From a virus: 41,802 nucleotides of DNA. The number at the start of each line of letters is the position of its first letter. Position 1 is the first letter of the stretch. Under the pieces are notes generated by a model. That model worked only from the letters and a program-made list of their open reading frames with translations. It did no database searches and was not told where the DNA came from. The DNA lies in IMG/VR virus record IMGVR_UViG_3300026549_000013, positions 1 through 41,802 of that record; one strand, 5' to 3'. Positions 1-41,802 of the stretch are shown here, piece by piece. Position numbers and translations under genes: made by a program.

Positions 1-127
1 GTGATCTAAGGAGCGGGACATGAAGAACAAAATGATAGACCTCAATAATGTGCTGTTTGAGCAGTTGGAACGGCTCCAGGACGATGAAGCCATGAAGGAC
101 GACCAGAACTTCAAAAGAGAGATTGAA
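1..127. repeat. Terminal overlap, exact copy of 41676-41802 (circular closure signature)
   Basis: Read directly: gtgatctaaggagcgggacatgaag...agagagattgaa occurs at both ends. Bases 1-9 repeat the integrase 3' end. Confidence 0.95.
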
Positions 128-271
128 CGCAGCAGGGCAATCGTGGGCGTGTCATCGCAAATTATCAAAAATGCGACATTGACAGTACAAGCGGCAAGAT
201 TCGTCGCAGAATATGGACCCGACGCCAAAACGGCAGTAGCGGGGCTGATTGGGGAAAATGAAATTCATTAG
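20..271 (+). CDS. Hypothetical early protein (83 aa)
   Basis: ORF track. GGAG 8 nt upstream of the ATG. Starts 10 nt after the integrase stop once the circle is closed. Confidence 0.6.
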   Translation: MKNKMIDLNNVLFEQLERLQDDEAMKDDQNFKREIERSRAIVGVSSQIIKNATLTVQAARFVAEYGPDAKTAVAGLIGENEIH

Positions 272-854
272 ATACACGGCAGAAGAAAAGGAATTTTTCA
301 GGGAATTCATTAAAGGGCACTCTTACAAAGAGATTGCAGAGGAATTCACAAGGAGGTTCCGGCCGATAACGACCGATCAGGCAAGAGCGTTCTGCAAGAA
401 CAACAAAATCCCAACAGGAAGGACTGGACAATTCAGGAGAGGCCAGCAGACATGGAATAAAGGCAAACACTTTTGCGCAGGAGGCAGAAGCATTGAAACG
501 CAGTTCAAGAAAGGCCACATTCCGAAGCAATGGAGGCCGGTAGGGAGCGAGCGAGTCAATAAGGACGGATATATAGAGATAAAAGTCAAAGAACCGAGGA
601 CATGGATGCTGAAACACAGATATATCTGGCAGCAGCACCATGGGGAGGTCCCGAAAGGAAGCATGGTCGTTTTTAAAGACGGGAACCGCATGAATACGGA
701 CATCAGCAACTTATTGCTGATCACCAGAGGACTCAATGCAAGATTAACAAAAATGGGGCTTCAGGGGGCAAGGGAGGCGGGAGCAATAGAACAGGCAGTC
801 ATGGTTGCAAGACTCGAAGAGAAGATTGGAGCAATGACAGATGGAGATTACTGA
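258..854 (+). CDS. HNH homing endonuclease (HNH_3-like) with N-terminal HTH-like region
   Basis: C-terminal GYIEIKV...KHRYIWQQHHGEVPKGSMVVFKDGNRMNTDISNLLLITR matches the free-standing phage HNH pattern. The track ORF starts at TTG 249; I prefer ATG 258 after GGGG. Confidence 0.8.
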   Translation: MKFIRYTAEEKEFFREFIKGHSYKEIAEEFTRRFRPITTDQARAFCKNNKIPTGRTGQFRRGQQTWNKGKHFCAGGRSIETQFKKGHIPKQWRPVGSERVNKDGYIEIKVKEPRTWMLKHRYIWQQHHGEVPKGSMVVFKDGNRMNTDISNLLLITRGLNARLTKMGLQGAREAGAIEQAVMVARLEEKIGAMTDGDY

Positions 855-872
855 GAGTGAGGATAAAAAACG

Positions 873-1262
873 ATGCCAGAACAGATGACGATATTTGACA
901 TGTTGTATCCGGAAAAGATCAATCCGGTCAGGGAGCTGATCAGGACAACAGATCCTTACTGGGCGTATTCAAAGAGGTTCCTAATCGAAAAGTGCTACGA
1001 AGGACTTGATGAGAGATCAATCAGAGACTTTGCAAGATCAGCAAGGTGGCATTATTGCGCATACGGGATCAGGGGCAATTACCGTGAAGATAAAGAGCCA
1101 AACGCACTGCAGAGCTGGGACATGCGCGAATCAACTATCAAGATTGCTTACAACGACGCCGGTAACACACGGCACGAAATGATAATATCGTGGGAAGACT
1201 TCGCAAGAGAACTGGCGGACATGATCAGAAGCGGGGAATACAAGGATGACAGCGGTGATTGA
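873..1262 (+). CDS. Hypothetical early protein (129 aa) with N-terminal QMTIFD motif
   Basis: ORF track, GAGGA RBS, no recognisable domain. Confidence 0.6.
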   Translation: MPEQMTIFDMLYPEKINPVRELIRTTDPYWAYSKRFLIEKCYEGLDERSIRDFARSARWHYCAYGIRGNYREDKEPNALQSWDMRESTIKIAYNDAGNTRHEMIISWEDFARELADMIRSGEYKDDSGD

Positions 1263-1836
1263 TGGACAGCTGAGCATATTTGACTGGATGGAAGATTTTG
1301 CGCCGGCGCAAGACGCGGAACAGGCAGCCAGCCTTCCGGAACAGATCGAAGAACCGGAAGTCGGACAGTGGGTATATACGCGCGGGGCGCCGATCTCGCG
1401 CGTAATGCGCAGAAGCTACATAGGGAAAAAGGTACTGATGGACAAGTCGACACAGAGCATGGACGCGTTTAAGGTCGGGATTTTAGAAAGAGTCGACACA
1501 AGCTTCTACTATCACGGAGATCAGAAAATAGAATGTGACAGATCTGTGATATATGACGGGAGCCGGCAGCGGTCCTATATCACGCACATGCCAGGACAGG
1601 AGATTTATGAATGCCTTCCATGGCATTCGTACAAGGAAAGGGAAGATTCGATCTATCTGGGACCGGTAAGGCATCCATGCGAAAGAAGATGCAAAGTCGA
1701 ATGGGGAAGCAAAACATGCTTCGAACGACGCGGCCAGATATGGGACTGGAATGATCACAAGTGGGTCAGAGATGAAAACGGACAGCCGGTGATCGGGAAG
1801 AAGACATGCGACTGGGAACCAGGGAAAGGAAAGTGA
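1246..1836 (+). CDS. Hypothetical early protein (196 aa) with N-terminal QLSIFD motif and Cys-rich C-terminus
   Basis: ORF track; short overlap with the upstream gene. Confidence 0.6.
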   Translation: MTAVIDGQLSIFDWMEDFAPAQDAEQAASLPEQIEEPEVGQWVYTRGAPISRVMRRSYIGKKVLMDKSTQSMDAFKVGILERVDTSFYYHGDQKIECDRSVIYDGSRQRSYITHMPGQEIYECLPWHSYKEREDSIYLGPVRHPCERRCKVEWGSKTCFERRGQIWDWNDHKWVRDENGQPVIGKKTCDWEPGKGK

Positions 1837-1839
1837 TCA

Positions 1840-2211
1840 GTGAAAATCGAAAGGAAATGTCATAACTGCGGTAAAGAATTGTGGTTAAGAGATGACTATA
1901 AAACATACGTATGCAGGAGATGTGGAACAGAGTATGTGTTCAGCAAAGACAACAAAGGCGTTGAGTCAATGAATCAGACGAAGGAAGCCGTCGCAGATGT
2001 ACTGAGCGCAGCATTATGTGTAAATAACGAGATGCTGGAAACAACAAACGCGCAGGATGTAAGAAATTACATCCGTGAAGACTTCGCAAAGGCCATGGCA
2101 AAAGAAATCATGAAAAGGTTGGACATAAAAGAAACACCTATTCCGGACATGAACGCGGTCAACTTCAGAGCGCAGTTAAGGGTCGTAAGGCCTGATCATG
2201 AATTTGAATGA
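1840..2211 (+). CDS. Zinc-ribbon protein (123 aa)
   Basis: GTG start after GGAAAGGAAAG. CHNCG...CRRCG pair of CxxC motifs. Confidence 0.55.
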   Translation: MKIERKCHNCGKELWLRDDYKTYVCRRCGTEYVFSKDNKGVESMNQTKEAVADVLSAALCVNNEMLETTNAQDVRNYIREDFAKAMAKEIMKRLDIKETPIPDMNAVNFRAQLRVVRPDHEFE

Positions 2212-2223
2212 AAGGACAATAAG

Positions 2224-2418
2224 ATGGTCAAGATAGAATATCTTGCAGATTATAGCGGTGCATCCAGATTCGGAACCTGCGCAGGCTGTAGCAAAGGAAG
2301 CAAAGAGGATCCGGAGATGATCAGAGTAACATTCTGGACAGGCAGCAGGCAGGCATGGCAAGGAACAAGCTTATGCCTGTGCAAAGAATGCAGGCGTGAG
2401 CTGTATGAAAAGATTTGA
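2224..2418 (+). CDS. Small Cys-rich protein (64 aa)
   Basis: ORF track; CAGC...CKEC motifs; GAAAGGA RBS. Confidence 0.5.
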   Translation: MVKIEYLADYSGASRFGTCAGCSKGSKEDPEMIRVTFWTGSRQAWQGTSLCLCKECRRELYEKI

Positions 2419-2489
2419 GGTGAAAACAAAAAAGCCGATTTACAGAGTATTTACCTTGAGAAAACGGATTTTGAGTGAGGATAAAAACA

Positions 2490-2759
2490 ATGTGTAAATT
2501 CTGCGATCGCCTTGATGCGATCATATATTTTGACAAACAGGAAAAAGAACTGGGCAGGGAATACACAGCCGCAATCGTGACAAGATCTTGGAGAAAAGAC
2601 CAGGGAAAACGATGCAGCAGCAGGTCTGTAAGCTTCAAAAATCAGGGAATCGGATTCGATTTGAACTTCTGTCCTGAATGCGGGAGAAAACTGAAACGTC
2701 AAGGTAAATACTCTGTGAAAACGGATTTTGAGAAAGAGAAAACCGATGGGAAGGATTAA
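2490..2759 (+). CDS. Zinc-ribbon protein (89 aa)
   Basis: ATG 2490 preceded by GAGGA. CKFCD...CPECG motifs. The track ORF begins at in-frame GTG 2475. Confidence 0.55.
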   Translation: MCKFCDRLDAIIYFDKQEKELGREYTAAIVTRSWRKDQGKRCSSRSVSFKNQGIGFDLNFCPECGRKLKRQGKYSVKTDFEKEKTDGKD

Positions 2760-2958
2760 AGGAAAATACATCGCGCAGGTGATCATAAACGTAGACATGG
2801 AATACACCGAAACAGATCTTCCGATCGCGAAAGTCAAAGAAAGATTCGCGCGGATGATGACGCCGATGGTCCAGAAAGCGCTGCAGGAAGGATGCGGAAG
2901 CGATGCTGTGGTGGAAGTCCATCAAAGGAAAGCAGACATATATGAGGTGAAAGAATGA
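2746..2958 (+). CDS. Hypothetical protein (70 aa)
   Basis: ATG 2746 in frame with the track ORF at 2728 (TTG). Confidence 0.5.
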   Translation: MGRIKGKYIAQVIINVDMEYTETDLPIAKVKERFARMMTPMVQKALQEGCGSDAVVEVHQRKADIYEVKE

Positions 2959-3134
2959 CCGTATATTGTGATGTAGTCGAATGCGAAAAATGTGATAACG
3001 GAAAATGCAGAAACGAATTTCCGACAGGGGAAAAGGCAATTAAGATGCATATGAACTGGATGGGTGTATTGCTGTGTACAGATTTCAAGGAAAGTGAAGA
3101 GTACATAGAGATGAAGAAAGAGGTGAAAGAATGA
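2955..3134 (+). CDS. Small Cys-rich protein (59 aa), DUF1540-like pattern
   Basis: My translation: MTVYCDVVECEKCDNGKCRNEF...LLCTDF... It is below the ORF-track size cut-off. ATGA overlaps at both ends fill an otherwise empty gap. Confidence 0.5.
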   Translation: MTVYCDVVECEKCDNGKCRNEFPTGEKAIKMHMNWMGVLLCTDFKESEEYIEMKKEVKE

Positions 3135-3379
3135 GTTATTGCAAGTCATGTGGAGCGCCGATCGTGTGGATCCGGATGAAGTCCGGGAAGATGATGCCGG
3201 TCGACGCCGCGGCAAAGCGCTATTGGAACGATCCAAAAGGTAAAGACTCTGTAGTCCTGGAATCAGGGGAAGTCATAAGATGCAGCCTGAAAGGGGAAGG
3301 CGAAGCAGCGGGCCGCGGATTTGTATCGCACTTCAGCACATGCCCGAACGCGAACAAGCACAGAAAGGGGAGATCATGA
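3131..3379 (+). CDS. Zinc-ribbon-like protein (82 aa)
   Basis: CKSCG near the N-terminus and H..TCP near the C-terminus; translationally coupled to neighbours. Confidence 0.55.
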   Translation: MSYCKSCGAPIVWIRMKSGKMMPVDAAAKRYWNDPKGKDSVVLESGEVIRCSLKGEGEAAGRGFVSHFSTCPNANKHRKGRS

Positions 3380-3954
3380 AGAAAAAAGCACTTGCGACCG
3401 ACATAAATGTCGGTAACAAAGCAGCAGGCCACGGATCGAACGTGCCAATGCAGCCGAATATCCCGCCGATGCCATCCAACACATCTAACGCGTTAGACGC
3501 ATTGGTTGACGCTTACAAAGGGCGTTCTAACGCGTTAGAAAATCAAACGAAATGGAATCGTATGATGTTACACCTTGCAGAACTGCAATTGACATATTCG
3601 CCGGACTGGGGAGCAAACGGCCAGGGCGATCAAAAACTATATGATTTCGTTACAGAACTGATCGATGAATTTAGCGGATGGGATGTTCCCGACACAAATG
3701 TCGGGGACACGATCAGCAGACAGGCGGTTTTAGACATAGCATTTAAGTATTGTACTGATGACGACGGAACGTGTTCAAAACCCGATACCGATTTAAGAGA
3801 AATGCTTGATGATATTGAAAATCTGCCACAAGCACAATTCGTGTATACGTGTAATGGCTGTGAACATTATGGTAAGTGGGAAGACGAAATAGAAAATGGG
3901 TATAATTGCCCATGTATTAGATGCGCAAGAAGAGGAATCGATAATTATGAGTGA
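3376..3954 (+). CDS. Hypothetical protein (192 aa) carrying one DTISRQAVLD motif
   Basis: ATG 3376 overlaps the upstream stop (ATGA). The track ORF from 3280 is a 5' extension over the previous gene. Confidence 0.55.
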   Translation: MKKKALATDINVGNKAAGHGSNVPMQPNIPPMPSNTSNALDALVDAYKGRSNALENQTKWNRMMLHLAELQLTYSPDWGANGQGDQKLYDFVTELIDEFSGWDVPDTNVGDTISRQAVLDIAFKYCTDDDGTCSKPDTDLREMLDDIENLPQAQFVYTCNGCEHYGKWEDEIENGYNCPCIRCARRGIDNYE

Positions 3955-4861
3955 TTTAATAAGCAGACAGGCGGCGATTGATGCGCTGACTGAATACGGA
4001 AACGGACGAGCAGTATTTATCAGTGTGGGAGAAGCGGTTATACGAATTGAGCAGTTACCGCCCGCCAACTGTTCGGAGTTTCCGAACAGCTCAGACACGA
4101 TCAGCAGGGCAAAGGCGATTGAGGCGCTTAAAAATGACATGGCATCACTTGACCACATTATAAAGGGCATGAGTGCCAATGATGTAAGATTGGACGCTTA
4201 TGTGTCACAGAGAAATCAAGTCAATTATGACATATACACAATCAATAACCTTCCACCCGCACAGCCAGAACAACTTAGCACGAACTTGGCAGAGGTTGGC
4301 ACGGACTGCATCAGCAGACAGGCGGCCATTAAAGCACTCGATAAAAGGTTTGACTCAATACCAATGGAGCAGACAACGGCGATTTTGTTATTACGAAGAG
4401 ATTTAAGAGAATTGCCGCCAACCAACACTTCGGAGTTTCCGAACAGTTCCGACACGATTAGCCGGAAGGAAGCGATTGAAGCAGCGGATGCGATCATAGC
4501 AAGAGATAAAAGCGGCAACAATGATGTGGTCAATGCGATGATCGCATGGAGAGAATATATAAAGTATTTGCAACCGGCGCGGCCTGCACAGACGGAACGC
4601 AAATGGATTCTGTGCAATGAAAGGATGCCAGAAGAACATGAATGGATTGGCACAAAGGATCTCGGGACCACAATATCAGATGAGGTGTATGTCACTTTTG
4701 AGAATCCGAAAGGCGAGAGGTTCTGCAAAGAGCTGAACTTTCAAAATGGCAAGCTGAGTGCATTCGACAAATCAACGATCGATGCTTTTTACAAGGGCAG
4801 TAAGCAGATTGCATGGATGCCCAAAGAACTGCCCGAACCTTACAAGGGGGTGACAAAATGA
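3947..4861 (+). CDS. Repeat-containing protein (304 aa) with four ISR-x-AI-x-AL motifs and a DUF551-like C-terminus
   Basis: ATG 3947 (MSDLISRQAAIDAL). Two roughly 119-aa internal repeats. The C-terminal WILCNERMPEEHEW...VYVTFENP resembles DUF551 from memory. Confidence 0.6.
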   Translation: MSDLISRQAAIDALTEYGNGRAVFISVGEAVIRIEQLPPANCSEFPNSSDTISRAKAIEALKNDMASLDHIIKGMSANDVRLDAYVSQRNQVNYDIYTINNLPPAQPEQLSTNLAEVGTDCISRQAAIKALDKRFDSIPMEQTTAILLLRRDLRELPPTNTSEFPNSSDTISRKEAIEAADAIIARDKSGNNDVVNAMIAWREYIKYLQPARPAQTERKWILCNERMPEEHEWIGTKDLGTTISDEVYVTFENPKGERFCKELNFQNGKLSAFDKSTIDAFYKGSKQIAWMPKELPEPYKGVTK

Positions 4862-5259
4862 GTAAATGCGATAACGAGCTTTGCAAATACAACGATGAAG
4901 GCTGCATATTCTTCGCCCAGGGATCCGGCAATCCGGAAGACATGCCGTGCGCGGAAGCGCTGATCACGAAGAAAAGAGTACTGAAGTTTCTGGAAGAAGG
5001 CGATCCATCGCAGATAGCGGCCCAGATCATCCATGACGCGATCGACAACACGACATTTGCCGAAGAAGCATATCCTGGAATCAAAGAACAGATGCACAGA
5101 TCTGTAGAAGAATGGGAAAAGCTTCAGCCGGTATTCACAGAGATCGCAGAAGAATACAAAAAGGCTTGCGAAATATCGTATATCAACAAGCCGCTTGCGT
5201 ATGCGCTGCATGAAGTCTGGAAGAAGCACGACAGAAGGGACACAAAAAGAAATGAGTAA
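4858..5259 (+). CDS. Hypothetical protein (133 aa), Cys-rich N-terminus
   Basis: ATG 4858 overlaps the upstream stop (ATGA); MSKCDNELCKYNDEGC. Confidence 0.55.
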   Translation: MSKCDNELCKYNDEGCIFFAQGSGNPEDMPCAEALITKKRVLKFLEEGDPSQIAAQIIHDAIDNTTFAEEAYPGIKEQMHRSVEEWEKLQPVFTEIAEEYKKACEISYINKPLAYALHEVWKKHDRRDTKRNE

Positions 5260-5491
5260 CTACGGGATGATGTGCGAATTACCTGTCCGCATTATCTCTA
5301 AAAAAGACGACGGGGACCAGGTAAGGACGCACAAGAAAAAGCGAATCAACAAGAAATGGCGTAAGCGCTACGGGACCGTAAGCACACCAATCGAAAAAGG
5401 CCAATGCGTGATCGTCAAAGGATATGGGATCCTTATGTCGCTGAAAACATATCAAAAGATTAAAAGAACGCTAAGCATGGCAGAAGGGTGA
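5252..5491 (+). CDS. Small basic protein (79 aa)
   Basis: ATG 5252 in frame with the track ORF at 5195; Lys/Arg-rich. Confidence 0.45.
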   Translation: MSNYGMMCELPVRIISKKDDGDQVRTHKKKRINKKWRKRYGTVSTPIEKGQCVIVKGYGILMSLKTYQKIKRTLSMAEG

Positions 5492-5788
5492 ATGATGAAA
5501 ACAGGATACATTATGGTCGAGATCATGGACAGCAATCCGGCAGGACAGATCAGAATAAAGCCGCTGTGTTCAAATTGTGACGGGCTGGAAGTGTGGGTGA
5601 AGCCTAAAGACATCATCAATCATATGATCGCAGAACTGGACCTGAAGCAGCTGATCAGCGCGGAAGCACTGAAGAAAAGGTTCGAAGAAATAGCGAAAAG
5701 CCCGACAAATGGCGGACTGTTTCATATAGCTGAGATCTTAAGAATTATAGACATGGAGAAAAACAATGAGAAAAACAATGTGCAATGA
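5492..5788 (+). CDS. Hypothetical protein (98 aa)
   Basis: ORF track. Confidence 0.5.
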   Translation: MMKTGYIMVEIMDSNPAGQIRIKPLCSNCDGLEVWVKPKDIINHMIAELDLKQLISAEALKKRFEEIAKSPTNGGLFHIAEILRIIDMEKNNEKNNVQ

Positions 5789-6107
5789 ATGCCGGTACAC
5801 GTTTGCGCTGAAAGAGGAATCGATCGAGACAGAATGCATCGACATCGACAGGAAGATTGAAAGGCAGTTCTTAAAATGCCCGAACTGCGGACATAAATAC
5901 ACGATCCTGATCACTGATCAGCCGATGCGCGACATGATCAATCAGCGTCGCGCGATCCAGATAAGGGTAGCACAACTTATGAACGGCAAAAATCAGATAC
6001 GGAAATACAAAGATCTTAAAAAGCAGAACGACGATCTGATGTATAAGATCAAAAAACGCGGACAGCAGCTGAAGGAAGAATACGAAAAAGGCAGTTTTAC
6101 AGAGTAA
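5766..6107 (+). CDS. Zinc-ribbon plus coiled-coil protein (113 aa)
   Basis: CNECRY...CPNCGHKY motifs; GGAG RBS. Confidence 0.55.
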   Translation: MRKTMCNECRYTFALKEESIETECIDIDRKIERQFLKCPNCGHKYTILITDQPMRDMINQRRAIQIRVAQLMNGKNQIRKYKDLKKQNDDLMYKIKKRGQQLKEEYEKGSFTE

Positions 6108-6134
6108 ATACTCTGTGCGGAAGGGATTTTGAGC

Positions 6135-6566
6135 ATGAACATATCGATGGCAATTGACTATCTGGAACGATATAAAAACGTTAAGAGAGAAGCAGAAGAC
6201 CTGGAAGAGCGGATCGGCAGCCTGCGCAGTAAATACGGATCGGCAGCGGCCATTAGATATAGTGACATGCCGAAAGCCCATAACAATTCAGATCTGTCTG
6301 ACTTCGTGGCACAGCTGGAAGAGTTTGAACACAAGCTATTCGTGAAGTATGAAAAGCTTCTTGGCATTGAAGTAGACACATACATGACGCTGGACAGGCT
6401 GCAGGATCCGGACGAAAGATATGTCCTGCGCGCCTATTATATCGACGGCCTGCAGTGGGATCAGATCGCGCTTAAAGTCCCGTGTGCAGAAAGAACAGTA
6501 TATGACATCAGGCTGCGCGGCCTGAAAAGCCTTGCAAAGATTATGCAGTCAGATGCAGAAAAATAG
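6135..6566 (+). CDS. Late-gene transcriptional activator, sigma-70 region-4-like (RinA/ArpU/DUF1492-like)
   Basis: IRYSDMPKAHNN... and ERYVLRAYYIDGLQWDQIA...RTVYDIRLRGLKSLAKI are typical of the family. It is the last gene before the packaging/structural operon. ATG 6135 follows GGAAGGGA. Confidence 0.7.
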   Translation: MNISMAIDYLERYKNVKREAEDLEERIGSLRSKYGSAAAIRYSDMPKAHNNSDLSDFVAQLEEFEHKLFVKYEKLLGIEVDTYMTLDRLQDPDERYVLRAYYIDGLQWDQIALKVPCAERTVYDIRLRGLKSLAKIMQSDAEK

Positions 6567-6600
6567 CATTTATAATATATTAAGGCAATCACGCAGAGGA

Positions 6601-6628
6601 AAGAGACGCAGCGGGCGTCTCTTTTTTG
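6601..6628 (+). terminator. Rho-independent terminator
   Basis: aagagacgc / gcgtctctt 9-bp stem, 5-nt loop, followed by a T-run. Confidence 0.8.
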
Positions 6629-6656
6629 TTGCAATCAACTAGCAAAAGGAAATTCG

Positions 6657-7115
6657 GTGACGATCATGGCAGGCAACGGACGACCGCAAAAATACCATGA
6701 CTGTGTTGAGCCTTATCTGGCTGAGATCAAAAAGATGGCTCTTACCATGACCGAAGAACAGATCGCGAAGACGCTGGGCGTCTCTTACTCATCATTCCGG
6801 AAGTACAAAGGCCAGCACGAAGAGCTTCAGGAAGCGCTGAAGAAAGGAAGGCGCCAGCTTGTCATGGAGCTGTACAGCGCCCTGATCAAGCGCGCGAAGG
6901 GATTCAAGTACACAGAGAAGAAGAAGATCTATGAGGGCGGGGAGCTGGTCCGTGAAGAGATCTCTGAGAAATACGCACAGCCGGATGTCGCCGCGCTTAA
7001 TCTGGCGCTGAAGAACTTCGACGCAGACAACTGGGCCAATGATCCGCAGATCATGGAACTGCGGCGTAAAGAATTGGAGCTGCGGCAGCAGGCCGTGAAG
7101 AATAATGACTGGTAA
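6657..7115 (+). CDS. Terminase small-subunit-like HTH protein
   Basis: N-terminal HTH (MTEEQIAKTLGVSYSSFRKY), the central oligomerisation-like segment and AALNLALKNFDADNW resemble TerS of Firmicutes phages. The start is GTG 6657 or ATG 6666. Confidence 0.45.
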   Translation: MTIMAGNGRPQKYHDCVEPYLAEIKKMALTMTEEQIAKTLGVSYSSFRKYKGQHEELQEALKKGRRQLVMELYSALIKRAKGFKYTEKKKIYEGGELVREEISEKYAQPDVAALNLALKNFDADNWANDPQIMELRRKELELRQQAVKNNDW

Positions 7116-7809
7116 GAGATATACGCTTGACACATTCTATACATCGCAAGAGTGGCGCACAATCAGGGAGATCATCATACACGACAGGACAAAGGATGAC
7201 GGAAATGTCTACGACGAAGTAACAGGGCGTCCGATCATCCAGGGATATGACATCGTCCTGCACCACAAGATCTTTCTCACGGAAGAAAACGTGGGGGATG
7301 CATCGGTCAGTCTTAATCCGGACAACATCATGATCGTGTCACACAAGACACACAACCAGATCCACGAGAAGTTCGGATACATAAAGCGCGAGATCTATCT
7401 TGTGTACGGATCACCGCTGTCAGGTAAGACGACATGGGTCAACAGTGTTCATCAGGCAGGTGATCTTGTAGTTGACATGGATTCGATCTGGCAGTGCGTA
7501 AGCGGTCTGAATAGATTTCAAAAGCCTATGGCCCTTAACGCCGTGGTTTTTGGAGTAAGAGACTATCTGATCGATTCAGTCCGGATGCGGCGCGGCAAGT
7601 GGAACAACGCTTATGTGATCGGTGGCTATCCGCTGATCAGCGAAAGGGAACGGCTGATCAGACAGCTGGGAGCGCGGGAAGTCTTCATCTCGACATCAAA
7701 AGAAGAATGCCTGCGGCGCCTGGAGCTGGACGACAGCAGGGATAAAGCGGAATGGTCGCGCTATATCGACGAATGGTGGCGCAGATACTCCCCCCGGATG
7801 GCCCTTTAA
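7105..7809 (+). CDS. HNH endonuclease fused to a P-loop kinase/NTPase-like domain
   Basis: The N-terminal half has HH...N...H (VLHHKIFL...NPDNIMIVSHKTHNQIH). The C-terminal half has Walker A GSPLSGKT followed by VVDMD. Confidence 0.7.
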   Translation: MTGKRYTLDTFYTSQEWRTIREIIIHDRTKDDGNVYDEVTGRPIIQGYDIVLHHKIFLTEENVGDASVSLNPDNIMIVSHKTHNQIHEKFGYIKREIYLVYGSPLSGKTTWVNSVHQAGDLVVDMDSIWQCVSGLNRFQKPMALNAVVFGVRDYLIDSVRMRRGKWNNAYVIGGYPLISERERLIRQLGAREVFISTSKEECLRRLELDDSRDKAEWSRYIDEWWRRYSPRMAL

Positions 7810-7956
7810 AAAGTTCGCGGGGAAACTGTCGAAGAGGGGGTTTCTCACGCAGAAACTCCAAAAATGAGATTTTTGGAGTTGAAATTTACAAAAAAATCGC
7901 AAAAACAGAAGTCAAAACACAAATAAAAAGCAAATAACCAAAACGGAGAATTTGAC
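7810..7956. other. Non-coding A-tract-rich region with an 11-bp-stem hairpin (7855-7879); candidate cos/pac or promoter region
   Basis: Hairpin actccaaaaat-gag-atttttggagt. A-runs at about 7890, 7901, 7914, 7925 and 7940 are spaced roughly one helical turn apart. Confidence 0.35.
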
Positions 7957-8562
7957 ATGGCTTATCTTTTTGAAGATGACAAAAGCAAAGTGAATCTTTC
8001 GGAAGCATTGACCGGCGACGCAGAAGCCAGGGCCGCGCTGATCGACGCGCTGTATCCGGTCGGGGCTGTCTATGCGACGGGATCCAATGTCAATCCTGCG
8101 GGGACGCTGGGTGGAACATGGGAACTGATTCATAAGCGCTTCAGGCGGCGGACGGTCAGCAACTGTGGGGCATGGAACAACACGAACACCAAATATCTGG
8201 ACGGCAGTCCCAGATTCGCCGACGCGATAATCGACGGCGAAAAGGTCCAGATCCGGCTTGTGTGGTTCAACAAAGTCCGATACGCGGAAGAATCGCTGCC
8301 TATCATCACATTGGATCTGTCCATGCTTGGACTTAGTGGGATATATCAGCAGTTCGCAATCGCCCAGGCACCGAATCTTGATTCGGTCCTGCCGCTTTCG
8401 ATCGCAAACAACGGGATCATCACACTGACAGACACGATCTATAAAGGCAGCGCGCCGACAGCGCTGAATTCGCAGTGTTCCGTGACATTCGACCTGCAGT
8501 TCGCGCCATCAAGCATGCTTGACAGCGCGTGCGATGAATTCGTCTGGAAGCGCACAGCATGA
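7957..8562 (+). CDS. Tail-fibre/receptor-binding-like protein in the packaging module (201 aa)
   Basis: LYPVGAVYATGSNVNPAGTLGGTWELI matches the YPVGSIY...GGTWE motif I associate with phage fibre/baseplate head domains. This is recollection only. Confidence 0.5.
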   Translation: MAYLFEDDKSKVNLSEALTGDAEARAALIDALYPVGAVYATGSNVNPAGTLGGTWELIHKRFRRRTVSNCGAWNNTNTKYLDGSPRFADAIIDGEKVQIRLVWFNKVRYAEESLPIITLDLSMLGLSGIYQQFAIAQAPNLDSVLPLSIANNGIITLTDTIYKGSAPTALNSQCSVTFDLQFAPSSMLDSACDEFVWKRTA

Positions 8563-8858
8563 CCAGGAAGGAAGAGCTTCTGGAAGCGGTACACGGAAAC
8601 ACGCTGCTGATCCCGCTTGTGAATGACATGGTCTATCTGGAAGAACAGTTGGAATACCTTCAGACGCTGCCGAAGATCCGGATCCATCCGGATGACCCGT
8701 CAAAGCAGAAGGCGACGCCGGCGGCGAAGCTGTATAAAGAACTGCTTCAGCAGTACACCAACATCGTAAAAGTCATGCTGCGTGCGACAGGGTCAGAAGA
8801 CATCGAAGAAGAAAGCCCGCTTCGGAAGTGGATGAATGAGCATGTTGATCAATCATAA
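8559..8858 (+). CDS. Possible P27-family-like terminase small subunit (99 aa)
   Basis: Overlaps the TerL start. HPDDPSKQKATPAAKLYKELLQQYTNIVKVML resembles the C-terminal half of P27-type TerS. The HNH + TerS + TerL + HK97 module context supports it. Confidence 0.4.
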   Translation: MTRKEELLEAVHGNTLLIPLVNDMVYLEEQLEYLQTLPKIRIHPDDPSKQKATPAAKLYKELLQQYTNIVKVMLRATGSEDIEEESPLRKWMNEHVDQS

Positions 8859-10569
8859 AACAATATGGACGCCGGACAACAGCTTTCTTCTGGAATACAA
8901 AGAGCGCTGTGAATGCGGTGAATTCATCATCGGACAGGACCTGGCGATCGAGCTGGAAAACCTTGCCGAAGACCTGCAGAACGACCGTTACTTCTACGAC
9001 ACGGACGATGCGCTTCTGCGCATGGACTTCATGGAAAACTGTATAAGGCTGACAAAGTCGCCTTACTACAACAAACCAATGAAGTTGATGCTGTGGCAGC
9101 GGGCATTCATCGAAGCGACATACAGCTTCAAGATGTCGGAGACAACAAAACGTCGATTCCAGAAGATCATCTTCCTGATCGCAAGAAAAAACACGAAGTC
9201 GGAGACGTGCAGCGCGCTGGGCCTTACAGAATTCTTTCTGGGCAATCCCGGCGCGGACATAGTCGCGTCATCAAACGACGATGCGCAGGCATCAATCATC
9301 TATGACGCGATCGACACGATGCGCCTTCTGATCGATCCGGACAGCAAGGACACAAAACGGAATCAGCGTTTCATCCTGAACAAAGCGACAAACACGAAGA
9401 TCTTCAAATTGTCGGACCGGACAAAGAACAAGGAAGGCCGGAACATCGATGAAGCCTTCCTGGACGAAGCGCATGAGATGAAGACAAATGTCATAGCAAA
9501 GTCAATTGAGCAGTCACAGTCCCTAAAGGATGAGCCGCTCTTTTTTATTTTGACGACAGAAGGATTTGTGATCGACGGATATCTGGACGAAGAGCTGAAA
9601 AAGGCGCACGCGGTGATCAACCGTGAAGATCCGGACGATCCTGCAGCAGAAAGGCTTCTTCCGTGGCTCTACACACAGGATTCAGAAATGGAGATCTGGA
9701 CAGGCGACAGGCGGAACAGATTATGGATGAAGTCAAATCCGACGCTGGGCATTGTCAAGAAATGGGAGTACCTGGAACAGCAGGTGGCCACAGCGAAGAA
9801 GTCTAAAGCGGACCGAATTTTCGTCTTGTGCAAGGACTTCAACATCAAACAGAACGCAGCGGAAGCCTGGCTGAATATGGAAGACTATGACTATGAATGC
9901 GCATTCGATCCGGAAGACTTCCGCGGTTCCATCGCCCTGGGCGCGGTCGACCTTGCAGAAACAACGGACCTTGTGGCGGCAAAGGTACTGATCATGAAGC
10001 CGGATGATCCGCACAAATATGTTTTGTCTCATTACTTCATTCCGGAATCGAAGCTAGAAGACAGCAACGACAAACAGTGCGGCGCGGAATACGAAACCTG
10101 GGCAGCGGCCGGACAGATGACGATAACTGAAGGAAACGACGTGGATCTGGCACAGGTCGCGGACTGGTTCTGGAAGTTATTCGACGAATACGGGATCAAG
10201 CTGTGGAAATGCGGATATGATCAGCGATTCTCAAAAGACTGGATATCGCGCATGGAGTATTACGGATGGATGAAGACGGGCGGCGATGATTCGGACCTGA
10301 TAATGATCAACCAGAACGCGCAGACGCTGTCGAACGCGATCCGACTGTGCGAAGCAGATCTGAAGAAACAGCTTGTCAGATACAACGATCATCCGGTCGA
10401 TCGCTGGTGCTTGGGAAATGCAGGAATCAAGGTAGACGATCACAATCTGTGCCTGATCGTCAAAATGCAGACAGGAAAGCGCATTGATGGCGCTGTATGT
10501 CTTGCGATCCTCTATGAGACATACAGACGGCTCAGGACGGACTACAAGACAGCAATCGGAGGTAATTGA
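8836..10569 (+). CDS. terL: Terminase large subunit
   Basis: 577 aa; ATPase Walker B-like FLDEAHEM; nuclease-domain GAVDLAETTDL; position upstream of the portal gene. Confidence 0.9.
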   Translation: MSMLINHKTIWTPDNSFLLEYKERCECGEFIIGQDLAIELENLAEDLQNDRYFYDTDDALLRMDFMENCIRLTKSPYYNKPMKLMLWQRAFIEATYSFKMSETTKRRFQKIIFLIARKNTKSETCSALGLTEFFLGNPGADIVASSNDDAQASIIYDAIDTMRLLIDPDSKDTKRNQRFILNKATNTKIFKLSDRTKNKEGRNIDEAFLDEAHEMKTNVIAKSIEQSQSLKDEPLFFILTTEGFVIDGYLDEELKKAHAVINREDPDDPAAERLLPWLYTQDSEMEIWTGDRRNRLWMKSNPTLGIVKKWEYLEQQVATAKKSKADRIFVLCKDFNIKQNAAEAWLNMEDYDYECAFDPEDFRGSIALGAVDLAETTDLVAAKVLIMKPDDPHKYVLSHYFIPESKLEDSNDKQCGAEYETWAAAGQMTITEGNDVDLAQVADWFWKLFDEYGIKLWKCGYDQRFSKDWISRMEYYGWMKTGGDDSDLIMINQNAQTLSNAIRLCEADLKKQLVRYNDHPVDRWCLGNAGIKVDDHNLCLIVKMQTGKRIDGAVCLAILYETYRRLRTDYKTAIGGN

Positions 10570-10572
10570 TAT

Positions 10573-11832
10573 ATGGGCTGGCTTGATAAGCTCTTTCACC
10601 GGCAGCCGCGTGAATCCAAATTCGCGCGGACGCTGAACGGACTGGCGCCGGTTTACACGCAATTTGGTACAAACATCTATGCATCGGACGTCGTACAGCA
10701 GGCGCTGGCATGCATTGTCGACGAAGTCAAAAAACTGAATCCGCAGCACATCAGGATCGTGGACAACGATCCTGTGCCGATCAGCACAAGCACAGTGCAG
10801 GCAGTGCTGAACGATCCGAATGCGGTGATGACGACAGCCGAATTTCTGGAAAAGATCACATGGCTTTTGCTGCTGAATTACAACGCATTTGTAATTCCGA
10901 CATACAGAACATGGACAGACAGGAACACCGGCGAAGAGCGGCGCTATTATGAAGCGCTGTATCCGATAAAGCCGACGCAGGTCAACTTCATCCAGGATTC
11001 ATCGGGTCGTATGTACGTTCAGTTCTTCTTTGAATCTGGATACAGTACAACAGTTCCTTACGACGATGTGATCCACATCAAATATCACTATTCCGTAAGT
11101 GAATTCATGGGCGGCGACTGGAACGGACAGCCGGATCACGGACCGCTTCTAGAAACGCTGAACCTTAACGAGGAGATGCTGAAGGGCATCGCAAAGGCGA
11201 TGAACGCAAGCTACGCGATCAACGGCGTGATCAAGTACAACACGCTTCTGGACCAGGGCAAAACAGAAAAGGCGCTGCAGGAGCTGACAGAGCATCTGCA
11301 GAACAGCGAAAGCGGATTCCTTCCGATCGACCTGAAAGCAGAATTTGTGCCGCTCAAACGGGACACGAAGCTGATCGACGCTGACACGCTGAAGTTCATG
11401 GATGAAAAGATCCTGCGCAATTGGGGCGTGCCGCTTGCGATCCTGCGCGGCGACTACAACAAAGTCCAATACGCAGCATTCTACCAGAAGACGCTGGAGC
11501 CTTTGATCATCACGATCTCACAGGCCTTCACGAAGAAAATGTTCACAAAGCGGGAAAAGTCATTCGGGAACAAGATCCAGTTATACCCGAAGGACCTTGT
11601 CTTTATGACGGTAGACCAGACGATCGAGATGGTCACGCTATTGGCCAACACAGGCGCGATTTTTGAGAACGAAAAGCGCGTAGCATTCGGCCTGCGTCCT
11701 CTTCCGGAACTGGAAGGCAAACGCTATATGTCGCTTAACTGGATAGATTCAAATCAGGAAGCTGCATACAGAGCATCAGGCAACGTGAAGACGGAAGTCA
11801 TCGACGAAGAAGAAACAAATGAGGATATCTGA
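10573..11832 (+). CDS. Portal protein (HK97 family-like)
   Basis: 419 aa between TerL and the prohead protease; acidic C-terminus. Confidence 0.85.
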   Translation: MGWLDKLFHRQPRESKFARTLNGLAPVYTQFGTNIYASDVVQQALACIVDEVKKLNPQHIRIVDNDPVPISTSTVQAVLNDPNAVMTTAEFLEKITWLLLLNYNAFVIPTYRTWTDRNTGEERRYYEALYPIKPTQVNFIQDSSGRMYVQFFFESGYSTTVPYDDVIHIKYHYSVSEFMGGDWNGQPDHGPLLETLNLNEEMLKGIAKAMNASYAINGVIKYNTLLDQGKTEKALQELTEHLQNSESGFLPIDLKAEFVPLKRDTKLIDADTLKFMDEKILRNWGVPLAILRGDYNKVQYAAFYQKTLEPLIITISQAFTKKMFTKREKSFGNKIQLYPKDLVFMTVDQTIEMVTLLANTGAIFENEKRVAFGLRPLPELEGKRYMSLNWIDSNQEAAYRASGNVKTEVIDEEETNEDI

Positions 11833-11833
11833 C

Positions 11834-12478
11834 ATGAACAGGAACAAGCTTGAGAGACGCAACCTGACGTTTGAGGTCAGAGCGGAAGACCAGGACGGCG
11901 GACACATCCTGACGGGCCGTCCGGTCGTGTACAACAGCAGGACGGACATCGGACCATTTGACGAGATTATTGAACCGGGCGCGTTAGATCGCACAGATCT
12001 GACAGACGTCCGGTTTTTAGTTAATCACAATTTGTCGATGATCCCGCTTGCACGATCCCGACGGAACAACGGAAACAGCACTATGCAGCTGTCAGTAGAC
12101 GCGCAGGGTCTGAGCCTTGACCGCGCGGATCTGGATATTGAGAACAACGCAGACGCAAGGGCGCTTTACAGCGCTGTCCAGCGCGGTGACATCACCGGCA
12201 TGTCCATGTTGTTCTCCGTAACCGACGAAGAATGGGAAGGCCTGGAAACAGAGCATCCCACACGCCGGATCAAAGAAATCGGCTCAATCGTAGAGATAAG
12301 CGCGGTGATCTTCCCCGCTTACGATGCGACAGCAATAAATGCACGCGGAAAGGATGCGCTGGAGAGCGCACAGGCGACGCTGGAGAGCGAACGCCAGAAA
12401 CGTGGCGCCGAAGTGGAGACTTCGGCCGAACTGGAACTGGAAAAAGCTAAATTAGAGATGAGGAGATTAAGAGCATGA
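11834..12478 (+). CDS. Prohead maturation protease (HK97/S78-like)
   Basis: FEVRAE...GHILTGRPVVYNS...FDEIIEPGALD...VRFLVNHN pattern. ATG 11834 is in frame with the track ORF at 11819. Confidence 0.85.
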   Translation: MNRNKLERRNLTFEVRAEDQDGGHILTGRPVVYNSRTDIGPFDEIIEPGALDRTDLTDVRFLVNHNLSMIPLARSRRNNGNSTMQLSVDAQGLSLDRADLDIENNADARALYSAVQRGDITGMSMLFSVTDEEWEGLETEHPTRRIKEIGSIVEISAVIFPAYDATAINARGKDALESAQATLESERQKRGAEVETSAELELEKAKLEMRRLRA

Positions 12479-13794
12479 GAAAGAAAGTGCTTGAGAAAAG
12501 GCTGCAGAGACTGCAGCAGAGAAGACAGACTCTTTTCACACGTGGTCAGGAGTCTCAGGACGTCGCAGAAGTAAGAGCGATCAATCAGCAGATCGCAGAG
12601 CTGGATGAAGATATCAGAGACATCCAGGATGAGATCGATGCGATCGACGCAGACGAAGCAGCAGAAAACAGATCTGCGCAGAATCCCGTAAGCGTAAGCG
12701 ATCCGGTCCCTGCCAATGCACAGTCCGTCAACGGCGGCATCGTCGGCAGCTTCACACAGAACGGCGCACAGCCCCAGCAGAGATCTGAGGAAGCACCGCT
12801 TGAGTCCCTGGAATACAGACGCGCATTCATGGCATATGTGATGCGCGGAACAGCTATTCCGGACACATATCGCCCGGCGATCGACGAAGCAACTGCTGAG
12901 CTGAGACAGACAGCGATCAACACAGCCGACACAGGCGTAGCGATCCCGATCACCGTCATGAACGAAGTGATCAACACGGTAAGAAAGAGATACGGCAACC
13001 TTTACAGCAAAGTCAGAAAGCTGAACGTACCCGGTGGCGTACGTATCCCGATCGGATCCCTTCAGGCGACCTTCAAGTGGATCGGTGAGTCCACAGTCAG
13101 CCCCAGACAGAAGACTGACAAGCTGGGGGTTGTGTCATTCAACTATAACGCAGCAGAGATCAGACTGGCGCAGACTTTCCTGTCCAGAGTCCTGACTCTT
13201 TCCGCGTTTGAAGCAAAGCTGACAGAAGTTATTGCGGTAGCATATCTGCAGGCAATGGATCAGGGAATCGTCAATGGTTCCGGCGTTGGAAGCATGCTGG
13301 GCATCCTGAATGATGCACGCGTGACCAATACGATCACCATGACAGCCGCACAGCTCAACAACTGGAAGGCATGGCGCAAAGACTTCTTCGCGAAGCTTCC
13401 GCTGGGATACAGAGCAGGCGAATTCATTTTCCCGCTTTCCACAGTCGAGTCATATCTGGAGACTATGTCCGATGACAACAATAACCCGATCTTCCGCCAG
13501 GCGACCGGCCTTGAAGTCAATGACGGCGATGTCAGAAATCCCAATGGCCGCTTCTTCGGCCGTGATATCAGCCTGGTCGAGCCTGATGTGCTGCCTGACT
13601 TCGACACGGCACAGGCCGGTGATGTAGTAGGCATCTTCTGGCAGCCCAATGAATACGCGATCAACGAGAACTTCGGATTCGCGATGCGCAAATACTTCGA
13701 CGAAGAAACGAACGAGTGGGTCGACAAGGCGCTGACCGTAGTCGACGGCAAGGTCCTGAATCCCACAGGATTCTACAAGATCATCAAAGGATAA
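12475..13794 (+). CDS. Major capsid protein (HK97 fold) with N-terminal coiled-coil delta domain
   Basis: 439 aa immediately after the protease; charged coiled-coil N-terminus. Confidence 0.85.
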   Translation: MRKKVLEKRLQRLQQRRQTLFTRGQESQDVAEVRAINQQIAELDEDIRDIQDEIDAIDADEAAENRSAQNPVSVSDPVPANAQSVNGGIVGSFTQNGAQPQQRSEEAPLESLEYRRAFMAYVMRGTAIPDTYRPAIDEATAELRQTAINTADTGVAIPITVMNEVINTVRKRYGNLYSKVRKLNVPGGVRIPIGSLQATFKWIGESTVSPRQKTDKLGVVSFNYNAAEIRLAQTFLSRVLTLSAFEAKLTEVIAVAYLQAMDQGIVNGSGVGSMLGILNDARVTNTITMTAAQLNNWKAWRKDFFAKLPLGYRAGEFIFPLSTVESYLETMSDDNNNPIFRQATGLEVNDGDVRNPNGRFFGRDISLVEPDVLPDFDTAQAGDVVGIFWQPNEYAINENFGFAMRKYFDEETNEWVDKALTVVDGKVLNPTGFYKIIKG

Positions 13795-13805
13795 GGGGGT
13801 ACATC

Positions 13806-14096
13806 ATGCCTACAAATCTGGACGGACTGAAAGCTATTTACGAAGCACTGGGCGGCCAGGCGGATGATGTGACCAGCGTAGACACAAATGCAGACATGCT
13901 GATGAAGATCGCGGCCCTGATCGCGGCAGGCGCACTGCCGCCCGTCACCGCGGCCGACAACGGCAAAGTGCTGATGGTCAAGAATGGTAAATGGGAGCCT
14001 GGCATCATTCCGGATGAACTTCCGGAAGTAACTGTGGAAGACAACGGCAAGATCCTGAAGGTAGTTAACGCCGAATGGGCTGTCGCCACCAATTGA
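13806..14096 (+). CDS. Small head-associated protein (96 aa) with a duplicated DNGK-L-V-N-W motif
   Basis: ATG 13806 after GGGGG. PPVTAADNGKVLMVKNGKWEPG and PEVTVEDNGKILKVVNAEWAV form an internal repeat. Position is directly after the capsid gene. Confidence 0.55.
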   Translation: MPTNLDGLKAIYEALGGQADDVTSVDTNADMLMKIAALIAAGALPPVTAADNGKVLMVKNGKWEPGIIPDELPEVTVEDNGKILKVVNAEWAVATN

Positions 14097-14108
14097 GAGG
14101 AGTAAATC

Positions 14109-14468
14109 ATGATCAATAAAGACAGAATCGTTCCGGTGATGAGAAGTGATCTTCTCACGCTTCTGGGAACAATGATGAAGCTGGCAGGAACAACTGTGAC
14201 AGCTGTGGAAGCTGCGGATGTAGCAACATTCAATATGACAAGCGGAAGCGGAAACGTGATCGCCAATGAGCCGGTCAAAACATTCAATTTTGCTTCCGCA
14301 GTAACGGCAGCAGTCGTTTATTTTATCCCCGACTATGACTATCAGGGATTCAGCATTAACGGCACAGCTGTAACGGCAGCGGGCGTTGAGGTCGTTCCGG
14401 ACGGATGCACGCTGTACAAAGCGACGCTTGCAAGCGGCGCGGTGACGATCGCGAAGGTGGGATTCTGA
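14109..14468 (+). CDS. Hypothetical structural protein (119 aa)
   Basis: ORF track; position in the head module. Confidence 0.55.
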   Translation: MINKDRIVPVMRSDLLTLLGTMMKLAGTTVTAVEAADVATFNMTSGSGNVIANEPVKTFNFASAVTAAVVYFIPDYDYQGFSINGTAVTAAGVEVVPDGCTLYKATLASGAVTIAKVGF

Positions 14469-14477
14469 GGTAAGGCA

Positions 14478-14720
14478 ATGGAAGTGACGCTTGAAAACGT
14501 GATGACCGCGATGGGCATCACAGGGGATTACCAGACGGACACGATCCGTCCGTATTTTGATGAAGTCATCGACTTTCTGAAAGATTCGGGCGTCGCAGAA
14601 GGCAATATCACGCTGGGACTGGTGACGCGCGGAACATCAGACCTTTGGAATTATGGCGGCGGCGACGGAAAGCTGTCGCCTTACTTCTACCAGCGGGCCG
14701 CGCAGCTGGCGTACAAGTGA
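14478..14720 (+). CDS. Head-tail connector (gp6-like)
   Basis: Size, position and general pattern only. Confidence 0.5.
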   Translation: MEVTLENVMTAMGITGDYQTDTIRPYFDEVIDFLKDSGVAEGNITLGLVTRGTSDLWNYGGGDGKLSPYFYQRAAQLAYK

Positions 14721-14727
14721 GGTAAAA

Positions 14728-15075
14728 ATGCGTAGAAGATTCGTTCCATCGACGCCTTTCTCGACGCCGGTGATGCTGATGATCCCGACATACACGAAAG
14801 TCAAAGGCGTTGACACAAAGACATTCACGGACGAAGAAAGGATTAATTGCTCTTTCAAGTCATTCGGCGGGACCGAACAGACGACCAATGATCTGTACAC
14901 AGTCATTGATACGGCATACGTGGAAACATGGTATAGGCCCGACATCAAGTCGGACTGCAGGATCCGCGTTATGGAGACGGGGAAGGTCTATGAGATCCTG
15001 GGAGAAGTCGAGAATATTGACATGCGAAATCAATTTGCAAAATTCAAGGTCCGCGCCGTGAAGGGGGGCGCCTGA
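14728..15075 (+). CDS. Head closure / head-tail adaptor (SPP1 gp16 / HK97 gp9-like)
   Basis: ATG 14728. C-terminal RIRVMETGKVYEILGEVENIDMRNQFAKFKV is typical of the family. Confidence 0.65.
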   Translation: MRRRFVPSTPFSTPVMLMIPTYTKVKGVDTKTFTDEERINCSFKSFGGTEQTTNDLYTVIDTAYVETWYRPDIKSDCRIRVMETGKVYEILGEVENIDMRNQFAKFKVRAVKGGA

Positions 15076-15076
15076 T

Positions 15077-15517
15077 GTGGCGAAAAGGAAGAACAGCCTG
15101 TCGATCGATTTCAGCAATTTCGCGGAATACGCGGAACGCCTGGACGAACTGAACGCGGACCTGAAAGAGATCTTCCAGGACGCAATGGAACAGGCTGCAG
15201 AGACAGTCGAATGGGACATCATGGATGCGCTTGCAGATGCGAATCTGCCTGCGCTGGGTAAATATTCACAGGGAGCGACAGAAGCATCGGTGATCAGGGA
15301 CGCCAAAGTCCAATGGCAGGGGTCTGTTGGAGAAATCCCGATCGGATTCGACAAGACGAAGCCGGGCGCCGGCGGATGGCTGATCACCGGGACGCCTAAG
15401 ATGCGTCCAGACTATAAGCTGGAAGACATTTTCAGAAGACGGAAGTACGAAAAGAAGATCATAAAGCAGATCGAAGAACATCTGCAGGAAGAGATCGATG
15501 AAAGGTTAGGTGGATGA
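15077..15517 (+). CDS. HK97 gp10-like tail-completion protein
   Basis: GTG start after AAGGGGGG; position and size. Confidence 0.5.
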   Translation: MAKRKNSLSIDFSNFAEYAERLDELNADLKEIFQDAMEQAAETVEWDIMDALADANLPALGKYSQGATEASVIRDAKVQWQGSVGEIPIGFDKTKPGAGGWLITGTPKMRPDYKLEDIFRRRKYEKKIIKQIEEHLQEEIDERLGG

Positions 15518-15852
15518 TGGAAGATAATTTGATCGAGTTATTGGAGTCATTAGGATATCCAGCGAGAAGACAGGGAAGCATGCCGGAAAGTTATCCGGAT
15601 GCTTTTTTTACTTTCTGGAACACGGATTCACCGGACCATGCACATTATGACAACAAGTCATACGGAACGGCATGGGCCTTCAATGTTTTCTTCTATGCGA
15701 CGGATCCGGCGCTGGTATACCAGATGATCAGCGCCGCCCGTGATCTGCTGAAGGATCACGGATGGGTCGTCCCATCCAAAGGATTCGACGTGGCAAGCGA
15801 CGAACCGACACACACAGGCAGAGCGATTACCGCTCAATATTTGGAAGTATAA
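15514..15852 (+). CDS. Tail terminator-like protein
   Basis: Last gene before the major tail protein; call is positional. Confidence 0.45.
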   Translation: MMEDNLIELLESLGYPARRQGSMPESYPDAFFTFWNTDSPDHAHYDNKSYGTAWAFNVFFYATDPALVYQMISAARDLLKDHGWVVPSKGFDVASDEPTHTGRAITAQYLEV

Positions 15853-15865
15853 GGAGATTCAAAAA

Positions 15866-16468
15866 ATGCCTAAGACATATTTTGAGTATCGCGGCGTATC
15901 AAACGCCGTATATGCAGAGATCACATCAGACACAGCGGAAGAATTTGTGACAGGCGTAGTCAAAGATCTGACTGGTGTGTCTGAGATCGGCAAGACCACA
16001 GACAGCGCCAATGAGACACATTATTATGACAACCTTCCTGCGATCGTTATCGATTCCGTGGGATCTGATGAGATCACGATAAACGCATCCGGCATCCCGC
16101 TTGATGTCCTTGCAGACATCACAGGACAGTATTACGACGAACAGACCGGAATGATGGTAGAGCAGGAATCCACACCAAAGTATTTTGCCTTCGGCTACAT
16201 CACAGACAAGACCGACGGAACGAAGGTCCTTGTTTGGAGGTTGAAAGGAAAATTCTCGATACCAGGCACGACATCCGCGACAAAGGACGCCGGAACAGAT
16301 GCGAATGGTCAGGAACTGACATACACAGGCATCTCTACAGTCCACAAGTTCACGAAGACAGGAAAGCCGGCACGCGCGATCAATATCGACACATCAGTCA
16401 ACAAGACGATGACCGACGCGACATTCTTCGAAAAGGTCAACACGCCCGACACGATCAAAGCATCCTGA
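15866..16468 (+). CDS. Major tail protein (phi13-family-like)
   Basis: 200 aa between the connector genes and the G/GT chaperone, followed by a strong terminator. Confidence 0.8.
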   Translation: MPKTYFEYRGVSNAVYAEITSDTAEEFVTGVVKDLTGVSEIGKTTDSANETHYYDNLPAIVIDSVGSDEITINASGIPLDVLADITGQYYDEQTGMMVEQESTPKYFAFGYITDKTDGTKVLVWRLKGKFSIPGTTSATKDAGTDANGQELTYTGISTVHKFTKTGKPARAINIDTSVNKTMTDATFFEKVNTPDTIKAS

Positions 16469-16487
16469 TCAGACTGATGAACGCACG

Positions 16488-16521
16488 AATCCCCGACGCT
16501 ATACAGTGTCGGGGATTTTTT
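16488..16521 (+). terminator. Rho-independent terminator after the major tail protein gene
   Basis: aatccccgac / gtcggggatt 10-bp stem, 10-nt loop, then TTTTTT. Confidence 0.8.
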
Positions 16522-16539
16522 GACAGAAAGGATTAAAGC

Positions 16540-16857
16540 ATGAAGATCAACGTCTATGACGACAACGACAACATCGTTAAAGTAGCGGAAGCTAAAGTGA
16601 TCGACCTTAAATTCGGAACGATCCGGTCACTGATGGAGCTGCTGAACATCGACAGCGTAGAAGACACAGGGGAGCTTCTAAAGACGGTATACGGCGCATG
16701 GGACCAGATCGTCGAGATCCTGGACAAATGCTTCCCGACCATGGAATACGGCGACTGGGAGAACGTAAAGCTTAAAGAGCTTGTGCCTGTCCTGGTTGAG
16801 ATTCTAAAGTTCTCTTTCAGTGAGATTCTGAAAGTTCCTAAAGATTCAAAAAACTGA
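16540..16857 (+). CDS. Tail assembly chaperone G
   Basis: 105-aa acidic protein directly upstream of the tape measure gene. Confidence 0.75.
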   Translation: MKINVYDDNDNIVKVAEAKVIDLKFGTIRSLMELLNIDSVEDTGELLKTVYGAWDQIVEILDKCFPTMEYGDWENVKLKELVPVLVEILKFSFSEILKVPKDSKN

Positions 16858-17078
16858 GCGACGGCGATGATGACACGCCGTTTCACAAATTGTTATTCCA
16901 GATCAACTATCAGCTGTGTAAAGAATTCACAGGCCTGACGCCTTTTGCAGTAGACGATCGGAGATACGCAGATGTCATCAAGTTATATGCAGAAGTCATT
17001 GACCTGCATGCGGAAGTGAAAAAAGCACAGGATCCAAATCGCGTGATCAGACGACGCGCGGGGGATGACTGGTTTTAA
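16540..17078 (+). CDS. Tail assembly chaperone G-T fusion via a -1 programmed frameshift (about 179 aa)
   Basis: The -1 frame is open from 16842 to 17078. The slippery heptamer sits just before the G stop codon. Confidence 0.7.
16848..16854 (+). promoter_or_regulatory. -1 frameshift slippery heptamer A_AAA_AAC
   Basis: Zero-frame codons are tca aaa aac tga. A 6-bp hairpin (16861-16866 / 16876-16881) starts 6 nt downstream. Confidence 0.7.
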
Positions 17079-17089
17079 AGGATAGAAAA

Positions 17090-20000
17090 ATGGCAGACAC
17101 GCAAAGCACGACCAAATTCCGGGCGGACATATCGCAGCTGAAAAAAGAGATGCAGGCGGCAAGTCGCGCTGTGCGTCTTGCGTCTTCGGAATTCAAGGCA
17201 GCGACTGCCGGAATGGACGATTGGAGTTCATCAGCTGATGGACTTCAGGCGAAACTCAAACAATTAAATAAAACGCTGGAAGGACAGCAAAAGATCCTTG
17301 AACTGCAAAAGAAGGAACTGGCGGCGACGGTGGCCGAATATGGCGAAAACTCAGCCGCGGCCGACAGGGTAAGGATCGCAATCAATAACCAGGAAGCGCA
17401 GATCGCCAAAACAGAAGCACAGCTGAAGAAGTATGGCGACGCTTTAGGCGATACAGCGGACGACACGCTGGATCTGGACAACGCGCTGGAAGAGACGGTG
17501 GATTCGTCTGCGAGAGCATCCGAAGGATTCACGGTGATGAAAGGCATCCTGTCGAATCTGGCTGCGGACGCGATAAAGAAAGTCGTTTCTGGACTGAAAG
17601 ACATCGCAAAAGAAACATTCAAAGTCGGGGCAGACTATGAATCAGAAATGTCCAAAGTCGAAGCGATATCCGGCGCGACATCGAAAGAGATGGACAGGCT
17701 GTCAGAAAAAGCAAAAGAGATGGGCAGCAGCACCATCTTCACGGCCCAGGAATCGGCGGAAGCCTTCGAATACATGGCAATGGCCGGATGGAAGACATCC
17801 GACATGCTTAACGGCATCGAAGGAATCATGAACCTGGCGGCCGCTTCCGGATCCGATCTTGCGTCAGCATCAGACATCGTCACAGATGCGCTGACAGCCA
17901 TGGGATATTCGGCGAAGGATTCAGGACGGCTTGCAGACGTCATGGCCGCGGCATCGTCTAACGCGAATACGAACGTCGAGCTGATGGGCGCGACGTTTAA
18001 ATATGTTGCGCCGATTGTTGGCGCGCTGGGCTACAGCATGGAAGATGCTGCAGTCGCGATCGGCCTGATGGCCAATGCCGGCATCAAAGGCGAAAAGTCA
18101 GGCACTGCGCTTCGGTCGATCCTGACAAGACTGTCAGCGCCGCCCAAAGAATGCGCGACAGAGATGGAACGCCTGGGACTGTCGCTGACAGATGCTGACG
18201 GCAACATGAAAGACATGTCTGAGGTCATCGGAGATCTCAGAAAAGCTTTCAGGGGCCTGGACAAAGCGGAACAGACATCCGCAGCGAAGCACATCGCAGG
18301 ACAGGAAGCAATGTCCGGTCTGCTTGCGATCGTCAACGCGGCGCCGGATGACTTCGACAAGCTGACATCAGCTGTCGAGAATTCAACAGGCGCAGCCGCT
18401 GAGATGGCCGCGACCATGAACGACAATGTGAACGGCCAGCTGACGCTTCTGCAGTCCAATATCCAGGGCAAGATGATTGACGTCTTTGAAAAGGCGTCAC
18501 CGGAGATCAAGCGGTCGATCCGTGAGATCTCGCGGACGATCGACACGCTGGATACGAAAGAGATCGCGGAAGACGTCGGGAAAGTAGTTAAAGACGTAGC
18601 AGATCTGTTCGCGTATGTGGCGGACAATTCTGAAGCGGTAAAATCCGGTGCAAAAGGCGTCGGCGCGGCGCTGGGAACAATATTCGTGACGAACAAAGCC
18701 GCCAATTTTGTTTCCACAGCAAAGACAATCGCACCGGTGATCACAAAGCTGGGAACAGAGGTCGGAATCCTGAAGACGACGACAGACGCTGCAGGCGCCG
18801 CACAGGTAGCGCTGAATGCTGCATGGTTCGCATCGCCGGCGACATGGGTAGTGGCTGGTGTCGTGGCGCTGGGCGCCGCGATGGTGACAATGCGGAAACG
18901 GTCCGAAGAAGCGATGGAAGCTGAATACGGACTGTCAGACGCGGAAAAAGAAGCGATAGACACAGCATCGCTTCTGAAGCATGAATATAACAACCTGAAA
19001 GACGCGCGTGACGAAGCGATCAGCAGCACATACGCTGAATTCGGCTACATGCGCGAGCTGAAGGACGAATATAACGGCCTGATCGACGCAAATGGAGACG
19101 TCAAAGAAGGATATGAAGACCGCGCGGACTTCATCCTGAATCAGCTGGCGGAAGCGATGGGCGTTGAGCGGTCAGAGATCGAAGAGACGATCGACAAGAA
19201 CGGCAAGCTGGGCGAATCGATCGACAATTTGATCCTGAAAAAGCAGGCAGAAGCAACGCTTGACGCGACAAAGGACGCTTATACAGAAGCGATCCAGAAG
19301 CGCCAGGAAGCACTGAACAACTATGTAGAGAATCAGAAGACATACACGGACGCGGAAAACGCATACAAACAGAGTCTGGAAGAATCAGGCGATGTTTTAG
19401 GCCGCTATCAGCAGATGCTGGAAACAGCACCGTCTACGGCGTCGGATTACTACTGGGCCAACCAGGAAGTGATCAAAAGCCAGCAGACGATGAAGGAAGC
19501 GATGGAGTCCGCGGAACAGGGCCTGCGCGATTCTGAATCCGCTTATGTAGGATACAGCTCGACGATCCAGAACTGGGAAGCACTTTCCCAGGCATCCGCG
19601 ACGGGAGCGGAAGACGCGATCAGCACGGCATTGACCAATATCCAGAACAATATGGTCACGGCCGAAACAGGCACACGCGACACGCTGGAAACACAGCTGA
19701 GAAACTTTGAAAACAACTACGACAATATGAAGGCAGCCGTCGAAAGCGGCATGCCGAATGTTACACAGGCGCAGGTAGACGAAGCCGGAAAGCTAGTGGA
19801 AGCGGCACGCGCAGAACTGGATAAGCTCGACAGCCAGGCGGCAGAATCGGGCCAGACAGCCGGCACAGACTACGCGGAAGGCGTAGGATCGGCGGAAGGA
19901 TCCGCATCAGAAGCAGGCGAAAAAGTCGCAAGCGCGGCGGCGTCCGGTGCAAAGCGCGCAGACGGCGACAACAAGAAAGCCGGTGAAACGACCGGCAAGA

Positions 20001-21850
20001 AATACGCAGAAGGTGTTTCCGGACAGTCGAAGAAAGCACAGTCAGCAGGAACGACGATCGGACAGGCATCCGCAAAAGGCGCGAACGCAGCAGGCGGGCA
20101 GATGAACGCAGCAGGCCAATACACGGGCCTGCAGTTCGCAGGCGGAGTCAATGCGAAAACAGGATCTGCAAATTCTGCAGGATCTAACATAGCATCAAGC
20201 GCGAAGCGCGGAACTGAGTCGGTCAGCACATATTCAAGCGGTGAGAATTTTGGTCAGGGCTTTATCAATGGCATCGGGTCAATGGTACAGTCCGCATGGA
20301 GCAAAGCATATAACCTTGCAAGACAGGCATGGGCTGGACTGAGAAAAGGACAGGAAGAAGGATCCCCTTCAAAGCTGACAGCCAGGTCCGGACGATTCTT
20401 CACGCAGGGCTTTATCAATGGAATCGTTTCCTTGGAAGGTAAGCTTGTAAAGACAGTTGTCAGCATGGCAAAGACAGCCGTCAAGGCGCTTTCGACAGCA
20501 TCCAGATACAACATCGAAGAAGTCGGAAGCATGGCAAGCCGGGAATTCGCGGATGCGATCGCGAACGACTCTGAGTACATGATCAATAAGATCCAGTACA
20601 AGAATCAGAAAAAGATCGCAGAATTTGATTCGGCGATAGCGAAACTGAAAGCGCAGAGCAAGCAGAAGGCATCACAGATCCAGGCAGCAAGCGACAAGAA
20701 AGTCGCGAAGCTGCAGGAAAAGCGGGACAAGACGTCTGACAAAAATCAGAAAAACCGCTTGAAGAAACAGATCGATGCTGAAAAAGCAAGCGCGAAAAAG
20801 CTGATCAAGGCAAACGAAGCCAAATATCAGAAACTCATCAAGACACAGGAAAAATACAAGACGGCATATCAGACGGCCAGCAGCTCGATGATCAGTGAAT
20901 TCCAGAAAGCAATGCAGCGCTATGAAGAAAGCGCGCGGAACTTGGTCGACAACGCGATCACGGGCATCACTGACCGATATACGACAGCATATGACGACCT
21001 TACAGCAAAGCAGGAAGAGCTGACGAACAAACTGCTGGAAGTCGGAAACACTTTCGACGTAAGCGGTGCGGGAGTCATGACGATCAATGACCTGCAGAAG
21101 CAGACGCAGCAGATCAGGGATTATTCGGACAGGCTGGCACGGATCCGCGAGAAGGTATCCAAAGATCTTTTCAATGAGATCACGACATTCAATGTCAAGG
21201 AAGGCGCCGCATACATCGACAGGCTCCTGTCGATGAGCGCGGAAGACCTGGCTGCATATAACGACGCTTACACAGCGAAGCTGGAAGCGGCGCGCGAAGC
21301 AAGCGACAGCATCTATCAGGCAGACTTCGAAGACCTTGGTAAGACTTACCAGTCAGAGATCGAAGAAGCGCTTGCAGGCATCAACGACCAGATGAAAGAC
21401 CTGGGCGAACAGGCGATGCGCGGATTCGTGGACGGACTGACGAAGAACACGGATTACATGGATGCGAATGTCAAAACATTCGTCAATGCGATGGTCAAGA
21501 CATTCAAAGAAAAATTGCAGATACACAGTCCTTCAAGGCTGACATTCGGACTGGGAGCGCTGACCGGTGAAGGATTTGACGATGGACTGCTGTCCATGGT
21601 CAGACGGATCCAGAACACGGTAAAGAAGATCACAGGTGATATCGCGTCGCCGATCAGCGGACTGGGAGCAGATCTTCCGGGCATCCGGCAGTCGGTGAAC
21701 GGTTATCCTGTGGCAGCAGGCGCGAGAACATCGAACGTAGTGAATAACTACAACCTGGTCCAGAACAATACGTCGCCGAAGGCATTGAGCGCGCTTGAAA
21801 CATATCAGGCACGCAGACAGCAGATCGCCATGGTCAGGGCGTTCGCGTAA
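17090..21850 (+). CDS. Tape measure protein (1586 aa)
   Basis: Size; coiled-coil and Ala/Gly-rich stretches; repeated GFINGI and SPS(K/R)L motifs; position after G/GT. Confidence 0.9.
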   Translation: MADTQSTTKFRADISQLKKEMQAASRAVRLASSEFKAATAGMDDWSSSADGLQAKLKQLNKTLEGQQKILELQKKELAATVAEYGENSAAADRVRIAINNQEAQIAKTEAQLKKYGDALGDTADDTLDLDNALEETVDSSARASEGFTVMKGILSNLAADAIKKVVSGLKDIAKETFKVGADYESEMSKVEAISGATSKEMDRLSEKAKEMGSSTIFTAQESAEAFEYMAMAGWKTSDMLNGIEGIMNLAAASGSDLASASDIVTDALTAMGYSAKDSGRLADVMAAASSNANTNVELMGATFKYVAPIVGALGYSMEDAAVAIGLMANAGIKGEKSGTALRSILTRLSAPPKECATEMERLGLSLTDADGNMKDMSEVIGDLRKAFRGLDKAEQTSAAKHIAGQEAMSGLLAIVNAAPDDFDKLTSAVENSTGAAAEMAATMNDNVNGQLTLLQSNIQGKMIDVFEKASPEIKRSIREISRTIDTLDTKEIAEDVGKVVKDVADLFAYVADNSEAVKSGAKGVGAALGTIFVTNKAANFVSTAKTIAPVITKLGTEVGILKTTTDAAGAAQVALNAAWFASPATWVVAGVVALGAAMVTMRKRSEEAMEAEYGLSDAEKEAIDTASLLKHEYNNLKDARDEAISSTYAEFGYMRELKDEYNGLIDANGDVKEGYEDRADFILNQLAEAMGVERSEIEETIDKNGKLGESIDNLILKKQAEATLDATKDAYTEAIQKRQEALNNYVENQKTYTDAENAYKQSLEESGDVLGRYQQMLETAPSTASDYYWANQEVIKSQQTMKEAMESAEQGLRDSESAYVGYSSTIQNWEALSQASATGAEDAISTALTNIQNNMVTAETGTRDTLETQLRNFENNYDNMKAAVESGMPNVTQAQVDEAGKLVEAARAELDKLDSQAAESGQTAGTDYAEGVGSAEGSASEAGEKVASAAASGAKRADGDNKKAGETTGKKYAEGVSGQSKKAQSAGTTIGQASAKGANAAGGQMNAAGQYTGLQFAGGVNAKTGSANSAGSNIASSAKRGTESVSTYSSGENFGQGFINGIGSMVQSAWSKAYNLARQAWAGLRKGQEEGSPSKLTARSGRFFTQGFINGIVSLEGKLVKTVVSMAKTAVKALSTASRYNIEEVGSMASREFADAIANDSEYMINKIQYKNQKKIAEFDSAIAKLKAQSKQKASQIQAASDKKVAKLQEKRDKTSDKNQKNRLKKQIDAEKASAKKLIKANEAKYQKLIKTQEKYKTAYQTASSSMISEFQKAMQRYEESARNLVDNAITGITDRYTTAYDDLTAKQEELTNKLLEVGNTFDVSGAGVMTINDLQKQTQQIRDYSDRLARIREKVSKDLFNEITTFNVKEGAAYIDRLLSMSAEDLAAYNDAYTAKLEAAREASDSIYQADFEDLGKTYQSEIEEALAGINDQMKDLGEQAMRGFVDGLTKNTDYMDANVKTFVNAMVKTFKEKLQIHSPSRLTFGLGALTGEGFDDGLLSMVRRIQNTVKKITGDIASPISGLGADLPGIRQSVNGYPVAAGARTSNVVNNYNLVQNNTSPKALSALETYQARRQQIAMVRAFA

Positions 21851-21861
21851 GGGGGCCTGAT

Positions 21862-22710
21862 ATGTTTACATTAATAGCAAGGAATCAATACGGACAGCAG
21901 TTGGAGCTGACACATAACGATGCGTACAGCATCAAGTCGATCGACGGGCTGGATCCGCCGGAAGCAGTCATCAACACGACGCACAACGCGGGATTAGATG
22001 GCAGCGTCTACAACAGCGCATATATGAGTGATCGTGTCATCACGATCACTCTTGCGATTGAAGGACCGGCGGAAGAAAACAGGATCAATCTTTACAAATA
22101 TTTCAAAAGTAAATTCCCTGTCAGAATCTACTACAGAAACGCGACAAGGAATGTCTACATCGACGGATACACGCGCGTAGTTGCAATTTCGTTTTTTGAC
22201 ATCAAGCAGGTCGCGCAGATCACGATCTTTTGCCCGCAGCCCAACTTCAATGAGGTCATGGCTGACGTGCAGGATATGTCGAGCATCGAAAACTTATTTG
22301 AATTCCCGTTTTCGATCGAAGCCGCGGGGATTCCTTTTTCGGAGATCATCGCAAACACGGAAAAGTCGATCAAGAACGACGGCGACCTGGAAACAGGCGT
22401 GCAAATCAGCATCAGGGCGACCGGAACAGTCGTCAATCCGAAGATCTTCAACGTGGAAACAGGCGACAGCATGATCCTGGACATGACGCTGGCAGCGGGC
22501 GACCTGATCAGCATCGACACAAGGACCGGAAGCAAAGCGGTGACGCTGACAAGCGACGGAGTGACGACAAGCGTCGTCGGAAAACTCAGATACGGGTCAG
22601 ACTGGTTCAGCCTGCAGCCGGGCGACAACATCTTCACGATCGCCGCGGATTCAGGCGCGGAATACATGAAGGCTGTGTTCACGGTGATCGGGCAGTTTGA
22701 GGGCGTTTGA
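21862..22710 (+). CDS. Distal tail protein (Dit-like)
   Basis: 282 aa immediately after the tape measure gene. Confidence 0.7.
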   Translation: MFTLIARNQYGQQLELTHNDAYSIKSIDGLDPPEAVINTTHNAGLDGSVYNSAYMSDRVITITLAIEGPAEENRINLYKYFKSKFPVRIYYRNATRNVYIDGYTRVVAISFFDIKQVAQITIFCPQPNFNEVMADVQDMSSIENLFEFPFSIEAAGIPFSEIIANTEKSIKNDGDLETGVQISIRATGTVVNPKIFNVETGDSMILDMTLAAGDLISIDTRTGSKAVTLTSDGVTTSVVGKLRYGSDWFSLQPGDNIFTIAADSGAEYMKAVFTVIGQFEGV

Positions 22711-22712
22711 CT

Positions 22713-23777
22713 ATGGATATCTATGTATTAAACGGGATGCAGAAAGAAGACATAGTCGAAGACTATGAAAGCATCATCTGGAACATGCAGTTCTTCGGAA
22801 ACGGCGACTTCCAGATGGTCGTCCATGGAACAGCCAAAAACGTGAATCTGCTGACGCGCGGCAAATATCTTGTCAGGGACTTCGATGTTGTAGAGGATGG
22901 CTTCCGGAACGTCATGAAGATAGAAGGGCGGAAGATCATCTGGGACGCGGAAAAAGGATGGCTTATTACGCTGACCGGAAAGGGCCTGAAGCACATCACC
23001 GGACAGCGGATCGTATGGCAGCAGACGAATCTTTCCGGAACTGTGGAAGACGGAATCAGGAAGGTGATCACCGAAAACATTATTTCGCCGGACTTGCCAG
23101 AACGCCAGATAGCGAATTTTATACTGGCAGATTCTGTGGGGATCACAGAAACGTGGGAAACACAGTTATTCGGCCAGAACATCGCTGAATGGCTTGAAGA
23201 TGTGGGCAAAACATACGGGATCGGCTGGGATGTGTCGATTAAAAACGGGAAATTCGTTTTTGAACTGATCAAAGGCACTGACAGATCTGTGGATCAGTCA
23301 GCTGTGGATCCGGTCGTTTTTTCGCCTGAATATGACAACCTGGCGGAAGCAAGCCTGGACGAAAACGGCGAAGACTACTTCAACGCGGCGCTGATCGGCG
23401 GAGAAGGCGAAGGCATCGACCAAAGGACGGCGACAGTTGGAACAGCTTCGGGCCTGGACAGGATCGAAAGATACATTGATGGTGATTCCGTCAGCAGTAA
23501 CGGCGAGATCATCACAGAAGAGCAATATGAAGAGCTGCTGAAGACATACGGATACGAACAGCTGGCAGCGGCCGCGAGTGCGATCAAATACGAAGGCAAG
23601 ACGATTGACAATAAGATGTTTGTATTGAACCGTGATTACTTTCTGGGCGACATAGTCACGATCAAGAACAAATACGGGATCAATTCGACATGCCGGATCA
23701 CCGAATTGATCTTCGCGATCGATGAAAATGGCCAAAGTATCGTCCCGACATTTGAAGCAGTGGAAGGAGCAAGTTAA
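22713..23777 (+). CDS. Tail-associated/baseplate hub protein (Tal-like, Sipho_Gp37-like)
   Basis: Position after Dit. The N-terminus IYVLNG...IVEDYESIIWNMQFFGNGDFQMVV resembles the Gp37-like family. ATG 22713 follows GAGGG; the track starts at TTG 22707. Confidence 0.6.
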   Translation: MDIYVLNGMQKEDIVEDYESIIWNMQFFGNGDFQMVVHGTAKNVNLLTRGKYLVRDFDVVEDGFRNVMKIEGRKIIWDAEKGWLITLTGKGLKHITGQRIVWQQTNLSGTVEDGIRKVITENIISPDLPERQIANFILADSVGITETWETQLFGQNIAEWLEDVGKTYGIGWDVSIKNGKFVFELIKGTDRSVDQSAVDPVVFSPEYDNLAEASLDENGEDYFNAALIGGEGEGIDQRTATVGTASGLDRIERYIDGDSVSSNGEIITEEQYEELLKTYGYEQLAAAASAIKYEGKTIDNKMFVLNRDYFLGDIVTIKNKYGINSTCRITELIFAIDENGQSIVPTFEAVEGAS

Positions 23778-24721
23778 TGGCTATATCATATGGATTTTTC
23801 AACTCCATCAACCAGGACCGCACATATAACGCTGATCAGATGTCAGAGTATTTTGACGGCCTTGTATCGAATGGAGTCTATGAGAGCGTGGGGAGCGCGA
23901 TGCAGGTCACGGCCGGCGAAGGCCTGGCTGTCAATGTCCAGTCAGGCCGGGCGATCATTGACTGCAAATGGATCAAGAACGACGCTGCGCAGGCCATCAC
24001 GCTGACGACAGCACATGTGCTACTGCCCAGATACACGGCAATCGTGATCAGGCTGGACAGGGGCAGCCGGTCGATCTCGATTGTGGCAAAAGATGGCACA
24101 CCGGCATCCAATCCGGAAAAGCCGTCAATGACTGATGACGGCCAGATTACAGAGCTGTGCCTGGCGTATGTATATGTCGGCGCCAATGCATCGACGATCA
24201 CGCAGGCCAATATCACGGATATGAGGTCAAGCGATCTGTGCGGATGGGTGACAGGCGTCGTGCAGCAGGTGGACACATCACAGTTGTTCGCACAGTATCA
24301 GGCAGCATTCGAACAGAACTACGCGCAGCAGCTGGCGTGGCAGCGGTCGATCCAGACAGAATTCAACGAATGGTTCGCGGCGCTTACACAGCAGCTGTCA
24401 GTCAATACATACATCCAGAGATATCAGAAAGTTGTAACGTTATCAACAGGCACATCGACGCCGATCGAGCTGGACATGACAGGATACAGCTATTCGGACG
24501 GCGATGTCATTGATGTATTTATTAACGGTCTGATCGGTATAGAGGGGGGTGATTACAGCCTGACAATAGCAAATGGAGTCGTAACAGTAACGCCAATGGC
24601 ATTGAAAGTCGGAACGGTTATCGTTATCAACGCGACTAAGTCAAAGATCGGATCGATCGTCCTGGAGACTAATAACGGCGCCGCGCTAGTAACGAACGAA
24701 GACGAATATATCTCAGCCTAG
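23777..24721 (+). CDS. Tail/baseplate structural protein (314 aa)
   Basis: TAATG overlap with the upstream gene; position. Confidence 0.55.
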   Translation: MAISYGFFNSINQDRTYNADQMSEYFDGLVSNGVYESVGSAMQVTAGEGLAVNVQSGRAIIDCKWIKNDAAQAITLTTAHVLLPRYTAIVIRLDRGSRSISIVAKDGTPASNPEKPSMTDDGQITELCLAYVYVGANASTITQANITDMRSSDLCGWVTGVVQQVDTSQLFAQYQAAFEQNYAQQLAWQRSIQTEFNEWFAALTQQLSVNTYIQRYQKVVTLSTGTSTPIELDMTGYSYSDGDVIDVFINGLIGIEGGDYSLTIANGVVTVTPMALKVGTVIVINATKSKIGSIVLETNNGAALVTNEDEYISA

Positions 24722-24752
24722 AAGGAGGATCGGAATGTAAGGAGAAAATACA

Positions 24753-25415
24753 ATGCCTAAGACATATTTTGAGTATCGCGGCGTTTCTAACGCCGTATAT
24801 GCAGAGATCACATCTGATACAGCGGAAGAATTTGTGACAGGCGCAGTCAAAGATCTGACTGGTGTGTCTGAGATCGGAAAGACGACGGAAAGCGCACACG
24901 AAGTGCATTTTTACGACAACATAGCGGCGATCGTGGTCGACTCAGTGGGGGCTGATGAAATAACGATCAATACATCCGGCATCCCGCTTGACGTCCTTGC
25001 GGACATCACAGGTCAGTTCTACGACGAAGAAAATGGCATGCTTGTAGAGCAGGAACCCACACCGAAGTATTTTGCCTTCGGGTACATCACAGACAAGACA
25101 GACGGAACGAAGGTCCTTGTTTGGAGACTGAAAGGCAAATTCTCGATCCCAGGCACAACGTCCGCGACGAAGGACGACGGAACAGATGCAAATGGTCAGG
25201 AACTGACATATACTGGCATCTCGACGATCTACAAATTCATGAGGACCGGAAAGCAGTCGAGCGCGATCAACGTCGATACATCTGTCAACAAGATAACGAC
25301 GGCGGAAAGCTTCTTCGCGGAAGTAAATACGCCGGACACAATCCTGCCGATCATCCTGGCAACGGATGACGACGCGATAATTGTAACTAGTGAAGATTTT
25401 GAAATCCTTGTATAA
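24753..25415 (+). CDS. Second major-tail-protein paralogue (220 aa) with a distinct C-terminal extension
   Basis: Roughly 85 percent aa and nt identity, by hand alignment, to 15866-16468 over about 197 residues. It then diverges into LPIILATDDDAIIVTSEDFEILV. Confidence 0.8.
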   Translation: MPKTYFEYRGVSNAVYAEITSDTAEEFVTGAVKDLTGVSEIGKTTESAHEVHFYDNIAAIVVDSVGADEITINTSGIPLDVLADITGQFYDEENGMLVEQEPTPKYFAFGYITDKTDGTKVLVWRLKGKFSIPGTTSATKDDGTDANGQELTYTGISTIYKFMRTGKQSSAINVDTSVNKITTAESFFAEVNTPDTILPIILATDDDAIIVTSEDFEILV

Positions 25416-25432
25416 AGAAAGGAAATCGAACA

Positions 25433-27244
25433 ATGGACAACACAGAGAGAAGAAGAATCGTTAATCTGCCGCAGGCCACAGAAGTGGGCGACGACATGAA
25501 TTTCGTGACGGACAGCACGAACGGATCCGGAACAAGAAAGCTCCCTTATGCAATGCTTAGAAGCGCGATCTGCCAGGCATCCGCGCTGAACATGGCGCCT
25601 GCATACAGCAATGCAGCGACATACAGCGTGGGCGATCTTGTGGCATATAGCGGACAGCTGTATATGTGCAACACTGCGATCGAGCAGGCTGAAAACTGGA
25701 CGCCGGCACATTGGACGGCGGTCGACATGAGCGAGGTGATCGACAGCGTCGAACAGCGAGTGGCAGAGATCGAAAACGCGGAAGGTCTGCACAGATACGG
25801 AGTTTCCGGCATCGGACAGGCAGCATCACAGCTGACAAGGATCTGGGACGCAGTTGGAATGACGGCCCAGGTGGGAACGGATGGAAACAACGCGAACGTA
25901 GTCAATAACTTTGACGACGTCGCGCCTTTTAATAGAAGAAAATGCGTCGGTCACTGGACAGTGAGAGACGGCCGCGCGCACTTCGTGGTTGAAGCATATT
26001 ACGGAGATGAAAATTACGCAGAAGACGGCACAATGGGCGACTATGTCGCAGTCGAATGCCCGCGTGCATTTTACTACATGAAGGACGGAATTCTGGGCGT
26101 ATCTGCACATCATTATGCAGGCTGGAAGCCTTTCGACATCTTCTGCCATAACCACAACGCGGAAGAGACTATGGAATATGTTTACCTGCCCGCATATGCG
26201 CTGGCGACGAAGAACGGGCATGCTGTGTCACTTCCTGATCTGGACAATGAACAGGGAGACTATGCAGGACTGTTCACAACGGCAAGAACTTATGACAACG
26301 CAGATGTGGCGGGCCTTGCGATGATCCAGCCGGCAGCAGTCGAATTCTACGAATGGGCGCTGCAGACAGTCGAATTCGCACAGCAGGTTCCGACAGCAGT
26401 GATGAAGGGATGCCTGTCGCTCAGATCTGACAATGCGGACACAGTAGTATTCCAGGACACGACACATGTACTGACAAACAACTACTATGCAAGCCGCGTA
26501 GTCGGTGAGTATATCTGCATTTATGACGGGACAGCTGATCACACGAAGGCGTCTTATAAGGCGACACACAAGATCCTGTCGATCGTGAGATGCGATGAAA
26601 ACGGAAACGCTGACGCTTCAGGAACACATCAGCTGATCGAAGTCCAGGACCTGGGCAAAGGCTACTTCGAATATGATACATCCACGACATACAACCTGGC
26701 GGCGCGTCCGTACAGAACAGGTGCGTGCAACGGCGTTTCGACGCCTTCCGGATCACCTGTGTCAAACACATCAGGATATTATCCGATGAAGTACAGATGG
26801 CGTGAAAACACACATGGCAACCAGTATCAGACATACGTGGACCTGTTTAACAAGCGCGTCGGGACCGGCGACGATGATTACAAACTTGAATGGTATTACC
26901 TGCCTGATCCGTCAAAGATCACGACGCCTGGAAACAACATTTCGCTTCCCGGCGAAAATTATGAAAAACTGGACATCGAAACAAGCCACGAAGACTATCT
27001 GAACGGATGGATCAAGAGCAAGCAGTATTCTGCTGATTATCCGGACATCTGGATTCCTGTACAGGTGACGGACGGCAGCGCGTCAACATATGCTGCAGTT
27101 TACGCCTACCTCGTTAATTCGAACGCGGTCCGTGCCGTCCGCTTCGGCGGGCATTGGTACAACGGCAACGTGTACCTGAATGCGAATAACGCGCCTTCGT
27201 TTGCGTACGCGAATTATGGTGGCGCCCTTTGCTTCGCCCAGTGA
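25433..27244 (+). CDS. Tail fibre / receptor-binding protein, DGR target (603 aa)
   Basis: Last tail gene. Contains a CBM5/12-like YSVGDLVAYSGQLYMCNTAI...NWTPAHWTAV segment. The C-terminus RFGGHWYNGNVYLNANNAPSFAYANYGGALCFAQ is typical of C-type-lectin-fold DGR variable regions. Confidence 0.85.
   Translation: MDNTERRRIVNLPQATEVGDDMNFVTDSTNGSGTRKLPYAMLRSAICQASALNMAPAYSNAATYSVGDLVAYSGQLYMCNTAIEQAENWTPAHWTAVDMSEVIDSVEQRVAEIENAEGLHRYGVSGIGQAASQLTRIWDAVGMTAQVGTDGNNANVVNNFDDVAPFNRRKCVGHWTVRDGRAHFVVEAYYGDENYAEDGTMGDYVAVECPRAFYYMKDGILGVSAHHYAGWKPFDIFCHNHNAEETMEYVYLPAYALATKNGHAVSLPDLDNEQGDYAGLFTTARTYDNADVAGLAMIQPAAVEFYEWALQTVEFAQQVPTAVMKGCLSLRSDNADTVVFQDTTHVLTNNYYASRVVGEYICIYDGTADHTKASYKATHKILSIVRCDENGNADASGTHQLIEVQDLGKGYFEYDTSTTYNLAARPYRTGACNGVSTPSGSPVSNTSGYYPMKYRWRENTHGNQYQTYVDLFNKRVGTGDDDYKLEWYYLPDPSKITTPGNNISLPGENYEKLDIETSHEDYLNGWIKSKQYSADYPDIWIPVQVTDGSASTYAAVYAYLVNSNAVRAVRFGGHWYNGNVYLNANNAPSFAYANYGGALCFAQ
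27095..27231 (+). repeat. DGR variable repeat (VR)
   Basis: Ungapped match to 27324-27460 with 7 mismatches, each at a TR adenine. Confidence 0.9.
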
Positions 27245-27255
27245 TCAGGGGTGAA

Positions 27256-27286
27256 TTGCCCGAAGGGCAAGAGGGGCTTTCCCCTC
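27256..27286 (+). other. Two adjacent GC-rich hairpins just downstream of VR (candidate DGR target-recognition hairpin and/or terminator)
   Basis: ttgccc-gaa-gggcaa (27256-27270) and gagggg-cttt-cccctc (27271-27286). Confidence 0.6.
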
Positions 27287-27323
27287 ATTATATGTAACTG
27301 TAATTAAAAGGGATTCTCAGCGC

Positions 27324-27460
27324 GCAGTTTACGCCAACCTCGTTAATTCGAACGCGGTCCGTGCCGTCCGCTTCGGCGGGAATTGGAACAACGGCAACGT
27401 GAACCTGAATGCGAATAACGCGCCTTCGAATGCGAACGCGAATTATGGTGGCGCCCTTTG
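27324..27460 (+). repeat. DGR template repeat (TR)
   Basis: Non-coding copy of VR, rich in AAC/AAT (14 in the VR frame). The last 14 nt, ggtggcgccctttg, contain no A. Confidence 0.9.
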
Positions 27461-27628
27461 GATATCCATCCAGTCGGCGCGTGTCCTGACCGGCACGCGC
27501 CCTATTTATTAATCACTATAACCGTCAAACAGACGGGCGCAGAGTTTTCCTTGGATCTACGGATCTGAAATATATCGACTGGGACGGCTTAGTAGGGAAA
27601 CCGAAAAGACGTAGGATACAAGCAAAGT
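27324..27628 (+). ncRNA. Putative DGR RNA (TR plus 168-nt spacer up to the RT start)
   Basis: By analogy with the Bordetella phage BPP-1 TR-Sp RNA. Contains an 8-bp hairpin, ggcgcgtg / cacgcgcc, at 27476-27501. Confidence 0.5.
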
Positions 27629-28813
27629 ATGAAACGTATCAGAGATACATGGAAAGTGGCTACAGATGAAGACAACGCGTTCGCGGCGATCGTGGACGGG
27701 ACAAAGTACAAACGCGGGAAAAGAGAGGTACAGAAGCTTCTTTACGACAAAGAAAAAGTGAAAGCGCATCCGGAACTGTATCACAAGATCGATCCGGACA
27801 AAGGTAAGATATATGCCAAAAAGCTATGCTGGATCTTGAAGAAAAAGAAGTGGAGACACAAATCACCACGGCACAGAAGGCAGTTCTGCAGGAATCGCGC
27901 TTCCAGCAAAGGAAAGTGGAGAGATCTTTACATCCCGTGCTTGGACGATCACATAGTGGCACACATGCTGATGCAGGCAAATATGAAAGCGTTCACAAAA
28001 GGGATGCATCCGTATTGCTGCGGATCTGTGCCGGAAAGAGGAATCGAATTTCTTAGAAAGACGATAACTCACTGGATCAGGAATGATCGACAGCTGCGCT
28101 ACTTCGTGAAGCTGGATATAAGGAAGTTTTTCGACAATATAGACAGAAACAAGCTGAAAGCGGTACTAAGGACGAAGATCAAGGACAAAGCTTCGCTGTG
28201 GGCGTTCGACCAGATCATAGACGCAGCGCCTTCGGCCTGTCCAGTGGGATTCTACACATCGCCATGGTTTGCAAATCTGTATCTGGAAAAGCTTGACTGG
28301 TACATCGAGCAAAATCTTTTCAAGATCAGACGCGGGAAGCGGATCAAATATGTAACACATCATCTCAGATACGTTGATGACATCCTGCTGTTCGGAACGA
28401 GCAAGACCGATCTGAAGAAAGCAGTCAAACAGATAAAGGAATATCTCAAAATTAATTACGGATTAGAGATAAAGCCATGCTGGGAGATCAAGCGGATCGG
28501 AAAGCACGACAAGGACAGCGGGAAGTTGATAAAAGGAACATATTGGCTGGACATTGGCGGATACAAATTCTGCCAGGACGCGACGATCCTTAGAGACGGC
28601 ATATATCTGTCAGCCAAAAGACTGGCAAGAAAGATGTATAAAGCAGGATATTACACAGTGCATCAGGCGCAGTCGATAATATCAAGGATCGGATGGGCGA
28701 AGCATAGCGACGCGCGAAGGTTCATGCAGGAATGCATCCTGCCATATGTCAATATCAAAGAAGCAAGGAGAGTAATCAGCTATGTGGGCAAGATCCAAAA
28801 ACAGCGAAGCTAA
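27629..28813 (+). CDS. DGR reverse transcriptase (394 aa)
   Basis: RT motifs read in the translation: RDLYIPCLDDHIVAH, YFVKLDIRKFFDNI, GFYTSPWFANLYL, RYVDDILLFG, LDIGGYKF. Confidence 0.9.
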   Translation: MKRIRDTWKVATDEDNAFAAIVDGTKYKRGKREVQKLLYDKEKVKAHPELYHKIDPDKGKIYAKKLCWILKKKKWRHKSPRHRRQFCRNRASSKGKWRDLYIPCLDDHIVAHMLMQANMKAFTKGMHPYCCGSVPERGIEFLRKTITHWIRNDRQLRYFVKLDIRKFFDNIDRNKLKAVLRTKIKDKASLWAFDQIIDAAPSACPVGFYTSPWFANLYLEKLDWYIEQNLFKIRRGKRIKYVTHHLRYVDDILLFGTSKTDLKKAVKQIKEYLKINYGLEIKPCWEIKRIGKHDKDSGKLIKGTYWLDIGGYKFCQDATILRDGIYLSAKRLARKMYKAGYYTVHQAQSIISRIGWAKHSDARRFMQECILPYVNIKEARRVISYVGKIQKQRS

Positions 28814-29030
28814 AAAGCCGGAAAAGATGGAGAGATCCGGAAGCCAGGTCATCATCAGAAAAGACTTTCTGTTTGTGCAGGCGACAGAAGATGAAAACGC
28901 GCACTGGGAATACAGCGAATGGCAGATGTCAGAAGCAGAATATGAGATCTACGAGAATTTCGAAGATCGAATGAAGGAACAGGAAGATGCACTTGTTGAG
29001 CTGGCAGGAATGATTGCGGAAGGAGAATAA
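28782..29030 (+). CDS. Small acidic protein (82 aa)
   Basis: AGGAG 11 nt upstream of ATG 28782, which overlaps the RT 3' end by 32 nt. Alternative start at ATG 28827. Confidence 0.5.
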   Translation: MWARSKNSEAKKPEKMERSGSQVIIRKDFLFVQATEDENAHWEYSEWQMSEAEYEIYENFEDRMKEQEDALVELAGMIAEGE

Positions 29031-29033
29031 ACG

Positions 29034-29144
29034 ATGGCGAAGATCTATGTAAGAAAAATCAAAAATGGAGAAATGACGCTGGAAGAGGTCCCGAAGCTGT
29101 GGCGGAAGAAGGTTGAAGAGCTTCTGGCAGAGGATGAATTATGA
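29034..29144 (+). CDS. Small conserved phage protein (36 aa), CD1375-like pattern
   Basis: My translation: MAKIYVRKIKNGEMTLEEVPKLWRKKVEELLAEDEL. It resembles short proteins found upstream of holins in clostridial phages (recollection). Below the track cut-off. Confidence 0.5.
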   Translation: MAKIYVRKIKNGEMTLEEVPKLWRKKVEELLAEDEL

Positions 29145-29287
29145 AACATGCGATCCACTACGACGCAGACGACATTAAAGCAATCCTGGCAGAAAGACAT
29201 GGAGTTGATGCAAAGAATGTCATCCGCAATCAGTACAGTTATACGGTCGTCCTTGATGAAGAAGTAAAGGACGATGAAAAAGAGTGA
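29141..29287 (+). CDS. Small hypothetical protein (48 aa)
   Basis: ATGA-coupled to the previous ORF. MKHAIHYDADDIKAILAERHGVDAKNVIRNQYSYTVVLDEEVKDDEKE. Confidence 0.4.
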   Translation: MKHAIHYDADDIKAILAERHGVDAKNVIRNQYSYTVVLDEEVKDDEKE

Positions 29288-29297
29288 AGATCAACCA

Positions 29298-29321
29298 GGG
29301 CGCCTGAACAGGGCGCCCTTT
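29298..29321 (+). terminator. Terminator-like GC hairpin
   Basis: gggcgcc-tgaacag-ggcgccc followed by ttt. The short T-run makes it weak. Confidence 0.45.
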
Positions 29322-29324
29322 CTG

Positions 29325-29672
29325 ATGAGGGAAAAAACATTGGAATCATTAATGCAGACAATTGTTGCAGTTGTGATCGCTGTGCTGAGTTCAAACGGCC
29401 TGTGGGCATATCTGCAGAGTAAAAGCAAAGCGACGAGCGCAAGGGACAGGATGCTTCTGGGGATCGGCCATGCTGAGATCTTTCACACAGCCGAAAGATA
29501 CATCCAGCGAGGCGGGATAACAACAGACGAGCTGGAAGACCTGGAAAAATATCTGTACAAGCCTTACGCAGAATTAGGCGGGAACGGAACAGCCCAGGCG
29601 ATCGTTGAGAAATGCAAACAGTTAAAAATCATATCAGCTTCTGAAGCAGAAAGGATGGATAAAGATGCGTGA
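29325..29672 (+). CDS. Membrane protein of the lysis cassette (115 aa, one N-terminal TM helix)
   Basis: ATG 29325 lies just after the hairpin. LMQTIVAVVIAVLSSNGLWAYL is hydrophobic. The track ORF starts at 29274. Confidence 0.55.
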   Translation: MREKTLESLMQTIVAVVIAVLSSNGLWAYLQSKSKATSARDRMLLGIGHAEIFHTAERYIQRGGITTDELEDLEKYLYKPYAELGGNGTAQAIVEKCKQLKIISASEAERMDKDA

Positions 29673-29871
29673 GGGATATTGGAAGAATTGGATCAAGGCT
29701 GCCGGCGTGAGAGCGATCAAGACTGTCGCGCAGACAGCTGTGGCGCTGATCGGAACAAACGCGATCGGGATCACGGAAGTGAATTGGGTAGGCGTCGCAT
29801 CAGGAGCAGCACTTGCGGGAATCGTTTCGCTTCTCACATCACTTGCGGGAATTCCCGAAGTAGAGGAATGA
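29665..29871 (+). CDS. Holin
   Basis: 68 aa; IKAAGVRAIKTVAQTAVALIG and GAALAGIVSLLTSLAGIP form two TM segments; acidic C-terminus; directly upstream of the endolysin. Confidence 0.75.
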   Translation: MREGYWKNWIKAAGVRAIKTVAQTAVALIGTNAIGITEVNWVGVASGAALAGIVSLLTSLAGIPEVEE

Positions 29872-29878
29872 TAGATCA

Positions 29879-29905
29879 GAAAAGGCCTTCGGGCCTTTTC
29901 TTTTT
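29879..29905 (+). terminator. Rho-independent terminator between holin and endolysin
   Basis: gaaaaggcc-ttcg-ggccttttc followed by ttttt. Confidence 0.7.
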
Positions 29906-29920
29906 ATATGGAGAAAAAAG

Positions 29921-32281
29921 ATGAGCAATTCTTCCTTAGTAAATTATAAAAAACTCAGCCCGAACAACAGTGGAAAAAGAGATCACAGCATCGACCGGAT
30001 CACGCCGCATTGCGCAGTAGGTCAGCTGTCAGTCGAAAGACTGGGCGCGATATTCGCGAATGCGTCATATAAAGCCAGCTGTAACTATGCGATCGGAACA
30101 GACGGCCGTGTGGCGCTGATCGTGGACGAAAGCATGCGTTCCTGGTGTTCATCCAGCAATGCCAATGACCAGCGCGCCGTGACGATCGAATGCGCAAGCG
30201 ACCTGACAAGCCCATATGCTTTTAACAGCAAGGTCTACAACAAATTGATCGACCTGTGCGTCGACATCTGCAGGAGAAACGGAAAAACAAAGCTGATCTG
30301 GATCGACAGTAAGAGCAAAGCGCTTGCCTATGAGCCTAAAGCCGGAGAGATGCTGCTGACTGTACACAGATGGTTCGCAAACAAGGCATGCCCTGGCGAC
30401 TGGATGATGGCGCGCATGGGAGATCTGGCAGGCAAAGTGACTGCGAAGCTGTCCGAATCCGCGTCGACGCAGGCAGCTGTAGAGCTGGCACAGTATTATC
30501 GCGTCCGTAAAACGTGGGAAGACGCGGAATCACAGAAAGGCGCGTACAGCATCATCGCGAACGCAAGGGCGGAAGCGGACAAATGGAACGGCACATACGG
30601 CGTTTTTGACTGGAACGGCATTGAAGTGTACAGACCCGAAAAGAAGGCCGTCAAAGATCCTGAGATCTTCAACTATTGGCCGTGCTGGTCCAGAAAGACT
30701 TCACCGGATGACCGGCGCGGATCCGGAACAGTGTTCATCGATGAAAACGGAAACTGTGTTGTATATGATGCGTATGTCGAAAACAGCGTGCCGTGTGAGA
30801 AGCTGATCAAATACATGAAAAAGCATGACGTAACGCATTACACAGCGATCGGCAGCCATGCACACATGGACCACATTGGCGGCTTCTTCAGGATGATGAA
30901 AGAAAAAGGCCTGACCATGGACATGTTTGTATGCTACGACCCGGACAGCCTGAAGCTGGCAGGATCTGGAAGCGAGAATGCGCGAAGCGTCCGTGATGAC
31001 AAAGCATATCTGCAGAAGCTGATCAGCAAGGTAAAGGCTGCCGGTGCAAAGATCCGCTATGTCGTCACCGGCGACAAATTATCTGTCGGCCAGATGAATT
31101 TTAAATTCTACAGAAAGCAGCCGACATCCTTCGGCGACCAGGACAACGGCCAGGCTTACGGATACATGAATCACGGATCGCTAGCGATTTATAACTATGA
31201 GCTTGGAACGCTGTACAGCGCCGACGGACCGAAGTCAGGCGCCGACATGCTTGAATATTTTAAAGACGAAGATGTAGAAGTCGTTGATTCAGAACATCAC
31301 GGCAACGGCGCCGGCAAGACTTACGCCCAGAGCATGAAAAAGCGCGGCGTCGTCATGTGCATCGAAGCAAACAACGAAAAGAACGGCCCTGGCAGCTGTG
31401 AATTCACAAGCTTCGGAAGCAGGCGGATAATTGAAGCGGGCGTCCCTGTCTGGATGCTGAACGCGTCTGTATACGGACATGCCAAAAACGGTACGGTGAC
31501 ATGGAAGCAGACCGGCAAGAAGACGATCACATATGACACAGAATTCGGCCGGAAAGAAGCAGCGCCCGCAGCCAAAACAGATCAGGAAAAATTCATCGAG
31601 AAGATCGGCGCGATGGCAAAAGCAGACATGGCACAGCGCGGGATCTGCGCAGCGATCACGATCGCGCAGGCCATTCTTGAATCAGGATGGGGAAAGTCAG
31701 AGCTGGCGCAGAACGCCAACAATCTCTTCGGCATGAAGAAATCACTTTCCGGAAACACCTGGCCGAATTCGGCATGGGACGGAAAGAGCGTCTATAGCAA
31801 GCAGACGAAAGAGGTCTATGCTTCAGGACCTGCAACGGTCCAGGCTGACTTCCGCGCATATAAGACGCTGCAGGATTCCGTCAATGATCACAGCGCATAT
31901 CTGGAAGGCGCCAGGAACGGATCCGCGCTGAGATATAAAGGACTGGTGGGATGCACGGACTACAGAAAGGCCGCGCAGATCATCAAAGCGGGCGGATACG
32001 CGACAGCGCCGGACTATGTAGAAAAGCTCTGCAGGCTGGTGGAACAGTACGGCCTGACGCGTTATAATACAACGTATAAGGCACAGGACACAGAAGCAGC
32101 CGCCAAAACACCGTATACAGTCAAAGTCAATACTCAGATCCCGATCCTGAAGACGCCGGCCGGAACAAAGGTCAAAACATGCCCGAAAGGCATCTATACG
32201 ATCGTCGAAGAAAAGAGCGGATACGGGCGCTTGAAGAGCGGCGCAGGCTGGATCCAGCTGAATAAGGTTAAGAAAATGTGA
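29921..32281 (+). CDS. Multidomain endolysin: amidase_2 + MBL-fold domain + GH73 glucosaminidase + SH3-like
   Basis: N-terminus HCAVGQ...CNYAIG...ACPG (amidase_2/PGRP). HAHMDH at 30857-30874 (the MBL HxHxDH motif). AITIAQAILESGWGKSELAQNANNLFGMK (GH73). C-terminal YTVKVN...GIYTIVEEKSGYGRLKSGAGWIQL (SH3). Confidence 0.85.
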   Translation: MSNSSLVNYKKLSPNNSGKRDHSIDRITPHCAVGQLSVERLGAIFANASYKASCNYAIGTDGRVALIVDESMRSWCSSSNANDQRAVTIECASDLTSPYAFNSKVYNKLIDLCVDICRRNGKTKLIWIDSKSKALAYEPKAGEMLLTVHRWFANKACPGDWMMARMGDLAGKVTAKLSESASTQAAVELAQYYRVRKTWEDAESQKGAYSIIANARAEADKWNGTYGVFDWNGIEVYRPEKKAVKDPEIFNYWPCWSRKTSPDDRRGSGTVFIDENGNCVVYDAYVENSVPCEKLIKYMKKHDVTHYTAIGSHAHMDHIGGFFRMMKEKGLTMDMFVCYDPDSLKLAGSGSENARSVRDDKAYLQKLISKVKAAGAKIRYVVTGDKLSVGQMNFKFYRKQPTSFGDQDNGQAYGYMNHGSLAIYNYELGTLYSADGPKSGADMLEYFKDEDVEVVDSEHHGNGAGKTYAQSMKKRGVVMCIEANNEKNGPGSCEFTSFGSRRIIEAGVPVWMLNASVYGHAKNGTVTWKQTGKKTITYDTEFGRKEAAPAAKTDQEKFIEKIGAMAKADMAQRGICAAITIAQAILESGWGKSELAQNANNLFGMKKSLSGNTWPNSAWDGKSVYSKQTKEVYASGPATVQADFRAYKTLQDSVNDHSAYLEGARNGSALRYKGLVGCTDYRKAAQIIKAGGYATAPDYVEKLCRLVEQYGLTRYNTTYKAQDTEAAAKTPYTVKVNTQIPILKTPAGTKVKTCPKGIYTIVEEKSGYGRLKSGAGWIQLNKVKKM

Positions 32282-32332
32282 ATTATTAATTATGAGAAAA
32301 AGAATTTCTGCTAGCATATCTTTTTCACATAA

Positions 32333-32360
32333 AAGAGGTCGGGGTAAAACCCGACCTCTT
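32333..32360. terminator. Bidirectional terminator between convergent operons
   Basis: aagaggtcggg-gtaaaa-cccgacctctt, an 11-bp stem. Confidence 0.75.
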
Positions 32361-32361
32361 A

Positions 32362-32535
32362 TCAACTATAGTATTCAGTGCGGAACGTCTCGACACATGA
32401 CAGGATCCTGTAATTGTGGTGACGGTAACATGCTCTGAATGACCTTTTTGCTTCCGCCTCATCGGCACCGGAAAACAAATCAAAACCGATTTTTCGCGTG
32501 TCTTCATTCAAGAAAGTAACAACCCATTCTTTCAT
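32362..32535 (-). CDS. Small hypothetical protein (57 aa)
   Basis: My reverse-complement translation: MKEWVVTFLNEDTRKIGFDLFSGADEAEAKRSFRACYRHHNYRILSCVETFRTEYYS. It starts 2 nt after the upstream stop and ends at the terminator. Below the track cut-off. Confidence 0.55.
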   Translation of the reverse strand: MKEWVVTFLNEDTRKIGFDLFSGADEAEAKRSFRACYRHHNYRILSCVETFRTEYYS

Positions 32536-32537
32536 GA

Positions 32538-32954
32538 TTAATTCACCTCTCTTCTGAACAACCCCAAGATCTCCTGCATCATCAATCGCGTGTACTTAGG
32601 GCACTCACGGGCGCTTGTACACCAGTTTCCAAAAGTCCTCTGGGGGACGCTGAAATAGTCGGCCATGGCTGTCTGAGTCATCCCGGCCATCCTGCAGATA
32701 TCCTTGACAGATCTTTCAACCGCTGTGCGCTTCCGGAAGTTGGAAGGTGTGTCGAAGTCTGAGCCGTCGTAGAAGTCGCCATCATCATCAACTCTGTAGA
32801 TCTCGACACAATATTCAGTATCTTTCGCACCGATCCGGATCAGCTCCGCATTGATCGTCTCCATGTCGTGAGCAATAAAGAGGCGGTGATCAACGTCATC
32901 ATTTTCAAATTCGTAATTGTAAGGCACATCTAAGATTGCATATTCTGTTTTCAT
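32538..32954 (-). CDS. Two-domain protein: acidic N-terminal domain plus C-terminal XRE-like HTH (138 aa)
   Basis: MAGMTQTAMADYFSVPQRTFGNWCTSARECPKYTRLMMQEIL is an HTH pattern. Start is M12 of the track ORF, after AAGGGAAAA. Confidence 0.65.
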   Translation of the reverse strand: MKTEYAILDVPYNYEFENDDVDHRLFIAHDMETINAELIRIGAKDTEYCVEIYRVDDDGDFYDGSDFDTPSNFRKRTAVERSVKDICRMAGMTQTAMADYFSVPQRTFGNWCTSARECPKYTRLMMQEILGLFRREVN

Positions 32955-32967
32955 GTCATTTTCCCTT

Positions 32968-33261
32968 TCAAATATTGGAATATCCATATGTTGTTTTGTC
33001 GAGACTCAGAAGGATGTCATATTCTTCACCATCACTTCCTGTTGCCCTGCCGGCGATGCTCCATCCGTCGGTGTAAAACTCTTCGGGAGATACATATTCG
33101 GCAATCCCGTAGTCATCAAACTCCATCGTATCAACTATTTCGAATTCTTCAACGAATTCATCAAAGCTGCCGAAGTTCATCTCATGCTTGAACTGATCAT
33201 ATGCGACCTTGAGTTCTTCTGCGGTAAATGTTGCGCCTGTGTCTCTGTTTCTGTACTTCAT
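32968..33261 (-). CDS. Strongly acidic small protein (97 aa)
   Basis: I count 23 Asp/Glu versus 7 Lys/Arg. Confidence 0.6.
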   Translation of the reverse strand: MKYRNRDTGATFTAEELKVAYDQFKHEMNFGSFDEFVEEFEIVDTMEFDDYGIAEYVSPEEFYTDGWSIAGRATGSDGEEYDILLSLDKTTYGYSNI

Positions 33262-33275
33262 GTTGTTCTCCTTTC

Positions 33276-33512
33276 TTATAAATCACGCCACGGTGTCCAA
33301 TTAATGCGGCCCATATAGTCTCTCTCAAGAAAACCGTCTTTCTCTTTGCGGGCAGATCTGCGCTGAATGGTAAATTTGCATCCGGGCTTCACTGATTTCA
33401 GATCCGCCATCTTCTTCTGTATATATTTCCACTCCCTGGATCTAAAGCACTCGCATCCCCTTTTGTTTATCCTGTATTCTGTGATGGTCATGTCTGCTAC
33501 TCTTTTTGCCAT
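33276..33512 (-). CDS. Small basic protein (78 aa)
   Basis: ORF track; tightly packed in the reverse-strand operon. Confidence 0.55.
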   Translation of the reverse strand: MAKRVADMTITEYRINKRGCECFRSREWKYIQKKMADLKSVKPGCKFTIQRRSARKEKDGFLERDYMGRINWTPWRDL

Positions 33513-33527
33513 CGCTGTTCTCCTTCC

Positions 33528-33761
33528 TTAATCTTCGTGATAAACACAAGGTACGTAATCCGTTGAAGGATCGACGTCTGCAAAATGGTCGTAAATTCTA
33601 AAGTTTCTCGGATTATGCCGAGCCTCGGTTTTTCTTACGCGGCTTATGTACTGTTTAGCGGTTTTGATTGTGCTCGCGTTCCCGTAAATGTGCTCGTATT
33701 CTCCGATATTACTAAACGGGTTATGTTCGTCCGATTCATAATGTAATGAGTAACGTTTCAT
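33528..33761 (-). CDS. Small hypothetical protein (77 aa)
   Basis: ORF track. Confidence 0.55.
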   Translation of the reverse strand: MKRYSLHYESDEHNPFSNIGEYEHIYGNASTIKTAKQYISRVRKTEARHNPRNFRIYDHFADVDPSTDYVPCVYHED

Positions 33762-33809
33762 ATTCTAACCTACTCCGGCGGATTACCCGCCGCCGGTCGG
33801 GTGTGGTGA

Positions 33810-34004
33810 TTACTTAACGATTGTCTTGATGGAGTAGGTGGGGACTCCGTAAGGGAATCCGTAACCCTGAGCAACATCGTTGAGGTTTTTGAAATTCATC
33901 GCATCGACTGCGAGTTCAGCGCTTTTCATTCGCTTGTGTGTCTCAACCTTTGCGGTCATTCCGTTATCAAATGTTGCCCAAATCTCAAATCTCTTCATTT
34001 CCAT
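33810..34004 (-). CDS. Small hypothetical protein (64 aa), first gene of the reverse-strand operon
   Basis: AAGGAGGA RBS read on the reverse strand. Confidence 0.6.
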   Translation of the reverse strand: MEMKRFEIWATFDNGMTAKVETHKRMKSAELAVDAMNFKNLNDVAQGYGFPYGVPTYSIKTIVK

Positions 34005-34138
34005 ATCCTCCTTATTAAGTGGCTGTTTACTTGGTAGCCGTTAGCGGTGCTCCTTTAGTATTCAGCCTCTAGAGGTAGCTGTTGCCGAACTGTACGCCCC
34101 GGCAACCGGGCTTTTGTTTTCCTGTTCCTTATGTAATT

Positions 34139-34167
34139 ATAATATCACTCATTGGGTGATATGTCAA
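34139..34167 (-). promoter_or_regulatory. Near-consensus sigma-A promoter for the reverse-strand operon
   Basis: Reverse strand reads TTGACA, then 17 nt, then TATTAT. Confidence 0.65.
34144..34160. promoter_or_regulatory. Operator-like 17-bp palindrome O1 (one mismatch)
   Basis: atcactcaTtgggtgat; it fills the spacer of the reverse-strand promoter. Confidence 0.6.
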
Positions 34168-34174
34168 TAATAAA

Positions 34175-34191
34175 ATCACTCAATGAGTGAT
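34175..34191. promoter_or_regulatory. Operator-like perfect 17-bp palindrome O2
   Basis: atcactcaAtgagtgat; its centre is 31 bp from the O1 centre. Confidence 0.6.
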
Positions 34192-34305
34192 TTTATTTAA
34201 AAAAGAAAGGGTTAAGACTTGTAACAATTTGAAAACTGATAAACAATTTGCCACAGATACAAGCAAATCCCACTGAAAAAAGTAGAGAAAACACAACTAA
34301 AAGTA

Positions 34306-34334
34306 TTGACAAAGTACGGAAATCTTTATACAAT
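34306..34334 (+). promoter_or_regulatory. Near-consensus sigma-A promoter for the rightward early operon
   Basis: TTGACA, then 17 nt, then TACAAT. The inverted repeat tgtacc-N6-ggtaca (34334-34351) overlaps the -10/+1 region. Confidence 0.6.
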
Positions 34335-34445
34335 GTACCTATCACGGTACAGAAAACAGAACAAACAATACCTTTATACTTATATCTGCAATTCAAGTAT
34401 AACGGAAATCCGAACCAAAAGCAATAAAAACAGAAAGGAGATTGG

Positions 34446-34646
34446 ATGTACGCAAAATATGTAGCGCTGAGAGATGCAAAAGGGATGAAGGACGCCGAAG
34501 TCGCGAAAGCGACGGGGATTCCGAAGTCTACATTCTCAGATTGGAAAGCGGGACGAAGCAATCCTAAGGCAGAGAAGATGATGAAGATCGCGGACCTGTT
34601 CGGGGTCCCACTGAATTATTTCTACCAGGCGGAAGCGGTCCATTGA
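34446..34646 (+). CDS. Cro/XRE-family HTH regulator (66 aa)
   Basis: MKDAEVAKATGIPKSTFSDWKAGRSNPKAEKMMKIADLFGVPLNYF is a classic XRE HTH. Confidence 0.8.
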   Translation: MYAKYVALRDAKGMKDAEVAKATGIPKSTFSDWKAGRSNPKAEKMMKIADLFGVPLNYFYQAEAVH

Positions 34647-34716
34647 TTAAGGATCGCATCCGCCGGAAGCGGGGTAATAGATTGATAAGAAAAAATTCAT
34701 TCTGGGCGCCGCTTTA

Positions 34717-34887
34717 ATGGTGGGCCTGGACAAACAAAAATTCATGAAACACTGCGGAATCCAGTCGGCGACATTTGACAGACGGATGAAGCGGCCGGAC
34801 ACGATCACGCTGGGCGAAATTAGAGTGATGTCCAGTGTGGCCGGCATGACGGATGAACAGATTGTAAAACTGGTAAGAAACAAATGA
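34717..34887 (+). CDS. Small HTH-like protein (56 aa; start uncertain)
   Basis: The frame is open from 34681. FMKHCGIQSATFDRRMKRPDTITLGEIRVMSSVAGM looks HTH-like. ATGA coupling to the next gene. Below the track cut-off. Confidence 0.4.
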   Translation: MVGLDKQKFMKHCGIQSATFDRRMKRPDTITLGEIRVMSSVAGMTDEQIVKLVRNK

Positions 34888-35150
34888 GCGCATGTGACAA
34901 ATGCATGCATAAGGCTGAGTGTTTTGAACAACGCGGCCGATGTGCATCATTCATAACAGTAAAGCAGTACAAGAAGGAAAGGAAGAAAGACATTGCGATG
35001 CTCAATCAAAAACATCAAGCTTCCGCCTGCGCCGGCAGCGACGCATTCGAAACGGATCGCGGATCCGCGGGAAGACGCAGAGGTATTGAGAGCTGTGCGG
35101 AAAGAACAGATGATCCGGAAGGCGCGGGAAGAAATCGAGAACAGCGATAA
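34884..35150 (+). CDS. Cys-rich small protein (up to 88 aa; 3' end doubtful)
   Basis: The N-terminal MSACDKCMHKAECFEQRGRC looks genuine. The Arg/Gly-rich tail overlaps the next ORF by 158 nt. Confidence 0.4.
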   Translation: MSACDKCMHKAECFEQRGRCASFITVKQYKKERKKDIAMLNQKHQASACAGSDAFETDRGSAGRRRGIESCAERTDDPEGAGRNREQR

Positions 35151-35472
35151 CAAGAAAAGGCCGAGAGTGCAGACAGCATTGACAAAGGCACAGCGCAAAA
35201 AGGTAGTCGAGATGTGGAAGGCGGGAAAGCAGGGAAAAGAGATCGCCGAAGCAATCGGAATGGACGTGTCAAAAACCTTCGCGGCGATCTATCAGCTGCA
35301 GACACGCGGACTGATCGAGAAAAGGAACAAATACAACAAGGTCGACCAGGAAGACATCCTGAAGGAACTGAAAACCGGTAAGACAGTCACACAGACAGCC
35401 AAAGACCTGAACATAACGCGAAGAACGGTCCAGAGATGGAAACGGATATTTGAGAAAGAAGGGAGAATATGA
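34993..35472 (+). CDS. Double-HTH DNA-binding protein (159 aa; start uncertain)
   Basis: TTG 34993 follows a purine-rich RBS; alternative ATG at 35110. Two HTH units: KKVVEMWKAGKQGKEIAEAIGMDVSKTF and ILKELKTGKTVTQTAKDLNITRRTVQRWKR. Confidence 0.6.
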   Translation: MRCSIKNIKLPPAPAATHSKRIADPREDAEVLRAVRKEQMIRKAREEIENSDNKKRPRVQTALTKAQRKKVVEMWKAGKQGKEIAEAIGMDVSKTFAAIYQLQTRGLIEKRNKYNKVDQEDILKELKTGKTVTQTAKDLNITRRTVQRWKRIFEKEGRI

Positions 35473-35630
35473 AGACATTAGAAGGATGTGCATTAACAAT
35501 CGGGATGATCTTTTGCGGATCCGCGATCGACAGCGCAGTCGAGACGCCGATGAATTTCGGGATCTATCTTTTGATCTTCGGCGCGACGATGGCTGCGGCA
35601 TGGGTGCTGGCACATGGTAGACACGTTTGA
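35469..35630 (+). CDS. Small membrane protein (53 aa, two hydrophobic segments)
   Basis: My translation: MKTLEGCALTIGMIFCGSAIDSAVETPMNFGIYLLIFGATMAAAWVLAHGRHV. ATGA coupling. Confidence 0.45.
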   Translation: MKTLEGCALTIGMIFCGSAIDSAVETPMNFGIYLLIFGATMAAAWVLAHGRHV

Positions 35631-35835
35631 TTACAACGACCCGAAGATCTTTGAGAAGTCGCTCCTGGAACACATGGAGAAGTATGACAAGGCCGTGAAA
35701 GAGAAAGACGGCGGGCAGTCATGCTATCACCGGGGAGCGATACAGAGCATGGAACACAGGCTGATGTATGGATTCAACTACACAGCGGACCAGATCAGAA
35801 AGGTAAAGGAAGGAAGACAGGATGATCAAGATTGA
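35614..35835 (+). CDS. Hypothetical protein (73 aa)
   Basis: ORF track. Confidence 0.5.
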   Translation: MVDTFDYNDPKIFEKSLLEHMEKYDKAVKEKDGGQSCYHRGAIQSMEHRLMYGFNYTADQIRKVKEGRQDDQD

Positions 35836-36079
35836 TATGAACAACAAAGTTATCGTGATTGAAGGCGATGTGGGAACAGTGATCTCAGAAATGGCGATGG
35901 CGATGTCTGCGATATGCGAGGCAGGTGTCATTGAAGGAAACGACGAATACAAACAGGATCAGGCAAACGCGGCTGTCTATGCGACAGTGAAAGCAACACA
36001 GGGATGGTTAAAGGATATTTATGATAAGGACATCGACCTGGAGAAAATAGGGAAAGAACTTATAAAAAATGCAGAATAA
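35822..36079 (+). CDS. Hypothetical protein (85 aa)
   Basis: ORF track. Confidence 0.5.
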   Translation: MIKIDMNNKVIVIEGDVGTVISEMAMAMSAICEAGVIEGNDEYKQDQANAAVYATVKATQGWLKDIYDKDIDLEKIGKELIKNAE

Positions 36080-36224
36080 AAAAACGGCTGACATAAGCCA
36101 GCCGCAGCCCGAAGGCCAATCTTCCCAAAGAAATGGTATCGGATCGGGCGGAATTTGTCAACACAGGAAGGGCAAAGAAGCCCGTTTTTAAGTCCATAAG
36201 ATTATTATTTCTAGGATCTTACAA

Positions 36225-37049
36225 ATGTATAAACAGAAAAAATATCGGTATTCCAACATCATCGATGTGGTCGAATACCATTCTGCGAAGTACGGAGCGC
36301 CAGGGGAGAAGAGGCAGGCGAAGACGAAGCCGACGCCGGCAGCGGTAAGGAAACAGAATCAACGTAGACGCGAAGAGAACGCGGAGAGGATGATCCACGC
36401 CAACTTCACGGAAGGGGACCTTGTCAGGACACTGACATTTGCAAAAGACAAACGTCCGGCCGACATGAAGGAAGCACAGCAGATCTTCCGGAACTTCTAC
36501 AACCGATTGCGGAAGGCATACCGAAAAGAAGGCTTTGAACTGTGCTGGATGGCAAACATCGAATGCACAGAGCGGAACGCCTGGCACGTCCATATGATCT
36601 GCAACAGGATCAAGGGCGCGTCAGAACTGATTAAGGACCTGTGGTTCGAAATGGGCGGCGTCCATGACCAGATCCTGAAGGACCTGATCCGAAGCGGAAA
36701 GAAGCTGGGCGCCTACATCACCAAAACGCCGGAAAGCACAGAGACTGGCGAACACAAGGTAACGGAAGCCAAATTCTCACATTCGCGCAATCTTGAAATA
36801 CCGAAAGCAGAAGAAAAGGTCATAAGCGGCTGGAAGATGACCGACAAGCCGCGGCCGCCTAAAGGATTCTACTTGATCAAAGAATCATATTTTGAAGGAG
36901 TCAACGAAGAAGGCTATCGATACAGACGCTACAAATTCGCAGGCCCGCCACGGCCGCCAAAGGAATGGAGACTACAATGCACACACACATATATATCTCA
37001 CTGTCGAGCAAAGCGCCGAAAGTCCAGGACCGGACGATCGGCTACCTGA
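36225..37049 (+). CDS. HUH-superfamily rolling-circle Rep-like initiator
   Basis: Three ordered motifs: RTLTF (motif 1), WHVHMI (HUH) and GAYITK (catalytic Tyr, YxxK). Confidence 0.6.
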   Translation: MYKQKKYRYSNIIDVVEYHSAKYGAPGEKRQAKTKPTPAAVRKQNQRRREENAERMIHANFTEGDLVRTLTFAKDKRPADMKEAQQIFRNFYNRLRKAYRKEGFELCWMANIECTERNAWHVHMICNRIKGASELIKDLWFEMGGVHDQILKDLIRSGKKLGAYITKTPESTETGEHKVTEAKFSHSRNLEIPKAEEKVISGWKMTDKPRPPKGFYLIKESYFEGVNEEGYRYRRYKFAGPPRPPKEWRLQCTHTYISHCRAKRRKSRTGRSAT

Positions 37050-37420
37050 TCACAGCCGAGAAGAGAGAATACAGCAAAGAAGACTATACGATCGTCGAAG
37101 CGTCGTGGCAGCGGGCGTTCCTGATCGCGGTGAACGCGGCGCTGGACAGGTTCAATCCGTCGGTCCCGTGTGAGATCACTATCCATATGCCGGACAGGGG
37201 AATCGTCGCAGACTTCAACAAGAGCCTTCCGGACAGATGGCAGATGAACGCATGGCGGAACAAGCGCGGGAAGGAAATCCAGAACAGGGACCAATGGCAG
37301 AAGCTGTACAACCAGACGTACATGGCCAGAAGATGGAAGGTGGAGATGATCTTCGACATTCACAAGTACATGAACTATATGGATCAACAGATGGAAAGGG
37401 CGGAAGACAGGGCAGTATGA
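36965..37420 (+). CDS. RNase H-like fold protein with apparently degenerate catalytic residues
   Basis: A hand alignment to E. coli RNase HI matches IGYLIT, FLIAVNAAL, ITIHMPDRG and WQMNAWRNKRGKEIQNRDQWQKL. The positions of Asp10 and Glu48 are not acidic. Confidence 0.5.
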   Translation: METTMHTHIYISLSSKAPKVQDRTIGYLITAEKREYSKEDYTIVEASWQRAFLIAVNAALDRFNPSVPCEITIHMPDRGIVADFNKSLPDRWQMNAWRNKRGKEIQNRDQWQKLYNQTYMARRWKVEMIFDIHKYMNYMDQQMERAEDRAV

Positions 37421-37953
37421 CGGACGAAATGATCAGACAGAGGATTAAAGAGTCAGAAGAGACGCTGAATGTCTGCCAAATGTGCGGAAACGAAGCGGGC
37501 GCCAAAATGGCGCAAGACAGGCTGCGGACACTGAGAGAGAAGCTGACGGGGGGACCCGAAGCGATAGAAAAAAGAAAGGAGATCGAGACGATGACAGGAT
37601 GCTGCAGATTTTGCGGCCAGTACATCACGGTGGAAGCAGATCCGGATACGCCGGAAGCGATGCTGAATGAGCTGGCCACAAGGAAATGTAAATGCGAGGG
37701 GGCGGAGATCTATGCGTGGAAGCTGTCAACATTGGAAGTGTTCGGGCAGGACCTCGAAACGGTATTCGGCGACGATAAGCAGGACATCAAAGAGATGCTG
37801 ATGGAAGCGGGACAGATGATCGTGAATGGAAAGATCATGTCGATCAGAGTGAAACAGGAAGAAGGAAAGACGCTGGGCCTGAAAATGAAGAAGAAAGGGC
37901 TTTGCATCACGGTCGAGCAGAAAAGCACGATGGAGAATATCAGTTATGGATGA
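37417..37953 (+). CDS. Hypothetical protein (178 aa) with Cys pairs
   Basis: ATG 37417 is ATGA-coupled to the upstream gene. CQMCG and CCRFCG motifs. Confidence 0.55.
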   Translation: MTDEMIRQRIKESEETLNVCQMCGNEAGAKMAQDRLRTLREKLTGGPEAIEKRKEIETMTGCCRFCGQYITVEADPDTPEAMLNELATRKCKCEGAEIYAWKLSTLEVFGQDLETVFGDDKQDIKEMLMEAGQMIVNGKIMSIRVKQEEGKTLGLKMKKKGLCITVEQKSTMENISYG

Positions 37954-38293
37954 GATGCTTTTTCCAAAGACGCAGAAAAAGAAGAAGACACAGCATCACG
38001 GAAAAAGCATCATGCCAACATACGGCGGATGCTGGCTGTGCAGACATCTGTATGACGATGACCGGCCGAAGGTGACGGAAGAACATCACATTTTCTTCGG
38101 GCCGAACAGGGCGAAGTCGGAAGAATATGGATTTAAGACGGCACTTTGTGTCTTCCATCACAGGACAGGACCGAACGCGGTCCACAAGAACAGCCTTACA
38201 TGCAGGATCCTTCAACAGGCGTGCCAGGCGGAATTCGAGAAGACGCACACGCGCGAAGAATTCGTGCAGATCATCGGAAAAAGCTATTTGTAG
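37946..38293 (+). CDS. HNH-like / DUF968- or NinG-like nuclease (115 aa)
   Basis: CWLC...EEHHIFFGPNRAKSEEYGFKTALCVFHH...VHKN pattern, from memory. Confidence 0.5.
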   Translation: MDEMLFPKTQKKKKTQHHGKSIMPTYGGCWLCRHLYDDDRPKVTEEHHIFFGPNRAKSEEYGFKTALCVFHHRTGPNAVHKNSLTCRILQQACQAEFEKTHTREEFVQIIGKSYL

Positions 38294-38403
38294 CTAACAA
38301 TCCACGCATAACACATTGATAACAAATGCTCATGTTATTCTTTGAATCTCTGATTTTAAAAATACAAAACGGCGGTAGCGTGGGCCGCCGGGAAAGGGGG
38401 AGT

Positions 38404-38637
38404 ATGAAGAACCTGGATTATCTAAGGACACTGAACGCAAAGAAGATGGCGAAGTTCCTGACGGCCTTCGGCGCTGAGATGGTCAACTTCTGCGACATCT
38501 GTCCGGATCGGGACAGATGCGAAGTAGAAGACTGCAAATACACGGGACGGAATGACGAAGAAGCCTGGGAACAGTGGCTGAATGCTGAGCACAGTCCTGT
38601 GCTGGAAGGGAGCATGAATGAAATTTTGTCCGATTAA
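38404..38637 (+). CDS. Small Cys-containing protein (77 aa)
   Basis: ATG 38404 after GGGGGAG. The track ORF from 38326 is a 5' extension. Confidence 0.5.
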   Translation: MKNLDYLRTLNAKKMAKFLTAFGAEMVNFCDICPDRDRCEVEDCKYTGRNDEEAWEQWLNAEHSPVLEGSMNEILSD

Positions 38638-38779
38638 CGACTGCAACGGAGATAAGCCGTCGAGATGCTGCGCAGACTGTCCGGAAGAAAAATGTCCGGA
38701 CAGATGCAGAAGAGAACACAGGTCATGCCCGTTATGGGTGGAAGGACAGGAAAGGATGGAAAAAGACAGATGGGATTAG
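38618..38779 (+). CDS. Very Cys-rich small protein (53 aa)
   Basis: My translation: MKFCPINDCNGDKPSRCCADCPEEKCPDRCRREHRSCPLWVEGQERMEKDRWD. Confidence 0.4.
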   Translation: MKFCPINDCNGDKPSRCCADCPEEKCPDRCRREHRSCPLWVEGQERMEKDRWD

Positions 38780-39195
38780 CAATAGCATTTATCATTTGCG
38801 CACAGCTGGCATCGATAACGATGCAGATCGTAGTAGGGACTGTGCTGCATGAAAAGATTCAGAAGCTACGCGGTGAGCAGTACACGATCTGGAAGAATCA
38901 GAAGAAGATCATGCTGAAACAGCTGGACACGATACAGACGACAGGGAACATCCAGAACGAGCAGCTCAAAGTCGTACTGGAACAGCTGGTAGCGAGGATC
39001 GAACAGGAAAAGGATGTGTCGGAATGCTATGAGAAGATCGAAGAGATCACACGGCTGACGCTGGATCACGCGAACGCAGTCGAAAGAGAGAACGAAAAGC
39101 TGAGAAGAGAGACGGAAGTGATCGCGCAGGCGGCAGCGAAACTGCATGAAGAGAACAGAAGATTCAGAGAAGGGAGCAACGGCGATGAGATTTGA
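38770..39195 (+). CDS. Membrane-anchored coiled-coil protein (141 aa)
   Basis: ATG 38770 after GGAAAGGA. MGLAIAFIICAQLASITMQIVVGTVL TM helix, then a coiled coil. Confidence 0.55.
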   Translation: MGLAIAFIICAQLASITMQIVVGTVLHEKIQKLRGEQYTIWKNQKKIMLKQLDTIQTTGNIQNEQLKVVLEQLVARIEQEKDVSECYEKIEEITRLTLDHANAVERENEKLRRETEVIAQAAAKLHEENRRFREGSNGDEI

Positions 39196-39694
39196 GAAAG
39201 TAAGCTACGACCAGTTCGCGGCTGATATAGAAAAGTGGATGCCTGAAATGAGCAAGATGCTGTACAAGCGATTTTATGACAGGGTAACGCTGCCGAAAAG
39301 GCAGACAGCCGGATCCGCGGGATATGATTTCGTTACACCGGTCAGGATAATGCTTGAGCCTGGGCAGCAGGCCGTGATCCCGTCGGGGATCCGCGCAGTG
39401 TTCAGCGACGAAGAGCTGGAAACATGGCATTTAGAAGTGTTTGTGAGGTCAAGTCTTGCGATCAAGAGAGGATTGAACATCATCAATCAGGTCGAGATCA
39501 TCGACGCGGACTACTTCCAGGGCGAAAACGGCGGCGACATTCTTCTGGCATTAAAAAACACTAATAGAAAAATCATTGACATCGCACCGGGAGAGAGAAT
39601 ATGCCAGGGAATCTTCAAGATCCACGGATTGACATCAGATGATGACGCAGAAGGACACAGATCCGGCGGAGTAGGAAGCACAGGGAAGCAATGA
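39185..39694 (+). CDS. dut: dUTPase (trimeric type)
   Basis: GSAGYDF, IIDADYFQGE and RSGGVGSTGK motifs. Confidence 0.85.
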   Translation: MRFEKVSYDQFAADIEKWMPEMSKMLYKRFYDRVTLPKRQTAGSAGYDFVTPVRIMLEPGQQAVIPSGIRAVFSDEELETWHLEVFVRSSLAIKRGLNIINQVEIIDADYFQGENGGDILLALKNTNRKIIDIAPGERICQGIFKIHGLTSDDDAEGHRSGGVGSTGKQ

Positions 39695-39879
39695 CTGTAT
39701 GGATGTACGTGACAATGGACAAATATGAGCTGCCGATATACGTAGCAGACAGCGCCAAAGAGCTGGCACAGCTTGTCGGCACAAAAACAAAACATATTCA
39801 TTCGGCGATCTGGCACGCCGAGCAGCGAAACGGCCGTTGTAAATACGTCAAAGTAAACATTGATGATATCAACGAATAA
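39691..39879 (+). CDS. Hypothetical protein (62 aa)
   Basis: ORF track; ATGA coupling. Confidence 0.5.
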   Translation: MTVWMYVTMDKYELPIYVADSAKELAQLVGTKTKHIHSAIWHAEQRNGRCKYVKVNIDDINE

Positions 39880-39945
39880 GTTGATGGAAAGACAAGTATC
39901 TTGGTCAAAAACAAATAAATGACGAAGACACAAAGAGGAAGTAGG

Positions 39946-40623
39946 ATGAACAGGAAAACGGACATCGTAAAAATGCTGCAGGAAATGTCCGGCAAATACT
40001 CGACATATGAGATTTTCACAGACTGGATCAGATGCATGGCATTATCGATCGAGCAAAGCACACATTTCATCAGGGATCAAGAATGGCATCGTCGGGAACG
40101 TGACTATATCAACACGATGAATAAATATTCATACGACGAACGGATGAAGCTTGCAGTGCTGACAGGACTGTTGATCGAAACGCTGGAAGAAGGACCGGAC
40201 GACATTCTGGGCGACGTTTACATGAAGGCAGACATGGGATCAAAGGCAGCGGGCCAATTTTTCACGCCTTTTCATCTTTCGGAACTGTGCGCGAGAATCG
40301 GACTGATCGGAATGATCGAGGAATACAAAGAAGGAAAGCTGGACAAGATAACGATAAATGAGCCGGCATGCGGTGGCGGGGCCATGATCCTGGCAGCGGC
40401 GAAAGTAATACACGAAAGCGGAATCAACTACCAGACAGCGATGGAAGTTGTCGCACAGGATATTGACTGGAAAGGCGTTTATATGTGCTATGTGCAGCTG
40501 TCACTGTTAGGGATCAGCGCGATATGCGTGCAGGGAAGCACGCTGGAAGAGCCTTATGATTCATCAAGGACTGAAAAGTCGCACATCCTGAGAACGCCGA
40601 GAAAGGCAGGACTGCTTGTATGA
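39946..40623 (+). CDS. N6-adenine DNA methyltransferase-like protein lacking the catalytic (D/N)PP(Y/F) motif
   Basis: GQFFTP (motif X) and INEPACGGGAMIL (motif I) are present. The ORF stops before any NPPF/NPPY. ATG 39946 follows GAGGAAGTAGG. Confidence 0.6.
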   Translation: MNRKTDIVKMLQEMSGKYSTYEIFTDWIRCMALSIEQSTHFIRDQEWHRRERDYINTMNKYSYDERMKLAVLTGLLIETLEEGPDDILGDVYMKADMGSKAAGQFFTPFHLSELCARIGLIGMIEEYKEGKLDKITINEPACGGGAMILAAAKVIHESGINYQTAMEVVAQDIDWKGVYMCYVQLSLLGISAICVQGSTLEEPYDSSRTEKSHILRTPRKAGLLV

Positions 40624-41684
40624 TAGACGACAATTTCATGAACGAAGTCATATATGCGATAGCACCGTATGTTGAGAACAGAGATCTGAGCGACATAAGG
40701 ATGCGACTTGCGATAACATTGAGCAAATACGATGTGAGAAAGCAGGAAACAGAACTAATCCCGTATGAGGGGGATGTGAACATAGAGATCCTGAAGCGCT
40801 TCCTGATGGCGAAGACGGCACGCGGCCTGTCGAAAAGAACGCTGGAACTTTACAAAAACTCGATATCGATGACGCTTGCCAAAATAGGAAAGCCATATTC
40901 ACAGGTGACAGCTGATGACGTCAGGTTGTATCTCGCGATAAGAGTAAATCGGGATGGAGTCAGTAAAACATGCGCAAACAATGAGCGCCGGAACCTGTCA
41001 GCATTTTACACATGGCTGCAGAAAGAAGAGATCTTGATAAAGAATCCAATGGCGAAGGTGGAGCCGATCAAGGAAACAAAGAAGAAAAAGAAGGCATACA
41101 CAAACATGGATCTGGAGAAGATCAGATACGCCTGTGAAGATGAGATGGACAGGGCGCTGGTTGAAGTCCTGATCTCAACATGGGCGAGAATTTCCGAAGT
41201 CGCAAGCATCAAGATAAGCGACATCGACGGAAACAAGATAATGGTCCACGGCAAAGGCGACAAATACAGAATGGTGTATTTGACAGCAAAAGCCCAGCTG
41301 GCGATCAATGCATATCTTGAGAAGAGAAATGATAATGCGCCGCTTCTTTTCCCCAAAGGCCGCCAAGCGAAAGAGCTGATAAAGAGCGGGATGGAGCGCA
41401 AAGATTTACATCTGTGGTGGATGTATCCGGAAAACATATCAGAAGGAGAAAGAGACGCGGGATCACTAGAGGCGCGGATCCGCAAGATCGGGAAGCGTGC
41501 AGGCGTCGAAAACGTACATCCGCACAGATTCAGAAGGACTGGCGCAACGATGGCACTCAGGGCCGGCATGCCGCTGATGGAAGTGTCGCAGATTCTGGGA
41601 CATGAAAGCGTGGGGACCACACAGATCTATCTCGATATAGACAATCAGCAGCTGGAAAGCACGCATGAGAAATATGTGATCTAA
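40620..41684 (+). CDS. int: Tyrosine recombinase / integrase (XerC/D-like)
   Basis: SAM-like N-terminal domain. WARISEV (Arg I), HPHRFRRTGAT (HxxR) and GHESVGTTQIYL (catalytic Tyr). Confidence 0.9.
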   Translation: MIDDNFMNEVIYAIAPYVENRDLSDIRMRLAITLSKYDVRKQETELIPYEGDVNIEILKRFLMAKTARGLSKRTLELYKNSISMTLAKIGKPYSQVTADDVRLYLAIRVNRDGVSKTCANNERRNLSAFYTWLQKEEILIKNPMAKVEPIKETKKKKKAYTNMDLEKIRYACEDEMDRALVEVLISTWARISEVASIKISDIDGNKIMVHGKGDKYRMVYLTAKAQLAINAYLEKRNDNAPLLFPKGRQAKELIKSGMERKDLHLWWMYPENISEGERDAGSLEARIRKIGKRAGVENVHPHRFRRTGATMALRAGMPLMEVSQILGHESVGTTQIYLDIDNQQLESTHEKYVI

Positions 41685-41802
41685 GGAGCGGGACATGAAG
41701 AACAAAATGATAGACCTCAATAATGTGCTGTTTGAGCAGTTGGAACGGCTCCAGGACGATGAAGCCATGAAGGACGACCAGAACTTCAAAAGAGAGATTG
41801 AA
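41676..41802. repeat. Terminal overlap, exact copy of 1-127
   Basis: Read directly. 41695-41802 repeats the 5' part of the CDS at 20-271. Confidence 0.95.

Follow-up and report, generated by a model that had tools for sequence, protein, structure and literature searches.

A diverged tail-tube paralogue with a baseplate-type C-terminal peptide precedes a DGR-diversified fiber and may provide an extra fiber attachment site

The locus described here raises the question of why a siphophage would keep a second, diverged gene for its major tail (tube) protein directly upstream of a DGR-diversified fiber. The window, by which we mean the whole 41,802-nucleotide stretch of viral DNA that was analyzed (IMG/VR record IMGVR_UViG_3300026549_000013), contains both copies, here named MTP1 and MTP2, and the phages concerned are abundant temperate gut phages. 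The duplicated gene and its repeat comprise the following features.

15866 to 16468, plus strand: MTP1, canonical major tail (tube) protein of 200 aa (TIGR01603, phrog_88)
15850 to 16456, plus strand: repeat copy 1, with the TAA of the upstream 112-aa gene, the RBS, and MTP1 codons 1-197 (self-blastn)
16489 to 16522, plus strand: terminator-like hairpin and U-tract directly 3′ of MTP1 (RNA fold)
24753 to 25343, plus strand: MTP2 core, codons 1-197, with a tail-tube fold (BLASTP 84% to MTP1, AF2, Foldseek)

MTP2 is the 220-aa product of positions 24753-25415 and a paralogue of MTP1. The original prediction had described a collinear product with about 31 differences in some 197 residues, about 85% nucleotide identity over about 585 bp, and a dispersed direct repeat 8.9 kb apart, and these values agreed closely with ours: BLASTP gave 166/197 identities (31 differences, 92% positives, zero gaps), codons 1-197 are identical at 497/591 nucleotides (84.1%), and 8,887 nt separate the two starts. 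In a self-blastn of the window, positions 15850-16456 and 24738-25343 form a single dispersed direct repeat (83.7% over 607 nt); if the terminal redundancy and the VR/TR pair of the DGR are set aside, no other internal repeat comes near it in length. Its left edge coincides exactly with the TAA that ends the gene preceding MTP1, and the RBS lies inside the repeat. At the other end, MTP1 finishes in ...TPDTIKAS and MTP2 in ...TPDTI followed by LPIILATDDDAIIVTSEDFEILV (23 residues), as read directly from both C-termini, so the predicted exchange of KAS for a 23-residue tail is correct. Identity along the pair is a gene-conversion mosaic (94% over nt 1-135, 77% over 136-285, 90% over 286-471, and 72.5% over 472-591).

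The two genes differ in their surroundings. MTP1 occupies the standard place before the chaperone and tape-measure genes, a synteny seen in all 52 related loci in which it was scorable. MTP2 departs from the phi13-family rule, by which the gene lies between the head-tail connector and the chaperone/tape-measure genes; it follows Dit, Gp37/Tal, and the peripheral baseplate protein p314 and precedes the fiber, in line with the predicted position after the baseplate genes. The strong hairpin after MTP1 (-26 kcal/mol, z = -5.3, 0/200 shuffles equally stable) appeared on direct folding and was not picked up by the terminator scan. It lies outside the duplicated segment, and no equivalent hairpin follows MTP2.

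Both copies belong to the phi13-family major tail proteins (TIGR01603; MTP1 65.5 bits, MTP2 57.8, curated cut-off 35.2) and match phrog_88 'major tail protein' at about 1e-28 (MTP2 9e-28). Pfam-A gave zero matches for MTP1, MTP2, or p314, while PF04630 is present in some MTP homologues; a single-sequence search of the PDB returned nothing for MTP2 or p314, and a profile search returned one weak match to a major tail protein and nothing for p314. The AF2 model of MTP2 (pTM 0.73) has a helix at 79-86 and a disordered loop at 46-66 with low pLDDT. Foldseek matched this model to the tube proteins of YSD1, JBD30, Bxb1, SPR, lambda, and SPP1, with a probability of ~1.0 for the first four and low TM-scores (0.37-0.49). 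All 51 of the 51 family-invariant columns are kept in MTP2. The earlier suggestion of a fiber shaft is not supported, as MTP2 retains the tube fold in full, together with every family-invariant residue, and has no fibrous repeats.

The changes specific to MTP2 are concentrated in two segments, namely the predicted hinge loop (46-67) and residues 159-190, and include residues unique to MTP2 at sites otherwise 94-100% conserved (Y53F, H160Y, T163M, K164R, and A169S). The low pLDDT of 46-66, together with the hinge loop described for the siphophage tube of JBD30 (PMC11445458), suggests that 46-67 is the inter-disc hinge loop. Residues 159-190 would correspond to the inter-disc acceptor loops, an assignment made by analogy and not by residue-level superposition. 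Both segments would then be elements of disc-to-disc contact, as in solved siphophage tubes. The dN/dS ratio within MTP2 is 0.05 at a dS of 0.17 (0.06 for the core alone), and the reading frame is intact in every locus examined; on these substitution counts, MTP2 has been under strong purifying selection since the changes that followed duplication.

The origin of the 23-residue tail points to p314, and the features needed here are as follows.

23777 to 24721, plus strand: p314, peripheral baseplate protein (AF2 model, Foldseek, BFVD, PHROG)
24650 to 24718, plus strand: p314 C-terminal tail GSIVLETNNGAALVTNEDEYISA (tails of 120 homologues, fiber-module adjacency)
25344 to 25415, plus strand: MTP2 tail LPIILATDDDAIIVTSEDFEILV and stop, homologous to the p314-family tail

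The MTP2 tail has a pLDDT <50 and no domain matches. It aligns 23:23 with the p314 tail of the related locus L094, GWIALETNAGALVVTNDDAEISL, and blastn aligns L094 16771-17100 with window positions 25381-25716, which cover tail, spacer, and fiber start. A p314-tail HMM run against ~360 MTP-family proteins matched MTP2 alone, and no independent MTP-tail fusion was found among 150 family representatives or ~210 close homologues. By these alignments, the MTP2 tail is homologous to the peptide that ends the upstream baseplate protein. Beyond those 23 residues, MTP2 and p314 have no similarity, including in the shoulder domain and trimerizing helix. The tail has 6 synonymous and 0 non-synonymous segregating sites (pairwise differences 70 vs 0). 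Its site of addition is not unusual, as Big_2-like or Flg_new domains come immediately after ...TPDT(I/V) in MTP relatives, and this exposed C-terminus of the MTP serves as a fusion site. Within the window, the p314 and MTP2 tails are 56% identical in nucleotides, and the least-converted parts of the core are 72-77% identical; because the tails are more diverged than even these parts of the core, the tail may have arrived with an imported fiber module and not from the resident p314.

The p314 model starts with a beta domain, continues through a long helix (168-206) into a C-terminal beta-sandwich, and ends in an acidic tail. Its best Foldseek matches are the p2 baseplate (2x53_A, prob 1.0) and the phi812 baseplate, its BFVD matches are annotated 'Receptor Binding Protein', and its PHROG matches are structural and baseplate families. 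The predicted fold is of the lactococcal phage p2 receptor-binding protein type. p314 resembles a shoulder-type protein such as p2 ORF18, in that a peripheral trimeric protein passes on a separately encoded receptor-binding fiber. TP901-1 BppU/BppL provide a case of adaptor-to-receptor-binding-protein docking in the baseplate of a Gram-positive siphophage. A literature search that was not aimed at the motif itself found no description of an acidic C-terminal tail paired with a fiber N-terminal module.

The fiber that follows MTP2 belongs to a diversification cassette.

25433 to 27244, plus strand: 603-aa DGR-diversified fiber (N-terminal module HMM, Pfam CBM_5_12, phrog_5302 tail protein)
27095 to 27231, plus strand: DGR variable repeat, VR (comparison with TR)
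27324 to 27460, plus strand: DGR template repeat, TR (comparison with VR)
27629 to 28813, plus strand: DGR reverse transcriptase, RT (Pfam RVT_1 1e-19, phrog_1423)

The fiber consists of a putative docking module (residues 1-45), a CBM5/12-like motif (57-92), and the VR at its C-terminus. VR and TR differ at 7 positions, 7/7 at TR adenines, and with the adjacent RT these adenine-only mismatches confirm the fiber as the DGR target, as had been proposed. Cassettes of the BPP-1 Mtd type diversify tail-fiber tips, and the window shares with them the VR at the fiber 3′ end, the downstream TR, the adenine-specific mismatches, and the adjacent RT. The window cassette differs in that it travels with a tube-protein paralogue. 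No match to an avd-like gene was found; an 82-aa ORF at 28782-29030, without a Pfam match, is kept beside the RT in L109-L113. These other phage loci have a homologous DGR fiber body with different N-termini and no MTP nearby.

Across the tails of 120 homologues, the p314 tail is a family-wide peptide, and in relatives a fiber with the N-terminal module of the DGR fiber almost always comes directly after it. The module directly follows a tail-bearing p314 type in L002, L009, L010, L012, L013, L015, L017, L094, and L095, a tail-bearing Gp37/Tal protein in L007, and MTP2, where its HMM matches the very next ORF after a gap of 17 nt. In several loci whose p314 has no tail (L019-L024, L014, L016, L059, and L060), the next ORF resembles a membrane protein and not a fiber. 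There are exceptions, as the module follows a p314 ending in KIGSSTSGTT in L033 and L038, a second fiber in L009 follows a tail-less protein, and L113 also breaks the rule, which is partly circular because it was drawn partly from ORFs picked downstream of p314. The p314-type tails are acidic (mean charge -3.4, 95% negative), but the fiber modules carry no net basic charge, and we dropped charge complementarity between tail and fiber N-terminus as evidence. The window p314 retains its own tail, yet MTP2 now follows it, leaving two putative sockets for one fiber gene.

A survey of related phages for the same duplication, which the original prediction had proposed, found MTP2 in 12 loci besides the window. 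All 12 have the order p314-MTP2-fiber-RT, with the RT present wherever the locus extends far enough, while the lysis and integrase modules vary. In the loci examined, MTP2 is always next to the 603-aa DGR fiber, and this linkage is real. L094 is 94.8% identical to window positions 8557-24419, yet has a different p314 C-terminal domain and a GDPD fiber, and lacks both MTP2 and the DGR. A search of 50,697 cultured-phage records (blastn and tblastn) turned up neither a close relative nor a record matched twice, so the survey was built on metagenomes. The genome collection gave one partial match only, to an Acetatifactor MAG, which is a hint at the host and not proof.

How MTP2 arose can be read from the junction upstream of the gene.

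24722 to 24752, plus strand: junction scar with a relic RBS, an ATG fused to TAA, and the MTP leader

The scar contains a relic RBS (AAGGAGG, 24722-24728), an ATG (24735-24737) fused to a TAA (24738-24740) as a start-stop mini-ORF, and the leader GGAGA-AAATACA. Its stop-RBS-ATG layout is that of the p314-to-fiber spacers of L094, L002, and L012, and its TAA-GGAGA part matches the gp112 stop and MTP1 leader. It is kept in L005, L098, L099, and L101, and a GATC is shared at the point where MTP and tail are fused. In trees, MTP2 is sister to the MTP1 of its own clade in all alignment partitions, on a long branch, and all outgroups lie nearer to MTP1 than to MTP2. We rejected a distant phage as the source, given that the own-clade MTP1 is the sister and the diagnostic residues are unique, with none common to outgroups. 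An origin within the clade, by an 8.9-kb tandem duplication followed by an in-frame deletion, is well supported by the junctions and trees. The duplicated stretch would have begun at the TAA ahead of the MTP leader and ended at the fiber-gene ATG; a deletion within its second copy would then have fused codon 197 of MTP to p314 (about codon 291), with the shared GATC as the joint. MTP2 afterward changed mainly in the predicted hinge loop (46-67) and the 159-190 segment and has since been under purifying selection.

The evidence leans, by a modest measure, toward MTP2 being a neofunctionalized tube core with a p314-type tail, born by duplication and deletion, that serves as an extra attachment site for the DGR fiber. 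The p314-type tail would act as a putative socket for the N-terminal module of the fiber encoded next, and MTP2 would therefore add a second such set, carried by a tube-fold scaffold, either in a specialized ring next to Dit or through subunits co-assembled into the tube. An adaptor for the DGR target had been one of the roles first proposed, and it gains specific support from the fact that the MTP2 tail copies the peptide that precedes such fibers in relatives. Against this reading, two sockets would face a single fiber gene, and six tails on a hexameric ring would lie far apart, which fits only awkwardly with the docking of a trimeric fiber. Under this attachment-site reading, MTP2 is an unusually clear natural case of the invention of a part for a phage adhesion device, in which an abundant self-assembling tube protein is duplicated, gains a 23-residue docking peptide, and becomes fixed by strong selection along with a hypervariable fiber. 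DGR targets would be displayed at more than one tail site, which would change thinking on avidity and host-range evolution.

Tube-fold paralogues are known to serve as platforms at the tail tip, and T4 gp48/gp54 are such paralogues built into it. Tube-like hexameric rings carrying peripheral host-binding domains have been described beside the last MTP disc (PMC12474359; PMC11445458), and the Dit N-terminal domain and the Hcp-like rings of Ceduovirus are comparable to MTP2 in this respect. These paralogues are ancient, highly diverged, and fixed in position, whereas MTP2 is recent (84% identical to MTP1), with an origin that is readable because of the junction scars.

A more general proposal, which we hold only tentatively, is that the acidic tail and the fiber module form a portable plug-and-socket, transferable to any structural protein, that in this phage mounts DGR fibers on a tube ring or along the tube. 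The tail is present on three carriers, namely p314, the Gp37/Tal protein, and the tube protein. If this is true, the tube of this siphophage would bear separately encoded, continuously diversifying receptor fibers, and one could follow base by base how duplication and deletion gave rise to a new virion component. If the pairing of peptide and fiber is confirmed, the peptide would be a minimal transferable tag for attaching receptor-binding fibers to chosen virion proteins, of use in host-range engineering in gut Lachnospiraceae-type phages.

It is also conceivable, if rather unlikely, that MTP2 is a second tube subunit that co-polymerizes with MTP1 over the full length of the tail and that its acidic tail is a small surface decoration or adhesin, not a fiber socket; in that more ordinary case, MTP2 would join the MTP variants that are decorated at the C-terminus. 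The family-invariant residues and polymerization-type disordered loops are kept, the RBS of MTP2 matches the MTP1 one in strength, and the C-terminus is the usual site of tube decoration here as in the SPP1 and 936 phages. In SPP1 gp17.1/gp17.1* and 936 TpeX, a post-core add-on is exposed on the tail surface and involved in host binding (PMC6669499). There, too, the tube subunit has two forms and the extension begins right after the core at the exposed C-terminus, but the long form results from a programmed frameshift in a single MTP gene and adds a folded domain (Ig, FN3, or CBM), whereas MTP2 has an ORF and an RBS to itself, 8,887 nt downstream in the receptor-binding module, with a core that is 16% diverged and a 23-residue baseplate-type peptide as its add-on. 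Siphophages with two MTP genes do exist, as in actinobacteriophage clusters AU, AM, BI, DJ, and CC, e.g., Giantsbane gp18 and gp23 (10.1101/2020.01.10.891226), where the pair is conserved across clusters. The actinophage copies are apparently close together in the tail block, as judged from gene numbers, whereas MTP1 and MTP2 are 8.9 kb apart, and neither a fiber-docking peptide fusion nor a DGR link has been described there. A plain second subunit leaves unexplained the copy of the p314 tail, the strict linkage to the DGR fiber together with the absence from L094, and the placement past an attenuating terminator amid low-copy baseplate genes, and 23 residues are too short for a folded adhesin domain.

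The gene lies directly upstream of the fiber and its product has a peptide in common with that displayed by p314, so an assembly factor outside the virion has to be considered, for example one that holds the fiber N-terminus, in the manner of a scaffold or chaperone, or one that competes with p314 until the baseplate is complete. Selection implies function and says nothing of location. We nevertheless find this role improbable, as known fiber chaperones sit after their fiber and have no tube fold, and a full tube core at a dN/dS of 0.06 is hard to square with a role for the tail only.

MTP2 could in principle be a decoy or escape variant against host sensing of the tail tube (DSR2-type), given that DSR2 in complex with the SPR tube protein is among the Foldseek matches and that the MTP2-unique substitutions affect otherwise invariant surface-loop residues at 160-170. 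This is very improbable, as the sensor would still be triggered by MTP1, which continues to be made, the tail, position, and DGR linkage would all be unexplained, and no defense or anti-defense signal was found.

An assembly chimera or a decaying, functionless relic of recombination, which the original prediction had named as its own refutation and which hybrid MTP genes on short contigs might suggest, in that the repeat misleads assemblers or recombines, is hardly credible, as the same junctions recur in 12 loci from varied samples and assemblers and in a 90% cluster of 73 members (the exact window sequence is found on 25 contigs from JGI, Logan, and ENA), with an intact frame throughout, a dN/dS of 0.05, and a tail with synonymous changes only. 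P0002, P0003, and P0007, which are of MTP1 type and closest to MTP2, were rejected as a donor lineage because they are such short-contig hybrids. The hybrid genes join p314 to the chaperone gene and are either the reciprocal product of the predicted deletion of 16469-24752 or an assembler artifact, and not that deletion itself.

The best-supported reading of our results is that MTP2, the diverged paralogue of the canonical major tail (tube) protein MTP1, is a tube-fold scaffold presenting a predicted fibre socket, and that it belongs to a swappable module comprising the C-terminal domain of the baseplate protein p314, MTP2, the fibre diversified by a diversity-generating retroelement (DGR), its template repeat (TR) and the reverse transcriptase (RT). 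At ~41.7 kb, the window represents the complete genome of a temperate siphophage. Positions 1-127 and 41676-41802 are 100% identical over 127 bp; the genome is therefore terminally redundant and was assembled as a circle. Its tail module and neighbouring genes are ordered as follows:

15866-16468, MTP1, first in the tail-module order
from 16540, chaperone gene, after MTP1
17090-21850, tape-measure gene
from 21862, Dit
from 22707, Sipho_Gp37/Tal-like protein
23777-24721, p314 (314 aa)
24753-25415, MTP2, between p314 and the fibre
25433-27244, fibre of 603 aa
27629-28813, RT
after the RT, holin and endolysin genes

The original prediction had described MTP2 as a second major tail protein copy beside a DGR fibre, and all the sequence features it named are present. 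The two proteins are collinear paralogues (166 of 197 residues identical, zero gaps), and at the DNA level their genes form a dispersed direct repeat, 15850-16456 versus 24738-25343, with 83.7% identity over 607 nt. Both score above the curated TIGR01603 cut-off for phi13-family major tail proteins. The fibre next to MTP2 is a genuine DGR target, with the variable repeat at 27095-27231, the TR at 27324-27460 and 7/7 mismatches at TR adenines. No avd-like gene was recognized in the window's DGR cassette. An 82-aa ORF (28782-29030) overlapping the RT gene's 3′ end gave zero matches in a Pfam search; it is also conserved beside the RT in loci L109-L113, DGR cassettes from other phages in which the fibre body is homologous. 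The DGR fibre has a CBM5/12-like carbohydrate-binding motif (25601-25708, fibre residues 57-92) within its conserved N-terminal region; the motif was seen by eye in the fibre N-termini of the related loci L094 (GDPD fibre) and L002 as well. Elsewhere in the window, the 321-aa ORF at 3896-4861 contains a 71-nt direct repeat (4055-4125 versus 4412-4482, 79% identity).

The C-terminal tail of MTP2, LPIILATDDDAIIVTSEDFEILV, has one counterpart in the six-frame translation of the window, the end of p314 (...KIGSIVLETNNGAALVTNEDEYISA). Among 120 p314 homologues the core ends in K-S-(K/R)-I-G and is mostly followed by an acidic tail of ~22 residues, which some lack. For p314 itself, the predicted order is a beta domain, then a long helix, a beta-sandwich and finally the tail. 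Its matches are to the lactococcal p2 receptor-binding protein and to proteins with an RBP annotation, which marks it as a trimeric peripheral baseplate protein. One relative, L094 (ENA ERZ920195 scaffold_409), shares 94.8% nt identity with window positions 8557-24419 and has neither MTP2 nor DGR. There, at 15861-18552, a 648-aa GDPD-domain fibre replaces the MTP2 and DGR cassette and directly follows a p314 that differs in its C-terminal domain and whose tail reads ...GWIALETNAGALVVTNDDAEISL; the N-terminus of this fibre is clearly homologous to that of the window fibre. The receptor-binding module has been swapped, with the break within p314 at ~residue 214. In blastn, the L094 p314 tail, spacer and fibre start align to the MTP2 tail, spacer and fibre start of the window, which makes the tail of MTP2 a 3′ end of the p314 type.

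When an HMM of the fibre N-terminal module (~45 residues) was run against all ORFs of ~105 loci, its matches, two exceptions apart, were confined to ORFs directly 3′ of a tail-bearing protein. Exceptions to this pairing of tail and fibre are L033 and L038, the second fibre of L009, and L113. The tail is carried by p314 homologues from several lineages, by MTP2 within the window clade, and by the Gp37/Tal protein of L007, which ends in ...IITETGDDIITEDGVDIITEV; the fibre encoded next in L007 has 165 aa and shares the N-terminal module. The p314 of L007 has no tail, so the putative socket sits on a different carrier in that phage. In this distant relative, the acidic tail of the Gp37/Tal-like protein (8349-9986) has an 8-residue period (IITETGDD IITEDGVD IITEV). 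In several loci with a tail-less p314, the next ORF was judged by eye to be membrane-protein-like and not a fibre. As the tail-to-fibre rule came in part from these very loci, we regard it as a strong lead rather than proof.

The p314-MTP2 spacer reads TAG-AAGGAGG-ATCGGA-ATG-TAA-GGAGA-AAATACA-ATG. Its first half is organised as stop-RBS-ATG, like the p314-to-fibre spacers of relatives, and its second half consists of the TAA that ends the gene preceding MTP1, together with the MTP leader. At the 3′ joint, GATC is common to MTP (...ACGATC) and p314 (...AAGATC). Such scars would be expected if the 8.9-kb segment running from TAA to ATG had been duplicated in tandem and the second copy had then lost, in frame, the stretch from MTP codon 197 to ~codon 291 of p314. 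The resulting ATG-TAA start-stop (24735-24740), preceded by a strong RBS (AAGGAGG) and 12 nt upstream of the MTP2 start codon, is a junction scar and could tune MTP2 translation via re-initiation; it is kept in all MTP2 loci checked (L005, L098, L099 and L101). A caveat to this origin is that the p314 and MTP2 tails share only 56% DNA identity, so that the MTP2 tail may have come with an exchanged fibre module. Acquisition of MTP2 from a distant phage was rejected, as the neighbour-joining trees of all partitions place MTP2, which has a long branch, as the sister group of the MTP1 of its own clade. Divergence between the copies is mosaic, with an overall dS of 0.6-0.8 and values of 0.25, 1.5, 0.44 and 1.3 for codons 1-45, 46-95, 96-157 and 158-197. 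In individual genomes, stretches of one copy show the states of the other: the window MTP1 is MTP2-like at positions 21, 26 and 28, and some MTP2 variants are MTP1-like at 89-94. Gene conversion is therefore ongoing, but in no long-contig copy has it erased residues 46-67 or 159-190.

Of the alignment columns without variation among 86 family members, MTP2 retains 51/51. The 30 diagnostic differences cluster at 21-28, 46-67, 89-94 and 159-190; H160Y, T163M, K164R and A169S are MTP2-only residues at sites otherwise 94-100% conserved, and at position 53, where Y is 98% conserved, only 2 of 83 share the F of MTP2. The AF2 model, confident for the beta-sandwich and helix 79-86 and disordered at 46-66, 135-147 and 201-220, matches solved tube proteins. 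The hinge loop of JBD30, which connects core strands two and three, reaches into the gap between a pair of C-terminal loops on the following disc (PMC11445458). By analogy, the two unconverted clusters may form the two faces of the disc-to-disc interface. MTP1 is directly followed by a strong, very stable terminator-like hairpin (16489-16522, -26 kcal/mol, z = -5.3) and MTP2 by none, with 17 nt to the fibre start, and MTP2 is therefore probably made at baseplate-gene rather than tube levels. A consensus terminator scan missed this hairpin. That MTP2 is a plain second tube subunit we consider unlikely, and a role as an assembly factor more doubtful again; a defence decoy is very improbable. As a scaffold presenting the fibre socket, MTP2 could form a specialised ring next to Dit or co-assemble into the tube. 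Docking would pair six MTP2 tails with trimeric fibres, while p314 retains its own tail as well.

MTP2 belongs to a 90%-identity cluster of 73 sequences, and its exact sequence occurs on 25 contigs from three sources. In 12/12 fetched loci from different samples and assemblers, a p314-type gene precedes it and a fibre follows, with an RT after the fibre wherever the locus is long enough to show it; the lysis and integrase modules vary. By the Nei-Gojobori method, dN/dS is 0.05 within MTP2 (at dS 0.17) and 0.08 within MTP1. All six segregating sites in the 23 tail codons are synonymous, and only 2 of 15 listed cluster members carry a conservative tail change, one each. This purifying selection and the same arrangement in 12 independent loci all but rule out an artefact or relic. 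Of 52 scored related loci, all with an MTP upstream and with a p314 homologue followed by 1.5 kb or more of sequence, 43 have a single MTP gene and nine have two, all nine in the window's own clade. None of 46 cultured-phage matches held two copies in one record. The family is small (484 clusters across 1.84 billion representative proteins), and no tail of the MTP2 type was present among its best 150 representatives.

Among the closest known cases are the frameshift-extended MTPs of SPP1 and 936 phages (PMC6669499), the duplicated MTPs of actinophages and tail-tip tube-fold rings (PMC12474359). For the MTP duplications, which occur in certain actinophage clusters, no fibre-peptide fusion is described (bioRxiv 10.1101/2020.01.10.891226). 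MTP2 stands apart from all three cases as a separate, relocated gene that encodes a chimera of core and docking peptide and is linked to a DGR fibre. It would be of greater interest if the plug-and-socket and fibre display on the tube were confirmed.

Some related loci showed further variation. Short, low-coverage contigs (L106 2184-2780, L107 and L108 432-1028) carry a hybrid MTP gene, MTP2-like to ~residue 67 and MTP1-like in its 3′ part, with p314 upstream and the chaperone gene downstream; either the assembler joined unrelated reads across the repeat into a chimera, or the repeat truly recombined and gave the reciprocal of the predicted deletion. L089 is a near-identical phage apart from an IS-type transposase (DDE_Tnp_1, 514 aa; 10834-12378, minus strand) inserted between MTP1 and the chaperone gene. 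L092, an otherwise intact relative, has its portal gene (2735-3986) divided between ORFs of 274 and 134 aa, which could reflect a frameshift or assembly error. The sole match in the species-genome collection, L008 (JAZQGM010000049.1), comes from the MAG of an Acetatifactor sp.; this contig of 4.7 kb encodes a 271-aa MTP with a C-terminal domain, and hints at Lachnospiraceae hosts.

Follow-up and report, generated by a model that had tools for sequence, protein, structure and literature searches.

The window, i.e. the whole stretch of DNA analysed (41,802 nucleotides), is a complete temperate siphovirus of ~41.7 kb from the gut or rumen. Its source sample is recorded under the ENA analysis ERZ27252065. 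Among its genes we found those for a tape measure, Dit, Tal, an r1t-type holin, an endolysin with amidase and glucosaminidase parts and an integrase. Prophage relatives sit in Lachnospiraceae MAGs, and the host probably belongs to this family as well. Gene content and prophage relatives agree with an earlier note on this DNA, which had assigned it to a siphovirus of Gram-positive bacteria. Neither an exact 24-mer scan of IMG/VR nor a megablast search of INPHARED returned a near-identical phage; relatives were reached via protein searches, and a scan of GTDB returned two loci.

Downstream of the tape measure, Dit and Tal genes lies a gene for a tail protein, the 3′ end of which holds VR, one copy of a 137-nt repeat. 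The second copy, TR, follows at a distance of 92 nt and is separated by a spacer of 168 nt from a reverse transcriptase (RT) gene, which in turn overlaps a small open reading frame, ORF82 (Table 1).

Table 1. Features of the locus, in window coordinates
Feature	Position	Strand	Description
Target gene	25433..27244	+	603-aa tail protein, receptor-binding candidate; VR C-terminal
VR	27095..27231	+	codons 555-600 of the 603-codon target CDS
IMH-like VR 3′ end	27218..27244	+	adenine-free G+C-rich 14-mer GGTGGCGCCCTTTG in common with TR, then VR-specific CTTCGCCCAGTGA
Weaker stem	27233-27255	+	spans the target stop codon
Two adjoining G+C-rich hairpins	27256..27286	+	25-55 nt past VR; TTGCCC-GAA-GGGCAA (27256-27270) and GAGGGG-CTTT-CCCCTC (27271-27286)
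P1 5′ strand	27309..27323	+	AGGGATTCTCAGCGC; abuts TR upstream; partner 27537-27551
TR	27324..27460	+	non-coding, 31 adenines; A sites unchanged in other samples (0 changes)
VR/TR mismatches			T27107/A27336, C27152/A27381, T27158/A27387, T27173/A27402, T27200/A27429, T27201/A27430, T27206/A27435
TR-RT spacer	27461..27628	+	HA, HB, P1 3′ strand, HC, 3′ domain
IMH* analogue, TR side	27461-27475	+	GATATCCATCCAGTC in place of the VR flank
Hairpin HA	27476-27501	+	
Hairpin HB	27522-27536	+	
P1 3′ strand	27537-27551	+	
Hairpin HC	27553-27566	+	UACG loop, then GAAAUA
Three-tier 3′ domain HF/HD/HE	27573-27618	+	outer helix takes in the AGGA ribosome-binding site of RT
RT	27629..28813	+	394 aa, pI 10.0; RVT_1 1.2e-19; phrog_1423 4.9e-60
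ORF82	28782..29030	+	small acidic protein; begins with ATGTGG inside RT, whose final 32 nt it shares

The target protein, assigned to phrog_5302 ('tail protein') in PHROG, consists of an N-terminal CBM_5_12-like module (weak match, aa 57-92) and a conserved body of ~500 aa. A Pfam search of the protein found neither FGE-sulfatase nor DUF1566, and for its C-terminus Pfam, NCBIfam and PDB sequence searches were uninformative, with no match to solved variable proteins. The earlier note had proposed a C-type-lectin-like tip. In the fold comparison, the only significant PDB match of the target model was TaqVP (PDB 5vf4), the variable protein of a Thermus aquaticus DGR, which has a C-type lectin fold (probability 1.00; E 3.4e-5 for the complete protein and 1.9e-4 for aa 160-603). 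The superposition on TaqVP is poor (TM-score 0.30-0.34, rmsd about 12 Å, identity 12%), and in the AlphaFold models of the full-length protein and of aa 160-603 the VR segment has a pLDDT of 23-50. The models thus partly support a C-type-lectin fold for the target protein, with TaqVP as the top match, and did not confirm it for the variable tip itself. Matches in BFVD were tail fibre proteins of siphoviruses and crAss-like phages, with TM-scores of up to 0.62. Tentaclins (PMC10743442) were rejected as the target family, as their topology differs.

Adenine-specific variation of the repeat pair

VR and TR were re-aligned over 137 columns without a gap. They differ at seven columns, scattered from column 13 to column 112, and all seven have an A in TR; the 106 non-A positions are identical throughout. 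The probability that all seven mismatches land on the 31 TR adenines is 1.7e-5 (hypergeometric). The homology breaks off sharply at either end, and no further copy of the repeat exists within the whole window. TR contains 14 AAY codons in frame with VR, and its adenines are distributed 14/16/1 over codon positions 1/2/3. At the residue level, N in TR became Y, H, Y, Y, F and Y in VR. The pair described in the earlier note, 137 bp with seven mismatches that are all TR adenines, was reproduced exactly, and the same values were obtained for its AAY codons, adenines and residue changes.

We compared VR across 15 members of the 90% cluster of the target protein, which has 128 members in total. All 14 AAY codons and two TAY codons are hypervariable, and the residues found at these codons are only those obtainable by changing A. 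The scaffold codons of VR are essentially invariant, with one exception in a variant that lacks RT. Four near-identical genomes have their own TR, with 7, 25, 18 and 21 VR/TR mismatches, and all 71 of these 71 mismatches are located at TR adenines. Two polymorphisms at non-A positions of TR were found among these four genomes, and at both every VR matches its own TR. In L014, L047 and L048 nucleotide variation in VR is restricted to A sites. Pairwise divergence reached 39-68% at A sites, in comparison to 0-4% at the non-A sites of VR and 2-6% in the remainder of the gene. Sister genomes that are 94-98% identical over this remainder have unrelated VRs. The earlier note had suggested looking for polymorphism in VR opposite TR adenines, and this is what the 71 mismatches display, as a comparison between assemblies from different samples and not between reads within one sample.

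Loss variants were found as well. In L015, which lies on ERZ28634037 scaffold_112, and in L016, RT and all of TR beyond its first 13 nt appear to be lost and a diversified VR is kept. L017 has a copy in the place of TR that is itself depleted of many adenines. A second repeat pair in L018 (1207-1333 / 1447-1573) was considered as a second DGR target and set aside as an ordinary repeat, since its mismatches are mixed and clustered at the ends.

The reverse transcriptase and its clade

The RT open reading frame is intact, with the active site YVDD at aa 248-251 and motif 4 reading VGFYTSP at aa 206-212. In a single-sequence search of the PDB its best match was the Bordetella enzyme bRT (8ub7, 9.7e-12; all others 9.3e-7 or weaker). 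A profile search gave bRT 69.9 bits, a marginal lead over group II intron RTs (67.6-69.0 bits). Homologues in phages include those of Bordetella, VHML, crAss-like and Butyrivibrio phages, and most of the related phages, cultured and uncultured, are known DGR carriers or were found here to contain a TR/VR pair. None of the NCBIfam RT models reached its cut-off (group II 78.8 versus 300 bits, retron St85 51 versus 235 bits), the scores of DRT models were far below theirs, and in Rfam neither group II intron nor retron RNA families were found.

The canonical motif 4, (I/V/L)GxxxSQ, is absent from this RT, which has GxxxSP instead. GxxxSQ is typical of DGR RTs and not strictly defining, because SP-type variants that retain adenine mutagenesis are known (PMC3521204). 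Public metagenomes from gut and rumen contain at least 298 homologues (E <= 1e-5) of the SP-motif, Avd-less clade, and the SP dipeptide was present in 121 of the 121 clade members inspected. Substitutions in this clade are rich in A-to-T/C and poor in A-to-G, with 9% G compared to 64% in four SQ-motif relatives. The order VR, ~90 nt, TR, ~170 nt, RT is shared by about 20-25 relatives with adenine-dominated mismatches, and the A is always in the RT-proximal copy. Where clade members have a clear pair, TR and RT mostly lie 166-197 nt from each other, with an overall range of 160-224 nt; in more distant SQ-motif relatives the distance is 156-462 nt.

Avd_like and HRDC were absent from the matches listed (25 of 28 families) for the ORFs flanking the cassette and for 37 small ORFs genome-wide. 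ORF82 is conserved at full length (35-56% identity) directly behind RT in about 30 relatives. Searches of Pfam, PHROG and PADLOC gave no match for it, and a word-indexed protein search gave five close ones. In the archaeal virus vir335 a phrog_5302 tail protein precedes a homologue, and no RT separates the two. This RT-free context weakens the idea that ORF82 is a new DGR accessory gene, which was set aside; as a possible part of the element, ORF82 may encode an accessory factor or else act as a partner to the tail-protein gene.

RNA scaffold and DNA signals around the repeats

The structure of the RNA around TR was studied with two spacer alignments (A6 and A7), RNAalifold and pair counting with slid and shuffled controls. 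P1 is a predicted long-range helix of 15 bp that brackets TR. Across 17 sequences 11-14 of the 15 pairs form, with compensatory changes at seven pairs. For P1 plus six further helices, 88.2% of the cells are paired in comparison to 34-46% in slid controls, compensatory changes occur in 30 of 43 scaffold pairs, and none of 500 shuffles reached the observed pairing. The predicted RNA structure is thereby supported by covariation. In the window, P1 has one A-A mismatch and all other helices are intact; MAFFT placed the HA and HF of the window out of register with the others, owing to a deletion in a loop and a shift by 1 nt, and both hairpins are intact in the window.

The RNAs RT-18, RT-4 and RT-10 of Rfam are structured RNAs located just upstream of RT genes (PMC5737381), and RT-10 is the TR-RT spacer of BPP-1. 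We found a match to RT-18 (RF03021) at 27554-27625 that spans the entire model and takes in its conserved junctions, UAGUAG and GAAA, with a score of 21.9 bits (E 0.39) that stays below the gathering threshold of 41.3 for membership. The three models comprise the 3′ domain only, while the TR-bracketing helix, HA, HB and HC of the window lie outside. A priming nucleotide and a primer duplex between TR and spacer were sought by eye and not located. Two duplexes were dropped, as neither covaries in relatives: UCACUAU with AUGGUGG, and CUUUG with the conserved GCAAAG that precedes the start of RT.

At the DNA level, the 3′ end of VR shares an adenine-free core with TR and then diverges from it, a pattern that recurs in relatives. 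By analogy to BPP-1 (PMC3240598), we infer an IMH-like role for this segment. The stems beyond VR are retained with differing sequences in 17 relatives, for instance as CGGCG...CGCCG, GCAGGGGG-TCTT-CCCCCTGC and GGGGAC-GAA-GTCCCC. They are candidates for a target-recognition hairpin or cruciform, for a terminator of the target gene, or for both. A G+C-rich hairpin downstream of VR, likewise kept in structure and not in sequence, is also part of the BPP-1 work, and a GRNA loop consensus was reported for other phage DGRs (PMC3240598). The GAA and CTTT loops of the window do not fit this consensus.

Comparison with known DGRs and interpretation

The prototype of these systems is the DGR of BPP-1, with the order mtd-avd-TR-brt. 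As in the window, VR occupies the 3′ end of the gene for a receptor-binding tail protein, RT has a TR of about 135 nt beside it, adenine-only changes are concentrated in AAY codons, the 3′ core of the repeat is an adenine-free, G+C-rich 14-mer, and a G+C-rich hairpin stands downstream of VR. The order of RNA elements in the BPP-1 ribonucleoprotein (bioRxiv 10.1101/2023.10.23.563531) agrees as well: a post-TR stem-loop, a duplex of the sequences flanking TR, a tetraloop hairpin with adenosines and an RT-proximal interrupted stem. The 15-bp helix around TR mirrors the "cPRT Stop" architecture of Bordetella. In contrast to BPP-1, the window has no avd, only 92 nt separate its VR from its TR, and its RT is longer (394 versus 328 aa) with a core identity of about 25%. 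Motif 4 ends in SP rather than SQ (P212 is the counterpart of Q187 in bRT), a loop of 6-12 nt takes the place of the tetraloop on the stem-loop in the 'Avd-binding' position, the post-VR loops are not GRNA, and the host is Gram-positive. The BPP-1 mechanism cannot be transferred unchanged, because it needs Avd and none was found here.

An accessory gene is missing from 29% of known DGRs. 'Architecture A', with a TR-RT core, accounts for 75 of 372 DGRs in Wu et al. 2018; a profile search found no avd elsewhere in Architecture A genomes, and RT Lineage 3 lacks avd (PMC5758913). The cassette of the window has the same composition of target, TR and RT without Avd, HRDC, MSL or CH1. It differs by a conserved small ORF translationally coupled to RT and by a mapped RNA scaffold. 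Non-canonical motifs 4 (SP, SH, NQ and others) were present in 15 of 155 DGR elements in Schillinger et al. 2012 (DiGReF, PMC3521204), where GxxxSP is likewise tied to adenine-specific changes in VR. Unlike in those variants, SP is invariant here over a large clade (121/121) and occurs alongside an A-to-G-poor spectrum.

The closest cultured relatives are the Butyrivibrio phages Idris and Arawn (MN882554; Arawnvirus), whose host belongs to the Lachnospiraceae. Idris has the gene order of the window: tail genes, target, about 130 nt, TR, about 156 nt, RT, small ORFs and lysis genes. We found an unannotated TR/VR pair in its genome with 17 of 17 mismatches at A, and its spacer matches Rfam RT-4 and RT-18. 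It differs in RT identity (31.6%), in the SQ motif and in an A-to-G-rich spectrum. The authors of the Idris genome took its RT for a prophage-immunity gene and left the DGR unannotated.

All this makes it very likely that the region is a DGR of the accessory-less layout (target with VR, TR and RT) in a temperate siphovirus. The adenine-only mismatches, the nearby intact YVDD RT and the variation of VR across samples also bear out the earlier note, which had interpreted the locus as adenine-directed mutagenic retrohoming. To judge from the differences between assemblies, the element is evidently active; at this level the cross-sample data show repeated, recent rewriting of VR within the population of this phage. 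That near-identical sister genomes carry unrelated VRs points to a lineage that was active very recently.

If the repeats were a plain tandem duplication drifting apart next to an unrelated RT (from a retron, a group II intron or a defence system), the sub-threshold NCBIfam and PADLOC matches to group II intron, retron and DRT models would be accounted for, and so would the prophage-immunity reading of the Idris RT. This explanation is effectively refuted and we give it practically no credence: mismatches are A-only in the window (P = 1.7e-5) and in the four genomes (71/71), the asymmetry is one-way with A in the RT-side copy, the TR-RT distance is near-fixed, the NCBIfam scores are far under the cut-offs, and Rfam returned no group II or retron RNA. 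In the window VR, 7 of 31 adenines are changed compared to 18-25 in sister genomes. Possible causes are recent homing that introduced few changes, selection, and the mixing of TR and VR reads during assembly. The low number also fits a fossil DGR, which diversified VR in the past and is now inactive in the window genome with VR fixed, and decay does occur in this family (L015 and L016 without TR and RT, adenine loss in L017). Yet the RT frame with its YVDD is intact, TR keeps 31 of 31 adenines at A sites identical to those of sister-genome TRs, the RNA helices are intact but for the one P1 mismatch, and near-identical sister genomes carry unrelated VRs, so that a fossil is improbable.

Slightly better placed, and still unlikely, is the view that the low divergence is partly an assembly artefact, with TR-derived or mixed reads threaded through VR. 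Contigs do break at these repeats (L008, L010 and L011 start in TR; L009, L012 and L013 in VR), a 137-nt repeat is close to typical final k-mer sizes, and the seven mismatches of the window contrast with the 18-25 of its sister genomes. On the other hand, these seven are scattered from column 13 to column 112 and do not cluster at one end, and a protein with exactly these 603 aa is recorded in the protein collection from JGI/IMG as well as ENA sources. Even an artefact would leave the nature of the element the same.

For the DGR reading we propose the following course of events. An RNA of roughly 27309-27628 would be transcribed, in which P1 closes TR into a loop and the spacer hairpins stand near the RT start. 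RT would then copy TR into cDNA with misincorporation only opposite adenines, as the adenine-only pattern suggests. By analogy to BPP-1, the cDNA would replace VR at the 3′ end of the tail gene, guided by the adenine-free core and the downstream G+C-rich hairpins. Each round could re-deal 14 positions among as many as 15 residue types, in addition to the two TAY codons. No stop codons would be created, because TR adenines are almost only at positions 1 and 2 of AAY codons. The receptor-binding tail protein would acquire a new binding surface at its tip, and the host range would presumably change.

It is possible, although we regard it as doubtful, that the SP-motif, Avd-less clade is a mechanistic variant of mutagenic retrohoming. 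The role of Avd may have passed to the longer N- and C-terminal regions of RT together with the RNA scaffold, or to the 82-aa acidic protein, and the Gln-to-Pro exchange at the dNTP-contacting residue of bRT may steer misincorporation opposite A away from dC. If true, this avoidance of dC would yield the A-to-T/C-rich, A-to-G-poor spectrum of the SP clade.

The DGR of the window is a clean example of a well-known system and not a new type; DGRs in tail proteins of gut phages, Avd-less cassettes and RTs with an SP motif have already been described. New details are the covarying RNA scaffold, the GC hairpins beyond VR, the RT-coupled ORF and the A-to-G-poor spectrum of the SP clade. To our knowledge, no natural system other than DGRs rewrites a defined protein surface on demand. 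Where they act on phage tail proteins, DGRs determine the host range within gut communities. The present system is useful in that it offers a complete genome, many sister VRs that were re-dealt, natural variants with loss of TR and RT, and cultured relatives (Idris and Arawn). The Avd-less lineage retains the RNA architecture that places the template in the Bordetella ribonucleoprotein, which bears on Avd-independent DGR function and on the design of minimal DGRs as directed-evolution tools in Gram-positive hosts.

Repeat pair and its variation across populations

The ungapped 137-nt match between the variable repeat (VR) and the template repeat (TR) described in the earlier note was reproduced, with the homology stopping abruptly at both ends, and the pair occurs only once in the window. 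All seven mismatches that it had reported were found, each at its reported position. As had been claimed, 7/7 are A in the TR (T six times and C once in the VR) and 0/106 non-A positions differ; all seven would land on the 31 A positions by chance with P = 1.7e-5. The claimed 14 AAY codons and about 31 adenines were counted as 14 and 31, with the adenines distributed over codon positions 1, 2 and 3 of the VR frame as 14, 16 and 1, and the coding changes from Asn to Tyr, His, Tyr, Tyr, Phe and Tyr were confirmed. The original observation holds in every detail.

The earlier note had proposed read pile-ups to look for VR polymorphism confined to positions opposite TR adenines. As a surrogate, we compared sequences between samples rather than reads within one sample. 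The target protein cluster at 90% identity has 128 members, of which 15 were read. In these, 14/14 AAY-derived positions and two TAY codons were hypervariable, and the 14 positions held only residues obtainable through adenine changes. The scaffold residues in between were invariant with one exception, Y557N, in P0129, the RT-less variant taken up below (L015/L016); here one of the two TAY codons carries a T-to-A change, at a non-A position. Four genomes with their own TR showed 7, 25, 18 and 21 VR/TR mismatches, and 71/71 were at TR adenines, so that across samples the polymorphism is confined as proposed. Their TRs kept 31/31 adenines and differ at two non-A sites only, at both of which every VR matches the TR of its own genome. 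Pairwise, the sister genomes diverged at 39-68% of A sites and 0-4% of other VR sites, compared to 1.7-5.7% across the remaining 1363 nt compared. In addition, contigs of this phage frequently break within the repeat pair, as expected for a repeated, polymorphic locus. The diversity-generating retroelement (DGR) is real and, on this population evidence, recently active, and it diversifies a siphovirus tail protein at its C-terminal tip.

Positions of the DGR components and other features (window coordinates unless a related locus is named)
Feature	Position	Description
Terminal direct repeat	1-127 = 41676-41802	127 nt, exact
HNH-matching ORFs	249-854 (+), 7105-7809 (+)	
Canonical major tail gene	15866-16468	
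Second major-tail-like gene	24753-25415	220 aa; TIGR01603/phrog_88; directly upstream of DGR target
DGR target	25433-27244	603 aa; phrog_5302 'tail protein'
VR	27095-27231	codons 555-600 of target
Common core	27218-27231	last 14 nt common to VR and TR, GGTGGCGCCCTTTG
Post-VR hairpins	27256-27270, 27271-27286	adjacent, G+C-rich, after target-gene stop codon
P1	27309-27323 with 27537-27551	closes TR into a loop
TR	27324-27460	
HA	27476-27501	
HB	27522-27536	
HC	27553-27566	UACG loop, then GAAAUA
HF/HD/HE	27573-27618	nested 3' domain; outer helix holds the AGGA ribosome-binding site of RT
HF	27613-27618 with 27573-27576	
RT	27629-28813	394 aa, pI 10; RVT_1 1.2e-19, phrog_1423 4.9e-60; YVDD active site
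ORF82	28782-29030	82 aa, acidic; starts 32 nt before RT stop
Idris TR/VR pair	L019 3459-3569 / 3701-3811	record ~15350-15702; DGR unannotated
L015 locus	4163-4640	sister phage
L017 pair	4456-4596 / 4685-4825	
L018 repeat	1207-1333 / 1447-1573	127 nt

Reverse transcriptase and substitution spectrum

The best solved-structure match of the reverse transcriptase (RT) was the Bordetella DGR enzyme bRT (8ub7, 9.7e-12), with RTs of group II intron and retron type at 9e-7 or weaker. All matches to the NCBIfam curated group II, retron and DRT RT models were far under their cut-offs, and PADLOC found generic RT similarity and nothing more specific. With a clade profile bRT again came first, narrowly (69.9 vs 67.6-69.0 bits). 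Because of this slight lead, membership of the RT in the DGR clade is supported by these comparisons but not formally proven. When 50,697 phage records were searched with tblastn, only distant relatives (<=32% identity) were found, including those of the long-known DGR carriers Bordetella BIP-1 and Vibrio VHML, and of crAss-like phages. At least 298 RT homologues were found at E <= 1e-5.

Motif 4 of the RT reads VGFYTSP, compared to the canonical (I/V/L)GxxxSQ, and the SP dipeptide is unchanged in 121/121 members of its clade. It is an already known variant, since Schillinger et al. recorded SP and other motif-4 variants in 15 of 155 DGR RTs, with adenine exchanges retained (PMC3521204). Counts over 21 distinct SP-clade VR/TR pairs (the window and related loci L001, L014, L020-L042, L047 and L048) gave 175 A-to-T, 133 A-to-C and 30 A-to-G exchanges, whereas four relatives with the SQ motif (L019, L003, L004 and L006) favoured A-to-G (42/66; A-to-C 13, A-to-T 11). 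The difference is strong (chi-square p about 2e-25), but selection and shared ancestry confound it, as does the small SQ sample. In the window RT, Pro occupies the position of bRT Q187, a residue that contacts the incoming dNTP. In BPP-1, dA is misincorporated most frequently opposite A, followed by dC and dG (PMC7826257). Purely as a hypothesis, the Q-to-P change might be tied to the SP-clade spectrum.

Neither Avd (accessory variability determinant) nor HRDC or other known accessory domains were found beside the cassette or in 37 small ORFs genome-wide. This is not new, as Wu et al. reported that 29% of DGRs lack accessory genes and described an RT lineage that has no avd (PMC5758913). In about 30 relatives ORF82 is conserved over its entire length immediately behind the RT; it had no family match. 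In the archaeal virus vir335 no RT separates its homologue from the phrog_5302 tail protein upstream, and judging from this gene order ORF82 may simply be the usual downstream partner of the tail protein.

RNA scaffold and DNA signals around the repeats

Relatives show striking conservation of the spacer between TR and RT and of the 15 nt that precede the TR, and seven helices were defined on an alignment of 17 sequences. Standard pairs occupy 88.2% of 718 cells, compared to 34-46% when partners were slid by 1-3 columns, and the covariation score is 0.54 vs 0.09-0.14; the helices were drawn from the same sequences, which favours the structure over the slid controls, but the double changes, which are many, are independent of that. 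Compensatory changes were seen in 30/43 pairs, 0/500 shuffles attained the observed values, and RNAalifold independently found HA, HB and HC. The 3' domain resembles Rfam RT-18 below threshold (21.9 vs 41.3 bits), and the spacer of Butyrivibrio phage Idris matches RT-4 and RT-18. Weinberg et al. assigned RT-10 to the spacer of BPP-1 and surmised a DGR role for other RT motifs. HF covaries in relatives (TCC/GGA, TCT/AGA, ACT/AGT). As the AGGA of the RT lies within this helix, RT translation and RNA folding may be coupled.

In the cryo-EM structure of the BPP-1 RNP, a stem-loop directly follows the TR, the 'cPRT Stop' combines a duplex of TR-upstream and TR-downstream sequence with a short tetraloop hairpin and unpaired adenosines, and a long interrupted stem binds the RT (bioRxiv 10.1101/2023.10.23.563531). 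The window RNA, mapped here by sequence covariation, parallels this order of elements; its priming nucleotide was looked for but not located. The survey in that study covered DGRs with Avd only, and finding the same RNA plan in a lineage that lacks Avd extends it modestly.

At the DNA level, the common core is adenine-free and G+C-rich, and the flanks past it are only loosely alike (VR CTTCGCCCAGTGA..., TR GATATCCATCCAGTC), the same pattern of common core and diverged flanks as in IMH/IMH* of BPP-1. The post-VR hairpins are kept with differing stem sequences in 17 relatives, in agreement with BPP-1 target recognition, where stem structure matters and sequence does not (PMC3240598). Their loops, GAA and CTTT, depart from the reported GRNA consensus.

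Target protein, phage and family-wide variants

As its exact terminal repeat shows, the window is a complete, circularly assembled genome of ~41.7 kb (about 41,675 bp). Besides the DGR target, its gene products include small and large terminase, portal, major head protein, a 1586-aa tape measure, Dit, a Tal-like minor tail protein, an r1t-type holin, an amidase/glucosaminidase endolysin, a replication initiator and an integrase, which makes it a temperate siphovirus. Close to the genome end is a gene for a protein with an HNH endonuclease domain, and the small terminase ORF matches HNH families as well, which is typical of HNH-dependent cos packaging modules. The first 300 nt of the second major-tail-like gene are 85% identical to the canonical one, and this gene is missing from the sister genome L048. 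No near-identical phage was found in INPHARED, or in IMG/VR by exact 24-mer; ENA and Logan assemblies did contain the same contig and sister genomes. The RT has prophage relatives in two Lachnospiraceae MAGs from deer gut, and the closest cultured relatives have Butyrivibrio hosts.

Homologues of the target share aa ~100-603 and differ in their N-termini. AlphaFold gave models with pTM 0.69 (full length) and 0.82 (aa 160-603), in which the body is confidently predicted but the VR segment is not (pLDDT 23-50). The C-type-lectin-like tip proposed in the earlier note gains from the only significant PDB fold match, TaqVP (E 3.4e-5 and 1.9e-4), a DGR variable protein with this fold, but the likeness reaches TM 0.30-0.34 only and the VR segment is poorly modelled. 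BFVD matches (TM up to 0.62) were uncharacterised siphovirus proteins and crAss-like tail fibre proteins. From these models a lectin fold is plausible, not established.

We surveyed the layout in ~25 loci from IMG/VR, GTDB, JGI, ENA and Logan, in which mismatches are overwhelmingly at TR adenines. From start to start, VR-like and TR-like copies are 219-266 nt apart in the SP clade and 209-251 nt in the more distant SQ relatives. TR end and RT start are separated by 166-197 nt in most SP-clade members (160-224 nt across the clade) and by 156-462 nt in SQ relatives. Idris (MN882554, L019) has the same layout, with 17/17 mismatches at A and the canonical SQ motif; its genome paper suggested that the RT might act in prophage immunity and left the DGR unmentioned (PMC7372960).

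Two kinds of variant depart from this layout. In L015 and L016 (ERZ28634037 scaffold_112; SRR12711595), sister phages with a diversified VR, only the first 13 nt of the TR are retained, together with the VR, its downstream hairpins and the P1 5' strand. No TR or RT occurred beyond this in the part of the contig covered, where unrelated genes come next (three ORFs of 103, 94 and 221 aa, followed by a GDSL lipase-like protein). The VR would have been frozen here by natural deletion of TR and RT, or by their relocation. The TR-position copy of L017 (Lachnospiraceae MAG JAGBMJ010000115.1) has itself lost many adenines; its pair shows 19 mismatches of mixed type and non-AAY codons where relatives show AAY, and it seems that either a mutagenised copy overwrote this TR or the TR decayed. 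L018, a Lachnospiraceae MAG prophage, has a second direct repeat in its upstream tail gene; this was rejected as not DGR-like, its mismatches being mixed and clustered at the ends.

Within known DGR diversity, the DGR of the window belongs with those that have no accessory gene and carry the SP motif. Its value lies in a clean natural-variation series, a mapped RNA scaffold from an Avd-less lineage and a link to culturable Butyrivibrio phages.
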